A DNA stretch of 63,992 nt, filler included, from Circinaria calcarea (Eukaryota): assembly GCA_051942165.1 (NCBI GenBank). It is 5 parts of 5 records of this genome, joined end to end, with 100 filler letters (N's around TTAATTAATTAA, not from the genome) between each part and the next. Parts side by side here need not be neighbours in the genome. Positions count along the whole stretch, not along the records: positions 39,591 to 52,647 come from JAVECS010000527.1; 4 more parts are not named here. One strand, 5' to 3'. Position numbers and translations under genes: made by a program. Each line of letters begins with the position of its first letter. Within the stretch, counting starts at the first letter, position 1. The notes beneath the pieces are model-generated. The model was not told where the DNA came from, ran no database searches, and worked only from the letters and a program-made list of their open reading frames with translations. This document shows positions 1 through 63,992 of this stretch, in pieces.

Positions 1-2
1 CA

Positions 3-182
3 CCACCACCACCACCCACCACCACCATCGCCGCCACCGCCGACCGCCCTCGGCCTATCAAGGCGCTACCATCCCCCAAGGAGGCATTCTTCAGCACGAA
101 GTTGCCGCGGCTCATCGGAGCCATGAGGAGGAGTACGAGCCTTAGGCTCAAAAAGAAATCTGGGGAGAAAAGGGGGAAATAA
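3..182 (+). CDS. Possible 3' end of a gene truncated at the window start
   Basis: Open frame PPPPPTTTIAATADRPRP...RRSTSLRLKKKSGEKRGK* ending TAA at 180-182, followed by a T-rich stretch resembling a 3' UTR. No family recognised. Confidence 0.3.
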   Translation, partial: PPPPPTTTIAATADRPRPIKALPSPKEAFFSTKLPRLIGAMRRSTSLRLKKKSGEKRGK

Positions 183-1162
183 GGAGTAAGGGTATCCTGG
201 CGGGTTGGGTTTTTCCTTCTTCTTCTTTTTGGATAGAAAAAGGCGGGGACATGGGATTGGGATGGCGCTTTTGCTTTTTCATTTTCCTTTTTGGTTTTGT
301 TTCTTGGCCTTTTTTTGAATTTTTTGTTTTGGAGATGCGAGAAAGGCAAAGCCTCCTCGAACAGCAGGAAGCCAAGGTCGGTGCCGATACCTCTGGAGCA
401 CTCCAAAGAAGGAGCAAGCTCGCCAGCGGCTAGTCACGGCTCAGGCAGGTCGACAAGGCTATCGATAGTTATTCAGAACTAGCCAAGCTCTAGACCCAGA
501 AATAAAGCACGCAATACCACGAGACCATCTTCGTGCATGAGATCCTTAGTAAGCTCTGGCTCAAGCGCAATACTCATTCACAAGATTATAAGAAAGCAAT
601 CGATATCAAGCGAGCACTCCTTGCCGTTCTGAGGAAAGACTAACCAAAGGCTTCCGAGCATCCGTCAATAAGTCGCCTTGAAACATCTATGTATCCAGCA
701 GATTGAGTCCCACAGCTCTACAATGATAATAGAACCATCTCCGATCCAGCGACATCGATTCACACTCTGAGTCGGGTAGGAACAGTGCGGTCTGTTGTGT
801 CCGCTGCCACAACTGAAGGCGCTAATAACCGGGCTTGGAGTCGCAGATCCGTCACAAGCCCTGGCCTAGGGAGAGTTCCGCAACAAAGAAGGTCAAATGC
901 GGTTCTGCGACCCTTGGCCGAACACAGCTCTGAGGAAAAGGGGGCCTAGAACTCGGGGAATCTAGCCATTGGTGCTGCTGGCGCTTAAAGTTATAATCTG
1001 CCAGTAACAACATATATTTATTGATAATTATTAACGGCAATTTTTTTTGGGAGCATTAATTGATTGTTACATTTTACATCATGTATACCGGAACAAGGGC
1101 CTCCAATAGTGCAGCCCGGGCGCCTCTTCATATCCTTCCGCCTCCGAATCCCCGCACAAAAC

Positions 1163-3412
1163 TTACACTCCCTCCACAACCCCCACCAAGCCCGCATCCA
1201 AACCTCTCGGCTCCCAAACCCCCTTGTCCTTCTTATTCCGAACCCACAGCACATCCCCCTTTAAATAGGCCACCACTCCCCCCCTACCATCCGGACTAGC
1301 GGTGATGCGATACAGCGGTAACCCAGTCTGTTCGTGCGCTTCGCCCAGCGCGCGCATCCAAAGGTTATTCTCAGTGCACCAGTCTTCGACAACGTCTTTA
1401 AATGTTGTTTCCGGGGGCGGCGGGAGTTTAGGCGTCACGGGGCCTATAGGTTGGTTGGCGTTAGTGGAGCGAGCGGGTGTGGATGGGAGGAGTGGTTTGG
1501 TGGGACCGGCTGCTGGGGGTCGAAGGTGCCTGTGGACGTTCAGGCCTTCTTCTTGGAGTTCCAGGGCTAGATTGATGGTTTCGAGGCCCTTAGTCCATTC
1601 AGCTTCGACTGATGGTAAGGTGTTGATTTCTTGAGGGATTTGCTCTTGCCACCACAGCAGCCATTGGCCGATTTCATCGTAGTTGGGTTCTGGGTCAGTG
1701 GAGGTAAGCCATTGGAAGAGACTGTCGTGCCATTTGGGAAAGAACTCGGCGACCAGGAGGGCAGCAAATGTGCTCGGCTTGAAGAAAGGAAGCCAGTTAA
1801 GGACTGTGGTGTAGGGGTCTAGAACCTGTTCGGAGGGGTCGACAATGAAGTCGTCGCTGAGGTATCGTGCTAGACGAGGGAGAAGGTGGCGGAGGAGGAG
1901 AGCGTCGAGCTCATCACGAAGGACGTCACGCCAGTGGTGCAGACCGGGTGGAATGCCAGCAGTGAGATCCCAGGTAGAGACTACTGAGCGTAGTCTACGT
2001 TTCATATCTGTGAGGAGACCGGATGGAGAGGTAGGGTCAGTATGATGGTCGGGTAGGTATTGGAGCCAAGGAAATAGCCACAGGTGAGGGGGTTGGCTAT
2101 CAGGTTTTTGGGACTTGCGGGTACGAGGTTTCCATTCTGCAATTGCGGCGTTAAGTCTTTGGATAATTAGCTGGTCGATCACATTGGCGAGAATGAATGG
2201 AGGAAGGAGAGGTTTCCAAGCTTGAAGAAGGGTGATTAGCGGGGCCGGGTTGTGAACATCCCATTCGTTCGTGATGGCATTACGGACTTGAGGGAGCCAG
2301 AGTGTGTATATCATGGTCTCATAATGCGTGGTGGATTTGTGGCGGCTTCTTGGATTGTAGTGGTCGTTTTGCAACGTCAAGGCACTATCATCGGGATCAG
2401 AGTCAATTCCGAAGATGTGGTAGAGGCGTTTTAGGTAAGCCACAAGGTATGTTGGATTTTCGAGTGGGAGCCAGTCTTGCATCGCTACTCGAAAGAGCGG
2501 GTGGATGGCTGCAACGGCAACCTCCCGAAGCGCGAAAGTGTCGATCTCTTCTCGACAATCGATTTCCATTGACTCGAGCCTGCGGGTAATAGTCTCCCAT
2601 GTAGAAGAGATGTCGTCAATGCCGTTACTGTCAACTGACAAGGCCTGAAGTTTTTGTACAACATCAATGATCCCTTGTAGCCGCCGTATATCTCCCTGTT
2701 GCTCATCAATCTCGCCAATGATTTGGCTACTCTGAAGCTCAAAAAACTTCTTCCGATCTGAGAGTGCGGTCCATTCATCTGCAAATGCTTCTAGGTCCCT
2801 CCGTGCTCGTTTGGCAATTTTCGTAGCGTCGGTCTCACTCGGTACCATAGACTCGTTGGGAGTCAAGAGGCCGCTCGCGGAAGTCAGCAGCCTGGCCTCC
2901 TTCCCAGTAACATCAATGATTGACTTGAGCACACTTGGGACTTGCAGGCCATCCGCCGCCGCTTCTATCTCGGCCGCAGTCCTATATTTCAACTTCGGCT
3001 TCTGCTTTAATCCTCCCGGTGTGCTAGTCCCGCTACTAGTTCCCCTTATACGATCTTCCTTTTTCTTTCGCCTTCTCTTTCGCTCCTCCTCCGACGAGTC
3101 CTCCAAGACCTCCCCTCGAAAAGCAGCCTCCCGTTTTTCTTCCTCCTTCGCCTGCCTTGTCTTCTCTTTGACAGTACCCAGGCCAGCACCTTGAGGTCTG
3201 ACTTGGGTCTCAATAGGTGCAAGCCTACCCCGTCCTGTCGCACCGAGACCTTGGCCTTGGACATGACCCATTTTCGCCATCATTCTGGCAGCGAATGAGG
3301 TTGGGCCGGCAGCAGGAGACCCAGAAGGGCCCACCCCTCTGCTGCTGCCATCGTTGAGCCTCGCTCTTTTGAACGGCGACCGACCAGCCTCCTCCTCATC
3401 CATCATTGCCAT
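1163..3412 (-). CDS. G-patch spliceosome disassembly factor, TFIP11/Ntr1(Spp382)-like
   Basis: G-patch motif FAARMMAKMGHVQGQGLGATGRGRLAPI...GLG, followed by a GCFC-type region (YETMIYTLWLP, PHLWLFPWL, FFPKWHDSLFQWL, NYDEIGQWLLWW) and C-terminal FKDVVEDWC...LYRI. First ATG at 3412 (the ORF track starts at a TTG). Single exon. Confidence 0.9.
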   Translation of the reverse strand: MAMMDEEEAGRSPFKRARLNDGSSRGVGPSGSPAAGPTSFAARMMAKMGHVQGQGLGATGRGRLAPIETQVRPQGAGLGTVKEKTRQAKEEEKREAAFRGEVLEDSSEEERKRRRKKKEDRIRGTSSGTSTPGGLKQKPKLKYRTAAEIEAAADGLQVPSVLKSIIDVTGKEARLLTSASGLLTPNESMVPSETDATKIAKRARRDLEAFADEWTALSDRKKFFELQSSQIIGEIDEQQGDIRRLQGIIDVVQKLQALSVDSNGIDDISSTWETITRRLESMEIDCREEIDTFALREVAVAAIHPLFRVAMQDWLPLENPTYLVAYLKRLYHIFGIDSDPDDSALTLQNDHYNPRSRHKSTTHYETMIYTLWLPQVRNAITNEWDVHNPAPLITLLQAWKPLLPPFILANVIDQLIIQRLNAAIAEWKPRTRKSQKPDSQPPHLWLFPWLQYLPDHHTDPTSPSGLLTDMKRRLRSVVSTWDLTAGIPPGLHHWRDVLRDELDALLLRHLLPRLARYLSDDFIVDPSEQVLDPYTTVLNWLPFFKPSTFAALLVAEFFPKWHDSLFQWLTSTDPEPNYDEIGQWLLWWQEQIPQEINTLPSVEAEWTKGLETINLALELQEEGLNVHRHLRPPAAGPTKPLLPSTPARSTNANQPIGPVTPKLPPPPETTFKDVVEDWCTENNLWMRALGEAHEQTGLPLYRITASPDGRGGVVAYLKGDVLWVRNKKDKGVWEPRGLDAGLVGVVEGV

Positions 3413-3692
3413 AATGTCAGATTGACCGTCGCAGATGTCAGATGCTTGAAATAGACAATAAAAGTTTAACCGGGACCGGGGGTCGGGCAAACTTGGCTGT
3501 CACAACCGGTCGCTTGGCAATCTCCCGCTAGTGCAGCTGCCGAATCGGTGGCTTTTAAATATAGTAACACAAGATAAGCATTTTGTGACGGGAGTTGAAG
3601 AGAGATTCCTGTCGTGTGAGAGACGAGGAGTGACAGCTGTGGGAAGCACACAGGCCTAAGGAAAGGCCTTTGGTGTCTCTTCCTTCGACAGT

Positions 3693-6600
3693 ATGGCGTA
3701 TCAATCACTGGTAACGTATACCAGGAGCAGTCATAGTGATTCCTCCGGATCTCGTGGGTCAACCTCGCCGCCTCCACCTCATCCGCCTCTCGCGCTCCAA
3801 CCAGTGTCTTCCGGAAACGGCTTTCCAGATAGGGGTAGCTCCCAGGAAAGAGCTTCGAACAATAGCTCACCTGGCGATCAACTCGACTCGATGATCAATA
3901 CTTTGATATCCTCGGTAAGGACCTATCACATGGTTGGGAACGACGATTCCGAGGCGTTTGGGGACCTTGACGGCCAAAGTCCACACGCGGCTACTCACAG
4001 TATCGAGCAAACGGACCTCCAACCTCGCCCTTCCGACGAGCAACTTAACTCGGTCAGAATGCCCCAACCATCATATCAGAATACAATGGTACGAACCGTA
4101 TCACGAGAGGGCTCAATGCGGCACCCGACGCCAGATTTGCAATCGCTGCAAGGGGCGTACATTGGGAATATTGAGCGACTGGAACGAAGTGCAGAGAGAC
4201 TGAGTATGAGCTCAGATATTGGAGAGGGACTGAGGAAGATACGCGACGAACAGAAACGGTCCGAAAGCAGGAAATCCTCCATTGCAGCACGTACAGAGAG
4301 TAGCGTCCACAGGTCCGCGGTATCCCGTCAATTCTCATCGAGTTCCAGTGCCTCAAACTCAATCATGGGCGTCAATAGCATCGCAAGGTCGGGAGGTTTC
4401 TCGCCAATTGCCTACATGACTTCGCCTATAGGTTCATTGCGGTCTCCATCTCGATCACACAACTCAACTCGAGAAAGATCCACTTCGCGAGGCGATCGGT
4501 TAATGACACAAGTGTCGGAGCCTGAGAAAGAAGGGCGGCCTCTGGATTCTCCAATCTTAGTGAGGTCCGTTCCAGTGGTTCAGCCACCGAAGCCTCCCAC
4601 ACATACCTTACGAATTATGAACGAAGATCAAGGAGTTTCTTCCCCGTTAAATACTCTGGAATTGCATTCAGAGAGCGCTGTACCACCCCATACACAATTC
4701 GGTCAAACTCCAGACTTAGAGGATATGCCTGAACGTACTGCTACCAGCGCATCTACGGATACTTATCGACAAGTGACAGATCTCTTTGCCGACTTCGATG
4801 GCGTACATATTACGACCCACCGGCAACCTTCATCCACAGTCCCAACTGCACACAGTCGCCAGGTTTCTCTTACCCTGCCTCCTTCCGCAGACAGACCACA
4901 ATCGTACGCCAACGCCTCTGAAGACAATGTGGTTTACTATCCGGCTCCTGTACCTATGATGCTCAATCTCCCCAAGAGGCTATCCAAACTTCCTGCAATA
5001 CAGCGGGACAAGCGAAGATCAGAGATGCTGGAAGCCTTATCATATGATGCGTCGAACTCAGCTGCATGGTTGCCCGATGCTGTTGACCAACCTAATGCAG
5101 ATGTCGATGCGTGTCTTGCGAGTAAGCCGTCCGGAAGAATTGACCATCGCCAAAGTATGGCTAACGTCCCTCCACAACTAAGGGCTTCAATGTTCTTTGA
5201 GCATCCGTCCATCCCATACGACATAGAAGTGAAAGGCCAATCGGCAGTGGCGACGTTGGACAGCATTCTTGATGCCTCCGCCTTCGCCCCAGTTAGTGCA
5301 TTTACTGATCATCCGATCGCGGGTCATTTAGGAGCAAATGTCTACAGCAGGCCTTCTCCGTGGAAGAATATGGTGGGCCCTAGCCATGAACAAGCTGTAC
5401 ATAGACAAAGCAGAAGTTCGCTACACCTTCTCAAAAAGCGATATAGCAGCAATGCGCTATTGCAGACCGCTAAACTGCGCGACACCTCATTCCAAAGCGC
5501 GGACGAAGTCATCGGTACAAGACAAAGTAGTGCACCACATTTTGAAAGTGGCGTACAGCTCGATGATATTGAAACGGCACAAACGAAAGGCGAAAGAGTA
5601 TCGTTTGCGGAGCGTGAAATAGAGAGAGGCCATGACGGTAGCGAACGTGATAGCGGTAATGAGGAAGATTTTCTTGACCCACGGGAAGAACTCATCGCAG
5701 GAGATAATCTAGGGGAGGATGAGCAGTTCGGGGATGAGGATCTGTACAGTGGGCCACCAACTACCCTGTTGGCTGAACTGCAGTTGCGAAAGCAGCAACA
5801 GAAACAGCGAAACCGGACTGCAGCGACAGCCTTCCCTCAAGGGATGCATTCAACTCTGCTACAATTGGATGCAGTTGCACAGATCGAGAAGCAGACTCGT
5901 AAGCAAAGACACATAAAACTAGCCTGGGAAGACCCTGATGTCATACATCCTGGCGTGGAGAATCAAGACGACGAAGATGTCCCCTTGGGCATGCTATTTC
6001 CAGGACGAAAGGTTCAGGCCAAGAACCCAGCAGAGCCGTACGATGATGATAGGCCACTTGGGTTGATTGCAAAGCGTGCCATGGAGGATAATGAGCCATT
6101 AAGTCAACGGCGCGCCCGACTAAAAGGGGAACCCTTAGTACGAGTACCGATTGCAGGTAGGCGAGTAGCCACAAATGCGCTAGAGATACCTGGGTTGACG
6201 ACCACTACTGTCGATGCTGATGCCAGTCGCGAAGGGGAGACCTTAGGCCAGCGTCTCAGAAGACTTAAAGGTACCGGCATCACTTCAAAGGCCCAGTCAA
6301 CAATCGATGATCTTGCGAGTGGAATGATGAGCCAATTTGGTGGACCCGCGAAAGCAGACGATGCCACAGAATCGATGACACAGGTTTTAGAGGCCGAGGA
6401 AGAGACATTGGGCCAGCGTCGTAAACGCTTACAGGCTGAACGGCAGGGAAAGTCTCGTGATGTCAGCGGTGAGAGTATTGCCGCCGGCCGTCCGCCGGTC
6501 AAGAAACGTCACAGCATGGCAGATATACTGCAAGCTCATCCTGTGTCGGAAAAGCGAGTAACGTCACAGGATAATTTGGCTTTCATCAGCGGAGGCCAGG

Positions 6601-7040
6601 CTGGGTCTGGAGCTGTTGGTGGGTTACTGCAACAGAATCAGGAGCTACAGGCGCAAAGTCGCCAGCAACTTGGCGGGCGACACGGAGTGCTAAAGTCTCC
6701 TCAATCAACTCTGGCTGCGCAGAGACCCTCCCACATGGATCATCGAGCTTCTACTGGCAACGTTCCAATGGCATCTGGGTTAGGTATGCCCGGAAGTTCC
6801 ACTTACCAGCCTGGGTTCAATGCCGTCTTTTCTTCAACCGGTGGCATCCCACATCCATACAATCGAGCTTTGCCCTATGCAAGCCCCATGGCAAGTCACA
6901 ACAGATCTTTAGGCCTAAACGGATATGCTGCTATGGTTCCAAATGGTTCTACAATGGTTCAGCCGTTGGGACAAGATGTGCCGGTCGACACCCGACACAG
7001 AGATATGGTCGACCGATGGAGGCAAAGTATCCGGTACTGA
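3693..7040 (+). CDS. Large low-complexity fungal hypothetical protein (1115 aa)
   Basis: Uninterrupted 3.3-kb ORF with conserved-looking islands (VVYYPAPVPMMLNLPKRLSK, PPQLRASMFFE, TLLAELQLRK, FPQGMHSTLLQLDAVA, repeated ETLGQR, C-terminal VDRWRQSI). Divergent from the TFIP11-like gene across ~280 bp. Confidence 0.85.
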   Translation: MAYQSLVTYTRSSHSDSSGSRGSTSPPPPHPPLALQPVSSGNGFPDRGSSQERASNNSSPGDQLDSMINTLISSVRTYHMVGNDDSEAFGDLDGQSPHAATHSIEQTDLQPRPSDEQLNSVRMPQPSYQNTMVRTVSREGSMRHPTPDLQSLQGAYIGNIERLERSAERLSMSSDIGEGLRKIRDEQKRSESRKSSIAARTESSVHRSAVSRQFSSSSSASNSIMGVNSIARSGGFSPIAYMTSPIGSLRSPSRSHNSTRERSTSRGDRLMTQVSEPEKEGRPLDSPILVRSVPVVQPPKPPTHTLRIMNEDQGVSSPLNTLELHSESAVPPHTQFGQTPDLEDMPERTATSASTDTYRQVTDLFADFDGVHITTHRQPSSTVPTAHSRQVSLTLPPSADRPQSYANASEDNVVYYPAPVPMMLNLPKRLSKLPAIQRDKRRSEMLEALSYDASNSAAWLPDAVDQPNADVDACLASKPSGRIDHRQSMANVPPQLRASMFFEHPSIPYDIEVKGQSAVATLDSILDASAFAPVSAFTDHPIAGHLGANVYSRPSPWKNMVGPSHEQAVHRQSRSSLHLLKKRYSSNALLQTAKLRDTSFQSADEVIGTRQSSAPHFESGVQLDDIETAQTKGERVSFAEREIERGHDGSERDSGNEEDFLDPREELIAGDNLGEDEQFGDEDLYSGPPTTLLAELQLRKQQQKQRNRTAATAFPQGMHSTLLQLDAVAQIEKQTRKQRHIKLAWEDPDVIHPGVENQDDEDVPLGMLFPGRKVQAKNPAEPYDDDRPLGLIAKRAMEDNEPLSQRRARLKGEPLVRVPIAGRRVATNALEIPGLTTTTVDADASREGETLGQRLRRLKGTGITSKAQSTIDDLASGMMSQFGGPAKADDATESMTQVLEAEEETLGQRRKRLQAERQGKSRDVSGESIAAGRPPVKKRHSMADILQAHPVSEKRVTSQDNLAFISGGQAGSGAVGGLLQQNQELQAQSRQQLGGRHGVLKSPQSTLAAQRPSHMDHRASTGNVPMASGLGMPGSSTYQPGFNAVFSSTGGIPHPYNRALPYASPMASHNRSLGLNGYAAMVPNGSTMVQPLGQDVPVDTRHRDMVDRWRQSIRY

Positions 7041-7814
7041 AACGGAATACGGTCTTTTCCATCCGTCGAGCCGCATCCTCGTGTGCAAGTTCCCGGGACG
7101 AGTATGATGCGAAGGAGTCGGGAGAGATTAGACGGATTAGGCTGTTTTGCTTGACGGAACCTCCTTTGGCTGTCCTTATTGCTAGATACCCCAGATAGAT
7201 TTGCATGTCTCGCTAGGAAGTATGATAGTGTCAAAGGACAGTTGCTTGAGAAGCACTTCCAACTGTGTAGCTCATCAGGGCCGCTTAGATTTGCTTTTTT
7301 TCCCCCACACTTCACAAATCTGGTGGCACAGCATATCATACGGACAATGATGGAGTGAATCATGCCGCATCATCATGGTACGTCTGCCGCTTTCCAGCCT
7401 GTTTTGCTTTGTATCTTCGCATACCGCTCTCACCGGGAGGCCCGAGAGTAACCCCGCCACCCCGCGTGCTCTCTTCGAGCACCCCGGCATAGCCCGACCT
7501 TTGCCTTGCCTTGCCTTACCCTAGCGACCTTACTCAACCCGGCGCAGCGTCTTCCACCGTATGCCACTGTTGCTTTTTGTCAGTCGTGCCACTTCCATTC
7601 TTCGTCCCCTCATATCCCTTGCCGCTACCGTCGCCCAGCAGATCTTCCCACATCTCATGCTCTAACCTCCGCGCTTTTCAACAGTTTCCGGCCTCGCCTC
7701 CCAAAGCTTTGCGCTTCAACTTTGAATACAAACCCTATCGCACTGCATTATCGGGGCCACTCATTGCAAGGTCTGGCCGAACATTCACCCAGAGGCCAAA
7801 AACCCACAGAGGAT

Positions 7815-9508
7815 ATGGCGGGAGGCGTAGCGGGCCTAGAAGAGCAGAAGCTTAGAAAATGGTTCCTAGGTTCCATAGATCAAGGAACTACCAGCACCCG
7901 TTTCCTCATCTTTGATGGAACAGGCGCCCCAGTGGCTTCTCACCAGATCGAATTTAAGCAGATGCATCCACAATCTGGGTATCGAGGATATTTCCCCGAG
8001 TTTGGCCTGAGTGGTGGAGTGTGCTAATACCAATTCCAGATGGCATGAGCATGACCCTTATGAGATTGTGCAATCCGTTGAAAATTGCATTGAAGAAGCC
8101 ACCAAAGCGTTCGTTAAGATGGGACACTCGGTCGCCGACATAAGTGCGATAGGTATCACCAACCAAAGAGAAACAACGCTGGTCTGGGATAGTGAAACCG
8201 GAGAGCCCCTTTACAACGCCATTGCTTGGCCAGATACCAGGACACAATCCATCGTACGGGAACTGAAAGAGCGCAAAGGTGCGGACAAACTGCAGGGCAT
8301 CTGTGGATTACCACTATCAACGTATCCCTCCTCTGTGAAACTCATGTGGCTATTTCGGAACTGTGACAAGGTGCGAAAGGTGTATGCAGAAGGCCGCTTG
8401 GCCTTCGGAACAGTGGATACATGGCTTGTGTATATGTTGAACGGAGGCAAGGAACGGAATATCTTCGTTACAGATGCTACAAATGCTTCGAGGACCATGT
8501 TTATGAATCTGCACACACTTACCTACGACCAAGAGGCTTTGAAATTCTTTGGGTTGGATGCCCAGAAAATAAATCTTCCTAGGATCGTTCCATCATCTGA
8601 TCCGGAAGTTTTCGGATCACTTATATCCGGATCTCTGAAAGGAGTCAAAATTACGGGACTACTTGGGGATCAGTCAGCGGCCTTGGTAGGCCAATGTGGC
8701 TTCTCCCCAGGCATGGCCAAGAATACCTACGGAACCGGCTGCTTTCTGCTCTATAACGTTGGGGAGAAGCCAGTGATGTCGAGTCATGGCCTGCTAGCCA
8801 CTGTAGCTTATAACTTTGGTCGCAAACGGAATCCAGTATACGCATTAGAAGGTAGTATTGCGGTAGCTGGAAGTGGTGTAAGATTCCTTTCCAATAACTT
8901 CAGTTTTATCAAATCTTCCAATGAGGTCGACGCGCTGGCTTCGACAGTGAAGGACAATGGTGGCTGTGTCTTTGTCACTGCTTTCAGTGGACTGCTCGCA
9001 CCCTATTGGATCGATGACGCGAAAGGGACCATCTTCGGCCTTACCCAGCATACGGAGAAAGGCCATCTAGCAAGAGCAACGTTGGAGGCGGTATGCTTTC
9101 AGACCAAAGCAATCCTCGACGCCATGGAAAAGGATAGCGGGCATAAGCTATCCGAGCTCGCGGTCGATGGGGGAATGAGTAATTCCGATCTTTGTATGCA
9201 GGTACGATGTTTCACATGCGCTTCTTGACGCTTGATCTCACAGTTGCCAGACCCAGGCAGATATTATAGGTATTCCCGTCGATCGGCCGTATATGCGTGA
9301 GACGACTGCGCTCGGCGCCGCCATCGCCGCCGGATTTGCCATCGATGTGTGGAAAGAATTCGAAGAGCTCAAGGAGATTAACCGGGCTGATCGTACGATT
9401 TTCAACCCGCAGGTATCCGAGGAACAGAGTGCAACCATGTACAGAAGATGGACAAAAGCCGTAGAAATGTCTAAGGGGTGGCTCGAAGTCAGTCAAGGTA
9501 ATGAATAG
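7815..9508 (+). CDS. GUT1: Glycerol kinase (FGGY family), 3 exons
   Basis: Motifs SIDQGTTSTRF, GITNQRETT, AFGTVDTW, TDATNASRT, GDQSAALVGQ, KNTYGTGCF, ALEGSIAVAG, VDGGMS, RETTALGAA. Introns 7979-8039 and 9202-9250 (GT..AG) restore a continuous frame. Confidence 0.95.
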
Positions 9509-11136
9509 TAAGGTTGGAAGGGGGGTGTAAGATACTCCCGGATTAAGTTCAAGGTGAACCGGTGATATTGCTATGCTATACTTCACCAATTCTGCTCAGA
9601 TTCGTTCACCGTCGTCGCAGGAGGGCATTTTGCAAACATACGCACAGCTCTGCCGTGTACCAACCGTTCTTCTACGGACATACCACATCCGACTCCTACC
9701 GGAGCAGCGGTTCAAACAGGTGTATTAAGGATTGTTAATGTACTACTGTAAGTGTTTCCACGTATGGGTCAATGCTAGCCGTCAGCAACAGACATCCGGC
9801 CCTGCCGTGGTGGTGTCAGCCCATTTCATAGCAGGGTTTGAGGATCGATCTCCCACAGTTCCAAGGACTGAATCCTCCATTGCTCTGCCATGAGGGCTTT
9901 GTGCACTGGTTACCGCCGCGAGCGCCGTGAGCAATGGTTAGCTGTTGATCTATCGCTTCCTATTGGTTTTGAAACAAGGCAAGCACCAGTATTCCCTGGG
10001 CCCGGATCCTGAATCATAATCGGCCTATTCTTACTGCATACGCGGAACAATACCCGTCAGCCTCTGGATAATCAACCAATCTGCCGGCCGAACTACGCCA
10101 TGTCCACATTACGCCAACATACTAGCCCGGGAATCCTTGGCACACCACAGGGCCACTGGAAGACCTCAAGCCGTCATGCGGACAGGAGGCGATCATTTAG
10201 GGCGTACCTTTGTTATCAGATCTCAATGTGGGTTGCGCCGAAAATTATCTCAACCCTCCTCTGACTCGGGTTTGACACGGCCTATCGATTTGCTCCGATG
10301 ACACCGTGGTGGCTCCCGGATAAAAAGCCACTCTGGATATGCGCTATCAGGAACCAACATCCCCCCACACGGGCTTTACAACAAGTTACATTCAAAATCC
10401 TTGGTTTTGCCTTCCAACTCGAAACTCGGAGGCTCTTGTGCCGTGGGAAGCTCAGGCCGGCGAATGATCCTCAATCCTAGGGGATGGTCAGATGCCATGC
10501 GGTCGACCACGGACCTTGGCCATCATCGGAACCCTTGCAATGTGGAAAGGCGTTCGAGACCCGTGATAATTCTTAGCTAAACGAGCTCGTCATATCTGTT
10601 AGTCCTTGTGATAGTGCCCAAACTTACTTCCAAGGACCAGACCGTGGGGTATCGACGCTCCTTAGGCGGTCGCAGAGGCAATATAGAGTAGAATGTACTG
10701 ACTTCCTCTGTAAAGCTGGCTACATATCCTGGTTGTCTACATCCTAAAGAACACCCCTGAATCGGGCCGTTCAGTATTGGAGGGAGGCTCAGCGTCCGAT
10801 GTCATGCGGCTATATCCGCGGGCGATGGAACCTATCCTGTACAGGACGGCAGTGGCGAAGGTATTTGCAGCTGGCACGGACGTACAATGGAGGAGGCGAT
10901 TTTCAAATCTGGACCCATCCCCAGGCCATGTTGCTTACTTCTTTCTACCGCCGATGAGCTTCTGAAACCAGGTGCTTAAAGCCAAGCTGAACGACACGAA
11001 ACTACCTGCCCAGAAGCCTTCCGCCTCATTGTCAGTCTTGTCCGGGGGCCCTTATGTTGGCCTTGCCATTATGTAACTCATTTTCTCTTTTTTCACGACC
11101 ACGCGAGCAGTCCTCATTCTACTACCTGTCAACGAC

Positions 11137-11568
11137 ATGTGTGATTATACCCAGGTCACTTACCAGTGTGGACACGTTCGGTATATTGTCAAAGCTTGGT
11201 GTGTTCGATATGAGCAAACGCATGAGCGATGTCCGCCGAATGTGGTAGCATTGTATGCCGACTTGGTCGCAATGTCAGATAGGAGAACAATGCTGATCCA
11301 AGTACCAACAGGGAAACCAAACCAACCGAGAAATGTGGTGAGTTGCTTCCTTTATTTACTTGATACGCTCCGACGTCCAACCATCGTTATCTCCAACAAA
11401 GTGTCCCGCTACTAATCTCCACCATGTGTCCTGAGTATAATTGTATATGCAGCTAGATGTCTAGCTCTGCGGCCAATGGCCCAACGGGACTGCTTTCCGA
11501 GACGCTTAGAGAATGGCACCTCGAAGCAGGATAGATTCGGATACACGTTGCACTATCACACCTACTGA
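11137..11568 (+). CDS. Small spliced Cys/His-rich protein (~85 aa), putative zinc-binding
   Basis: Exons 11137-11252, 11312-11337 and 11453-11568 give MCDYTQVTYQCGHVRYIVKAWCVRYEQTHERCPPNVVALETKPTEKCARCLALRP...HTY*. Pattern C-x8-CxH-x8-C-x9-C-x14-CxxC. Donors GTATGC and GTGAGT. Confidence 0.75.
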
Positions 11569-13114
11569 CTCGGGGACTTAGGTAGCTGCAAAGCTAGTCA
11601 ATCGAGCTCAACAGGATCAAGCTCAGCAGGATCAAGCTCGGGGTAAAAACATTGAGAATCATCAAACTCTCACTACGACCCACTCTCGTCGACCAGGGTG
11701 AATTAAGCCTTCTTACCATGTGGTCTCTGCTATGGTGTGCTCATCGATCATGGTAAGTTCCTTGTGCTACAGTATAGGACGGTTTCTCTAGACTAACCCC
11801 CACTGAATTGCCAGGGCGCACTTGTGGCTGCTGAACGAACCCTTTCGGAGTCATTATCGTGGACTAGCATATCAGATAAACCTTAGGGTAGTGCTATACT
11901 TGGCTAGACGCGGTTGTGGCTGAGACACGATAGCGGTTTGGGCGCCATGGAAACGGATTCCAAAAAGTCTTTGATTGAATCAAGTTGTTGGTAGATAAAC
12001 GTTAAGAGATTGGTAGACCTCTTTCCCAGATCTCTTCCGTGAATCACAAGGCATCTGATTGAGTCGGACTACCGACATCACCGATCCTTCATTCTTCAAT
12101 GGTGATTCCACTTATTTACTACGAGCCGATCACCTTGACAAACCTGCCGAAGCATATCGTTGATTATCGACTCGCCGACTAATCATTAAACCCCTTGCTC
12201 TCAGGGAGACTATTTCTTCGACAATCACTTCACCCGCCTAAGAAAAACCCAATTGTTCTTGGCTCCTTAAAATCTCTTCCCCTGTGTCTTCTTATGAAAG
12301 ATGCATGGCTGCTGGCTCATTCCATCACTACACAGATACTGAAAAGTACCATGTATCCCCTGTTTGTCTGGGTTATGACCAATCAATACGAATATGCAAA
12401 GCCCTTCCCCCCCGTTCCCAAACGCCTTTCACCAAACTTATTCAACCCTTGGGTTTTTTACCCATTGCAGCTTCTCTATCTTGCTGTTCTCCTCGCATAC
12501 TATCCGTTCAATGCGTATACCCATCTCCTCTTCCCTGCTTTCACTCTAGGGGACCCTAACTTTTTCACTGTCTTGTCTTGGAAACCGCCCCCCCCCCCCG
12601 GGAGACCCAGCGCAGTGCTCACGTCCGTCGTAGTTGCTGAGGCATCCTGTACCCATCAAGCGGCGTTTAACGAGAAAGCCAAAAGTTACAGAATTTCAGC
12701 TTCTTAGCCACCAGGTCCCATTCGAGTTCAACCGCAAACGCACAACCAGGGCGCGGTTTTTGTAAGGCGATAGGAAGAGTTAGTAAGCGGGTGAGTTGGA
12801 GGTGCTTATCAAAAGGATTCTCAAATCCCCTGAATAGAAACGCGATTACGAATCTTCCCCCCTCCCCCCCCCGTTCGATCGCGAACACGTCGGTTACCTT
12901 TAGCTTTTCGTGCCAGGGCATGGATGATTTGAATTGTTTGAAAGTTCCATATATGGGACTGGACGCAATGATGAAAATCGAACAGGAGATAACTAGGCGT
13001 CGTGACGAATGTGGAGTTGGTGTTTGAGCTGTTGGGGATGGGGAAAGTGGGGGTGTGCATTTTGGTACACCACAAGTCCCTCCCCGCAATAACCCCCCCC
13101 CCTCTCTCTCGGCT

Positions 13115-13214
13115 NNNNNNNNNNNNNNNNNNNNNNNNNNNNNNNNNNNNNNNNNNNNTTAATTAATTAANNNNNNNNNNNNNNNNNNNNNNNNNNNNNN
13201 NNNNNNNNNNNNNN
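13115..13214. other. Artificial contig spacer
   Basis: 44 N + TTAATTAATTAA (stops in all six frames) + 44 N. Confidence 0.99.
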
Positions 13215-13267
13215 ACTTGGAACCCCGAAGCCATCGCGTTGCCCTTGCATCTCTCTTCCGAGCGAAT

Positions 13268-13682
13268 TTAGGCAGTACCGAGGATATTAGACTCGTAAAT
13301 GGCACTCGTCTTGCCAGTATTGCTGTTCTCGATCTGACGCGTGTATTTCAAGTCAGCTATGTCTGCTGCAAGACAATATGGCGCCGGCTTCTCACCTCAT
13401 ATCGGGGGTTGTCTTCGCTGGCCTGCACGTTGCGGTCGGTCATGGTGGTGGGCTCAGTGGCGACTTCTTTAATCACACCGGTGCTCTCGGAGGAGTTGGA
13501 ATCGGGACCTAGTATACCAGAAAGCTATTAGCTGAGTTGTGGAGGAAAATGAAAACCGATAATGAGATGCGGCGATGTTGGTTTTGACGCTGGATGTTTG
13601 GGAAAGGAGACAGAGGGGAAAGAGGGTCCGTACCACCAACGGGCTTGTAACGCACAGTCTGGCCAACCTTGTATTGAGGCAT
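13268..13682 (-). CDS. Hva1/TUDOR-like (DUF2945-type) microprotein, 75 aa, 3 exons
   Basis: Exons 13682-13634, 13508-13396 and 13333-13268 give MPQYKVGQTVRYKPVGGPDSNSSESTGVIKEVATEPTTMTDRNVQASEDNPRYEIENSNTGKTSAIYESNILGTA*. The YKVGxxVxY...STGVI...ASxDxPRYEIEN..TGK pattern is typical of the hypervirulence-associated TUDOR family. Missed by the ORF track. Confidence 0.85.
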
Positions 13683-14986
13683 TGTGCTTGGTTTTGCTAG
13701 TGAAGATTGGAAGTAGTTTTAGGTGGTGTTTGGTAGATGTCAACACGTTTGATGATATATGGAGAAAGAATGTCATTGGGAACGGGAGGATCTAGGGCTT
13801 TATAAACCCATCTCTCCCTACCCCTCGCAGTCCCTGTTAGGTCATTCTTTCATCATCATCATTCACAACGATGATATCACGCCCCTCTCACGCAATCACA
13901 GGAACCCGTGTAATCTTTCCCGGTGACGAAATTCGTTGGTCTGGGTCCTATAGAGTTTGTACATCCCGTTTGCTTTGAGACCCAGTGACATCACGAAAGA
14001 GCTTGATGGAGACGAATTGGTGGGACTTCGTTCCTGGGTCCCCGGTCGGGAAGCTCTGTTCATGTCACTCCCGATATCACCGTTTGGAATCGAGATCTGC
14101 AAGGATGATGTGAGATGCTTAAAGTGCAGCAAGTGACGTTTGACGTTTCCGTACACATGTAAGACTTTGACAGCTCCCTGGAAGCTTAAAGATAACCAGA
14201 CAACAGGAGGTTGTTGGGACCAATGCATAAGAAAGATGTCATCTTCTCCTTTTTGGTGTAACAGCCCTTACACCCATTGACGAGTGGGAAGGACGGTCCG
14301 CTGCACGGGGATCTTGGATGTGCAGCCTTTTGAGGCTCTCAATGGAAACCCCCACACCCCAGGAAATGCGCGCTATTCTACCCCGCAGAGTGCCCCGCCA
14401 CGACGCCAGATTCGACCGCTACCCGAAAACGTGTTGGGATGCGGTCGGCTACCATAGGGGTGCCCTCGTTGGGAACATTGCTAGGGCTGAGCCTAACTCT
14501 TCGAATACGCTTACATTATGCTGTCATCTCAGTTTTCTAACAAAGTACATTGCGTATGCCTGTTCGGTCACATAAGCTGCATCGTGGAAAGGCTACAGTT
14601 TCCCTGTTTGGCAGCACGTAAAGGCTTACAGCTATATCTTTACAATGAGCACTCGGTGGGCCACGTGGCTCGAGCTGGAAAACGGACGAGACTTCACAGC
14701 GAGCAAGTCAAAAGTGAGGCTGCCAATGATGCATGGGGCCCTATTCTTGAAGAGCGGGGCACTGCGAAGGGTGAGAGTATTGTAAGGTCAACGAATGTGG
14801 TTACGTAAAGGGTAGGGTAGACTACTAAGAGCCGCCATGTCAGGGCTCGCTTGGTTTCGCGACATGTCTAAAACCCCCGATACTATATATCAGGCAACCC
14901 TACTTCGATATTGGCATAGTTCTAGCCGGCGCTTACTCCGGAGTAGTTGTAAAGCGGGATAACTTCGAGATTAAATGGTTCCACGC

Positions 14987-16486
14987 CTAACCGTACCAAC
15001 TTTTCCGCAGCCATTGTGCGGTCAGAGCTTGAGCATATCGTAACACGCTTACAACATATGTCCAAGTCCCAGCTTGGTAATAATTTCCCCACACGACACT
15101 CTTCAGACGAGTAATGTGGGCATATTGCAAAACCTGCTTTTCCCACTCCGGCATAGTCATCTCGCCTCTCAGGACCTCCTCCAGCAAGAGCGCGTTCAGG
15201 GCGGCTTGGTTGGTGCTGCAAGCCACGTGGGGCCGAAAGGGCACGAGTGCGTCTCCGACGAGGAGCAGCTTCCCGTCAAAAAAAGAAGCATGCGGCGGCG
15301 GCGGCGGCGAGACGTCCGCAATTGCTGAAATGAACGGTTGGCTGGTTTTATTGATGAGTTCAAGAAATGGGGGAGGGAGGACCTTTTATTGGGCGTGCTT
15401 CTCCATTAGTGTTTGGTTTTCGGAAACTCGGAAAGGGATGGGCAAGTAAGACCTTTGCGGCGTACGCTTTTTGTCTCGTCCAGACTTCCTCGCACATTTT
15501 ACCGACGAGAAGAGTATTACGGTGTCGGCGGCCTTCGCTGTCAATCATGATGTCTGCCAGTTCTTGCGAGTCATCTGCATAGTTGCAAAACCAGACAAAG
15601 TTTAGCAAACGTTTGTTTGGGGTGAGATTCCCATTTTCTCCAGGAATGGTATACCTGATAGGAATGTTAGCTGCCTCGGAGTAGTTCGTTTGCTGTAGAC
15701 AAACTTACAGTACTATATGACTTCGACTCATTGTGAAAAAGGTTCTCTCTGTTGTGAAGAGTTTCTTCGTGCTCTCAGAAATACTATGTTCATGTACGGT
15801 CCCTCGCCAAGCAACGTACCCAGCATACTTGAGTTTTGAGTTGAGTTGCATCTCTCTCTGCAATATCTGACTCCGAATGCTGGAATTCGATCCATCTGCG
15901 GCAATAACAAGATCGGCATGCAGTGTCCGCCCTCCATCGTTTACGTTGTCGAAGCTAATCTTGATATATCTATTGTTATATGCAACCTCCTTCACGGTAT
16001 TCCCTTGATCGTAGACGGCCTTACCATCCTTTATTGCTTCGGATGATATCTGGTCACAATACTCGCTCGAGAAGCCGTCAAAATTGGCCCTCAGCCGGTA
16101 GTATAAGACGTTCCAGCTTGTCATCTGCAAGGACCCACCCCAGGCCTTCTTCAATCCTAGCTCCTTGTTTAGGAGTTGTCCCCCAAGGCTGAGTACAGAG
16201 TATGATTGTTTCGAGAGATCGTGGGTGCGGAGGAACTCTTGCACACTATTCATAGCACATATGCCCGCGGCCTGCCCCTCTCGCATAGATGACAGCGTTC
16301 AAGGATACAGACGTTGTGGCCGAAACGCTTCAGGACAATGCCATGCATGAGACCGGCAAGGGAGCCGCCAATCTATCGGATTAATATCTGGTAACCGTTT
16401 TTTACACAGATGAAGGATATACTTACAATGATAATATCCAAAGGCTTAGCAGCCATATCAGCAGCTTTATCCCTGGAGCTCGTCAT
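14987..16486 (-). pseudogene. FAD-dependent monooxygenase (2,6-dihydroxypyridine hydroxylase-like) with an apparent frameshift
   Basis: ATG at 16486. Motifs IIIIGGSLAGLMHG (Rossmann), ADLVIAADGSNS, YAGYVAWRG, LLLVGDALVPFRPHVACSTNQAA. The frame shifts near 16290 (GAA CGC TGT CAT CT|ATG CGA GAG GGG CAG GCC GCG GGC) with no intron to fix it. This could be an assembly error. Confidence 0.75.
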
Positions 16487-17760
16487 GGTCGGTAAACTCT
16501 CTGAGGAACGAGTCCCTGATTAACGGGCAGAGGTATGTACGGACACGGACTATCCATCTCGCCGTCCTTTTGCATGACACGTAAGATATTACCCCTCAGT
16601 GAGTGGTCATGATCTACATTCGGCGATCAGATGGCTGCTCAACGGAAGCGGTAGTCAAAAGGGGAAGTTCTCGGGGGTACAGTCGAAATAGAGGATGGGC
16701 ATTTTGAGTTGGGAGGCATGCTCGGGATTTACGAGATGACCCTGATGCCAAAGCTTCCCCGTATGTCTCAACTGTAGAGTAATCAGGGTTCAAACTACGG
16801 CTAAGAACAAGAAGTTCTAGCCCTTGCTGTGGGTTTCATATAGGGGAGCTGGAAAAAGCTTAGTCGAGTGGCAATATGGTCGTGCGGTAAAAGTCCACCG
16901 CTGCGCGGCGAGTCTTCCTGAGCAGAATCAGGGTACAAGGTTACAGGGCCACCTGCCAATGCATAGACCGAGTATAGCCTAGAACTACCATGCTTGGTGC
17001 TATCAGCTGCTTAGCGGAAACCACCCTCGAAATGGAGAATCAGCTCCTGCCACGGCATGTTGTAGCTTGCGTCTGGCCCTTGAACGGCTGACGGGATTGG
17101 AAGCAGTGATAAGGACGCTATGCACCAATCTATCCTACACGCTACAGCGTGTCAACGCCGATCCACGAAGGTCTCGGTTGCCATCGTCCGATTCGGGGAA
17201 TCCCGTTAGCACGGTTCAGCCTGCTTGAGCGACTGTTCGAGGTGATGAGGGAAGTTGCAGATCTCACCATATCGGGGGTGCACTTCCAACCAGCATCGGG
17301 CGTATAACTTGATGAGGGCGGAGCGGGCACCTGTGGGTATCCTATTAGATGCTTTCCAATTGAGGCACAGTTCTAAGTTACTGTACTACTCGCAGTGTTC
17401 TTGGGGGATCTTGCACTGCGCACCCCAATTGAGCATCAACCCGCCTCAGTCTGCAGTCACAGATCACTCCAGTCGCACATATACGCTCCACCCAGCGTAA
17501 AAAGCCTTTCCAGAGACATAGTGTCCTGCGTCTATAAGGCAAGGAATAATGAACGAAAAAGAGCCTTGATGTTGGATGCATTCTGCCTGAAGCAGGCTGC
17601 ATAATGACGCACATATTTTTAATTCAAAATATAAAGGCCCAATAATCGACTATTTGCTGTATTATTAACATTCCTAAATCTACCTCTTGCCCAAAAGCGA
17701 AATTGATAGAAACCGAACGCTTTTGAAGCATTACAATCTCTATTGCCGATAAAATCTTTA

Positions 17761-19787
17761 ATGGATAGAAAGAATTCCTTCAATATACTTATTATGCTAC
17801 TAAGCTCGAAGCTTTATTGGGCAGCAACGGCAGGAATTATTTCCCATATCGGTTTTTTCATTCAAGGAGAACATCACGTACAAGTATTAAACAACGTCAG
17901 ATTATTTCTTTTCCTGAATTTTATTTTGTTTATTATTGAAGCAAAGCAAGAGAACGGAGATTTACACCAAGCTGTTAAAGTTACTTTCTTCAGTGTTTCT
18001 GTTTATGTCTTATCTCTTTTGGTTAGTATAGCTGTGTACCGTTTTGTATTTCACCGGTTGGGCGGATTTCCTGGGCCCTTTATGGCCAAGGTCACAAAAT
18101 TCTGGCATGTGTCCAAGGTGCTAGACTCGGGTAACTTCAGGTTGATGAGTGATTTGCACTCAGTATATGGCGACTTTGTGCGGATAGGTAAATATAATAT
18201 CGTATGTTCCCCTTTGAAGAGCCGCTCTAACATAACCCAGGTCCAAATAAGATATCCGTTTTGAGGGCTGAAGCTGTACCAGCGCTTGACGGTCCCGGTA
18301 CTAAGTGCACGAAAGCTGTATGGTATGACATATTGCTGCCAAATGTTTCTATGGCAACTACTCGGGTCAAAATATCACACGACAAAAGACGTCGAATCTG
18401 GAATCATGCATTTAACTCTTAAGGTTGATAAAGTCACCGCTGTACAAATATCCTTTGCTGATGAATTCTTAATAGCCTGAAAGGATGCGAAGCCCCGCTA
18501 CTCAATTATGCTCAACAACTTGATACGCGGATTGAAGCTTCGCTTGGAAGCGCACTCAACGTCTCCTTCTTGTTTTACCTTTACAGCTTTGATGTCATGG
18601 GGGATCTTGCCTTTGGGAAGTCGTTTGACATGCTGAAGAACGGTAAGTTTCATTTCGCGGTTCAATTATTACATGATGGTCTAGGTTGCCTTAGACCCTT
18701 TTCTCCAGTTTCGTGGCTTGTTAGGGTAGGGGTTAGCCTTCCTGGAGCTGTACCAAGCCTCAAGAAGTTATTATAATGGTCGGAGATGCAAATGCAGCGT
18801 CGTTTAAAGGTACTATCCAAAGTAGTTTATAAGATTAAACAGAAAGCTAATCTATTGTTATTATGCTTTCTTCAGAGTCAAGCGGGTAATCGCGATGTAA
18901 GTTTTCTAAAGCAATTCCTTTAAAATTGTTATTGATATTGAGTGTAGATTATGCATTACTTGATTGAAGCCTCGAGAACAAATAATACCTTAATGGAAGA
19001 TCATCATTAGCTGACTGGTGACTGCTTTGCTATTATTGTCGCGGGAGGTAAATGTGTTAATTATTTCATCGGAGAAACGTGAGCTTATAATAGCATAAAT
19101 TAGTGATACTGTTGCCTCAACCCTAATCGGGATATTTTATCATCTGGCTTTCGATCCATTACAAGCGGAAAAGCTACGTGCAGAGCTAAGAGATTTGGAA
19201 TTAATTATTGATATGAAAGCGCTACAATCACTTAATTATCTGAATGGGATAATTAATGAGTCTCTTCGCTTGCATCCCTCTCTACCAACAGGCGGCCTTC
19301 GACAAACTCCACCCGAAGGGCTGGTCATTGCAGGCCGTTATATACCAGGAAACGTTGTAGTTTCAGCCCCCAAATCCAGTATTGGTAGACGTAAGTCGGA
19401 TCCCTTCCACCCCAAAAACCCAGTCTACTTATATATAGTTGAAACATGCTTCGAGCAAGCACACGAATTTATTCCGGAGCGGTGGTATTCGAAACTTCAT
19501 ATGGTTAAGAATAGAACAGTATTTGCGCCGTTCTCTTTAGGTATAAATCTCTCGTCTAACGTTTTTTATAAAATCTGGCTTATTCTTTTCTAGGACGTCA
19601 TATGTATATTGGTAAAAACCTCGTTTTAATGCAGGTCAGAAGCGTTGTGGCTCTACTTATTACTAAATACGATATTGAATTCGCGCCAGGTGAAAACGGT
19701 ACGAGTGTCTGGACGGACTTGAAGGAACATTTCAATGCATATTCTGGAAAATTGGATTTAGTTTTCAAACCAAGATTAATAGTCTAA
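17761..19787 (+). pseudogene. Cytochrome P450 (secondary-metabolism type) inactivated by RIP-like mutations
   Basis: P450 motifs FPGP, YGDFVRIGP, SFDVMGDLAFG, IIVAGSDT, ESLRLHP, FIPERW. Premature stops TAA 18774-18776 and TAG 19008-19010. Heme motif reads FSLGRHMYIG with Tyr (TAT 19605-19607) in place of the axial Cys. Locally AT-rich. Confidence 0.88.
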
Positions 19788-20408
19788 TATCTTGCGGGGA
19801 TCGGATTTTCATCTAGCGAGTCCAATGGTTTATATATAGATTAGCTTTCTACATAACGATATTCCTTAAACGTTTTAACTCACGGTTGGATGAATCTGTA
19901 ATGGTAACTAAAAAGCCCCAACCGAATACAAGCTTTTTAATAGATGCATATCTCGGCAGCTAGTAATTATTGGTATCAACGATGTTTTGTGATGTTATAA
20001 ACTCACCCCGCTTTATCTGCCACCTTTCAAATAACTGTGCCGTAGCTGTTATTGGCCCGCCTTTTACCGGCTAGCATCTAGAGCTGGCATGCATATGCTT
20101 TCTAGGATATCTTTTGCCTCGAATGTAACCTCATAATCTAGATATGGTATAATGGGCTGTATAGATTGCCACGCCTAAATATCCAATCATGGCAGGTACC
20201 ATGAATGCATTCTGAAACCCTATATGCATGCGCCATAGAATTCAGTCTAGCTGCTAAATGCTGGGATGGCTAGCATATCGCTGGGTTTTCCGGTCCTAGA
20301 ACTGTCCCTCTTGCAAGAGTTTCTTTTTTATCATACCTCAGAATTCTTTCTGTACTCAAGCCCTTCTCGATATCGTTATCTACTCCCCGTGTGATCGAGT
20401 GTTTCTGA

Positions 20409-21726
20409 ATGGGTTTACTTCCAGCTGCCGGTAACTCCTTGGGAGTTGCTATTGTTGTAGTTGACGCTGTGCTTCTTGCTCTGGCGGCTGTGGCCCTAGT
20501 TTTGCGGGTGTGGTCAAGAAGAATTACTAATACAGCTCTTTCATTAAACGATTACGTAGCAATCCTAGCTTTGGTGCGATACTCCAATCCGCGAATGGCA
20601 AAAACTGAGCACCATAGCTAATGAGTGATAGCCCTTGACAGCTGGTGTGGCCTCTACTGCTATTATAAGTAATTTGGAGCAATATTAATTATGCTCTGGA
20701 GAACATGCTAAGCTGTCGCAGGTGCTGTGAACGGCACAGGTCGCCACAGCAAACATGTCCCTCGAGAAACTATTAGTGGCGTTAACAAGGTACGCATGTG
20801 CAGTCTATCTTTATTTCATTAATTGCGGTTACTTACTAACGGTGATAGGAATTTATGGCCGGGGGGCTTTTATGGTCCTGCGCTACCGCCGCTATCAGAA
20901 TCTCTGTTTTGGATCTTTATATCCAGATTTTCAAGAATCGGACCTTTCGACGAGTCGGATATATGGTTATGACACTCACAGCTGCGTTTTGGGTTGTCAG
21001 AGTTCTTGAAACATTCTTAGTTTGTCGTCCTTTTGCGTATACTTGGAACAAGTCTATTAGTGGCACTTGTGAGAACCAACAGGAAGAAGTTCTTTCAAGT
21101 GGTATCATTAACCTCTTTCTCGATGTTCTTGTGTTATGTCTCCCTATGCCAATGTTATGGGGTCTCCAAATGCTATTGATCAGAAAATTGGCGCTTACCT
21201 TCATATTCGGACTAGGTGCAGTGTATTTTATACTTATTTCATTTAGTCAGATAATTAATCTAATGGCTAACACTACTATAGAATTTGTGTTATCACGTTA
21301 ATCCGCATCTGGGTAATTGTAACCTACGATCCGAAAGAGTTCAACTACAGCCATGGGAAGCTTGCTCTCCTAACGGACCTCGAGCCACTTCTCGGTATCA
21401 TCAACGCTTGCTTACCTGTTATCCAGCCGATACTCAAGAAGTTATCCAAGGTCAACGTCTTTACGTGTGGTATAAGAGACTTTAGATCCTGGAAATCCTG
21501 GTCAAGCAGTCGGAAGAACCTTATATCGACGAGCTCGCAGCGCCTTGATGGCCAGACTCATTCGCTTTCGAACAAACACGAAAATTCCAACCACATTACC
21601 ACTCCTGGTAGTAAGGGTGATTCTATCTTCGACGACGTGGACGCCCAGACGCTAGACTCTCATCATGGAGTACCCTTAGCACGAATAGTCGTCAAGAGGG
21701 ACTGGGAAGTCTCGTCGGAAGTTTGA
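20409..21726 (+). CDS. PTH11-like fungal rhodopsin-domain integral membrane protein (multi-exon)
   Basis: Motifs VALVLRVWSR...LSLNDY, IRISVLDLYIQIF, CRPFAYTWNKSISGTC, DVLVLCLPMPMLWGLQM...RK..L..IFGLG, ICVITLIRI, LEPLLGIINACLP. Stop TGA at 21724-21726. Confidence 0.88.
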
Positions 21727-23567
21727 CAACTTCTTTCAAACAGCTAGTATGAAGGAGGTCATTAGTCAAGCACGTCCTGCGAGTCTATATAGACCTAAGG
21801 TATACGGATGTTCTTGGTTTCTTGTGTTGCTAATACGAGCGTCCCACAATCTGTACGATTGCAAAACGCTAAAAAAAAGCTGGGAAACTGGAGGAAGCTA
21901 GTAAAGCGGTTCTGGAAATACCATTTATCCCAGGATACATCGTTAGATTGCAAACTGGTGACCTTGCTCGTTTGACCTAGATATAACTAAAGAAGGTGAG
22001 AGTAATGGGTATGATTTGTCCCAAGGAATATGCACTCACAATATTTAGAGAGTAATTTCGAGAACTCTCCGCCACAGTGACCTACCCCCTTGATTCACCT
22101 CTGTAAGCAACAGATACGGTACTCTGATTAAGACCGGTTACCCAAACCTGGCAGCACAAACCGCCGGCTGCAAGACTGCTGTTCTAGCCCTAGCCCAGTA
22201 CGTGCCGCGATTGCGTAGCCACAAACATGACTAGAGCAGCCCCTGGGCGACGAGAAAAAGGTAGGTTGAGGAGAATCAAGCCGTAGCACTGGCGGTGGAT
22301 CGACACCACGGCGTTATCTCCTTTAGAAGATACTAGTGGAAGAAGATGAACGGCCGGAGCCTATTCCGACTAGCTCAGCCTGTTTTTCAGCAATGCAAGC
22401 AAGGCTTGGGGTGCGGCCCGTACCGCAGGGTATTTGTACAGCATATAGATAAGAAACAAAGCTATTCTATTGGTCATAAGGAAGTACTATTGCATCCTCC
22501 TCCGAAAGATCGCCTCCTGAAAGCAAGAAGCTCGAAGGCCCCTGTGGGTGCTCCCACAGCGCAAAGCTAACTAGGTACGGCACGTACCGCAGGATTTTCG
22601 TGATGATCACCATGCATGTCATTCATAAAGTCTACCTGGTCGAGAATACCCGTTCTAGAAGACTGTAAACGACGCTAGACAACGTTTTGAGCAGTTAAAG
22701 GGATGCAACCCCATTTCATGCACCCCGTGTGGGTTATCTACATCACACCTTTACAATGCCACAACCCTCAAATCCACTGTCCCTAGATTCGCTCGTTTGG
22801 GTGGGTAACATCGGGCACGGCTCAGTACGTTTTACTACAGCAAGCCGGGAAACTAGAATACCTGCTAGAACCGAGATTTCCGGCGCAATGGGATCCCTCC
22901 TTATGGTCCTTGATTGTCAGTGCCGTCTGGAGCCAGTCCATGCTTTTGTTGGAGAAGAGCCAAACCAAAAACCGCCAGACGCTTGAGTTGGTCGGGGAAG
23001 AGGCGGTAGGCGGAGGAAATAGGAAAGATATGATTTCTCTGTCCCTGGCCTTGGATTGCAGCTCGACAACGGCACGTAACGCGCCCTACGACATGTTGAG
23101 AGACAGAGGAACAAGGCATACCAGTAGCTGCTGGTTTACAGGTAGTGAATACTACAGCGAACTACGCGCACATCTTCGCCGGACATCACATCCCACGCCC
23201 GGTTTGGGTCGTCGCAACGTTGTTTTACAACAGCTGCTTGCCCGTGGCAGGGAATCTGGCCTCCTCGGTTCGAACGAGGAGTTGACTGAATGGAGATATG
23301 ATATATGAAGTGCAGATGGCATTATCAGGGAGGGAGGAGGGCTTTTGCCTATCAGTATCTTTTTTTTCCCTCGATGCTTTGCTACTCCCTGAATGGAATA
23401 GCAATACCATCTATATACCTTACCATACCGCCGTCACAGTCTCGATCACCAGCCCACTACTCTATCCGGAGAGAAAACTTGCAGGTATCCGCCTCGAAAC
23501 CCCGGTTTGTGACCCAGTCCCAGTGGGAAGAGAAACTCCAAATCCATCTCCTACCGAAATCTCCGAG

Positions 23568-24488
23568 ATGACCAGCTCTAATCTTCCCGCCAATACCTTC
23601 CCAAAGCACCTATATACCCTCTACCTCTTCACCCAGAGCGACCTCAAAACCATCATCGTCCCCTCAACCTTCTTCGGCGTCCTCAACTCCCTTACCGGCA
23701 CCCTCCTTCTCGCCACGCACTCCTCTCCGCCGACCCCCTCGTTCATCCTCCATCGCCTCCCCTTCATCCTTCTCTGGATCTGGCTCAATCTCCTCCCCTT
23801 CACAATCGACAATCAGCGCCGCGCCCACTCAATCGTCGAAGACCGCCTCAATAAGCCCTGGCGGCCCCTCCCCGCCGGGCGCCTCTCCGTCTCCCAGGCT
23901 AAGTTATTCATGCAATTATTCTATCCGCTCGCTCTAGTGGCGAGCGCCTACCTCGGAGGCTGGGGCCAATGTATCGGCCTCATGATTCTCGGGTGGTTGT
24001 ACAACGAGCGCGGCTGGGCGGATCGGAGTTGGATCGTCCGAAACGTGATTAATGCCTGTGGGTTCCTATCCTACGGCTCGGGCGCAATGGCAGTCGCGGC
24101 CAGCGTGCAATCTTCTCTGAACGCGGCAGCCTATCAGTGGTTCGCTATGCTCGGTGGCGTTATGCTGACGACGGTGCAACCGCAAGATATGCCCGATCAG
24201 GTGGGCGACCGGCAAATACCGCGCGAGACGGTCCCGCTCGCACTAGGAGACTGGCGCGCGCGGTGGACGATTGCGGTTCCGGTGGCCTTCTGGGCATGCG
24301 TCTGTCCGGCATTTTGGCGCTTGGGATTAGGTGGGTATGTGCTCCCGGTGACGGTTGGCGGTGTTGTCAGCTTTCGGGTCTTGACGAGAAGGAGCGTTGG
24401 GGGGGATAAGGTGACGTTTAGGGTTTGGAACCTTTGGATGGTTGTGCTTTATTTTTTGCCGTTGGCGAAGATGTTGGAGAGGGTTTGA
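23568..24488 (+). CDS. UbiA-family prenyltransferase / UbiA-type sesquiterpene cyclase (Fma-TC-like)
   Basis: ATG at 23568. N-terminus LYTLYLFTQSDLKT, first motif IDNQ...IVEDRLNKPWRPLPAGR, LYN, second motif QDMPDQVGD...RETVP, and multiple TM helices. Single exon. Confidence 0.85.
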   Translation: MTSSNLPANTFPKHLYTLYLFTQSDLKTIIVPSTFFGVLNSLTGTLLLATHSSPPTPSFILHRLPFILLWIWLNLLPFTIDNQRRAHSIVEDRLNKPWRPLPAGRLSVSQAKLFMQLFYPLALVASAYLGGWGQCIGLMILGWLYNERGWADRSWIVRNVINACGFLSYGSGAMAVAASVQSSLNAAAYQWFAMLGGVMLTTVQPQDMPDQVGDRQIPRETVPLALGDWRARWTIAVPVAFWACVCPAFWRLGLGGYVLPVTVGGVVSFRVLTRRSVGGDKVTFRVWNLWMVVLYFLPLAKMLERV

Positions 24489-25158
24489 TGGAGATTGTGA
24501 GTCGGAGGCCGGGAAGTAGGTGGCTGTGTGTCTGGTTGGGGTTGGGATAGGATGGAACAAGGGTAGAATTCCAGGTTAGGTCGAGTGTTATAATTAATTT
24601 TTCTCTTTCTTGTTAAGAAAATCTCCCTTCATGTATCAGCATATCGTCGATGAAAGAAGAGGGCACATCCTCCTTTATATATAGAAGCCTATCGTTTAAC
24701 CGTATAAGATTTTACAAAATCAATCAAAGCCAGCCAAGGAAGAGCACTCTTGAAGCAATGTTAGAAATACAGTAACAATAGTATCTTACCAATACCTTCA
24801 TCTACTCTTCTTACCCTTCCCACCCACTTGCCGCAGCGCATGAGCACCTACGCTCGGTCATCACGCCCGGCCTGCAACCTGATAATTCGTGTTATACTAG
24901 TTCGAGTTGCGATGGAGCTGCCAATCCCGTTTTCCAATTGGCATACCATCAATGATTATTGCCCTGACTTCCTAAACCTAACTTCGTGGTTTTCATGTGT
25001 CGTGGCAAAGCACCTGCCCAAACCCCCGTTCCAGATTCTGAAGCGACCCCTTGCCAATTATGATGCCACTGCATCTTCACCACATTATAAATATGAACGA
25101 TGGCGAACAACACCGAGCCGCCACCGAGCCAGGCTATCAAATCGAGCACCGACAGCTT

Positions 25159-26061
25159 TCAGACATGTACGGATCCCAACATCAGAGTGCCTGCCGCAGC
25201 TCCCGCCTTCATCCCTATATCCAGAGCGATAGTCTGCGTCCCGTCCGGTACAGGGTCGATGCTCACACTGCTGCAGTCCGTACACTGGCTTGACCCCCCG
25301 GGAAGTGTGTACCAGCTGACGTGCCCGTGGATATTCCGCGACCTGTGCGCCTGCACCCGGAGACTGAAGGCATTCACCGACGTGTGCCTGTCCCGGGCGG
25401 TCAATATGGCTCCGAGGGCGTACTGTGAAGAGCCTACTCCCGTCGGGGGGAGCCCGGCTCGAGCAGCACCGACGTTTTGGCTGGTGTGGACAACATGGCC
25501 GCCGTCTGACCCGGAACCGGATGACCATGACAACGACGACGAAGAACCCCTTCCGCGAGCCGCGGCGGTTTCAAGATTGGTAAAATAGGTAAAGTCTCGC
25601 TGGGAGACGCAGTTTACTCTATAACGCCGTCCGAGCGGAGCTCCTGTCGGGGAAAAGTCTAGATATGATATTTGGAAGCAAAGCTCAGAGGGTGGACAGC
25701 GACCACGGATATGGAAAAGTTGGTCGTCCCTGGGGTCGCGGCAATCATGCTCGTACTCTTGAGGGCTGATATCCCGCCTACAGAAAGTATCGATGAGTTC
25801 TAACCCAGGCGGGCCTTGGACTATTGCCCGCTTCTCATGTCGGTGGTTGGCAGGATCAAGGGAGCGATGATGACTGATATCCATTCGCTTTGATATATCA
25901 TTTTCTGCGCCGTCAGTGGTGTGTATATTGGGAGTGTGGGTTGGAGCGGAGTGGTCGATAAGCGAAGAGTGCTGAAGAAGAGTTGGGAGGTCGTTGCGGG
26001 ATGAGATAGCAAGTGCAGATATCTGCGGAGTAAGTGCAAGGAGTATAAGAACGGGGTACAT
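25159..26061 (-). CDS. Secreted Cys-containing hypothetical protein with Kex2-type KR sites
   Basis: Signal peptide MYPVLILLALTPQISALA, a His-rich pro-region ending DISKR and HEKR, and seven Cys in the mature part. TATA-like TTTATATAA upstream on the minus strand (~26132-26140). Confidence 0.75.
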   Translation of the reverse strand: MYPVLILLALTPQISALAISSRNDLPTLLQHSSLIDHSAPTHTPNIHTTDGAENDISKRMDISHHRSLDPANHRHEKRAIVQGPPGLELIDTFCRRDISPQEYEHDCRDPRDDQLFHIRGRCPPSELCFQISYLDFSPTGAPLGRRYRVNCVSQRDFTYFTNLETAAARGRGSSSSLSWSSGSGSDGGHVVHTSQNVGAARAGLPPTGVGSSQYALGAILTARDRHTSVNAFSLRVQAHRSRNIHGHVSWYTLPGGSSQCTDCSSVSIDPVPDGTQTIALDIGMKAGAAAGTLMLGSVHV

Positions 26062-26306
26062 GATATCTGAAAAGCTCTGATATAGCTAGGATTGAGCCGT
26101 GTGCAGCATAACCCGATACATTGAGTAGAAGTTATATAAACCCATAGACGCTTCGAAAGCTATGACATATTTTGCGCACGAGGAGCAAAGATAACCGAAA
26201 CGCGTAAAGGCGCTTATGTATGGATAGATAACCCCGCCACATGAAATTTCCGTAGTCTAACAGACCCTATTGAGTATCGCATATCCCTTCAATGCTTGAC
26301 CCTTCG

Positions 26307-26406
26307 NNNNNNNNNNNNNNNNNNNNNNNNNNNNNNNNNNNNNNNNNNNNTTAATTAATTAANNNNNNNNNNNNNNNNNNNNNNNNNNNNNNNNNNNNNN
26401 NNNNNN
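26307..26406. other. Artificial contig spacer
   Basis: 44 N + TTAATTAATTAA + 44 N. Confidence 0.99.
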
Positions 26407-26407
26407 T

Positions 26408-26821
26408 CGCCTGCCTACATCTACCATCGGGCAAACTCTCTCCACCCTTCTACCCTCCATCACCCATCTTTCCACTCTCGCCCAAGGCGCACCACAAGCG
26501 TTCGAACTCCTGATTAAGCTCGGCGGAAACATCAATTCGCACAACACGGGCGAGGAGAGCGAAGCGGATGTCAGGAGCACAGCAGACTTTTACACGCGAC
26601 TGGATGAAACAATGGTGGATGTCATCCGGCGGAGAATCGAGCAAGGCAATGCAGGAGAGGAGTCGCCCGAGTGGCAGATCGGTAGGGATGTGAAGCGACT
26701 GGAGAAGACGGGGGCGTTTTTGAGAAGTGAGATGGGATTGCAAAACTATTTCCCGAGGAGCCTGGAAGTACTGAAGTATGAAACAAAGAGAGGGGAGGGA
26801 GTGACGAGATACTCGCCATGA
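26408..26821 (+). CDS. 3' partial hypothetical protein (truncated by contig start)
   Basis: Frame open from the contig edge: RLPTSTIGQTLSTLLPSI...AFELLIKLGGNINSH...FYTRLDETMVDVIRRR...DVKRLEKTGAFLRSEMGLQNYFPRSL...*. Confidence 0.65.
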   Translation, partial: RLPTSTIGQTLSTLLPSITHLSTLAQGAPQAFELLIKLGGNINSHNTGEESEADVRSTADFYTRLDETMVDVIRRRIEQGNAGEESPEWQIGRDVKRLEKTGAFLRSEMGLQNYFPRSLEVLKYETKRGEGVTRYSP

Positions 26822-27553
26822 TTGACCTCTTTGCAATGGGGTAGTAAAGTGCGATTACGAGTTTACGACGATATGCCATTGGGAAGGGAAAAACTGGACA
26901 TATAGCCGGGTGATTGTGGTAATAGGTATTTGCGTACATTCAGGCCTGTTGTTGATAGCTGTATGTAAATAATGCTTTAGCTGAGTGTGTGTATCGCTGG
27001 CTTGGGAAAAGCTGCTCGTTTTACCTTTCAAGCCGTGTTCCTCAGTGCTTCTCTTCTGGTGTATTGCGATCCATCAGATTATTTGACGGATAGGGTTATG
27101 ACACAACAGGCTTAGCTCGGATCGTCTATTGCCCACACCCCCCTGAGTCCTTTATATTCACCGTATAATTCACAGGGCTCAGCCTCGTGGGCTCACAGCT
27201 GCATTGAGATACCGGTGTGAATGTGGCTGCAGGCGGTTTATCTTAATGGCCAGATGCTGTATACACCGGTTCGACTGCAGTGATCAGTCGGAACACGATA
27301 TGAGGCATATTATTGACTTAGCATGGATGGTGAGGCTCATCGATGATTTTCCTTGCCTGTACTTTATATTCAGTGCCTCGATGGCTTTCAGATCTCATCG
27401 CTCATTTTGCTTTGCTCTCCTGATTAAGAGCTCTCGTGATCCATTCAAGTAACGCTGCATTATCGTCCATTTGATACTACTGTCGTGACTCAGGCGCAGA
27501 GCTCGGTTTATACCGTCCCCAGCGTATTAGTGGTTGGGCATTTCTTAGAAACC

Positions 27554-28681
27554 ATGTCCATCTGCCCCCTTGATGCCCCAATTCCGAATACCTCTCTGGT
27601 CTACATCGATATCCTAAACGCCCCCCACCAAGGCGATCTAGGCAACTGGTACTTGCGACCGGACGCAGGCGGCGCAATCATCCCTTGGGTCTACACTATC
27701 ATCATCTTCGTCCTACACACCCCCACGGTCATCATTCGCGTTGTTAAATGGGAGATAGTACAGACATGGTGTCTCCTGTCCACGACGCTGACCGTTGCGG
27801 TGTACATCCAAGCTTATGTATCCACCAAGTTCGCAGCGGATAAGATCTTGACCTGGACGCCGATATTGCTGCTCATTGACGCGGGGAGCATGCTGCAGCT
27901 CTTCATGCTCGTTGTCGAAGCCGGGGATCTGGTGCCGCGGGTCAGGCAGCGAGTCCACAGCGCCTGGGGAAGCGCGAGAGGGCAGATTCTACCTCGTAGA
28001 TTGTGGAAAAAGGAGCGAGAAGTGGAGGAGCCTCTTCTCATAGATTCCCGCCCATTATGGAAGGACCGTACCTTCCGGGTTGCCGCTCTGGCACTCGTTT
28101 TCCTCCTGGTCGTCGTCAGCCTCCAGATCCTAGCCCTCCAAGCGACCATCAAGCTCGCCCGCGCCAACAACACACCCCTTGTACCGTGGTGCTCACCTCT
28201 GCTGCAGCCGTTCGGTGTCGCGCTTATTGACGGCGACTGCCACATGTATGGCGCGAAGCGGCATGAACATCGCGTTGGCGTTGGATGCGTTCTAATTCCA
28301 GGCAAGCAACAGAGGGCGTGGATTATGCTGACGTTGGTGGTTTCGAGCATGGCACTGGTGGTGGAGACAGTTGATTTGGTGATCCTGATGCTGGTCAACT
28401 CGAAGAGTAAGTGGAATGGGGTGAAGATGAAGCGGCCATGGTGTACGATGTTTGGAGGGCTGGTGGTTCTGGGTATCATCCTCGGGTTTGGTATCATGTA
28501 TGCGCAAGATATGCCACCGGGCATCTCGGCGAGGGTAACGGTCGTCATGGATCTGGGGAACAAGACCTTTGTATATACGGGAGGGGTGACGCCGGCAGGG
28601 TTGAGGGGGGCGATGATTGGGTGGAATGATGGTCTCTTTTCGAGCTGGGCCGATCTTTACTATGGGAACGGAGATTTATAG
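27554..28681 (+). CDS. Multi-pass membrane protein of unknown function
   Basis: ATG at 27554; about 6 hydrophobic segments; conserved-looking PDAGGAIIPW, WCSPLLQPFG..DGDC, KMKRPW and GLRGAMIGWNDG. Confidence 0.8.
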   Translation: MSICPLDAPIPNTSLVYIDILNAPHQGDLGNWYLRPDAGGAIIPWVYTIIIFVLHTPTVIIRVVKWEIVQTWCLLSTTLTVAVYIQAYVSTKFAADKILTWTPILLLIDAGSMLQLFMLVVEAGDLVPRVRQRVHSAWGSARGQILPRRLWKKEREVEEPLLIDSRPLWKDRTFRVAALALVFLLVVVSLQILALQATIKLARANNTPLVPWCSPLLQPFGVALIDGDCHMYGAKRHEHRVGVGCVLIPGKQQRAWIMLTLVVSSMALVVETVDLVILMLVNSKSKWNGVKMKRPWCTMFGGLVVLGIILGFGIMYAQDMPPGISARVTVVMDLGNKTFVYTGGVTPAGLRGAMIGWNDGLFSSWADLYYGNGDL

Positions 28682-29249
28682 GTTAGTGGTGTTGTATATT
28701 GAATCAAGGTGCTACGCTCCTGCTACTCCTGCGAACGATCAACATGATTACTTGCAGTCAAATCATCTCAGCCACACGGCCCAAAAGTATTCATAGGGTA
28801 AGATGAATCACTCTAGCCACTTCAATCAGCCTGGGCAGTACTAGCCTATATAGCCCCAGCGAGAGACGGTAATGAAACAGCAAGCTTCTTACAACCCCAA
28901 ATTCTTGTACGAAAAGCCCAACAATTACTGTATACAGTTTTCAAAGTCAACTTTATTTGTTCCTAGAGGTTTAAAACTAAAGAGAAGAATTAACTTTAAT
29001 CACAAAGGCGTTAAAATCGAAAAAGTTGCAGCAAAGTGCTGTGTAGTCGCAAATGTAGAGGGACATGGCCGCGAAAATTCTGGGAGCACCTCGCAGAATT
29101 TAGGGGATTAGGTGAGGGGGCTAGTGGATGAAAATTGAGGTTGCCGATATGGAGTTTAAAATCTCAACAATCTTCTCTAATCAACTCAGAGTGCACAAGG
29201 TTCGCTACGACGTTGCTCAACTTCTATGATGTAGATGAAATACCCGCTT

Positions 29250-30498
29250 TTATTTTAGCTGATTTATGACAAATGGAATATGAGCACCTGTAGCACTAAT
29301 ATCCTTCTCTGGATTATATTTCTCGAGGCTGTCCAGAGGTCCGTATTTCTCGCAAAGATATAGCATATCATTATAAGCTCTATAGAACATCTTTTAGCAA
29401 TTTATCGTAATTTTGAAAAGGAACACTCACGTTTGCCTCGAAACACTTCCCGGATGTCCTGCGGAATCATTCAAATACGGATGGATGCTGTAGAGCCGAT
29501 TACGGTCGTCCCATTCCTCCACCGGCTCTGAGGGTTCGAAATGGCGTTGATAAAGTCGCATATACATCGGTGAGTTGAAGTGAAATGCCCAGGAGCACCT
29601 CCATGTTCCAAATTCCATTTCATTATGGGCGTAGGTGCACCCAGGATCGAAGACAACAGTCTCGCCCGTTTCCATGTCAATTCCAACATTCTGTTCCCAC
29701 AAGTCGCCATGTATCAATGTTGGCGTAATCTCACGGCCGTCAGACTGCAAAGCCCCCAAGAGTCTCGGTATGACCACATCGATAAGTTGCCTGCAAGCGG
29801 CGTCATATTCTGGCCAAGGACCGTTTGTCTCATTGTCATATTTGATGACATCCTTTAGTTGATGGGTGAAGGATTTCGCCCAGCTCTTTTCCCAGGTTAC
29901 TGTACGTTCCATTTTGCCGCACACGGTGGGAACAGGATATCCAAACATTCCGTTTGGAGACGTTCCTCTCCGATGAAGCTCTGCTATCCGAGACGTAAAG
30001 TGGACTGGTTCCGGAGCTGCAGAAAGATCCATGTCGTGGAAGTCCCCTAGGAAGAAGTATACTTGTGATTCGCCATTATGGTACTCTCCCCATCCAGCTG
30101 CTTTCGGCACGAATCTTGGTACCAGAGCATCGATAGCAGATGCAGAATGGAATTCGCCCTCGGCCAAAGCTCGAGCACCCTGCCCTGTTGCGCACTGCGC
30201 GGTACCAAATTAATATCAATAAGCATTGATTCAACAGGGCGAAGGTAGGTGTACCTTTAGAAAATATTTCTTTGGACTTCCACTTGGCAGAACGACTGAG
30301 ACCTTCGCAGTCTTCGTCCAGGCAGATATACCACAAGACTCTGCCGAAACAACCTTCGTTCCTTCGGGCATGACTGCGAAGGTGCTGTCCGTCTTAGCTG
30401 ATAGATAGCCTGTGGAGTGCATCCTTACCCTCAGTGACAGCCTTGTGGATGAGGAAGTTTCCTCCGACCGCCACCTCCCACTCAGACGAGTCTGACAT
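29250..30498 (-). CDS. Fructosamine/ribulosamine 3-kinase family protein (multi-exon)
   Basis: ATG at 30498. Motifs KYFLK, AEGEFHS, SPNGMFGYPVPT, PTLIHGDLWEQN, FDPGCTYAHNEMEFG, EEWDDRNRLYS. Last exon ...AYNDMLYLCEKY...NQLK* ends at 29250. Confidence 0.9.
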
Positions 30499-31315
30499 GT
30501 TTTGGTGTTAGAGCGAGCAAAAGCAACGTTAGCAAAAGGCCCGATAATTCGAATGAACTGGACTCGAGACAATTTCTAAGGTTTTCAAGTGATTTGTGGT
30601 ACGAAGTAGGACATGTTGGCATGTAGCTTAGTCATCCACGATGTGACATGGTGGCAGCTCTTATTTAGTCCTGTATGGTACAATAGCACCAATACAAGGA
30701 TGGGTGTCTTTACCTGCACTCCATCAGGGCAAAATGCCTCTATTTGGGGACCTCGGCGCTGGAAAGGGTTAGTGGAGCACTACATGATTGTGGCAAGGTA
30801 ACTCCAGCGCTTACATGGGTCGAGGCGATTGGCCCATGCCTTGGGATACACAAATCCTCTGGTGAGGCAAGTGCAGTTGGGGAAGCAACATTGGTGTACT
30901 TTGGCAAGATTAGAGACGCCACTCCATGCCGCCGTTGGCGCCGTGGCGCTCATGTCATTTAGCTTCGCGATATCTGAGTGTAAACCCCGGCGAGCCGGGT
31001 TGTGTGCCTTTAATGTGCGGTGGGATTTGCAGGCATCCCAGCCACGTATGAGTAAGCTTCCCTAGATAGCTCCGAGTGCCTGGCACTCAAGTGACTAAGT
31101 TTGGCTTCAGAAAGCCTTTTTCTTACGGTGCAGCGCCTTCAAGTTGATGCTTATAGAATTGGTATCGCAGTTGGTTTCCTGGCAGTGAGGTCGGACCTTG
31201 CGCCAGCTCTCAGCACTTCCCAAGCAGCGCATACGGAGTATAGCCTACCAGAATAGCGGAAATCAGCTAAATCGACCGGCTCTGCCAGTTTAGGTGCAGA
31301 GTCACTTCAGAAATC

Positions 31316-34300
31316 ATGGTTAGTGATCAGTTTACTCTCAAAGATACATAAGGCAATTGAATAAATCATTACTTTTCGGTAGTTTCGGAAACCTTTCAGC
31401 TTCAGGAGAAAAGGCAGCGATGAAGGTCGTCAGCCGAGATTTCAACGCACTTCATCGCAGTCTTCTAGTCCCAACTTAAGCCCATCTGGTCTCTCTATTC
31501 CAATTCAAGAGGATCATGTCGGCTCCACAACATCTCTCCCTCAACTATCACAAATCACGACTTATTCACATCCTCGAAAGAACAGCGAAACCGATCCTGG
31601 GCCACTCGGTCTAAATGTTATCTATACTCCTGAAAATGGTCACAAGGCAGACATTGTCTTTATACACGGTCTTGGAGGAACTAGTCGATTAACGTGGTCG
31701 AAATATAAAAACCCGGAGTTATATTGGCCATTAACATTTCTACCCCTTGAACCTGATGTTTGTCTGGCCAGAATACTTACCTTCGGATTCAATGCCAACT
31801 TCCGCAGAGCAGGCAATGTCAGCACCTCAGTACTAGACTTTGCCAAAGATCTGCTTTTTGATCTCAAATATGCGAAGGATGAGCAGAAAGAAGATCTGAA
31901 TATGGGAAATGTGAGTAAGACTCGGTTATTATGACGTGAAACAAATCTAACTTTGACACTAGGTGCCTCTAATTTTTGTGGTCCACAGTATGGGAGGGCT
32001 TATAATTAAGGAGGTGAGAATACCTGCTAATTCACCTATGCTACGCTCAAAATGTAAAGGCATATGTGCAAGGCCAGAATGATCCCGAATATGAATCAAT
32101 AATCAAGGCTATCTCTGCAATCACCTTTCTCGCAACTCCACATCGTGGTACGAACTTGGCCGAAATATTGAATCGGATCCTGCAATCAACTATTCTCACC
32201 AATTCGAAGCAGTATATATCTGAGCTTGCGAAGAACTCACTTACTTTGCAAAAACTCAATGAACAGTTTCGCCATATTGCACCAAGACTAGACATCGTCT
32301 CTTTCTATGAGACTCAACCTACTTCAATTGGACTCAAAAATGCCCGAATTGTAAGTAAATATCGCCGGAAGCCATTCTGATTCTGTGCTGATGTTTCAAA
32401 GATGGTAGTGGAAAAGGACTCATCTGTACTTGGATACCCTGGAGAGACCTCCAAGGCATTGAGCGCAGACCACCACGGCGTTTGCAAGTATGATAGTCCC
32501 AGAGATCCTAACTACATTACAGTGAGAAACGTTCTCAAATCACTCGTCAGCAAGATTATCTTGACAAGCAAATCGAACAAGCCGCCTTTATCAAATCGAA
32601 GGGAGTCTCATGATTTGAGGTCCTTGCTAGCCATTACGGAACTGCCAGGTGTAGACTACATCTTTTTCCGGGACCAATGGACACAAGGGACCAGTGATTG
32701 GATTCTTGGAGAAAAGAGTTATCTCGAATGGTTACACGCCCGAGAATCAACACCCCATCTACTCTGGTTGAACGGTGGAGCCGCAACCGGAAAGTCAGTG
32801 TTGTCTTCGTTTATTATCAACAGTCTCGTGGAACAAGGTGTTTATTGTCAATACTTTTTTATAAGATTTGGTGATCAAAAGAAACGGACTCTGAGCTTAC
32901 TATTACGCTCAATTGCTTACCAAGTGGCACAAAGCGTGCCAGGTTTCCTGCAAAGAGTCGTAGAGCTTGTGGATGAAGCTATTGACTTTGAAACCGCAGA
33001 CCCGAGGACGATTTGGCAACGCATTTTCAAATCCATACTTTTCAATTTAAAGGAACGACAACCACTACACTGGATTATAGATGGCCTTGATGAGGCAGAT
33101 AATCCCCAGGCAGTTATCAGGCTACTCTCGGACGTCTCTTTATCGTCTATACCGATTCGAATTTTGCTCGTGGGCCGAAAAACCTCGGAAATAGTGGCCG
33201 CCTTTCAGAAGGTCCCGAAAGTATTAAAGCTAGAGCTGATAAGTATAGAAGGTCATTTAGAAGACCTGCGCTGTTATATTCGTCAAGAACTTAGCATGTC
33301 TGGTAGTGCTGAATTCAAAGAGATTATTATACAGCGAATAATAGAAGGAGCACAGAATAATTTTCTCGTAAGTATTACGAAATTCTGTGTTCTTTATCAA
33401 GCAGCACTAACTTATTAGTGGGTACGTCTTGCTGTTGATAAGTTGAACTTGTGTCATACGCACGCTGATGTTGAGCTCGCACTTCAACAATTACCGGTTG
33501 GTATGGAAGCACTATATAATCGCATGGCATCATCAATTGCCCAGAACACATCTTCAACAGATAGGGCATTGGTATCGGCTATTCTGCAGTGTGTCACTTG
33601 TTCATTACATGTATTGACAGTTGCAGAGCTATCACAAGCCCTAGATGAGGATACCTCTCAAATGCTGGATTTTCAACGATCAATAGTGGATTTATGTGGT
33701 GGCTTTGTGGTCATCGATAATGGTGGCAACGTTGCCATGATCCATCAAACCGCTCGCGAATACTTGCTTCACGGTAACAATCGCCCTTTTCATATTGATT
33801 ATGATGCCGCCCACAAGCAAATGTTCTTGAGCTGCATGCGGTGTCTCATGGCTATCGGTCTACGAGCAAAAGTCAACCGGAACCAGAAGCCTGAGTTTCT
33901 CGATTATGCTGCTAGCTGGTGGTCTTCGCATCTGACATCAACTCCATTCGATTGTGGGCAGGTAGCCGAAGCCCTCAATAAGTTCCTGACCGGTCACTGG
34001 GTTTTAACATGGATCCAAGTCCTTGCAACCAGTAAACAGCTGCGCGTACTCATTCAAGCGTCAAAAGATCTTTCAAGATATTCTGCCAAACAAAAAGAAC
34101 ACAATGCAGCGCGGAATAAGAGAGACCATCACATCATGGAGCAAGAACTTATTGATAGCTGGGCTGTAGACTTTATGCAGATAGTCGGGAAGTTTGGCAC
34201 AAATTTGCGACGGAATCCCGAATCGATATACAAACTCATTCCCCCTTTTTGTCCGCAAAACTCTTCAATTTACCAACTATTTGGAAAAACGGAGGCCAAG

Positions 34301-36487
34301 AGCCTCGTAGTATCAGGTGTATCGACTGAAAACTGGGACGACTCGCCTATACGCATATCGCTCGGATTTGGTACCTATGCTTCATTTATCTCGGCTGCTG
34401 GAGCTCAAATTGCTATTCTCGCCTCGTCGGGAAGCGTTTTCATCTACGATTCTTCGATTTTTGAAGAAGCGGCAGCCAGTCCAATCAAGCACGGCGAGCG
34501 TGTGTACAGGATGGCATTGAATAGCACTGGGACATTGCTTGCTACTTATGGCTACCGTACGACAATAATCTGGGAAATTTCCACCGGAAAACGCAAAATG
34601 TCGGTTGAAAATATCGAGTCACGACCTCGTCCACTTGCCATGCTCTTGACGAACAACAGTACTACGCTTCTTGTTGGCACCGAGGACAGGCGAATAAGAT
34701 CGCTCAACTTAAATCAATCACCGCCAGCCTGGCAGCTTGTGGCAGAGCTCGAAGAACCAGAGCTTGACGGACACTTTTTGAACTCGTCGAGTTATATGGC
34801 TCTGAATAATGATGGAAGTTTAATTGCTGTCGCCTATCGAGGCCATCCGCTTTCAGCATGGGAAACTGATGGACCAGTGCATATTGGTCATTGCTGGCGA
34901 AAACGAGAGGAAGTTGCCAGAGGCGAAGTGATCGAGGCTGTCTGGCATCCGTACTCTCCAGAAGTTCTGGGTCTTTATATTGAAGGGGTGGTTTTCAAAT
35001 GGCGCCCTTACGATGGTGAACTTGATGAAATTACCACGGGAGCATCTAGACTAGCCATCAGCGGAGATGGGAATCTCTTCGCTACCGGTGATGTACATGG
35101 GGTAGTGAAGGTCTACACCACATCTGACTTCTGTCTCCTATATCAGTTGGCATCTCAAGATACCGTTCTTGGCCTGGCATTCAGCCCTGATCTATGTCGC
35201 TTTTACGACATTAGAGGTTATTATGGGAATGCCTGGGAGCCGAATGCTTTGATGAGATTTGCAGAGCAGACAGGTAAAGGTATCAAGAGCGGTAGTGAGA
35301 CAGAAAGTCTTGCTCAAAGTTCCACGACATCCATAAGCTGGTCTCAGAGGATCGACTCAACCACAGTTCTTGCGGGCTCGCCTATCGGTCGTCTTTATTG
35401 CTGTGGTACAGAGAAAGGAACAGTGCGTTTACATGACACGCAGCGAGGGAAGCTTGCCGACCTTCACATGTCCAAAAGCTTTCTGAGCATCGAGCAAATG
35501 AGCTGGAGTAAAGATGGACGATATGTATGCTTCTCGGACTCGAGTAAAAAGGTCTTTATCATGTCAATAACTCCCAGTGCCGGTAACTCAGACCCAGTTG
35601 TGACAACGAAGGCTGAAATACCGATGAAGAACAGCATGAAAGGGCCCATTCTACAATTACTATTTCAAACCGATTCAAGCCATCTTTTGGTTTATACTTC
35701 CTCATCGATTCGCATTATTTCACTCACATCTTCTTCAGTGACATACTCGTTGGAATTGTATACGGCTGAGTGCAAGTGGATCCCACATCCTCATGACCCG
35801 GCTCTGGTCATAGGAGTTGGACCGAATGCCATCCACATACTGGATTGGAACTTAGCCGAACGCCAGACTTACAAAATCGAATATTCACTTCAGCTCAACA
35901 TGCCATCCAACCTGGAAAGCTCCTCGGACCAAGACACGGTCGATCGAGTCCTCGTCACCCACGACAAAAAGCATGTACTGGTTCAAATGTCGCTCCTAAA
36001 TCAAAAGTCAAAAGAAAAGACATTCCTTTATTTCGAAACGTCCTCATTCTCAACCTCCACAGCAACAACACCAGGCATCGACCAAAAAAGAGATCCAATA
36101 ACAATCACCCCAGTCATTCTCCCTCGGAACCTATCCTCCCAAATCGCCCTCTCCCTCTCTTTCCTCTCCCACGACCGCCTCATTTTCCTCTCCAGAACCT
36201 TTTCAATCTGCTCATGGCAACTTCCATCAGGTTTCGGTCCATCATTATCCTCTTCTCGTTCAATAACCCGTTCCAATAGCATGGCTACAACTACAACGAA
36301 TTCAACAACTTCCCTCAATCATCATCATAATAACGATACCAATTTACATAAGCAGCTGTTTTCGTTGCCGGGAGATTGGATTAGTAGAGATTGTTTGGCT
36401 TTATGCAGTATTTGGGGCATAGAGAGATCTTTGCTGTGTCCGAGGAATGGAGAGGTTGCTATTGTTAGGTGTGCGGCTTTGGTTTAA
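31316..36487 (+). CDS. Fungal NLR: SesB-like alpha/beta hydrolase - NACHT - winged helix - WD40
   Basis: ATG micro-exon 31316-31318. Hydrolase motifs DIVFIHGLGG, FVVHSMGGL, FLATPHRG, ADHHGVCK. NACHT Walker A GGAATGKS and Walker B WIIDGLDE, followed by FLWV, IHQTAREYL and C-terminal beta-propeller repeats. Intron 33368-33418 joins ORFs 32402 and 33443. Confidence 0.92.
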
Positions 36488-36649
36488 CTTTTATCTCTGT
36501 ATATTACTTCTGACAATCCATACTGACTTACAATGTTCGTTTCAAACGTTCATTGAAAATGATGAAGTGGCAGACGTAGGAATGCTTGAATCAGGCAAAA
36601 TTAATATTAGGAATGAAAACCAATACTATAAGAATCTTTATTGGTGTTA

Positions 36650-38317
36650 TCAAGCTGTACCTGATCTAGTCCCTTGATATGATGACGAGGCTATGCTCCT
36701 CTGTCTCCACGATGTCCCTTTATGATAATCAACGAGAAAGAGACCTATAGCAACTAAACACAGCCCGCCCATGAATGTAAATGTCCAACCAATACCCATT
36801 GCATCTATCATGTCCTCTAGGAATGATACTGCGATGGCCGCCAAAGTACAGCGCACTATGTTACTGGAAGCCTGAGCGGCTGCTGGTGTTCGATGATTTT
36901 TGTCCACTAGGAGGGTGTTGTAGATCTTGGAGTTATTCGATTAGGTTTCACGACTGGATGTATTTGGAGAAGACTTACGCTGAAATCGAGTTGCATGCAC
37001 AGTCCTGCGATAAATTGGAGACAGAGTGGAATGGCAACGTGCTGGGTTTATGTCAGCTTGAAAGCTGTTGAAGACGGATGAGAAGTGCCGACCTGGTGGT
37101 GGTGTAAGACCCAGCCGAAAGCCACAACTGAGCAAGTGGTTACGAGCATAGGTATCCATACGACACCCAGGCGCGCTTTTTCAATAGGGAAGTTGTCCAA
37201 GTCATCTCCCACCGCTTTGTCTGTTGAGAGACCTCGTTCTGTCCTGGCATTGCGGTATGCATTGTTTAGCAGCGGACCGGAGAAGAAAGTTGAGACTGTT
37301 CCACCAATACCAAAGGGAAGGTATACGAGACCTGCTTGCCACTGATTTAGCTTGTAGATATCGATGAACAGAATGGAGAGCGACGTATTGATGCATATGT
37401 AAATAACGTAGAGGATGCCGCAAGCGAGAATGATAATGGTATTATCCTTGCGGGTAAGTATCTTCAAGGATTTCAAGGGATTAGGCATCTACGACTTATA
37501 GCTTGCAACAACGTCGCTTTCCTTCCAGTGGCACATAAGTGTCGGAATTGGTAATCGTAAATGCTTTAATGGTCTGATCGATCCATTACCCACGATGTTC
37601 CGAGAAGTCTCGGGCAGGAGGAAGGCCATGATGGATAAGCATAATCCTGCAGCAATGCACAGAAACCAGAATATCCAGGTCCAACCTGCGGCGTAGGTCA
37701 GAACTCCTCCCAGTATGGGACCAATGCTTGGCGCAATCGTTACACTTATGAACCATAAGCCTAGAATTCTCCAGGTTTGGAATCCAAACCTACGCGAAAG
37801 ATACCGCACTAACGAAAGACCCTCTTTCTGCGGGAGATGCAACATCAGTAATCACCCCGTACGCAATTGAGAAGGTGCCTGAAGACATGAGCAAAAATCA
37901 AAGGTTTAGGACGGAAAGCATGCCAGAAATTGCCAAAGCTTGTAGTACTCGAAGGCCTAGAAGGGCTGAATATGACTTCGACAGGGCGATGGCGATATTG
38001 GCCCCTAGATATAGAACCAAAGTAATCACATATATTGGTCGTCGGCCCAGGACGTCAGCAGCGTCACCAACCAAAGTCGGCGCTACCGTCGCCATGGCCA
38101 TGTAGGAAGTAACGGTCAAGTTGATCTTGTCAACTGAGACAGACAACGTCTGGGACAGCAGGTGTATGGCAGGATAGTAAATGAAGCTGCTCAAAGTCGA
38201 GAACCAAGCGGCATAAGAAACCATGGCGACAATGCACCATTTCTCGGCTGTTGTGAAGACGGAGTATTTCTCGATTGCTTCGGCTCTCTGGCCGTCGCTA
38301 GCTTTTTGGCTGATCAT
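36650..38317 (-). pseudogene. MFS drug:H+ antiporter (DHA1/QDR-like) with an in-frame nonsense codon
   Basis: Motifs FSTLSSFIYYPAI, GDAADVLGRRP, GPILGG, LPETSRNIVGNGS, FPIEKARL, AAQASSNIVRC. TAG at 37489-37491 sits in frame between ...SYKS and MPNPLKS, with no intron evident. Confidence 0.75.
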
Positions 38318-38664
38318 TGTCCGAGAGTCGACATAGATAATTCAGCATAACTCAGACTTTTCTATTTTAAGTCCGGGGCGTTTGAGGCTCTTGCTAAGCG
38401 ACACGAGTAGACCCCGCGACTAGGAGATATCATCAATTATCGCGACAGACCTAAGGCGTCCCGGGGCAAAATGACTCCATCTAGGGGCTGCCCAACACCA
38501 TAACATAATGATTGTGGGTTTGAACCTAGATTGAGAACTTCAAACACGTCCTAATAATCTTCGCTAGGTCGCCAGCCATACAGTAAACATATCTCAATTA
38601 CAGGGTGGTTATCCCTCTTCCGTTAAGACGCCACAGCATGAGCCATTGCTTCCTTCTCCAGTCA

Positions 38665-39490
38665 CTAGATAGCTCGCTGAATCGGTCGTACTTTTATCTT
38701 CCCTCTAGCTAACCTCCACGCCCAGAGCGAGACCGTTGTTACCAAGTCAAGAAAATTAAATACCAGAGCCCCGCCAAATATTACTGCATAATACGTCCAC
38801 GCTGTCGTTTTCGGGATCTGGATCTTAGTCACGACGATCGCCCAAGGGAGAATCCAGAGGAAATTCGATGCAAGGGCTTGATAAAGATACCAGCGAGGGG
38901 ACGTCGCAAGTAAAATCGCAGCTAGTTGCTGATCTAGTCCATAGAAGATGTAGCACCAATCTATACTCTGTATGGTCATCAGATCATATATTGAAAGGGT
39001 ACAGGAATCCGGCACTGACTCTGAACATTGTCTCCGTGATCTCCGCCACTCGTGGAGATTGAGAGAGATAATACGCAAACGGCTGCATCCCCCGCGTCGA
39101 CAGACAAATGCACATGATCACTTCGAACAGTAGAGCGATAATCGAGGACACAAGCGCAGGTTGAACGATGCCTTTCCTAACTGTTAGGTTTCATTTGTTT
39201 TCAAGGGATTTTAGAAGTGCTTACCAAGTAGATCCGCTTTTGAGGCTTTGGGCCTTCGTATCTCAACACCCACGCGTGCTCTCCATTTACCCCAATTATG
39301 TCCGACAAAGGTAAGCGTAGATGCCTCTAGTGCTTGCACGGGAACCATTACCAGACCCCAACGTATGGTATTGAAGATTCCCCACGCAGTAGCATAGTCT
39401 TCGCCCATCAAGACTATCCTGCTTACAAGCCAAAGGTAGAGTGAATTGCGAATGGCGGACTCGGCGAAAGTATAGGTGCTTGGTCTCGCC
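38665..39490 (-). CDS. 3' partial MATE-like membrane transporter (truncated at contig end)
   Basis: [16 protein letters not shown]...[36 protein letters not shown], then IDWCYIFY...[18 protein letters not shown]. Spliced. Confidence 0.7.
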
Positions 39491-39590
39491 NNNNNNNNNN
39501 NNNNNNNNNNNNNNNNNNNNNNNNNNNNNNNNNNTTAATTAATTAANNNNNNNNNNNNNNNNNNNNNNNNNNNNNNNNNNNNNNNNNNNN
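39491..39590. other. Artificial contig spacer
   Basis: 44 N + TTAATTAATTAA + 44 N. Confidence 0.99.
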
Positions 39591-39993
39591 AGTGGGGAGT
39601 GGGGAGTGGGGAAAGTGGAAGGCGGGAAAGGGAGGAGAAGAGCAAGGGAGATGAGAAGGGAAAAGGGGCGGGGGTAAGGTAATGGGTAGGATTACCTTGT
39701 TAGGAGGATTGGCGGGAGGAATAGTACTACTGGAAATACCCAAAACTCAGGTCACCAATTAAAAAGTGCATTTTCACAACTCAACTTGCACGTTTATACT
39801 CCCATTGTTAGATTATGTCTGCCAAGATACCACCGCAACTTCATGCTGGCATTCTTTCTACCTACTATACGTTGCAGTATCGAATTCCATCACAGATAGT
39901 CCGCCGCCCTTGCCCTCCTACTCTTCCCACCGGCAGCGCCTCCAGCCTCCTAGCTAGGGCTTCTCCTTCTCCTCAAAGGCTCCGATGATTCTC

Positions 39994-40606
39994 TTACGCC
40001 CCATTCCCATCCCCATTCCTATTCGCATTCCCATCCCTCTCCTCCTTTCTCCCCACCATAAGAAATATAGGGGAGAAAATTCTCTCGCGGCCCCCGTCCA
40101 CTAAGCTCCGTGCCGTAATCTCTAACGTCTCCGCCGCTCGTATTGTTCCCCCCGGATATAACCTTAGGCCCTCGAGGCTCTTGAATAATTCGATTATAAT
40201 TATACGGCCTTACTTGGCCATGCGAAATAATATTAATATATTTTATTAATTTTATACGTCCCGTTACCGCCCCGCGAGTAGATATTACTAAATGACCCGG
40301 TCCCTTTTATTAGCGAGGTTATCGTGGCGGGTTAAAATAAAGTTGGTGGTGGGTATAACGGCCAGGGCCTCGAATTAGGTAACGAGGTAAAAAATGCTGT
40401 CGCCGAGCTCGATACGGTGCCGGATAGAGCGGTGGGTGGGGTTGAGGAGAGAATAAAAAAGGGTAAAGACCCACTCGTATACGGCGAAGAGGCCGCCGGG
40501 TTTTAAGACCCGGTGAATCTCCATATACGGCCGAGAGGGAGGGGGCGTGGAGAGTGGCTTCGATAGCGTAGATAGTATTAAAGAAGTTGGGGGGGGAAGG
40601 GATTTC
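39994..40606 (-). pseudogene. ERG6: Sterol 24-C-methyltransferase (ERG6-like) C-terminal exon relic, RIP-mutated
   Basis: Minus-strand translation after a CAG acceptor: [17 protein letters not shown]/[frameshift][18 protein letters not shown]...[14 protein letters not shown]...NLANKRDRVI**YLLAG...FRMAK*GR...SLVDGGRERIFSPIFLMVGRK. Many TAA/TAG codons fall at expected Trp/Gln positions. Confidence 0.88.
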
Positions 40607-41160
40607 CTGTAGAGAAAACCGCGAGAGAATTAGAATTAGGGCCTTTGTTTATTGTACATGATGAACGACGATGAATTGGGTTTAAGGGAAAGAGCCAAGT
40701 ATATCGTACCATAACGTCTCCCTTGATAAACTCCACCTGACTCTCCAGGCCAGCATCGTGGGTATGCTTCCTCGCGCGCTCGATCTAGGGATTAATACAA
40801 CTAGGTTAACAGTAAGCAAGTAGTACCTAAGCAACTATATACTATCGAGTCTTTTTCTAGCATTCAGAGCTCGCATAAGTTATCATATGCTCGCTAGCCA
40901 ATGAATTAATTATCTATTCGATACCACTCTTTTTTCTCATAGATCTATCTCAATACTAGTCGGCCATGATTATTGGAGATCACTAACGTAATCCTTGCAA
41001 CGTGATTGATTGAGTTTGATATAGCTATACATTGATCATTCCAACTGCTTCCAACTGCGCTATAAAGTTAGTACCCCGTTACCTACCCGACCCTTCCAGA
41101 AATACTCACGATTGAAACGTACTATCTTGTATATTCGATAGTGGTAGTATACAATATAGA

Positions 41161-41513
41161 CTAGTCCCTCAAGTCCTGAACGGAGAGTTTCTCAGCCTCA
41201 TACTCTTTTAGCTTTCGTACATGACTAGTAGTATCATCAACAGTTGGAGGTGCTTACTTTGGTAAGCGCTCTTGGTGCTGTGATCAGAGTGTCGGAGTCA
41301 TTGGTCTGGAGAAACAATATATGTCAGGTTTCTGGATAATGTTTACTTCTTCCCTTTTCTCCCCTTTTCCCCAAGCTCCCTTGAAGGTGCCTGCTTATTC
41401 GATAATGCCGAGCTACGTACCTTTATGGTATAATTATCTGGGAAAAGCCGCTCCAAAAGTTCGAAAAGCTTTTCCAATACTAGATATTGGTTCTTGATGA
41501 TCGTTTCCGCCAT
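41161..41513 (-). CDS. Unannotated ~60-aa alpha/beta microprotein, 3 exons, divergent from the kinase-TPR gene
   Basis: Exon 41513-41421 MAETIIKNQYLVLEKLFELLERLFPDNYTIK, donor GTACGT, branch CTGAC and CAG acceptor; exon 41305-41258 TNDSDTLITAPRALTK, donor GTAAGC; last exon ...AEKLSVQDLRD* (TAG 41163-41161, acceptor ambiguous). Absent from the ORF track. Confidence 0.72.
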
Positions 41514-42040
41514 TTTCTATTTGTTGGCGTGTTGTAGGTCAATTATGATAGATACCTCCCAGAAATCGCTCAAGAATAGAAGAGGGCGACTCAGAAACTT
41601 AGGCTTTTATACTACTGATGAGTGGTTACTTGATTTGTATACTGATAAACATACAGCTCAGGCTAGCTGGGCAACGAATCGCATGTGCTGTAAGCTTCCT
41701 ATATCAGCCGAGTAGGTATACAGCTAATGGTCCCGTGAATAACTTTGCGCCACGTGTTATATGACTTCTTCGCGTGTGGCACCACTGAAGCTTCCTAACA
41801 GGTTATTCAAAACAGGTCTGTCTTAACCTCTTCGATGATTGGATGGAAGAAACGCAGGTGTTGGGCGTAAAGATAAGGTCTTACACGGTCCGAATCGAGC
41901 TAGCCTTGATGTTGTGTAACACCCTATCGGAGTATATATACATACCCAGACTTCGGGACACAGGACGCAAAATCAAGCCATCTACGACCAGTTGATTAGC
42001 TTAACTGTCTTGTCTAATCTTACGAGACTAGCGCTCTAGT

Positions 42041-45000
42041 ATGTTTTCTACACGCGACGATTCATTTTTCACCCGTCCTGCCATCTCACCCAAGGAGGTA
42101 AAGAATAAACTGCAAAGTGATTTGATCCAATTCCTTGCGGCTGTAAAAAGGAATCGCATCGATTTCCTACCTATCATGTGGCAGCCTGCGCTGGGTAACC
42201 TTGGTCGGGGAGCCTCAGCACAGGTGAGTCAGTCTGTTATCGACATCACATCTGGATTTGCATTTAAGCGCTTCTCTAACTCAGAAGATGCTGACTTATA
42301 TTCACCAATGATAAACGAGGTTTCAATACTGAGTCTAGCCCCGATCCAAAGCCATCGTAACATCGTCAACCTCGAAGGGATCTGTTGGGAAGTAAGGAAA
42401 ACGCCAAAGGAAACTGACTTTGAGGTATTCCCCGTGCTGGTGTATGAGAAAGCGGCGTGCGATCTGGTGCATTTCATGAATACAGACGATGGAAAAAACA
42501 TATCAGTTGGCGATCGACTCAGAATATGTACAGAAATAGGACATGCTATTATGACTTTACACTCTGTAGGTATGTTACTCAATCCCGTCACTTAATCCTG
42601 CTCCTTCCTTTCAAGATATTGTCTAAAAAAGATATAGATGTGATCCATGGTGATCTAAAGCCACAGAATGTATTAGTGTTCAGGACTGCTACAGGCGGCA
42701 TAACAACAAAGGTCACTGATTTCGGATATTCCGCACTTTGGCAAAGCTCGACACAAAGCGTTTATCTACCAAAGTCAAGGCCATGGAATGCTCCTGAGCT
42801 TGATTCCCGGAACAACTTCACGCTCTCTGAAGCTAAGAAGATAGACGCTTACTCCTTTGGCATGCTTTGTTTCTGGCTTTTGGTTGGGCACAGCATCTTG
42901 GATACCCCGATTGATATTGAGGGCCAGCTTGAGTCTGTTTCGTTCGACCTACCATCTGTTCGCGGTCAGCTGTCGTTGCTCGAAGAGCTGAAGCACAGAG
43001 ACAAAATGGAGGAGGTTGCTTATCAACTGGCCCGAAAAACATCAAGCTTGGAAGCCGAGTATGAATCTCGTCTGAAACCTCTCTTTGGCCTAACAATTAC
43101 TGGTAATATTAAAAGAAGGACCTCCGATTTCGGCGAACTAATTGTGCTTTTTGATCAAGAACGGTGAGCGCAAAGCATGATCCCACACTTTTGAATTACA
43201 AATTTGCGCTGACAATATTAGAATATGTCCTCAGCAATGGACAGTGCAACAGTTCGACGATGGGGATTTTCGCGTAATAAATAAACCTCTCCTATACGCA
43301 TATAAAGCACTTGGCTTACTTCTGATTAAGCTTGCCGACAACCTCGTGGACTTGATGAAATGTGATTACCGTGTACGGAAACATATTACGAGCTGCCTCC
43401 ATCTTAGATTTTCCTTAGCCAGCACCGAGTCATCCGCTGAAAGCATAGCCTTCCAACTTGCATTCTGCTATCAAATTGGATTTGGAGTTAGAGCAGATGC
43501 AACCCAGCTGCGGCTTTGGCTAGAAAAGACCAAGAAGGAGGTAATGGATCTTGAGATCGAAAGAGACGCCGTGCGTTCATCCCCCTATCGAAATGAGAGG
43601 ATGCACAAGCTTTATGGCGAGGATCTCCTCAGTAGAATTGATCTTATCCATGAATATCGAGCTTGGGGAACGAAAGGTCTGGAGGAGGCTCTAAGAGAGT
43701 ATCGGCTTGAAGTCGGTAGTATGTCACGAGTTTTTGGAGAAACTCATGTCATATCAATATCCCTGTATGAAATCATTGGTGATCTACAAGACGAGTTAGG
43801 TTACTTCGACGAATCGAAGGCACTACGAATGCGAATCAGGGATCTTCTAGTCAAGATACATGGTATTGATCATCTAAGATGCCTTCAATGGTCACTCGAA
43901 GTAGTCAAGGTACACATTAATTGCGAGGAGTTTGAAGAAGCACAAGCTTTACAGGAGAATTTTCTAAGACGCATGGGTGAGATTGATGATGGAAGAGGTC
44001 TGGCGCTATCAGGTATCAAAAAAAATCTTGCGATTATCCTTTTAAGGCAAGAAAAGTATGAGCAGGCTGAGAAATTGAGTACACAAGTCGTGGAGACCAG
44101 TTCGAAATTACTAGGGCTAGAGCACTCTGACACAGTGACCAGCTTAGGTGTGCTAGCAGCATGCTATAGAGGTCTAAAGCAGTGGAAGAATGCAGAACGA
44201 TTGCAAGTACAAATTGCAGAAACAAGAAAGAAAACACTAGGTGCGGACCATCCTTTGACTGTGCTTGCACTGCGACTTTTAGGTAAAATATATTTTGAGC
44301 AGGCACAATGGAAGCAGGCAGAGGAATTACAAACCCATGTTTTCAAAACAAGTGTACAGGTCTTGGGGGCTGAAAATCCAGATACGTTAATGGCTATGGC
44401 TGATCTAGCATTCAATTACAAAGCGCAAGATCGGTGGAGGGAAGCAGAAGGACTATATTTAGATCTCTTAGAAATAAGGCGAAGAATACTAGGAGCAGAA
44501 CACACCGCTACGATGGAGTGTATGGCGATTTTGGCAGCAATATACAGGGAGCAAGAACAGTGGAGAAAGGCAGAGGGATTCGCAATACAGATTATCAAAC
44601 AAATGGAGAAAATCTATGGAGTAGATCATCCCTGGACAATGGAGGAAACGTCCAAACTAGCCTCAGGCTTCCGGAACCAGAAGCAAACAAAGAAAGCCGA
44701 AGAACTTCAGCTGAAAGTATTGGAGAGAAGAAGAAGGGTACTAGGGCCAGAAGATCCAGACACACTGCGCAGTATGACTGAGCTAACCCTGACATATATG
44801 AACTTAGAGAATTGGGGAAAAGCCCTGGAACTAGGGAAATTAGTAGTAGGTGCCAGCATCAGTAAATTAGGGGAGGGCCATCCTGATACGCTAATCAATA
44901 TCTCTAATTTGGCGGGAGTATACTGGAACCAGGGACGTTTACAAGAGGCAGAAGAATTGGATATCCACGTCATTGATACACAGACAAAGGTCTTGGGAGC

Positions 45001-45664
45001 GGATCATCCCGATACGCTGGATAGTATAAATGCGTTGGCTGCCACATTCTGGAGCCAAAAGCGCTGGAAAGAGGCCGAGAAGCTGACAAAGCAGATCATA
45101 GAGATAAGGAGCAGAACACAAGGAGAGGACCATCGTGACACCCTGGCCAGCATGGCGACTCTAGCATCCATGTATCAGGAGCAGATGCGCTGGAAAGAGG
45201 CTCAGATGCTGAGAACACAAGTAATGGAGACTAGAAAAAGAGTACTTGGAACAGACCATCCGGAAACACTGGAGAGTATGTCCATAGTGGCTATGACAAA
45301 CTACTGGCTTGGACGGCACCCTACGCAAGATCAGGCCGCCGGTCAGAAAGAGGCCGAGGAGTTGCAATTGCGGGTCTTGAATACGAGACAACGAGAGCTG
45401 GGACCAGAGCATCCAGATGCACTCGCCAGTATGGTCAACGTGGCGTGGACACTTCGAGATCAGAAAAGGGACATGGAGGCTGAAGAACTTGAAGCGAAGA
45501 TGAACGAGTTGCAAGTACGGTCTATCACAGGGAACATGCCAGATACTGAGCGGCCATGCCCAACGTCTATCGCAATTCTCTGGAAAGCCAAAGGTCGAGC
45601 GCGGCCAGCGGAGCAATATGTAGAGCAGGAGTCAGGTGACGAGTCGACTAAGGTGGAAAATTGA
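42041..45664 (+). CDS. Protein kinase fused to kinesin-light-chain-type TPR array (~1150 aa), no NOD domain
   Basis: Exons 42041-42569, 42638-43163 and 43222-45664 (possible extra in-frame intron 43274-43330). Intact kinase motifs LGRGASAQV, FAFKR, INE, HGDLKPQN, TDFG, WNAPE, DAYSFG. Linker AFQLAFCYQIGFG, then TPRs. Confidence 0.9.
44111..45500 (+). repeat. 42-aa (126-nt) TPR repeat array
   Basis: LGxxHPDT-like motif starts at 44111, 44237, 44363, 44489, 44615, 44741, 44867, 44993, 45119 and 45245 (exact 126-nt period), plus 45398 after a 9-aa insertion. Two or three degenerate units lie upstream. Confidence 0.92.
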
Positions 45665-45861
45665 TCTGCATGCAGTTGTCGGGCAGAATATTCTTGATTA
45701 TTGGCAATGCGGATGCATGGACGCCTTACTTTTAGGCTACAGTAGGCAACTCTTGGCAGTGCGACATATATATGCTCTGAATCCTGCAAGGCTTCATCGA
45801 AAAACCTATATAATGTCTTCGAGTAAGTTTATCATAATTCGTCGTGTTTTCTGACAACCTG

Positions 45862-47830
45862 ATGAGTTCCGTGGGCTGGGTATAAATATGTTTTCACATT
45901 GGCCGACTTCAGTAGTATAGCTAACCGTGTCGAATTTTGTAGGAGCACCGCATGTCCGGATGGCAGAAGTACCCTGCGACCTTTCCTCCTTCTATCACTG
46001 GAGGGTACGATGTATGCGACCTCCAGGAGCGATTGGAGCAGGAAAGTACTTTACTCTTTACCGACGAACTAGCCAAGATTAGATTAGAGGTCCTGATTCC
46101 GGCAGACGGTAAGATTACACAGTGAAAGAGACCAAGTCCAGGAGAGTTTGAAACTGGTACAGCGAACTTACCGTCCTGATAATTCATGGACAGATGAGCT
46201 TGTGCTTATCTCTAGGAATGAGGATCTGGAACGCTTTCTAGAGGTAAGCGATCCGCTATAAGTCGAGACAAAAGCATAGTACGACTGACTTAATACCCAC
46301 AGAAAATGATGGATAGTGGGATGACTAAGTTCTTGTAAGTAGCTATAAGAATGCTCCTCAGTGCCGCTCAGACTGAGAGCCCCTTCTATGCAGCTTCATT
46401 TGCCAGCGTAATTCATGGACACGCCTTAAGATTTCATACGGCATGTTTCAGATGCTCTGTCACTTCTATCAAGTCTTTCCTAAGTATCTGGAGTCTGTAT
46501 TCAAATTTGGCGCTAAAACATCCAGCGCCGAGGAGTACCTTGGGGCAGGGTCTTTTTGTTGCATGCGTGAAAGCGATGTACTTGGATCCAGTGGGAACAA
46601 GTCCGCAACCTTTGGTATAGTACCTGAAGCTGTTCAGGCTACTTTCTTTTATTCACAATTCGCAGAAATCAGTTACACTATAGGCCACGCAGAAAAGCAT
46701 GGTAGAGCATTGAAAGACCCTTGGTCGTGTCGGCAGTTCGCCATCTATCAGAAGTATTACTGCCAGAAAAATTCCTCCGTGTGGATTCTCATTCAGGTTT
46801 CGAGCCGTATTAGAGCCCACTTGGAAAGAACGTTTAGCCAAAGCAGCGAGATAAACAGCTTGGCTCCGTATGATCACCCTATCGGCCAACATATTTCTAT
46901 CTTGCATTCTTCTGAGAGGAACTGGAGCACTTACATTGGCTACTTGGGGAGCGAATTGTCTTCGATGGTAAGGCTGCCCTATCCGGGTCTCGAGAACTTT
47001 CCGGGTATTAAAAGACAGGTGCTATATACTAACTATAGTGCAAAGAATCAGATCATATCGTTCCCTAGAGGTTTAAGCGAGTATGATGTGAATTTATCCC
47101 ACAGCCAAAAACTGATACACATACGCCGGAAGTTAGAGAATGCGTTATCAATACTTCGTGCAAATCTCGACGTTGCTTTACTTTTGTCAAATCAAGCTAA
47201 AGACGTGTACAAACGTACCAAGGTCTCCTCAGATAGTAAGGACCATTTCCGATCAGAAGTACAGCAATACAAATCAGTAATGATTTGCCACATCCGCAAT
47301 ATTGAACGACATCTAAAGTTTTCAGAAGATATCCGTCTCTTGGTAAAAACAGACATTCTCATTGCAAGCTACTCGGATTACTTATGCTATATAGATTCTT
47401 AAAATTATGGGATTCCAAAACGACGAACTTCTTTTTAAGAACAGCGTCTCGCTGAAAGAGATAGCCGACGAAACCTCGTCCGAAAATAAAGCCATGGTGT
47501 CAATGACAGGTCAGTTTGTGGTAGACTCGCGGACCACAAAGCTTGCCACCTTGATAGCCACAGTTTATCTGCCAGCAAGTCTGTTAACCGTCAGTTTCCC
47601 TCCATATTTTGGCTTCTGTATGACTAAGCTCATATCCATTGTGAAAACAATAGTCGTTCTTTAGTACCAGTTTGATTCAGTTCAACCCAGGGAACGGTGG
47701 TGCTATTAACGTGACGATAAGAAAAGAGATCTGGATACTTTTCGTTTTAGCTCTACCTCTTATGGTACTTACGGGAGCTTATGTGCACTTCGTAGGACAG
47801 AGACAGAAGAGACCTAGATCGTTCTCCTGA
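45862..47830 (+). CDS. Fungal CorA-like protein with two C-terminal TM helices (~480 aa, 8-9 exons)
   Basis: Reconstructed exons (45862-45879?), 45943-46108, 46194-46243, 46303-46334, 46394-46614, 46666-46967, 47046-47342, 47395-47589, 47654-47830; alternative start ATG 45952. Motifs FICQRNSWTRLKIS, VFKFG, EISY..EKHGR...PWSCRQFAIYQKY, NWSTYI, a long helical stalk, then DSRTTKLATLIATVYLPASLLTSFFST...IWILFVLALPL. Confidence 0.82.
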
Positions 47831-48056
47831 CCTTTATACTGAAAGGGTATGAAAACCTTTATCTTGTCTCCGGGTAGCGTTGCAAAAAAGATGATCTTAG
47901 GACTGAAGGTTATGCGGGGAGCGTAATGCCTATATCATATGAACGGAGCTTCTTTTGGCAAGCCGCCACGATTCGGAAACTTTGTTTTCTAATGAATTAA
48001 TTACTTTCATGACATCGTCGTGCACTTTATTCACGTAGCATAGACAGACTGCAACA

Positions 48057-51035
48057 CTATATTCGTAGTCTAGTCAACTCCCCAAGAGGGCCCACAACTT
48101 TATCGTAGAATGTCCCTAGTATGCTCTGCCCTTCCATCACGGTAGAGTGAGGTCGATTCTCTTGATTAAAATCAGCCTGCAGGCATGCTAAAGTAGCATT
48201 TGTGTAGACCAGACCCATGGTGTGATTTAGCCGTGGTGCGTATTTATCAATGAGTACTTTTCGAAACGCCGAAGGGTTTAGCTCGAGTTCTCTGTTGTTT
48301 TGAAGGAATGTGTGCAAGATATTCCAGCTTCCAAGCTCTAGAAGAATTATTCCGAGACTGTAATAGTCGAAAACTTCTTGGAAGGTGTTGTTGCCAGAAG
48401 AATAATCCGGGTGTTGGTAATGCTGTAAGCTGTCCTTACTTCCTGTGTCTAGGCGTTCGGATTCATTTACGTTCTCCGAAGACCGTGAGGGGCGAAGATT
48501 GATCAGGTAGGGGCGTTCGAGTAGAGACGAGAGAGCCGGTGTACGTCCCCCCTCTTTGAAGAAAACTACGTTCTTCGAGTTCAGGTTTTTGTGTAACCAT
48601 CCTGCCATATGCAGTTCCCGTATACAGCTGACTAGCTTATACGCTAAGCGATACTTATCCCCCAACGGGAAATCGAATTTAGACCAAGACTTGAGAATGT
48701 CCCACAGATCTATTGGGACCGTTCTCTTATGCCACTCTGGCCTCCCTGGAAGATTACCGCGAGGAAAGGTATAAATCAAGCAATGATCATGCAGTCCACG
48801 ACCTCGCATATCTGATATTTCCACAAAGCCGAGACACTCCAAGATTCTAAAGCCTTCAGGCCAAGACTTTCCATGGAAAAATTTAGCCCTCACCTGCATG
48901 AATTGGTATTTTTGGGTTGTTGACAACTCCATCCACCGACGTGTGAGCGGAACCGACTCAATGAATACCTGCGTATCATCGTACAGGCCAATCTGGACTC
49001 CCTCACCAAAGTCCCGTTCGGTGTGAAGTTTCTCTAATGACAGAAGCAAACCTGCCTCGTGGAACACATGAGCCTCTGACAAATGTCTTTCATTTTCTTC
49101 CAAGCGTAAATTCTCCACTTTTGCTACCGCAAATGCACCCAATTCCGAATAAGCGTCGGATTGGGGGCTAAGGCTAGTATTGTGAAGTACATCATCAATT
49201 TTACCTTCCGTATTTAGCGATTCTTCCAGCCAAACTTGCCTGAGCTTTTCCTGGTAAAGTATGGGGACTGCCATCCAGAGCTGTTCGACCAGTTCCTGAA
49301 TTTCGTCGTGGAAGGATTTCCGAATCGAGAAGATGACTGCCGACTTGGAGGATGGCTCGGTTTGACGCTCTTTGTCATCTGAGTTGAGTAACTCAAGTAA
49401 TTTGATAAGGATTCTATTGAAATATTGAGGCTCATGACCGACAGGTAAAATGCAATCAGCCAAAGATCTGCCTTCGATCAGCTGCAAGACTTTGGCCCAA
49501 GCCATAAGGCGGCCGTATTCATTTTGAATGGCTCGAATCTCCAGTCGTTTATCATTTTCATGTTGGGCGAGTTCAAGGTATTTGTCAAAAGATTGTTGCG
49601 CAGCCTCTATTAGAGCCTTCAAGCTAAGAAATGAGAGCTGCCGATAGACCTCAGCTGCTTTGGGCCGACCAATAGGATCTATCCTAAGCATGAGAGCTGC
49701 TTGGTCCAGTAAGTCACGGAATACCGCACTGTCTGCTTGGGCAACTGACTCCTCACACCAATCAACGACAGACTTCCTGAGACTGGTTCCCGAAAAAAAC
49801 CAATGGTCTGTGATTTGTGGCTTGTGGGCACTCCCATAACGCCGATTATGGAAACTAATCACACTCTTTGGCCCACCTCTGATGTAAGCTGCGATTTCTA
49901 AGATCATACAGCCAAATGACCATATATCTAATGGACGTCCTACTTCTTGCCGCATCAAACTTGAATTCATACATTCCGGCGCAACATAATCTCCCAGACC
50001 AGCTTTCCAGTTTGTTCCAGACACTTCCTCCGACGGCTTCATCCTGGCAAGCCCAAAGTCTGCCAAATAAAACGTTTTAGAATCAACAAGGACATTAGCT
50101 GGCCGAATATCGTGATGATATCCTATTCGTTGAAGCTCCACATCATGATCTTTTGTATTAAGGTTAAGTGAGTGAATCACTGCAATTGCTGAAGAAAGAC
50201 CTTGCAGAGCGGTGTAGAACATATAGTCATTCGTGAACCCCCCAGAAAACTTCTGGAGCTGTAGAAATTGTTTCAGATCAGTTGGAAAGTGTGGGAAAAG
50301 AAAGTAATGATGATCAAGATGAGTATACGAGCCTAAAAGCTGTATGATGTTTGGGTGCTGGAAACGATTTAGAATTTGGAGACACTGCTTTTCTCGTTCT
50401 AAAAAGTCTCCATCGAGTTTCTTTATTCTCTTTTTGACAATGAAGACTTCATCTCTCTAGACGTCATTAGTCACATTTAATGGAAGATAAGCGTGTCCTC
50501 AGCCACATACCGGTTCGGAATAAATGGTCTGCAAAGAAGGAGAGACAGATATCTTGAAAACATCACCGAATCCTCCCTCGCCCAGCCATTGTTCGTGGAC
50601 AAACGGCAATATCTCCTCATCACGAAACTTACAATGGTAACCACTCATATCTTTTGTCAATATCCTGGGCAAGAATTCCCATTGTACGTTCCGAGCAAGC
50701 TCCCACCCTAAGGTTTTGGTAGCAACCTTCTCGGCCGTTTCTATATCGAGGGGCAATTGCTCGTCTAGGACGTTATTTTCAATAAATCTTATCAGCTCAT
50801 GATGCCATTTTTTCCATACGAGAATTCCGAATATAATTTTACCCTCGTTGAAAACGAGATTAACGATATTAGGCTTCTGGTATTCGGGAATAGGGCACTC
50901 ATGAATGACTCCCTTGATAATATCTCTTGTAAGTAGAGTCTTCACTTCGTGAGGGTCAATAAAGTAGCGTTTATCGGTGGACTCTCTGCGCAGTTTCCCA
51001 ATTTCGCCTCGTAAGATTTCTATCATGGGTCCCAT
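48057..51035 (-). CDS. Tandem kinase: N-terminal helical domain - active kinase - HeLo-like domain - pseudokinase (~974 aa)
   Basis: ATG 51035; intron 50510-50457 (GTATGT..CTAAT..TAG) joins ORFs 50499 and 48057 in frame. Kinase 1: GEGGFG, IVKK, EREK, HHDIRPAN, DFG, APE, DIWSFG. Middle: IQNEYGRLMAWAKVLQL (HeLo-like ExxRLxxW). Kinase-like domain 2: VFIE, FRILECLGF, LHKNLNSKNVVFF, PYLINL, YQHPDY, DYYSLGIILLELG. Confidence 0.9.
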
Positions 51036-51131
51036 TGTAATAGGTAGTTGGGAGAATTTGAGGTTGAAAGGCACATAGGGTCGCCCTTGGAAGATAGCCT
51101 TTGCTAAGGTTTTCGAAGATCACTGTAAAAA

Positions 51132-51333
51132 CCCTTTACGAACAGTCAAGAGATCTTACGAATAAGGGTCGGTAGACTATGTGATAATATGCTGCGAGGG
51201 TTCGCGGGTTGGGTCAATAGATAAATTATTGCTAAGAATTTATTGTGCGAGGCTTCGCGAGAAAAGAGAAAACTCTGCTAGCGTTTAATACCCCATGACC
51301 TCGGTATATAGTTCACCCGTAGGGTTCGTAGGG
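51132..51333. promoter_or_regulatory. Cluster of TTCGYRRG-like motifs upstream of the tandem kinase gene
   Basis: GCGAGGGTTCGCGGG (51194), GCGAGGCTTCGCGAG (51247), CGTAGGGTTCGTAGG (51318), and inverted copies TTTACGAA/CTTACGAA (~51135, ~51155). Confidence 0.3.
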
Positions 51334-51499
51334 GGTCCTCTGATGGAGGCCCTTACACAGGGGCAGGAAAATTTTGCATTACAGGCATAATTTCACGTAT
51401 TCCCCACATGTATCTTAGTTTTTTCAGTAATAGCAATAATGAATACCGATTCGCATTATATATTCAACAAAACTACAGTAGAGTCTATCTCCATGCGCT

Positions 51500-52276
51500 A
51501 TTACGTTCAACAGGTTTAGGAGGTTAAAGGATTGGCATTCTCCCATTTACTACGGCTATTAGCAGAAGTAGAAGGAGCATGACCTGAGTAGGGGGTGAGT
51601 ACTCTCGATCGTAGCCAGAAGGAAACGGTGTGGTCAGTCCTAACCGTACTTGTAATATGGAGACCCAATCGCATGGCTGGGTCGAATGGTGTTGCCTTGT
51701 ATGCGTATGGGCTTTGGTGAGATTGCGCTTGAGAAATCTCAATATTGAAGTACATCTTATCCTCTCACAAAGCTGGTAAGCTGCTTGGCAATGAAAGACA
51801 GAAAAACCCAAGAAAGAAACAATACCGAGTAGTAAACTCTCTAGGGCGGGTCTGATAATAGTAGGATTTGACTTCCTTAGGCGCTCCCAGTAAAGCTACC
51901 TGTAGAGCCTTGGCTTTCCTTGCTGGCAGTTTCTGCTTCCGTTTTACGTCATAGTAATAAAGTCGATAGCTGGGGTTGGAAGAAGAGCGAAGGTTGAGAA
52001 ATCGTTCCCGAGTAGGTTTGTGATAATCTTTGATGTGTAGCTCGTATAGAGAAAACTCAAGAGAGCCTTCAGAGCCTGAATTGGAGGGAGAACCATAGCG
52101 AAGAAGGTAATTCCGTATCCATGCCAAACGTTCATTGATCTCTTCTCTGGAGATGTTTGCCACAAGAGAAGCACGATGTTGAGCCCAAAATGTGTAAGAC
52201 GCAGCTCCATCTCTTCAGGAAGGTACTTTCGAAGGTCTCTATCGTCGAGAGTTTGGCAAACCAGGCAAGCTAACAT
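51500..52276 (-). pseudogene. Possible degenerate N-terminal part of a HET-domain gene
   Basis: MLACLVCQTLD start and a second CxxC (SCFSCGK) in a shifted frame. In-frame TGA at 51767-51765 between ORFs 51765..52163 and 51516..51755, then ...TVSFWLRS...GH and a frameshifted PK/LLNV resembling the PxRLLdV entry to HET domains. Confidence 0.3.
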
Positions 52277-52647
52277 CTTAATGATGTTAAGAAGACTACA
52301 CTGGTATTCGCCTTTGGCTGGGGATTTGATGTTAAGATGACGAATTTAGAGTCGATATTTTTGAATTCCATAGAGTGACAATGCAGATTAGGGCATTTAC
52401 TGTGGACTGTTGAGCTGGGCTAATCGATGTGGGAGCTGCATACCCTGTATTTGAATTGCAACGAACTAATTGAACCATGTTGCCTTCTAGACAACAGACA
52501 TGATTGACGAACCTGCACATGATTAAGAAGACTCTTTTCAAATGACCGGTCACTAGAATCCCAAGGTGAGCACCACCAAAGAAGGAGCCGATGTGCGACG
52601 GATCAAAAACCTCCGCCACCGTATACGCAATCCACGTCATCCCAGAT

Positions 52648-52747
52648 NNNNNNNNNNNNNNNNNNNNNNNNNNNNNNNNNNNNNNNNNNNNTTAATTAAT
52701 TAANNNNNNNNNNNNNNNNNNNNNNNNNNNNNNNNNNNNNNNNNNNN
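52648..52747. other. Artificial contig spacer
   Basis: 44 N + TTAATTAATTAA + 44 N. Confidence 0.99.
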
Positions 52748-52864
52748 TATGGAGAAGATCAAGAATGGCCATGCTGTGGAATGGTTTCGATGCCGGACAA
52801 TGTCACGTTGGAGAAGTCAGTTGAAAAGTTGCTGGAAGCAACGGGGGTAAGGCCCATTGCATAG
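52748..52864 (+). CDS. Possible 3' end of a gene truncated by the contig start
   Basis: Open frame YGEDQEWPCCGMVSMPDNVTLEKSVEKLLEATGVRPIA* from the contig edge. Family not recognised. Confidence 0.3.
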   Translation, partial: YGEDQEWPCCGMVSMPDNVTLEKSVEKLLEATGVRPIA

Positions 52865-53893
52865 AGATTTGCAAAACAGGATAAGCAACTAGACCAGCTC
52901 ACGGTTCGACGCAATCGGCCTTTGGATGTAACTACGTTCTGGTATAAGTTGCAACGGTGCTCCGAGTCTTAGCCTGCTGTCATCTCACGCTGCTCGGATC
53001 TGCCTGTTTGTAGAAACCTGCCGAGTTTGCGACTGGCGCATCTCGTAAGGGTCCAGATGCAGGATGATATGGGCGATTCCCAGCGGTCGATGTAAGGTGC
53101 TTCGTAATAACTGCCTCAAGCATCGTGAATGTAACCTGGAAGAGTGTCGAGCGTCGAGCGTCGAAACAAAAGCAATAGCCGATTAGCCGCGTCCTGCGGA
53201 GCGATGAGGTAGGTAGGATAGCCAAACACAAAAGGAAGGAAATCAAGGGCTAAGCTATGGCGTGGTATGATCGTTTTCTTTCCTTTATCAAGATCGAAGA
53301 ATGGGTATTTGACTAATGACCCCGGAACCGGCCGTTTGTAGTGCAGAAAAGCGGTGATGAGATTGGTGAGATCAGCTTCCCTCCCGTCACATCGGCTCTA
53401 CTCAATCACGGCATGTTTCAGGCCGTGCAGGACCAAAAATGGAGTACCTACGCAAAGGAAAGCCGCCTGAAATCTTCAAGATTTTGTGAATGTCAACTCC
53501 TTGCGATGGTACTGCACCCCTACGAGAGCGAGCCCTAAGCTAACGATCCTGGGGCATGAACCTTCTGCCGGTCGTAGCTCCCTCCTGTACCATAACTCCC
53601 GAGGTGGAGAATGCTGTAAATCTCAATCAAAAACTACAGCGTCTTAAATTTGGAGGTATGCACGAGTTGTGTTGTAGGAGAAAGGTTTCACATCTGTGTA
53701 TGCGAACTTCTCTATAATAATACAACTTGGTCCCGGTATTAAGTATCCGATTGCCAAATCTATAAACCAAAGCTCGAACTTTTCCACTGATGCCCACTGA
53801 CTTCCTCTATACTTCAATCCAGCTTTGCAACGATCCCTCTATTGTTTTCCCTAGTACTTTATGCCAGCACGAATCATTCCGCAACATCTTCAA

Positions 53894-55228
53894 TTAACCC
53901 CATGTGGCCATACCTTGCGAATACGGATAGCTAGCACCCGGAAAGAAGCTCTGGGCAAGGTTGACAGTGCCTCTTCCCTGACTGATGTCATAAACGTTGA
54001 GCCCGGTGCGGTTAGTTGGGAAATTGGCGCTCAAGCTATAGACAAAATCCCCACTGACTTGGAGGTCGGTTTGGCCGAAATTGCCGTTCGCCGAAATATT
54101 TACTACCGTGACAATCTCCCCTGAGTCGACGTCCATTTCGATCAGGTTGTTAACCGCGCCATCGGTGAAAAACGCTGTCTCGGTAAGCTCGGAGTAGCCA
54201 GCCCAACAGGTAAATACGGTCGTAGGAAAGACCGTGCGTATCTTGGTGGTGGCAGTAAGGGTGTCCTCGTCGTACGTAATCACTCCACCGCCGTAAGAGG
54301 CATCTGCGAGGACAATGTCCTTCGTACCCGGGATGATGGCGGCTCCGAACATGACCCCAGCACCCTCGGGTGTGGTCCTCACCACGTCATATAAAACCGC
54401 ATCGCGGTTCACTCGGAAAGCGGCCAAGAAACCAAAACTTCCCAGCTCAGGAACGACTGTGACAGGAAGGCCCAGCTGGTTGTCTCTCGGCTGTCCTTTC
54501 ACGTCGGCGAAGAGAATGTTCTCCTCTTCACTGAAAAACACGGTCGAGATTCCGTTGTACGCATTAAAGGGCGGTGTGGTATTGTTAAGACCGAAATCGC
54601 GTCGAGCGTCAAAAGGCTTGAGGCCAGTACGAGTGGAATATGACGCACATGAAATGCCGGACTGTACCCCGTTTTGGCCCACGCATGCGAGCCGGCGTCT
54701 TCGTGAAATACCCACGGTTGTAGGGAAATCGCCGCGGGTATTCATGGGGGTTCCAAGCATGGTCAACTTGGTTGGATCCCTGTTGTCAATGGTAAACATG
54801 GTGAGGGTATTCGAGCCAGGATTGACGACAAATAGATTCTAGTTTCACGGTTGTCAGTTCTGGTCACTGAGGTTGGAGGTACCAACATCTCTTCTGGTGG
54901 CGGAAACTGAAGATTAACTCACCCTGCCAACAACCTTTACAGACCCCGCGCTGGCCAGCGCGTCTACGGCGGCAGGTTCGGTACCGGTGAATGGATCGAT
55001 AGTCGCACCACCGAGCCCGCCAGTGGGTGTGACCGTCATTCCGTTTTTGCGGAGCTGCCCGTTACGCCCGACAGGTACAGCAACAACCGAGTTGGGTTGA
55101 TTGGGATCGTTGGTCATGAAGTAAAGCACTTGGGGCGCGTTGAGCCTTCGAGAAGTAAGAGGTGTTGCATTAACGACTACCGAGAAGGCAAGTATTGCCG
55201 CAAGGATAGATCGAGATAGGAGAGACAT
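53894..55228 (-). CDS. Secreted lactonase-like beta-propeller (3-carboxymuconate cyclase-like, gp60/70 type), 2 exons
   Basis: Signal peptide MSLLSRSILAAILAFSVVVNA; YFMTND..NSVVAVPV...G.L, TPTGGLG, DALASAGSV, intron 54922-54839, LFVVNPGSNTLTMFTI...DPTKL, GDFP, TCW. TATA upstream near 55360. Confidence 0.85.
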
Positions 55229-57555
55229 GTTCGTCTGGAATATTCTTGCCAAGAAGTGTTTAGAGCCGGTCCAAATGCTTAAGCAAGATCGCAGTTTGAT
55301 AGAGGAGAAGTGAGATTTTGAGTATGAATAGGGATTGAAGAGCGTTGCGGTCCTCTTTATATATACAGGAAGACCCTTGTGGACAAAGTGACATGATGAT
55401 AGCCTTGGTCTCGGCCATCCCCGAGTCAGGTGCCAAGGTAGGCGGTTGTCATCTCTTGGTGTTGTATTTTGCTGGAGTTGATGAAGGAGTGCACTGAGAA
55501 GCCTCCACCGTCGATTGTATAATCACTGATCCTTGCAAGGAGCGTTTACCCACGCTATTGGGCTCCGCAATGTAACCCTAATGCAAGGTCCCGCATCATA
55601 TATCGCGGAAATCCAGGCATTACCCAGGTAATCGGTGAGGCCGTACATCATGGTCGCATTGGAACAAAACTTATTTTGCATGCGAGATCAAGCCATCCTA
55701 TTCCTGGCAGACCTCGGGAGAGAGTCACCGATGCTCTCCGATACGGTTGACGACAGCTATGGTGGAGCGTGAATTAAGAAAGACCAGTACAGACACAATG
55801 TAACTCCTGCTTTCTCCTCCCAAGAGGTACCAAACTACTAGTTTTGGATGATACATGCTCTAAATACCACGGTTATGGGAGTTTGTCTTGCACATTCTAG
55901 GTATAATACTCCAGGCTGCCGCCGCTTCAAAGCACGCACGCACGGTTATAGGTAGTGTAGCGGCAAGTAGTCAAATTACCGCCGCAATCTGACGCCGTAG
56001 TAGAGCCGTATAGGGGGAGGTAATGTTCGATCCATTTATTTGGAACGAAATGCAAATCACCAGTCAGGAGCGTAAATACCTATGAAGTCTGCTCTGAGGA
56101 TAACATACTCCCACAGCTAGCCGTATTTCGCTTCGCAGGTTGGTTCCCGGGACTTTTTTCTGGACACCTTCGCCTCGTCCTTTCTCGTCTCTCCTCTCTT
56201 GCGAACGTAGACACCGGCGATCATGGGAGCGCTCTCCATTCGGTATGGCGACAATCCTGAGTTTTCTTTACTGTTGATACAGGCCGAAACGGCAGGAGTC
56301 AGCTGCCAACTCGTTCATATCTTGACTGATACTATGTACTCTGGTGGCGAGCGACGCAGAGCCAAGGCACGTCTAAGAGGGCTTGAGAATATGAAAACCG
56401 GCGAGATGTACCGTGTGATGACGCAATTTGGACTCGGCCAAGCCAAGGTAACCTCTAAGTATCGGTGAGGATTACGGGCGGCTATTGTCTGGGTACGCGT
56501 GCCCAGGTTCTACCTTAGATTGCCGTTAATCAAGTTGTTCGACGTTACTATGGAAAATAGGATCGCTTCAGCTAAAAGAAAGACTGGCTTAGCGAGGTGG
56601 GATTGAATCAAGAGCCCGGCAGGTTTCTGGCCTTCCAATCAGCTCGATCTGATGGAGAAGTCGACCCTTTGAGGTAAGTAAGAGCGACAACAACGCATCA
56701 CAGTAAACAATCGACTCCGTGCAGCTATCGAGAGGGTTTTTGCACGTCGTATTGGTCATTTGCCCTCGTTCCAAGGCCGTTTCTCATCAGCGTTAGCCAT
56801 TACAGATAGTGATCCGGATCGCGATCCGGGTGACATTGGAGAATCGCAGCGCTTGTTGGAAGATGGAACGTCCGCCTCTGCAACCGCTTGATGTGGGCAT
56901 GAAATCCCGCAGTGAGGAATTGAGATCGAGCGTTGACTAGATATGCGTAGCGCTTACAACGATAACGCTGCGATTGACCATTACTTCAAATCGATGAGAT
57001 AGGTGAAGGATCCCTGCGACGGAAAAGGAAACCTCGGCGGAAGAAAGCAAATCCCATCTTATCTCGCTTTCGAGCGGTCTTGATGAGCTCACCTAACGGC
57101 GATGCGCGCCTAAATTTCCTTGGCAGAATGCTACTGCGAACGGGCGCTAGTTCCAGAAGCATGGGCCAAGGATCTCGGGAAGCCTGCCGATCCGATCGCG
57201 TTTATTCTTCATGATCCTAGGCCCTAATCTGACGACATGTCTTGGCAATCGCTGCTGTCGATCGCAGCGGGCCTTATTTTATGTGAGACCTTAATGCATA
57301 CCTATTTAAAGGAGATCCGGGCAGATCAGGCCATGCAGCTAGGACTGGTGATATAACTCACATTCGGTAGAAGCATGATTCAATTAAGAAAGTGGTCTTA
57401 GCGTGGCTACATAGAGATTATCGAAGGAGAAAACCTGGGCATAGGGGCTAGCCTTTAATACGGGTCTTAAGCGTAACAAGTTTCATTGCATTTACCACCT
57501 ATTGGTGCTAACTAGTTTACATGTCTTGCATGCTTTTGAATCTTGGTGTCTTCGC

Positions 57556-58020
57556 TCAACGCATGAATCCGGTAACCGGCTTGACGCTCTTGATGATGAT
57601 TGGAGCTGTAAACAAGTCTTCAGCCTTGAAGGTTTTGTGCATTGCCTGGAATTCGGGCTTCTCGGCGTGGTTGTCATATGCTTCCATGTCGGTGTATCTT
57701 GAGACTCATCTCGTCAGCAATGGCTACAGAGAGTTCGCTAAGAAGCCACCTTGTGGCACACACTTACTTCTCCACCAATATGAGCTGCTCCTTTCCAGAT
57801 TCAGCGTTGAAATCTTTGTAGAGATGAAAGCTAAACACGCCCGGCTCATTCTTTTCTACTGCTTTTGTCAGGTTTGACAGAAGCTCGACGACCTGAGGTG
57901 TCAAGGAGTCAGCCTTTGAGTGCTAAACCTCCGCAGCGAGTGGGAATCTCCAAATACCCGGTCAAGCTTGCCGGATTTTGGGGAGAGGGTGGCCACGATA
58001 TCACACTCGTTTTGATCCAT
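57556..58020 (-). CDS. ABM (antibiotic biosynthesis monooxygenase / dimeric alpha-beta barrel) protein, 109 aa, 3 exons
   Basis: Exons 58020-57958, 57892-57768 and 57697-57556 give MDQNECDIVATLSPKSGKLDRVVELLSNLTKAVEKNEPGVFSFHLYK...LILVEKYTDMEAYDNHAEKPEF...GFMR*. Missed by the ORF track. Confidence 0.85.
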
Positions 58021-59625
58021 CTTTGTACGGGTGACTGTTGACTTGTAACTTCAAGGGTTCGTTGGAGATTGGCTTCTTTGATTTCGAGGTGGTCTGAGAT
58101 TATTAGTTTGCTTTATAAAGCTGAGCCAGAGTGAGAGCCGGTGTTCCGAGCTTCCTTTTTCATCGTCATGAGTAGGTGGCAAGAGCAAGGTTACATCTCC
58201 AAACTGTAGTAACCTAGCCACCTTACATGGTTACGTTGACTGCAAAGTCGTGATGGTATCAAGGCTGCAGCAATCAGTGCTATTGAGAATATGGTAAAGA
58301 CCTCTGATCCCAAACAAAAAGCACACGTACACAGTAATGACTCTATCTCTGATCGATCGGAGAGATGGAGATCCAAATCCACAAATCCGATGACGAATAA
58401 GAAGTCCTGGAGCCGATTAGGTAAGCGCACCAACGGGAATAGAAGGTATTATCATGGTCGATTGTTCCACAAAGAACAGCACCTGAAGATAAGCGAACTG
58501 CACCGCTGGGCCAGACTGCTGAAGCCCCTTCCTGCCAAAGTGGCGGTGTGCTCACGGGCTACGATTTCCTCCCGAGTCAACATAAGACTGAGCAACCTCC
58601 GGGAGGCTCTGAAGGAAGGGAGATGAGTGTTGACCTATCATCTTTCCATGCTCTTCTCACCCTGCATTTCTTTTCCCACTGCGTTACGTGAGGCAAGGCT
58701 TGGCACGATACAGCACTGCGACGTGGGGATGCAGAACCCCCAAGGGTGGAGCGTCCCGTACCCGGAGCGCGGCATCCTCCGCTAAGTCCCGGCTGGGAAC
58801 CAGTGTCATCATCCCGCACACCCGTCCGTGAATCCACAATCCACAATCCACCAATGGAAACCGACGCGTGCCGGGATCTATATATGCTCATGCACCCACA
58901 CCGCATGATTCCCACTCAATCGCAAAAATAAGCTTATTCCGACATTCATGTCGTGCAGAAAGACCGGGAGGGAGTGAGCCTAGACTTCGGAGGTGTCTCC
59001 ATCGAGTAACCGAACGAACATCGGTACCGTCTCAATCGATTTTCTACCGGATCGAATGCGACATCAGCAACAGCTAGCTACAGTCGCTGTGGAAGCCTAC
59101 GCTAGGAATTACTTTTCGACCGAATAATTACAACTGCGAATATGGTGTCTTGTACCACTTCATTCACTTTGCTATTGGAAGTCATCTCTAAGCACCCGAG
59201 TCCCCTATCAATGCCCGCCGTGTTATCTAGACGATGGCATGAGTCCTACCTGGTGAAGGATCTAGAGTATGAGCGGCCGAGGGAAGATAGGACCAGTTAT
59301 CCAAGGACGGATCCTCCTGCAGTCAATGGGGTTGTGGGTAGTCACCTTGCACACCATTGGTACTCTGCAGATAACAGAGTAGCAGAGAGCCTTTCCGAGA
59401 AGGTGGCAATCTTAAAGTTCCCGCTCTCAGCAGTTGCTGTAAGCTTCAACTGGTCCTCGATCCAGTGGCGGTGAAGATGAGATAGCCAAGGAAGTTACCC
59501 GCTTATCAAATGGCAGAGCGTCGATACTATCCTTGCCCCTGACAACCTTTCCTCAGGTCTCTTAAATACTGTCCATGATACCCTCCCTGACATCCCTATT
59601 CAACCAACTCAAGGAACTCCTAGAA

Positions 59626-60974
59626 ATGATTGCTCTGACCAAATACTCACTTGCCTTGCTAGGCTTCGTTGGCCTCTGCGTCGCCAGGACGGACAATGGT
59701 GCTCAGCGTCCACTGAAGGACGAAGGTCCACAAGACGAAGAACTGGAACGTAAATGGGGTACCGACGTAGGGCTTCGTGCAACCAGTATCAGTGTATTGT
59801 GAGCGCTGACAAGGCTCCTTAGTGGGGGTTTTCCGGGATTGCAACATTCGGCCATTTACCTCATGTTCGGTGCTTGACGAATCCTCAATACCCATTTGAC
59901 ATTGGCATTATCGGCGTGCCATTTGATACGGCTACCAGCTACCGTCCAGGTAAGAAATCGAGTATCCTTGGCGCGAACCAACCACCCCTTCGCAAGATTC
60001 CAGAGAAAATGGCTTAGTTTTGAATGTGGACAGGTGCTCGATTTGGGCCAAGATCCATCAGGGCCGCATCAGCCCGTCATATCACCAGCCGAGGATTCCA
60101 CACGCATGCCGGCGTCAACCCGTATGAATCCTGGGCACACATTATCGATTGTGGTGACATCCCAGTGACTCCCTTTGATAACGCCGTCGCTTTGACGATG
60201 ATGACCGAAGCTTTCCTTGAGCTTGGAGGCCGTGCAACCGCCTTCTCAAGTAACGACAAAGCGGGAAAGCCGCTACCCCGGATCCCTAAGCTGCTAACTT
60301 TGGGCGGAGATCACCTGGTGGCATTGCCCGCGCTGCGAGCTCTTCGGAAGATCCACGGACAGCCTATGGCCCTGCTCCATTTTGACTCACATCTGGATAC
60401 CCTTCGCCCCGATACTTATCCTAGCGCGTGGGAATCGGAGCAGACCAAGTACAATCATGGGACGGTTTTCTGGCAAGCCAGTAAGGAAGGACTGCTCCAC
60501 AACAGTAGCTGCGTTCACGCTGGAATTAACACCAGGCTCAGCGGCGTGAGCTGGGACGACTTTGTAGACGATGACCGCCAAGGCTTCCTGCGAATTCCAG
60601 CCGACGCCATTGAAGAAATCGGAGCGAAAGGCATAATCGACATGATCATGTCCAGAATGGGCGAAGATATTCCGGTTTACTTAAGTCTTGACATTGACGT
60701 CCTCGATCCAGCGTTCGCTCCCGGCACTGGTGCACCCGAACCAGGTGGATGGACGACAAGGGAGTTGGTCAAGATCATCAAGGGTCTGCGGAAGCTTAAT
60801 ATTGTCGGGGCCGACATCGTTGAAGTGGCGCCGGCATATGATTCGGCTGGCTCGGATACAGCTTTCGTGGCCGGCGGTCTTGCTTACGAGATCATCACGA
60901 ACATGGTGAAGCAGGGAGCTATGACGATGGACCAGGATACAGCGGTCCGTGTTGAGGTGAAGACTGAATTGTAA
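59626..60974 (+). CDS. Agmatinase/guanidinobutyrase-like ureohydrolase with signal peptide, 3 exons
   Basis: [20 protein letters not shown]; introns 59767-59822 and 59950-60033. Motifs [70 protein letters not shown]. Confidence 0.93.
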
Positions 60975-62039
60975 GGCGTTGAAGGAACATGGAGCATGGT
61001 CGATAGGCAGGATGACATCGCAGCTGTACGCAAGTGTATCGTAGAGACATCTACCTTTCCCTTTCGTACTGCTTGCAACGCGCAGCTTGCTGGCGGCCTA
61101 ATTCCATGCTTAATTCCATTGCTATAGAATCATCAGCTAGCTTAGATTTCCTCCAAGCACAAACTACTTCTTGAGACCGCTTCTCTTGCCAATCGTGCTT
61201 CATGAATGCTTTGACTCGGTCACCACCTGACGTTGAATTTAGCAACAAGGGTGACTAAATGACACGTGCAAATTCGACTGGGCCGGCTGGCCTGATCCCT
61301 CACGGGTGGGTGATGGAAAGATTCAATCGTGGGGAAGCACGGCTACTTCCCCGGTCGACTCGGATTACGTCAAACGTAGTGGAGGGCCCAAAGCATTCTT
61401 CCCCACGTATTCCTGGTTGATTCGTCAATCCAGTCCCAGTCCGTTGTAGCTGCGTAACGAATGTGACCGTGTCAACCGATGGTGGTAACTCTGACCAAGA
61501 TACTGCTTCCTTCGGCCCAAGCCCGCCAGCTCCTTGGGGCAAACGGGTCGGACCACCCGTCAGCCACGAAGCCAAAGCCCCTGCTGGCTCCTTAGTCCAG
61601 GTCGCCTCCATCCTAAGTACAGCATAAGCAAAGCGAAATACAACGTCGAAAGCAAGTCCAGACAACCCATCAGCCGAGTCTTACGTGAAGAGCCCGAGTT
61701 CAGCAACTTCAGAATGGCCATGATATTCAAGAATGGAAAGTAGCATTTAGCATAGTGGGTGCTCTAGGTTCATGTAGTACTCCAGCCTCGTGTCGTACCA
61801 CATAGCCGGCCATCCGGAGTGAGTTTGTTACCTCTTGAGCCACCATCGATTTGGAATGCCGCAGGATAGTCGATGATGAATAGTAGCGGTGAGAAACATC
61901 CGCAAGTATAACTGCATGTGAAGCTGATCAACATATCAAGATTCATATTGCCCATCAGACGCTTTGGTTCTCCTCTCAACTATAAGCCTCTCATAAAACA
62001 CCAGCCAAACACTCTCGACTAAACTATACATTCCCGAAT

Positions 62040-63162
62040 ATGTCGATCCGTACGCTTGACATGTCGTTGCTTCACTGTGGGATGAAGGGATATGAAGAGC
62101 AATTCTGCCAAGACCTGCTTTCCTGTCTTTCAGAGCAGGGGTTCGTCAAACTCTGCCATCATAGTATTCCGCGAGACGTTGTCGCCGACGCTTTTGCTTG
62201 GGTGGGTATTACTCGACGGTCCAAGCCGTCTCCGGTTTGCACGGCATGTCAGCTGACGTACCTCTAGAACGATCGTTTTTTCAACCTTCCTGTAGAGGTT
62301 AAGAGGAAGATTCAGCATCCACCTCATGCAAACCCAAATCGAGGCTGGAGCGCCATTGGACAGGAGAAGTCCTCGAATATCACTGATTTCGAAAAGGGCG
62401 CGGGACCGGCAGCGGATGTGTTTGACGCAAAGGCATGTATCTTTATATACCGTTGGGTTCATAGTCTGACTAGCCTTGAAGGAAGCTTTCGATGCCGGTG
62501 CAATGGATGACCCTCTCTATGCCAATATGTGGTTGGATGACAGCGAGCTTCCCAAATTCCGGGAATTCTTAGAATCCTTCTACGCCGTTTGCCATCGGGT
62601 CCACATGGAGATTCTTCGCGCACTCGAAGCCGGGTTTCTGGCCCGTGGAATCAAGGTTGATCTCGTCTCGCGGTGCGCAGAGAACGTCAGCGAGCTACGG
62701 CTCAACTACTATCCCGCTATCGACGTCAGCGATATCAAGTCGGGCAAAATGAACCGTATATCTTCACATACCGACTTTGGGACTGTGACCCTGTTGTTCC
62801 AAGACACAGTCGGAGGCCTTGAAGTCGAGAACCAATCGATGCTGGGAACCGGGGCTCACATCCCCGTGGAAGCCAGCTCCAGAACGGAGATGCTCGTCAA
62901 TATCGGAGACAGTCTTCAACGACTAACGAACAACATCCTCACGTCAGTGAGCCACCGTGTGACTATCCCAGTTGGTGCCAAGGAACTCGCCAATGGCAGA
63001 ATCAACGAGAGATACTCAATTGCGTACTTTGCAAAGGTCAACCGAAACCAGTCACTGCTACCTCTCTCCCCCTTTGTCGATGAAGAGCATCCGGCACTGT
63101 ATCCTGACATAACCGCCTACGAGTTGAACCAGACAAAGCTCAAGAAAATCTATGGAGAATAA
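62040..63162 (+). CDS. 2-oxoglutarate/Fe(II) dioxygenase (IPNS/DIOX_N type), 3 exons
   Basis: Motifs GFVKLCHHSI, FFNLPVEVK, HPP..NPNRGWS, KEAFDAG, LRLNYYP, HTDFGTVTLLFQD..GGLEV, VNIGD, SHRV, RYSIAYF. Introns 62202-62267 and 62433-62481 (GC-AG). Confidence 0.93.
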
Positions 63163-63722
63163 AGCCTCAAGGGAGGTCATCATGCAGGTCCATAAATTTG
63201 CACCAAAAGCACCCTGTATCACTATGTCACCTGTTCCAATTACGTGTTGAATCGCATAGCATAGAGGCGTTTGATTTTTTGTTTATTGCGTGATGTAACC
63301 ATAGAAAGCTTGAAATAGAAACAAGGAATGTTTTGGTGAATGCCGACGAACGGACCAAAGCATAGATTAGTATAATCATGCTAACTAGATCTGAGTAAGA
63401 CGTCTCATGGTAGTATCGTAGGTATCGTAGTATCAAGGACTGCCAGCGGACAAGAAGCAAATGCAGAAGTCAGGCCATCCACCAACTTTGCATCCTTGGA
63501 AAAGCAACATGACATCATTCATTGGGGGACGGAGTTGCATATTCAGGTGGATGGTATTGGAGGATGGGCGGTCTTGGCGGCTTACTAGGCTGATGGAAGG
63601 ATCCTTATATACCGTCTACTCTGTCCTTTCTGCGGTTAACTCCCATCTTCGCCGAGCAGTCTACCCAGCGGCACTATCCATACTCGGTCTTTTAATATTT
63701 TCTCACAGCCTCCACCATCATC

Positions 63723-63992
63723 ATGTCACTCCATTCCACCGAGACGATGAGCAAGGCAGGTCTCCTGCGTTCCAGCGCCCAAGGCTTCTGCGAGGCTTTG
63801 TTTGGCGGTTCCACGCTACCGGCCCAGATGCTCGACACCTACTTCACATCCGATGCGAAGATCACCGAGCACGGTCAGACCTGGGTCGCTGAACGCCTCC
63901 CCTTTGTCGGCAAAACATTCCATGGCCGGCGGGCTACCTCGGACAAGACTGTCCACGACACCAGCTGCGACGAATACTTTGACCTTCTCGGG
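63723..63992 (+). CDS. 5' partial SnoaL/NTF2-like fungal protein (runs off window)
   Basis: MSLHSTETMSKAGLLRSSAQGFCEAL...YFTSDAKITEHGQTWVAERLPFVGKTFHG...CDEYFDLL. Frame open to the window end. Confidence 0.6.
   Translation, partial: MSLHSTETMSKAGLLRSSAQGFCEALFGGSTLPAQMLDTYFTSDAKITEHGQTWVAERLPFVGKTFHGRRATSDKTVHDTSCDEYFDLLG

Follow-up and report, generated by a model that had tools for sequence, protein, structure and literature searches.

Known death and immune pathways of fungi are of two kinds, according to passages of a 2025 review (PMC12881547): NLR/HeLo amyloid signalling, and protease/gasdermin clusters. The first includes NWD2/HET-S and PNT1/HELLP/SBP, clusters of two or three genes in Pezizomycotina in which a sensor with repeats is encoded together with a HeLo-type protein. 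In the second, the gene of a membrane effector adjoins that of an enzyme with fused repeats (TPR, ANK or WD40) (PMC12881547).

The locus described here lies in a stretch of 63,992 nucleotides of Circinaria calcarea DNA (assembly GCA_051942165.1), the whole of which was analysed and is referred to as the window. If the reading proposed below is right, it would be a third kind of cluster, in which kinases and an MLKL-like unit are combined with a membrane protein of CorA shape and a conserved microprotein. No description of this gene set was found in openly readable papers, which also yielded no literature on DUF7580 or on CorA-like and HeLo proteins together in fungi. The recurrent linkage of the genes in many distantly related fungi suggests a system for signalling or cell death that has yet to be described.

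The four genes and their predicted products

Splice models built from the window sequence define a set of four genes, mic, G2, G3 and G4 (Table 1). All are intact, with open reading frames and GT..AG introns. The pairs mic/G2, G2/G3 and G3/G4 are divergent, tandem and convergent, with spacings of 527, 287 and 226 bp, respectively, in agreement with the gaps in the original prediction of four intact genes. That prediction also placed gene relics in the flanks. A C-terminal fragment of a sterol methyltransferase at 39997-40209 (-) (E 1.2e-15) is compatible with the ERG6 relic; the probable HET relic was not confirmed, HET having matched none of the 28 ORFs (45 aa or longer) at 51050-53900. The GC content around the cluster (36-53 kb of the window) is 0.41-0.48 vs about 0.50-0.54 elsewhere, and a NACHT-WD40 gene is found in the window 5 kb from the cluster.

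Table 1. Coordinates of the four genes and their parts in the window
Feature	Position	Strand	Details
mic	41161..41513	-	exons 41513-41421, 41305-41258, 41211-41161; 63 aa
G2, kinase-linker-TPR gene	42041..45664	+	exons 42041-42569, 42638-43163, 43222-45664; 1165 aa
G2 kinase	in 42041-43163	+	splice model
G2 linker	43222-43966	+	splice model
G2 TPR array	43967-45661	+	splice model
G3, CorA-like two-TM protein	45952..47830	+	seven exons; 493 aa
G3 exons	45952-46108, 46194-46243, 46303-46334, 46394-46967, 47046-47342, 47395-47589, 47654-47830	+	
G4, N-domain + kinase + helical bundle + pseudokinase	48057..51035	-	exons 51035-50511, 50456-48057; 974 aa
G4 exon 1	50511..51035	-	N-terminal domain (family unnamed, ~130 aa) and predicted kinase start (glycine loop)
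G4 kinase 1	49647..50456	-	predicted catalytically intact by conserved residues
G4 helical bundle (HeLo-like)	49047..49661	-	residues 266-470 of exon 2
G4 pseudokinase (DUF7580)	48060..49046	-	PF24476 match

G2 carries a Pkinase domain (Pfam E 5.6e-13, above the cut-off) and, C-terminal to it, an array of 10-11 TPR_10/TPR_12 stretches (TPR_10 E 3e-89, 11 stretches). The glycine loop, beta-3 Lys, H-G-D, DFG and APE motifs are all found in the translation, and the kinase is predicted to be catalytically complete. Pfam found neither NACHT nor NB-ARC in G2, only Pkinase and TPR families, and the 248-residue linker had no ATPase match, in agreement with the idea of a system that lacks a NOD ATPase. 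An interchangeable C-terminal repeat array, a feature of fungal NLRs, is present in G2: TPRs here, and ankyrin repeats in the same position in two lineages (L014, L018). The same interchange of repeats has been reported for fungal NLRs. Repeat homogenisation of the TPR array was considered and rejected (TRF found no 126-bp tandem array, and in relatives the DNA identity off the diagonal is about 70-76%), as was a paralogous relationship between the G2 kinase and the kinases of G4, whose similarity (28% over 90 aa) does not go beyond that of kinases in general.

The G4 product joins a kinase, a helical bundle and a pseudokinase, as had been predicted; the evidence comes from Pfam (Pkinase, E 6.3e-24, above the cut-off; DUF7580, PF24476, E 2.3e-9), residue alignment and an all-helical model of the bundle (AlphaFold2, pLDDT 83). 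This architecture is common to 123 homologues across Pezizomycotina. Exon 1 has no Pfam match; its N-terminal domain is conserved in 24 aligned sequences, and an Atlas search placed only unnamed Ascomycota proteins in the nearest clusters. All 16 aligned homologues keep the catalytic residues of the first kinase unchanged (beta-3 Lys, alpha-C Glu, HxD Asp, Asn, DFG Asp and APE), and its matches in the PDB are generic kinases, not specifically RIPK-like ones. In the second kinase, 15 of the 16 have another residue in place of the HRD Asp, DFG and the beta-3 Lys are missing, and matches to kinases in the PDB are weak (LIMK1, E 0.0056); this domain is, to judge by these residues, catalytically dead.

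What kind of domain is the bundle? VIA-align placed HET-S (2wvo_A) at rank 3, with Z 8.8 over 146 aa at 16% identity, and MLKL at Z 7.1 (4btf) and 6.9 (6ux8), values to be read in the light of Z below about 13 being common for helical bundles. In Foldseek no match reached E up to 0.001; among the matches listed, HET-s 2wvq_B had the top probability (0.84) and query TM-score (0.41), with E 0.6. Pfam HeLo was detected below threshold in 11 of 29 homologous bundle segments (best E 7.8e-4), and the window's own segment had no HeLo match at E up to 1. PF14479 is absent from the precomputed Pfam annotation of all 120 listed G4 homologues, and a profile search of PDB sequences with the bundle gave seven matches, HET-s and MLKL not among them. 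The modelled bundle resembles HeLo, MLKL and CC domains and weakly suggests a HeLo identity. The HeLo-like domain of the original prediction is weakly supported by the sub-threshold matches and the HET-S alignment, the Z level being one that helical bundles commonly reach. The further proposal of an executioner in the style of HET-S or MLKL fits less well. The bundle is internal to G4, behind about 440 residues of N-domain and kinase rather than at a free N-terminus, and release of a free N-terminal helix in the HET-S/MLKL style is therefore not obviously possible.

The case for a CorA-like G3 comes from its homologues. The exons in the window have no Pfam match; PF26616, a fungal CorA-like transporter domain family whose model was not listed in our own Pfam scans, is present in 14 of 14 G3 homologues by precomputed annotation. 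The gene model with intron 4 spliced out agrees with the homologue alignment. The fold was assessed on P0124, a homologue with 40% identity to the ORF in the window, rather than on the window's spliced protein. Its AlphaFold2 model (pLDDT 85) contains a cytosolic alpha/beta domain, a long stalk helix and two C-terminal TM helices, the elements of the CorA fold, and matched Thermotoga maritima CorA in Foldseek with E 3.9e-9 and probability 1.00 over about 450 columns; the top matches were all CorA, at 9-12% identity to CorA structures. PF01544 (CorA) was detected in the TM region of P0124 at E 1.2e-4, with 21.9 bits vs a cut-off of 27. The GMN motif is absent from the end of TM1, where Ser/Thr-rich residues are found in the window G3 and the aligned homologues. 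Judged by the missing GMN and the Pfam score below cut-off, G3 is not a canonical CorA, and it need not conduct ions.

The microprotein, too, is a real gene, as claimed: it has three exons with both intron positions conserved (intron 1 at the identical place in every copy seen), it recurs in other loci, and the motifs of exons 2 and 3 are kept even in distant ones. The start codon lies 5-10 residues ahead of a conserved helix motif. No Pfam match was found for mic, and an Atlas search with exon 1 gave no usable match. Homology to the G4 N-domain and to G3 was rejected, hhalign aligning just a short motif in the first case (probability 4%) and giving a probability of 0.1% in the second. Complex predictions of exon 1, which is half of mic, with the G4 N-domain, the G3 N-domain exon and the G2 TPR array gave a score of 0.00 and no verdict when run without controls or supplied alignments. 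Exon 2 keeps an Arg three residues ahead of a Thr/Ser; basophilic kinases favor Arg in this position.

A conserved module in Pezizomycotina

The four genes form one conserved module, kept together across much of Pezizomycotina. A metagenome scan anchored on G4 gave 65 loci, 45 after dereplication, of which 29 were at least 8 kb long, and neighboring genes were counted within 10 kb of G4. (These loci are metagenomic, several may share one genome, and the taxon is that of the best named match only.) A kinase-plus-repeat (G2-type) gene was found in 22 of the 29, with TPRs in 20 and ankyrin repeats in 2, and one further locus has a G2-type gene truncated by the contig end; a CorA-like G3-type gene was found in 21, and mic in 19, with 4 more weak matches to the exon-1 profile. 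G2, G3 and G4 occur jointly in 16 loci (18 with the ankyrin forms), and all four genes in 10 (13 with the weak mic matches). When loci are grouped into deep lineages at <50% G4 identity, 16 of 18 keep a G2-type gene, G3 and G4. Lineages still holding all members share only 28-35% identity in G4, and at least 11 gene orders or orientations occur. As an internal control, used in place of the background family density around metagenome contigs, ORF families outside the four genes were counted, and 4 of 30 loci is the most that any of them reaches. The original prediction held that the genes act as one module and would be refuted by linkage no better than chance in other fungi; the outcome is the opposite, with homologues of all four recurring jointly within 10 kb in very divergent loci and many orders, and this recurrence shows that the grouping is above chance.

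Named genomes give the same picture for G3 and G4. The homologues have consecutive accessions in two members of the Pyronemataceae, Sphaerosporella brunnea (KAA8903438/39) and Trichophaea hybrida (KAF8526172/73), and are five accessions apart in Wilcoxina mikolae; within each of the three species, both proteins are on a contig of equal size. A search with the G2 linker gave four matches, all metagenome fragments and none from a named species, and linkage in named genomes thus covers G3-G4.

Many loci are partial. Some have G2, mic and G4 without G3 (L005/10, L006, L022/24/25, L052-54), others have G3, mic and G4 without G2 (L003/4/7, L015-17), and there are loci with mic and G4 only (L008/9) or with G4 alone (L001/2). 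In favor of co-inheritance, of five starred sister pairs in the G4 tree, three are recovered in the G3 tree (one is unresolved and one not assessable there) and three in the G2-kinase tree. Co-evolution among the module genes is not tight: the other two pairs are not sisters in the G2 tree, and Spearman correlations of pairwise identity are weak, at 0.21 for G4-G3 (118 pairs), 0.04 for G4-G2 kinase (144) and 0.20 for G3-G2 kinase (113).

Possible functions of the module

Why are these genes kept together? We infer, with confidence that is evenly balanced, a signalling cassette that lacks a NOD, is driven by phosphorylation and belongs with the regulated-cell-death or immune systems of fungi. 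G2, an intact kinase with a superstructure-forming repeat domain (TPR, or ankyrin in two lineages), would be the sensor. G4, with its intact kinase joined to an MLKL-like unit of helical bundle and pseudokinase, would be the transducer, much as if an upstream kinase shared one chain with the pseudokinase that it targets. G3, CorA-shaped with two TM helices and lacking the GMN selectivity motif, would be the likeliest membrane effector or anchor, and the 63-aa protein might be a regulator or a substrate. This inference extends to the trigger, to the order in which the parts act and to the outcome, be it death or ion flux. A bolder version, which is tentative and somewhat doubtful, is that of an ancient, previously undescribed fungal immune or cell-death system in which kinases replace the NOD ATPase of NLRs. 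A TPR/ankyrin sensor kinase would activate a fused "RIPK-plus-MLKL" protein, which together with a GMN-less CorA-type channel would kill or depolarise the cell; the 63-aa protein would be an obligatory partner, acting as brake, substrate or guarded decoy, and multiple divergent copies per genome would exist in several classes of Pezizomycotina.

A neighborhood of common fungal families that is due to chance or history, without joint function, is strongly disfavored and extremely improbable. It is true that the families are large (2959 G3 representatives at E up to 1e-3, and 123 G4 matches) and that G4 stands alone in some loci (L001/2). However, in 16 of the 18 deep lineages of G4 a G2-type gene and G3 are still found within 10 kb, the arrangements numbering at least 11, unrelated families recur in at most 4 of 30 loci, and the 63-aa gene travels along with the others. 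The linkage supports equally well a conserved module for ordinary signalling or ion homeostasis, in which the two kinases, with the small regulator, would control the gating or trafficking of a cation transporter of CorA type when the TPR or ankyrin repeats bind a cue in the cytosol. The whole CorA fold in the G3 family agrees with this, and since the G4 bundle is internal and its HeLo identity weak, there is no proven killer in the cluster. On the other hand, G3 lacks GMN, the motif that defines Mg2+-conducting CorA/Mrs2/Alr1 proteins, and the many highly divergent paralogous and partial copies are unusual for a housekeeping pathway. Repeat swaps from TPR to ankyrin and kinase/pseudokinase pairing are closer to immune receptors than to homeostatic regulators. 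A homeostatic role is, on balance, unlikely.

The same divergent and partial copies would suit an element that is selfish or engaged in genetic conflict (a meiotic driver, for example, an allorecognition haplotype or a toxin-antidote pair), with mic as the antidote. Linkage would then be kept because killer and protector must be co-inherited, and it is indeed tight despite rearrangement; the low-GC setting, the adjoining gene fragment and the NACHT-WD40 gene 5 kb off point the same way. But the set is old and widespread (28-35% G4 identity), as would be expected of a cellular system of long standing more than of a driver, and a selfish origin is quite improbable.

The signalling cassette raises wider questions. 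Does necroptosis-type kinase-to-pseudokinase signalling occur outside animals and plants? What is the role of the CorA-like proteins that lack GMN, of which fungi have thousands, and is a NOD module dispensable for a sensor with a repeat domain? The cluster also illustrates cleanly how a conserved microprotein can keep a fixed partner in the genome.

Relation to known systems

In plants, tandem kinase-pseudokinase resistance proteins and MLKLs combine a kinase and a pseudokinase in one protein in the context of immunity; to our knowledge, they have no CorA-like or small-protein partner. The tandem proteins are like G4 in having both domains in one protein, and no homology is claimed. Animal RIPK3/MLKL likewise comprises an active kinase and a protein with helical bundle and pseudokinase, and the C-terminal half of G4 has an MLKL-like layout. 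G4 differs, however, in carrying the active kinase and the bundle plus pseudokinase in one polypeptide, with the bundle internal; its kinase is not specifically RIPK-like, and the fungal cluster adds a CorA-like protein and a 63-aa protein. CorA-type effectors occur in some bacterial type III CRISPR systems. The Mg2+ channel CorA of T. maritima is similar to the G3 family in whole-chain fold, from the alpha/beta N-domain through the stalk helix into TM1 and TM2, but G3 lacks GMN, identity is 9-12% (P0124), and the N-domain belongs, by precomputed annotation, to the fungal family PF26616.

Within fungi, the HeLo/HELL clusters (PMC12881547) are alike in pairing a repeat-bearing sensor with a HeLo-type protein (here HeLo-like). 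Their sensors are NLRs with a NOD and signal by amyloid templating, whereas G2 is a kinase without NOD, and the HeLo-like domain of G4 is not N-terminal and belongs to the family only by sub-threshold matches. The gasdermin-protease clusters (PMC12881547) similarly place a repeat-fused enzyme beside a membrane protein, and G2 shows the same TPR/ANK interchange; here, however, a kinase takes the place of the protease and a CorA-like protein that of the gasdermin.

The four genes and their surroundings

Four intact genes had been predicted to form a compact immunity or cell-death module, and all four are indeed intact in the splice models, for which three frames were read over every candidate intron. 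The window sequence is fungal, its introns being short and of the GT..AG kind and its nearest named proteins being from Pyronemataceae, and the intergenic gaps come out at 527, 287 and 226 bp, identical to those first proposed. By Pfam, the kinase gene G2 encodes a Pkinase domain and then 10-11 TPR_10/TPR_12 stretches, with neither NACHT nor NB-ARC, and G4 encodes Pkinase plus DUF7580. The window's G3 exons, G4 first exon and microprotein gene (mic) have no Pfam match. The ERG6 relic proposed for one flank agrees with an isolated fragment of a sterol methyltransferase C-terminus (Sterol_MT_C, E 1.2e-15), the remainder of the enzyme being unrecognisable in the neighboring ORFs. The HET relic proposed for the opposite flank was not confirmed, with 0 of 28 ORFs matching HET (ORFs of 45 aa or more, positions 51050-53900).

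An NLR-like gene lies about 5 kb from the cluster, in two abutting ORFs separated by a stop or an intron; their products contain NPHP3_N/NACHT (E 3.8e-45), a winged helix and WD40 repeats. Pieces of an MFS transporter, either intron-split or decayed, are found in three separate ORFs. The cluster sits within a compositionally distinct stretch: GC is 0.41-0.48 over positions 36000-53000 (one 1-kb bin reaches 0.495), versus about 0.50-0.54 in most of the remaining window.

Features of the window, in positions along the whole stretch
Feature	Position	Strand	Description
NLR-like gene	32381-33415, 33419-36484	+	two abutting ORFs
MFS transporter pieces	37051-38341	-	three separate ORFs
Sterol_MT_C fragment	39997-40209	-	sterol methyltransferase C-terminus
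mic	exons 41513-41421, 41305-41258, 41211-41161	-	63 aa, splice model
mic exon 1 helix motif	41421-41513	-	
G2	exons 42041-42569, 42638-43163, 43222-45664	+	1165 aa, splice model; kinase, linker, TPRs
G3	seven exons, 45952-47830	+	493 aa, splice model; CorA-like, two TM
G4	exons 51035-50511, 50456-48057	-	974 aa, splice model; kinase, bundle, pseudokinase
G4 N-domain residues 23-37	50925-50969	-	

Linkage in other genomes

Do the four genes belong together? In annotated genomes, the GenBank accessions of the G4 and G3 homologues follow one another directly in Sphaerosporella brunnea and Trichophaea hybrida and are five apart in Wilcoxina mikolae, and within each species the contigs of the two are equal in length. 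Since such genomes are usually numbered sequentially, neighboring accessions are read as neighboring genes. The G4 alignment then served as anchor for a scan of metagenome contigs, with a 10 kb flank taken on each side, which yielded 65 loci, or 45 after dereplication by G4 DNA identity, 29 of them at least 8 kb long. These were annotated by tblastn with the four window proteins, and for mic with an iterated exon-1 profile.

A G2-type gene with kinase and TPRs was found in 20 of the 29 loci, the kinase and ankyrin form in 2/29 (L012-14 and L018) and one cut by the contig end in another (1/29, L037). G3 was present in 21/29 and mic in 19/29, with four more weak matches that share its motif and position. 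G2, G3 and G4 occur together in 16/29 loci (18 with the ankyrin forms counted), and all four genes in 10/29 (13 with weak mic matches). At 50% G4 protein identity the 29 loci fall into 18 groups, and in 16 of these one or more members carry G3 and G4 together with a G2-type gene, which supports the reading of the cluster as a module. As an internal control, every ORF of 70 aa or longer in the loci and the window was clustered into families; once the four genes and their shadows in other frames are set aside, each family is confined to at most 4 of 30 loci.

The set is not always complete. G4 stands alone in L001/2, where each side has 9-10 kb of flank, and is joined only by mic in L008/9; the G4 genes of L042 and L046 are fragmentary, and several Pyronemataceae-like paralogues lack G3 or G2. 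In L052-L054 and L042 the G4 matches come in two to four pieces, reflecting either extra introns or decayed copies. Nor is the order fixed: at least 11 arrangements occur, the commonest core having G3 on one strand, divergent from mic and then G4 on the other, and the order of the window was seen again in L051 only. Linkage that persists at 28-35% G4 identity and through this rearrangement is characteristic of a functional cluster. In L010 (20685-22337, +) and L005 (20778-21883, +), another G2-like kinase gene was observed, some 8 kb downstream of G4.

The cluster is mostly, though not strictly, inherited as a unit. Trees of G4, G3 and the G2 kinase were built by a "quick" method with SH-aLRT support only. 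Of five starred sister pairs in the G4 tree, three were recovered with G3, one being unresolved and one untestable (L051 and L065 were omitted because their G3 fragments are shorter than 140 aa), and three were recovered with the G2 kinase, where two were broken. Pairwise identities among the cluster genes correlate weakly (Spearman 0.04-0.21). Some exchange of the sensor gene may have taken place between clusters. The G2 kinases of L039 and L065 are sisters (support 93) in a starred four-row clade, whereas their G4 genes belong to separate major clades, a mismatch that hints at such exchange.

The encoded proteins

For G4, 123 homologues share the Pkinase and DUF7580 layout and a length of about 950-990 aa; they come from Pezizomycetes, Sordariomycetes, Dothideomycetes, Eurotiomycetes, Lecanoromycetes and Leotiomycetes. 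Pyronemataceae proteins come closest, at 47-50% identity, together with one protein at 95%. In an alignment of 16 sequences, the first kinase keeps all catalytic residues in every one (16/16). In the C-terminal domain the HRD Asp is lost from 15/16, and neither DFG nor the beta-3 Lys is present; judged by these residues, it is a pseudokinase. Counting the G2 kinase, the cluster holds two intact kinases and one pseudokinase.

Between the two G4 domains, exon 2 residues 266-470 form a confidently predicted helical bundle (pLDDT 83). Foldseek gave nothing significant for it; among the matches listed, the HET-s HeLo domain has the top probability (0.84) and query TM-score (0.41). In an exhaustive VIA-align comparison HET-S ranked third (Z 8.8), with the longest alignment (146 residues), and plant CC domains and MLKL were within the top 30 at Z 6.9-9.2, values that are common for helical bundles. 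HeLo (PF14479) matches 11 of 29 homologous bundle segments, at sub-threshold scores (best E 7.8e-4), and is the only family matched by more than 2 of the 29. The window's own segment has no HeLo match, none of the 120 homologues listed has HeLo among its precomputed Pfam matches, and a profile search of PDB sequences with the bundle retrieved neither HET-s nor MLKL. With moderate confidence, then, the bundle can be called HeLo-like. Its internal position speaks against the classical mechanism, in which the N-terminal helix is released.

All 14 close homologues of G3 are annotated with PF26616, "CorA-like transporter domain", and a profile built from eight of them matched 2959 cluster representatives with E no higher than 1e-3. 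In place of the window protein, the T. hybrida homologue adjoining a G4 homologue (P0124) was modelled (pLDDT 85), and every one of its top Foldseek matches is to CorA of T. maritima (E 3.9e-9, probability 1.00, an alignment of about 450 columns). Neither the window G3 nor its relatives have the GMN motif, and the CorA Pfam score of a G3 homologue is under the cut-off; the modelled structure shows a CorA fold without GMN. In G2 the sensor-type repeat domain is interchangeable between TPR and ankyrin forms, ankyrin repeats following the kinase at the G2 position in L014 (764-5172, -) and L018 (1103-4864, +). A search with the G2-specific linker matched only four metagenome fragments.

As a gene, mic was the weakest part of the original prediction and has proved solid. 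In every locus with a profile match, an ATG lies 5-10 codons ahead of a conserved amphipathic helix motif, after which comes a short strand, and the exon 1 frame reaches a GT at the identical position. The short exon 2 ends in a conserved Ala/Val-Pro-Arg-x-Leu-Thr motif immediately before a GT, and exon 3 has an acidic Glu-Ile-x-Ser-Val motif ahead of the stop; both can still be recognised in the loci that are most distant. Because two intron positions and the stop are conserved, mic is, from its sequence, a real gene, some 55-65 codons long. Neither a Pfam family nor an Atlas look-alike was found for it. Most often it shares the strand of G4 and lies 0.5-1.8 kb upstream of it; elsewhere it diverges from G2 (the arrangement in the window), G3 or G4. 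A relationship between its exon 1 helix and G4 N-domain residues 23-37 was rejected (hhalign probability 4%); the Arg-aromatic-aliphatic start and Leu spacing that they share probably reflect chance.

Possible function and known systems

How would such a cassette work? The repeat domain of G2 would sense either a ligand or a host protein that has been perturbed, G2 would phosphorylate G4, or G4 autophosphorylate, the bundle and pseudokinase unit would switch state, and the membrane protein G3 would execute or anchor the response. mic could be a brake on the system or a substrate: an Arg lies three residues ahead of its conserved Thr, a spacing that suits basophilic kinases.

That the four genes make up a real functional module is very probable, and a mere chance neighborhood is correspondingly hard to credit, given linkage that outlasts both sequence divergence and rearrangement. 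What the module does is less certain. A cell-death or immune-type system has about an even chance of being correct. A non-lethal ion-signalling module is unlikely, and a selfish or allorecognition element is rather less likely again.

A full-text literature search found no description of the four-gene set. In passages of PMC10197012 and PMC9815663, kinases appear only as NLR effector domains and CorA is never mentioned; nor is CorA mentioned in passages of a 2025 review, PMC12881547. The four-gene cassette, with its CorA-like and microprotein members and a NOD-less sensor kinase, thus appears undescribed in the literature searched, and the module is a good lead, open to direct testing. The architecture of G4, on the other hand, is already known in outline, since kinase/pseudokinase proteins are among those in which HeLo-like domains are found in fungi, according to the same passages of PMC12881547, where fungal death pathways are also described as often being two- or three-gene clusters.

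Follow-up and report, generated by a model that had tools for sequence, protein, structure and literature searches.

The tandem kinase gene of Circinaria calcarea described here is not self-contained; it is one of four genes that stay together. The cluster is likely to be a signalling chain for self-defence, for which we infer an immune role. The window, that is, the whole stretch of DNA that was analyzed (63,992 nt; five contigs joined by blocks of N), contains the cluster on contig C527, where the tandem kinase gene lies tail to tail with gene D, beyond which lie gene B and then gene M. The features are as follows.

41258..41513, minus strand: gene M, predicted exons 1 and 2 of a conserved microprotein of ~55–60 amino acids (aa); its last exon, near 41200, is uncertain
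42041..45664, plus strand: gene B, a Ser/Thr kinase with a helical linker and ~11 TPR repeats (FAFK, HGDLKPQN, DFG, and APE motifs; two predicted introns)
45952..47830, plus strand: gene D, a multi-exon CorA-like gene with C-terminal hydrophobic helices (start codon and exon borders predicted)
48057..50456, minus strand: exon 2 of the tandem kinase gene, 799 codons and a stop, encoding the remainder of kinase 1, the HeLo-like bundle, the brace helices, and the pseudokinase
48060..49049, minus strand: pseudokinase of the DUF7580 type, catalytic residues lost, with a conserved activation-loop Ser841 at 48459–48461
49083..49262, minus strand: brace-like helices (residues ~574–633), from AlphaFold2 helices and a profile match to stand-alone proteins
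49269..49628, minus strand: HeLo-like four-helix bundle (residues ~452–571), with a first helix that extends from kinase 1 and does not resemble a transmembrane segment
49650..50600, minus strand: kinase 1, spanning the intron, catalytic residues kept, with an HHD (non-RD) loop and conserved activation-loop Ser321/Thr323
50457..50510, minus strand: intron of 54 nt, GT-AG (GTATGT...CTAAT...TAG) with a CTAAT branch site, located between codons and absent from intron-free relatives
50511..51035, minus strand: exon 1 of the tandem kinase gene, encoding a ~140-aa N-terminal domain common to the kinase family and the GEGGFG loop of kinase 1

Splicing of the two exons gave a protein of 974 aa with one stop. 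The first-pass annotation had joined two open reading frames (ORFs) across a 54-nt intron into a protein of about this length, and the GT-AG borders, the branch site, and the intron-free relatives bear this out. Both exons aligned end to end with every full-length relative tested (13 of 13), and five of these were intron-free single ORFs; therefore, the gene encodes one protein. A reading as two separate genes is ruled out by these single-ORF relatives, and a pseudogene or artefact is ruled out by the open frames, the 175 homologues, and a dN below dS in diverged pairs, which was found in all domains of the tandem kinase and indicates purifying selection. The search with exon 2 retrieved these 175 proteins at E ≤ 1e−10, of which the best 120 were listed, and the alignment consisted of 111 rows, namely the query and 110 of the 120 (one near-identical and nine partial sequences were dropped). 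Among the matches listed, the named relatives came from lichen fungi and from organisms that we take to be Pezizomycetes, Sordariomycetes, and Dothideomycetes; the tandem kinase belongs to a widespread Pezizomycotina family. The C. calcarea genome holds seven full copies in all, 28–35% identical to the query.

Kinase 1 carries the catalytic motifs that had been claimed for it (GEGGFG at residue 152, IVKK at 181, HHDIRPAN at 289, DFG at 308, and APE at 334). D291, N296, and the DFG Asp were present in 111/111 rows, and the beta-3 Lys was kept in 82 of the 86 ungapped rows. In its activation loop, Ser or Thr occurred at position 321 in 105 rows and at position 323 in 108 rows of the 111. Judged by these residues, kinase 1 is an intact-looking and active-looking Ser/Thr kinase. 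The C-terminal kinase-like domain lacks the catalytic motifs, as had also been noted (VFIE at 672, HKNLNSKN at 797, and INL at 827); the beta-3 Lys was replaced by Glu or Asp in 111/111 rows, and both catalytic Asp residues occurred together in 1/111. Ser or Thr was found at position 841 in 108/111 rows, and the Pfam family DUF7580 matched 50 of 52 family members. The second kinase domain is thus a pseudokinase throughout the family.

The region between the two kinase domains had been described as a helical segment of ~130 aa resembling HeLo. The helices are present, and the motif NEYGRLMAWAKVLQL lies at residue 487 (position 49523), as claimed, but the size was too short: a bundle of ~120 aa (residues 452–571) is followed by ~60 aa of brace-like helices (574–633). 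HeLo descent of the bundle is well supported by profile comparison together with structure. The middle region of the query alone had no Pfam HeLo match at the curated cut-off; two paralogues reached 16.6 and 13.5 bits against a cut-off of 23.2, and 10 of 52 family members were weakly matched (best E, 0.001). A 550-aa stand-alone HeLo-DUF7580 gene in the C. calcarea genome gave a strong Pfam HeLo match (E = 9e−18), and a profile built from 27 of the 35 relatives of its protein matched the HET-s HeLo domain (2wvo, E = 3e−8), IRAK4, and the MLKL pseudokinase (E = 2e−7). Residues 444–974 were colinear with this stand-alone profile (hhalign, probability 100); the middle region alone scored 88 and the bundle alone 59, compared with 8.7 or less for 34 controls, of which 30 were block shuffles, three were other segments, and one was a reversed sequence. 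The HeLo likeness is therefore upheld by a chain of profiles leading to HET-s and by the homology of residues 444–974 to the stand-alone proteins.

AlphaFold2 modelled exon 2 (pLDDT 89.9, pTM 0.90) with four bundle helices and three brace-like helices in a rigid three-domain arrangement, in which one unbroken helix runs from kinase 1 into the bundle. In a structure scan of 48,161 chains, HET-S (2wvo) ranked third but lay inside the helical-bundle background (Z 8.8, 134 residues aligned, rmsd 5.5), and MLKL (4btf) did not rise above that background (Z 7.3, 93 aligned, rmsd 3.3); the top 14 included Sw-5b, Rx-CC, MLA13, and two MLKL entries, interleaved with unrelated bundles. Foldseek gave no match at E ≤ 0.001 for the model of the middle domain alone (pLDDT 82.7). 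The three best named atlas clusters for this domain were HeLo (0.79–0.80), which we treat as leads only.

The fused and stand-alone bundles differ at their first helix. The Gly-rich hydrophobic first helix of the stand-alone proteins aligned to the end of the last helix of kinase 1. The best 17-residue hydropathy was at least 1.6 in 4 of 111 fused rows versus 23 of 26 stand-alone rows; the hydropathy of helix 1 was 0.82 in the query, with medians of 1.01 in the fused family and 1.91 in the stand-alone proteins, and glycines per helix 1 window numbered 0.2 and 3.7, respectively. Since the last helix of kinase 1 passes unbroken into the bundle, there is no linker that would allow the bundle to be released. 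In alignment and model, then, the fused bundle is without a releasable hydrophobic N-terminal helix and looks disarmed, and the earlier suggestion that the internal domain is released by cleavage or a conformational change is weakened by the loss of the hydrophobic helix and the missing linker. The first helix of MLKL is amphipathic rather than transmembrane, so that low hydrophobicity of helix 1 alone is no proof of harmlessness. Reviews describe HeLo/HELL activity as dependent on an N-terminal helix with transmembrane propensity (PMC10197012; PMC12881547) and leave the function of N-terminally extended bundles open (PMC9815663).

The fused protein had been regarded as an activator and executioner complete in itself, a view weakened by the separate kinase-repeat gene and the CorA-like candidate effector that accompany it. 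Gene B is a predicted sensor kinase, with no NACHT or NB-ARC match in Pfam. Gene D is a predicted membrane effector and as such a candidate: it scored 0.95 in the atlas, where PF26616 occurred in 100% and 82% of the members of the two best clusters, and the hydropathy of its last exon was 2.32. Pfam CorA gave one weak match only, in a paralogue of gene D, and GMN, the magnesium-selectivity motif of CorA proteins, was absent from the translated last exons of gene D.

We surveyed 60 metagenome loci and 11 C. calcarea contigs. The 56 units with both kinase 1 and the pseudokinase (in one unit, on contig C976, as separate genes) formed 44 groups at 90% identity. Among the 31 groups with at least 12 kb of sequence, B was present in 27 (25 with TPR repeats), D in 25, M in 28, all three in 21, and none in one; the corresponding counts for all 44 groups were 30, 31, 35, 23, and 6. 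Grouping at 60% identity (n = 26) gave B in 24, D in 22, M in 24, and all three in 19. Gene order and orientation differed among the loci. In annotated genomes, two of five species-matched pairs lay on one contig; two Biscogniauxia strains had consecutive accessions. With roughly 12 B-type genes across the 31.5 Mb of the C. calcarea genome, we estimate the chance adjacency of such a gene and a tandem kinase gene at less than 1%. The ORFs at 51765–52345 were rejected as cluster members, since they had no relatives in other loci. Our literature search, with subscription papers and supplements outside its range, found no description of the fusion or of the four-gene union, and no paper on DUF7580.

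When we considered which genes accompany which domain, the locus would be a union of two modules, a sensor kinase with a HeLo-pseudokinase, and kinase 1 with the microprotein and the CorA-like protein, joined by gene fusion. The C. calcarea genome has six TPR-type B kinases and six ankyrin-type relatives (two weak ankyrin-type matches, on C73 and C16, were left out of the count). Ten of these 12 share a contig with a pseudokinase gene, which is fused to kinase 1 in seven cases and lacks kinase 1 in three (stand-alone genes on C569 and C1771, head to head, and the gene on C42); the remaining two start no more than 1.2 kb from an end of their contig. In other genomes, 5 of 20 B-type kinases were apparently on the same contig as a stand-alone HeLo-pseudokinase, and one Thozetella pair had consecutive locus tags. 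Eight kinase-1-only loci, only two of which had more than 7.4 kb on both sides, contained D in seven cases, M in five, and B in none. At the three loci with B and a pseudokinase lacking kinase 1, neither D nor M was found. Of the pseudokinase genes without kinase 1, 10 were examined (10 of 19 DUF7580 matches fell outside this set): a B-type kinase lay beside three and was absent from the available DNA of seven. A Fisher test of B at 27/31 versus 0/8 loci gave p = 8e−6, on which we do not rely because the loci are related and their flanks unequal. Trees built by quick methods, with long branches and no bootstrap, grouped the partner kinases, whether from fused or from stand-alone loci, away from kinase 1, which may count as weak support.

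Two loci depart from the common plan. At C42, the place of kinase 1, before a related pseudokinase, is taken by an N-terminal region that carries HYGGHG and LLDCC, and a kinase-ankyrin gene lies alongside. The N-terminal region had no Pfam match; we take the two motifs to be a caspase-like dyad and the region to be protease-like. At C976, a lone kinase-1-type gene and a separate pseudokinase gene lie tail to tail, together with an NLR, and no B or CorA-like gene was found on this 9.1-kb contig.

On the basis of this gene company, the pseudokinase would be the target of B, and D that of kinase 1, and the fused protein would be an adaptor between two older modules. We infer that it does not kill by itself but forms the middle tier in a relay of kinases, a reading that falls a little short of an even chance. 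The TPR or ankyrin repeats of kinase B would sense a non-self or damage signal, whereupon B would phosphorylate the activation loop of the pseudokinase (candidate residue Ser841), and likewise neighbouring stand-alone MLKL-like proteins. The pseudokinase, brace, and bundle might then be reshaped or oligomerize as in MLKL and switch on the fused kinase 1; with no free membrane helix, the bundle would not pierce membranes. Kinase 1, with the microprotein as a possible cofactor or brake, would phosphorylate the CorA-like protein, which in turn may disturb the membrane, with ion flux, cell death, or growth arrest as the outcome.

Several observations count against the relay. A conserved Ser/Thr is also present in the activation loop of kinase 1, where B could act directly. 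The split arrangement at C976 fits the wiring first proposed, and the lack of a B-type kinase at seven of the 10 pseudokinase genes is a further point against the relay. Furthermore, the distance correlations do not support wiring from B to the pseudokinase but run against it: across 21 complete loci, B correlated weakly with kinase 1 (rho 0.28) and not with the pseudokinase (−0.05), and the partial-correlation difference for B was −0.73 (jackknife SE, 0.16). Gene D tracked both kinase 1 and the pseudokinase at these 21 loci (0.61 and 0.57). In four of 14 close pairs, identity was much lower for the partner gene (76–88%) than for the tandem kinase (93–99%), and the reverse held once, which suggests that B has been exchanged between haplotypes; the distance-matrix test would be blurred by such exchange, though not cancelled.

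In an arrangement like RIPK1-RIPK3-MLKL, kinase 1 would be activated by B and would then phosphorylate the pseudokinase of its own chain or of a neighbour; a shape change or cleavage would expose the bundle, which would kill the cell. Such wiring would account for the better tracking of kinase 1 by B and for the split genes at C976. The first-pass annotation had read the protein as RIPK3 and MLKL in a single chain, and of this reading the active-looking kinase, the HeLo-like bundle, and the pseudokinase stand, with the C-terminal 530 aa homologous throughout to MLKL-like proteins. Ser/Thr is conserved in both activation loops, phosphorylation by kinase 1 of its own pseudokinase is possible, and the HeLo core motif is kept in the family (R in 91, W in 82, and G in 77 of 111 rows). 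Nevertheless, helix 1 lacks the hydrophobic Gly-rich stretch and a linker, the CorA-like gene (25/31 loci) is left without a role, and B-type kinases also adjoin pseudokinase genes without kinase 1; we consider this arrangement unlikely. As for RIPK3, no RHIM family was among the Pfam matches of either exon (E ≤ 1), and mouse RIP3 (Z 20.9, 218 aligned, rmsd 2.9) stood tenth in a structure search in which many kinases tied, no closer to kinase 1 than the others.

It is also conceivable, if improbable, that B phosphorylates kinase 1 directly, the bundle and pseudokinase being a brake (as in JAK JH2) or a decoy or guard for microbial effectors, with output through the CorA-like protein. The B-kinase-1 partial correlation (0.41, 21 loci), the conserved Ser321/Thr323, and the rigid three-domain model are consistent with this. 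A decoy or guard role has been proposed for plant tandem kinases, and wheat WTK3 is reported to require a separate executor, WTN1. This explanation is opposed by the distribution of B, found at none of the eight kinase-1-only loci and yet beside pseudokinase genes without kinase 1, and by the pseudokinase, which between close relatives is about as conserved as kinase 1 and not hypervariable. A non-lethal role of the cluster in ion homeostasis, stress, or development, its immune likeness being only evolutionary history, would suit CorA-type folds (ion transporters in the Pfam description and the atlas), the purifying selection across the tandem kinase domains, and the fact that no phenotype is known, but is distinctly unlikely in view of the many divergent paralogous clusters per genome (those seven copies in C. 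calcarea), TPR repeats of the fungal NLR type, the excess divergence of partner genes in 4 of 14 close pairs, and published work describing fungal cell-death pathways as often two- or three-gene clusters (PMC12881547) and a CorA-related effector in bacterial immunity (PMC11014256).

The kinase relay can be set beside known systems. The fungal MLKL-like proteins (HeLo with DUF7580) have a bundle, brace, and pseudokinase that are colinear homologues of those of the fused gene, and both the stand-alone and the fused forms adjoin a kinase-repeat gene; in contrast, the fused gene has in front an additional active-looking kinase that brings an N-terminal domain of its own, helix 1 of its bundle is not transmembrane-like, and the locus also includes CorA-like and microprotein genes. 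Animal RIPK3/MLKL and plant MLKLs (e.g., wheat R3AK) have the four-helix bundle, the brace, and the pseudokinase activation-loop Ser/Thr in common with the fungal protein, and a separate upstream kinase, as at the fungal locus. However, the fungal bundle is internal (from residue ~452) rather than at a free N terminus, and the fungal upstream kinase carries TPR or ankyrin repeats. The fused protein would be an MLKL-type switch in its working, yet neither MLKL, given the internal bundle and the lost membrane helix, nor RIPK3.

Cereal tandem kinases (WTK3/Rwt4 with WTN1) likewise have two kinase-fold domains per chain and may need a separately encoded membrane executor, as may the fungal protein, which differs presumably in its kinase lineages and also in its HeLo-like insert and its partners, these being kinase-repeat and CorA-like proteins instead of an NLR. 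Whole-model structure searches returned generic kinases, and the match to the TYK2 pseudokinase/kinase had an rmsd of 24, so that no domain arrangement is shared with TYK2. In the fungal sensor-executioner clusters (nwd2/het-S and protease-TPR/gasdermin), a repeat-bearing sensor is also clustered with a membrane-directed protein, with many paralogous clusters per genome. Here, by contrast, phosphorylation by two kinases, not amyloid templating or proteolysis, would carry the signal, and the sensor has no nucleotide-binding domain.

Taken jointly, and more tentatively than the relay itself, these observations could describe a widespread and modular phosphorylation-based immune system of filamentous ascomycetes, in which a kinase replaces the nucleotide-binding domain of NLR-like sensors and flips an MLKL-type switch. 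This switch would be a portable receiver that kills by means of its HeLo helix or, alternatively, activates a fused enzyme (a kinase, or a protease-like region at C42), and the output would be a kinase-gated CorA-like effector, possibly a new fungal executioner. In a review, the joining of HELL domains to kinase or pseudokinase domains is mentioned in one figure legend, the passages on fungal MLKL-like proteins name no activating kinase, and the HeLo/4HB repertoire is listed as open work (PMC12881547). The gene neighbourhoods nominate kinase-TPR/ankyrin genes as the activating kinase of these proteins, and the loci supply a candidate phosphosite and a compact four-gene unit in culturable fungi. 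If the wiring is true, there would be a kinase-driven necroptosis-like pathway in fungi and an MLKL switch reused for enzyme control, and the many fungal CorA-like proteins that lack an assigned function would gain a first one. As for the smallest of the four genes, microprotein M gave 58 matches in 58 stretches, some of them overlapping, and the copy on C527 is divergent.

On contigs C569 and C1771 of Circinaria calcarea, genes for stand-alone HeLo-type pseudokinases with a hydrophobic first helix were paired head to head with kinase-ankyrin(-TPR) genes; if fungi have a genuine RIPK3/MLKL-like pair, these two loci are its strongest candidates. Related arrangements in this genome were as follows.

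L089:4474–10000 and L090 (C569): kinase-ankyrin(-TPR) and stand-alone pseudokinase genes, head to head
L111 (C1771): the same pairing, head to head
L087 (C976): NACHT-like TPR gene, helical-domain–pseudokinase gene and lone kinase-1-type gene
L093:1670–4012; L093:7973–10000 with L115:3–590 (C42): pseudokinase fusion and kinase-ankyrin locus
L104 (C935), L105 (C160), L106 (C110): DUF7580 genes of another subfamily, with head-to-head neighbours

On C976 the lone kinase-1-type gene lay tail to tail with the pseudokinase gene, in the company of the NACHT-like TPR gene, possibly representing a split form of the tandem kinase with an NLR sensor. On C42, the motifs HYGGHG and LLDCC, which we take to be caspase-like, lay N-terminal to a related pseudokinase in the same chain, with a kinase-ankyrin gene 4–6 kb away; this fusion is a candidate protease version of the same pseudokinase switch, its protease-like part being putative.

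Between close relatives (L033, L039, L041, L066; L018, L058; L063), the TPR partner was far more diverged than the tandem kinase, or vice versa, and L063 carried two kinase-TPR genes, which together suggest sensor exchange or balancing selection. CorA-like genes, often accompanied by microprotein genes, also clustered with kinase-1-type genes that lacked the pseudokinase and had varying C-terminal extensions (L096, L098, L100, L086, L060, L061, L109–L110).

No partner kinase was seen at the C935, C160 and C110 DUF7580 loci. Their neighbours had a helical N terminus and a Cys/His-rich, zinc-finger-like stretch, with additional TPR repeats on C160.

Further features, in the window itself, were as follows.

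51765–52345, minus: two overlapping ORFs (133–149 aa) upstream of the tandem kinase gene; no Pfam match of note and no relative in the other loci examined
53894–55522, minus: secreted-looking, beta-rich protein without a Pfam match, on the contig following that of the tandem kinase
39600–40850, minus: exon fragments with sterol methyltransferase-like motifs
13115–13214, 26307–26406, 39491–39590, 52648–52747: N-padded joins

Because these joins separate five contigs, genes on opposite sides of them are not neighbours.
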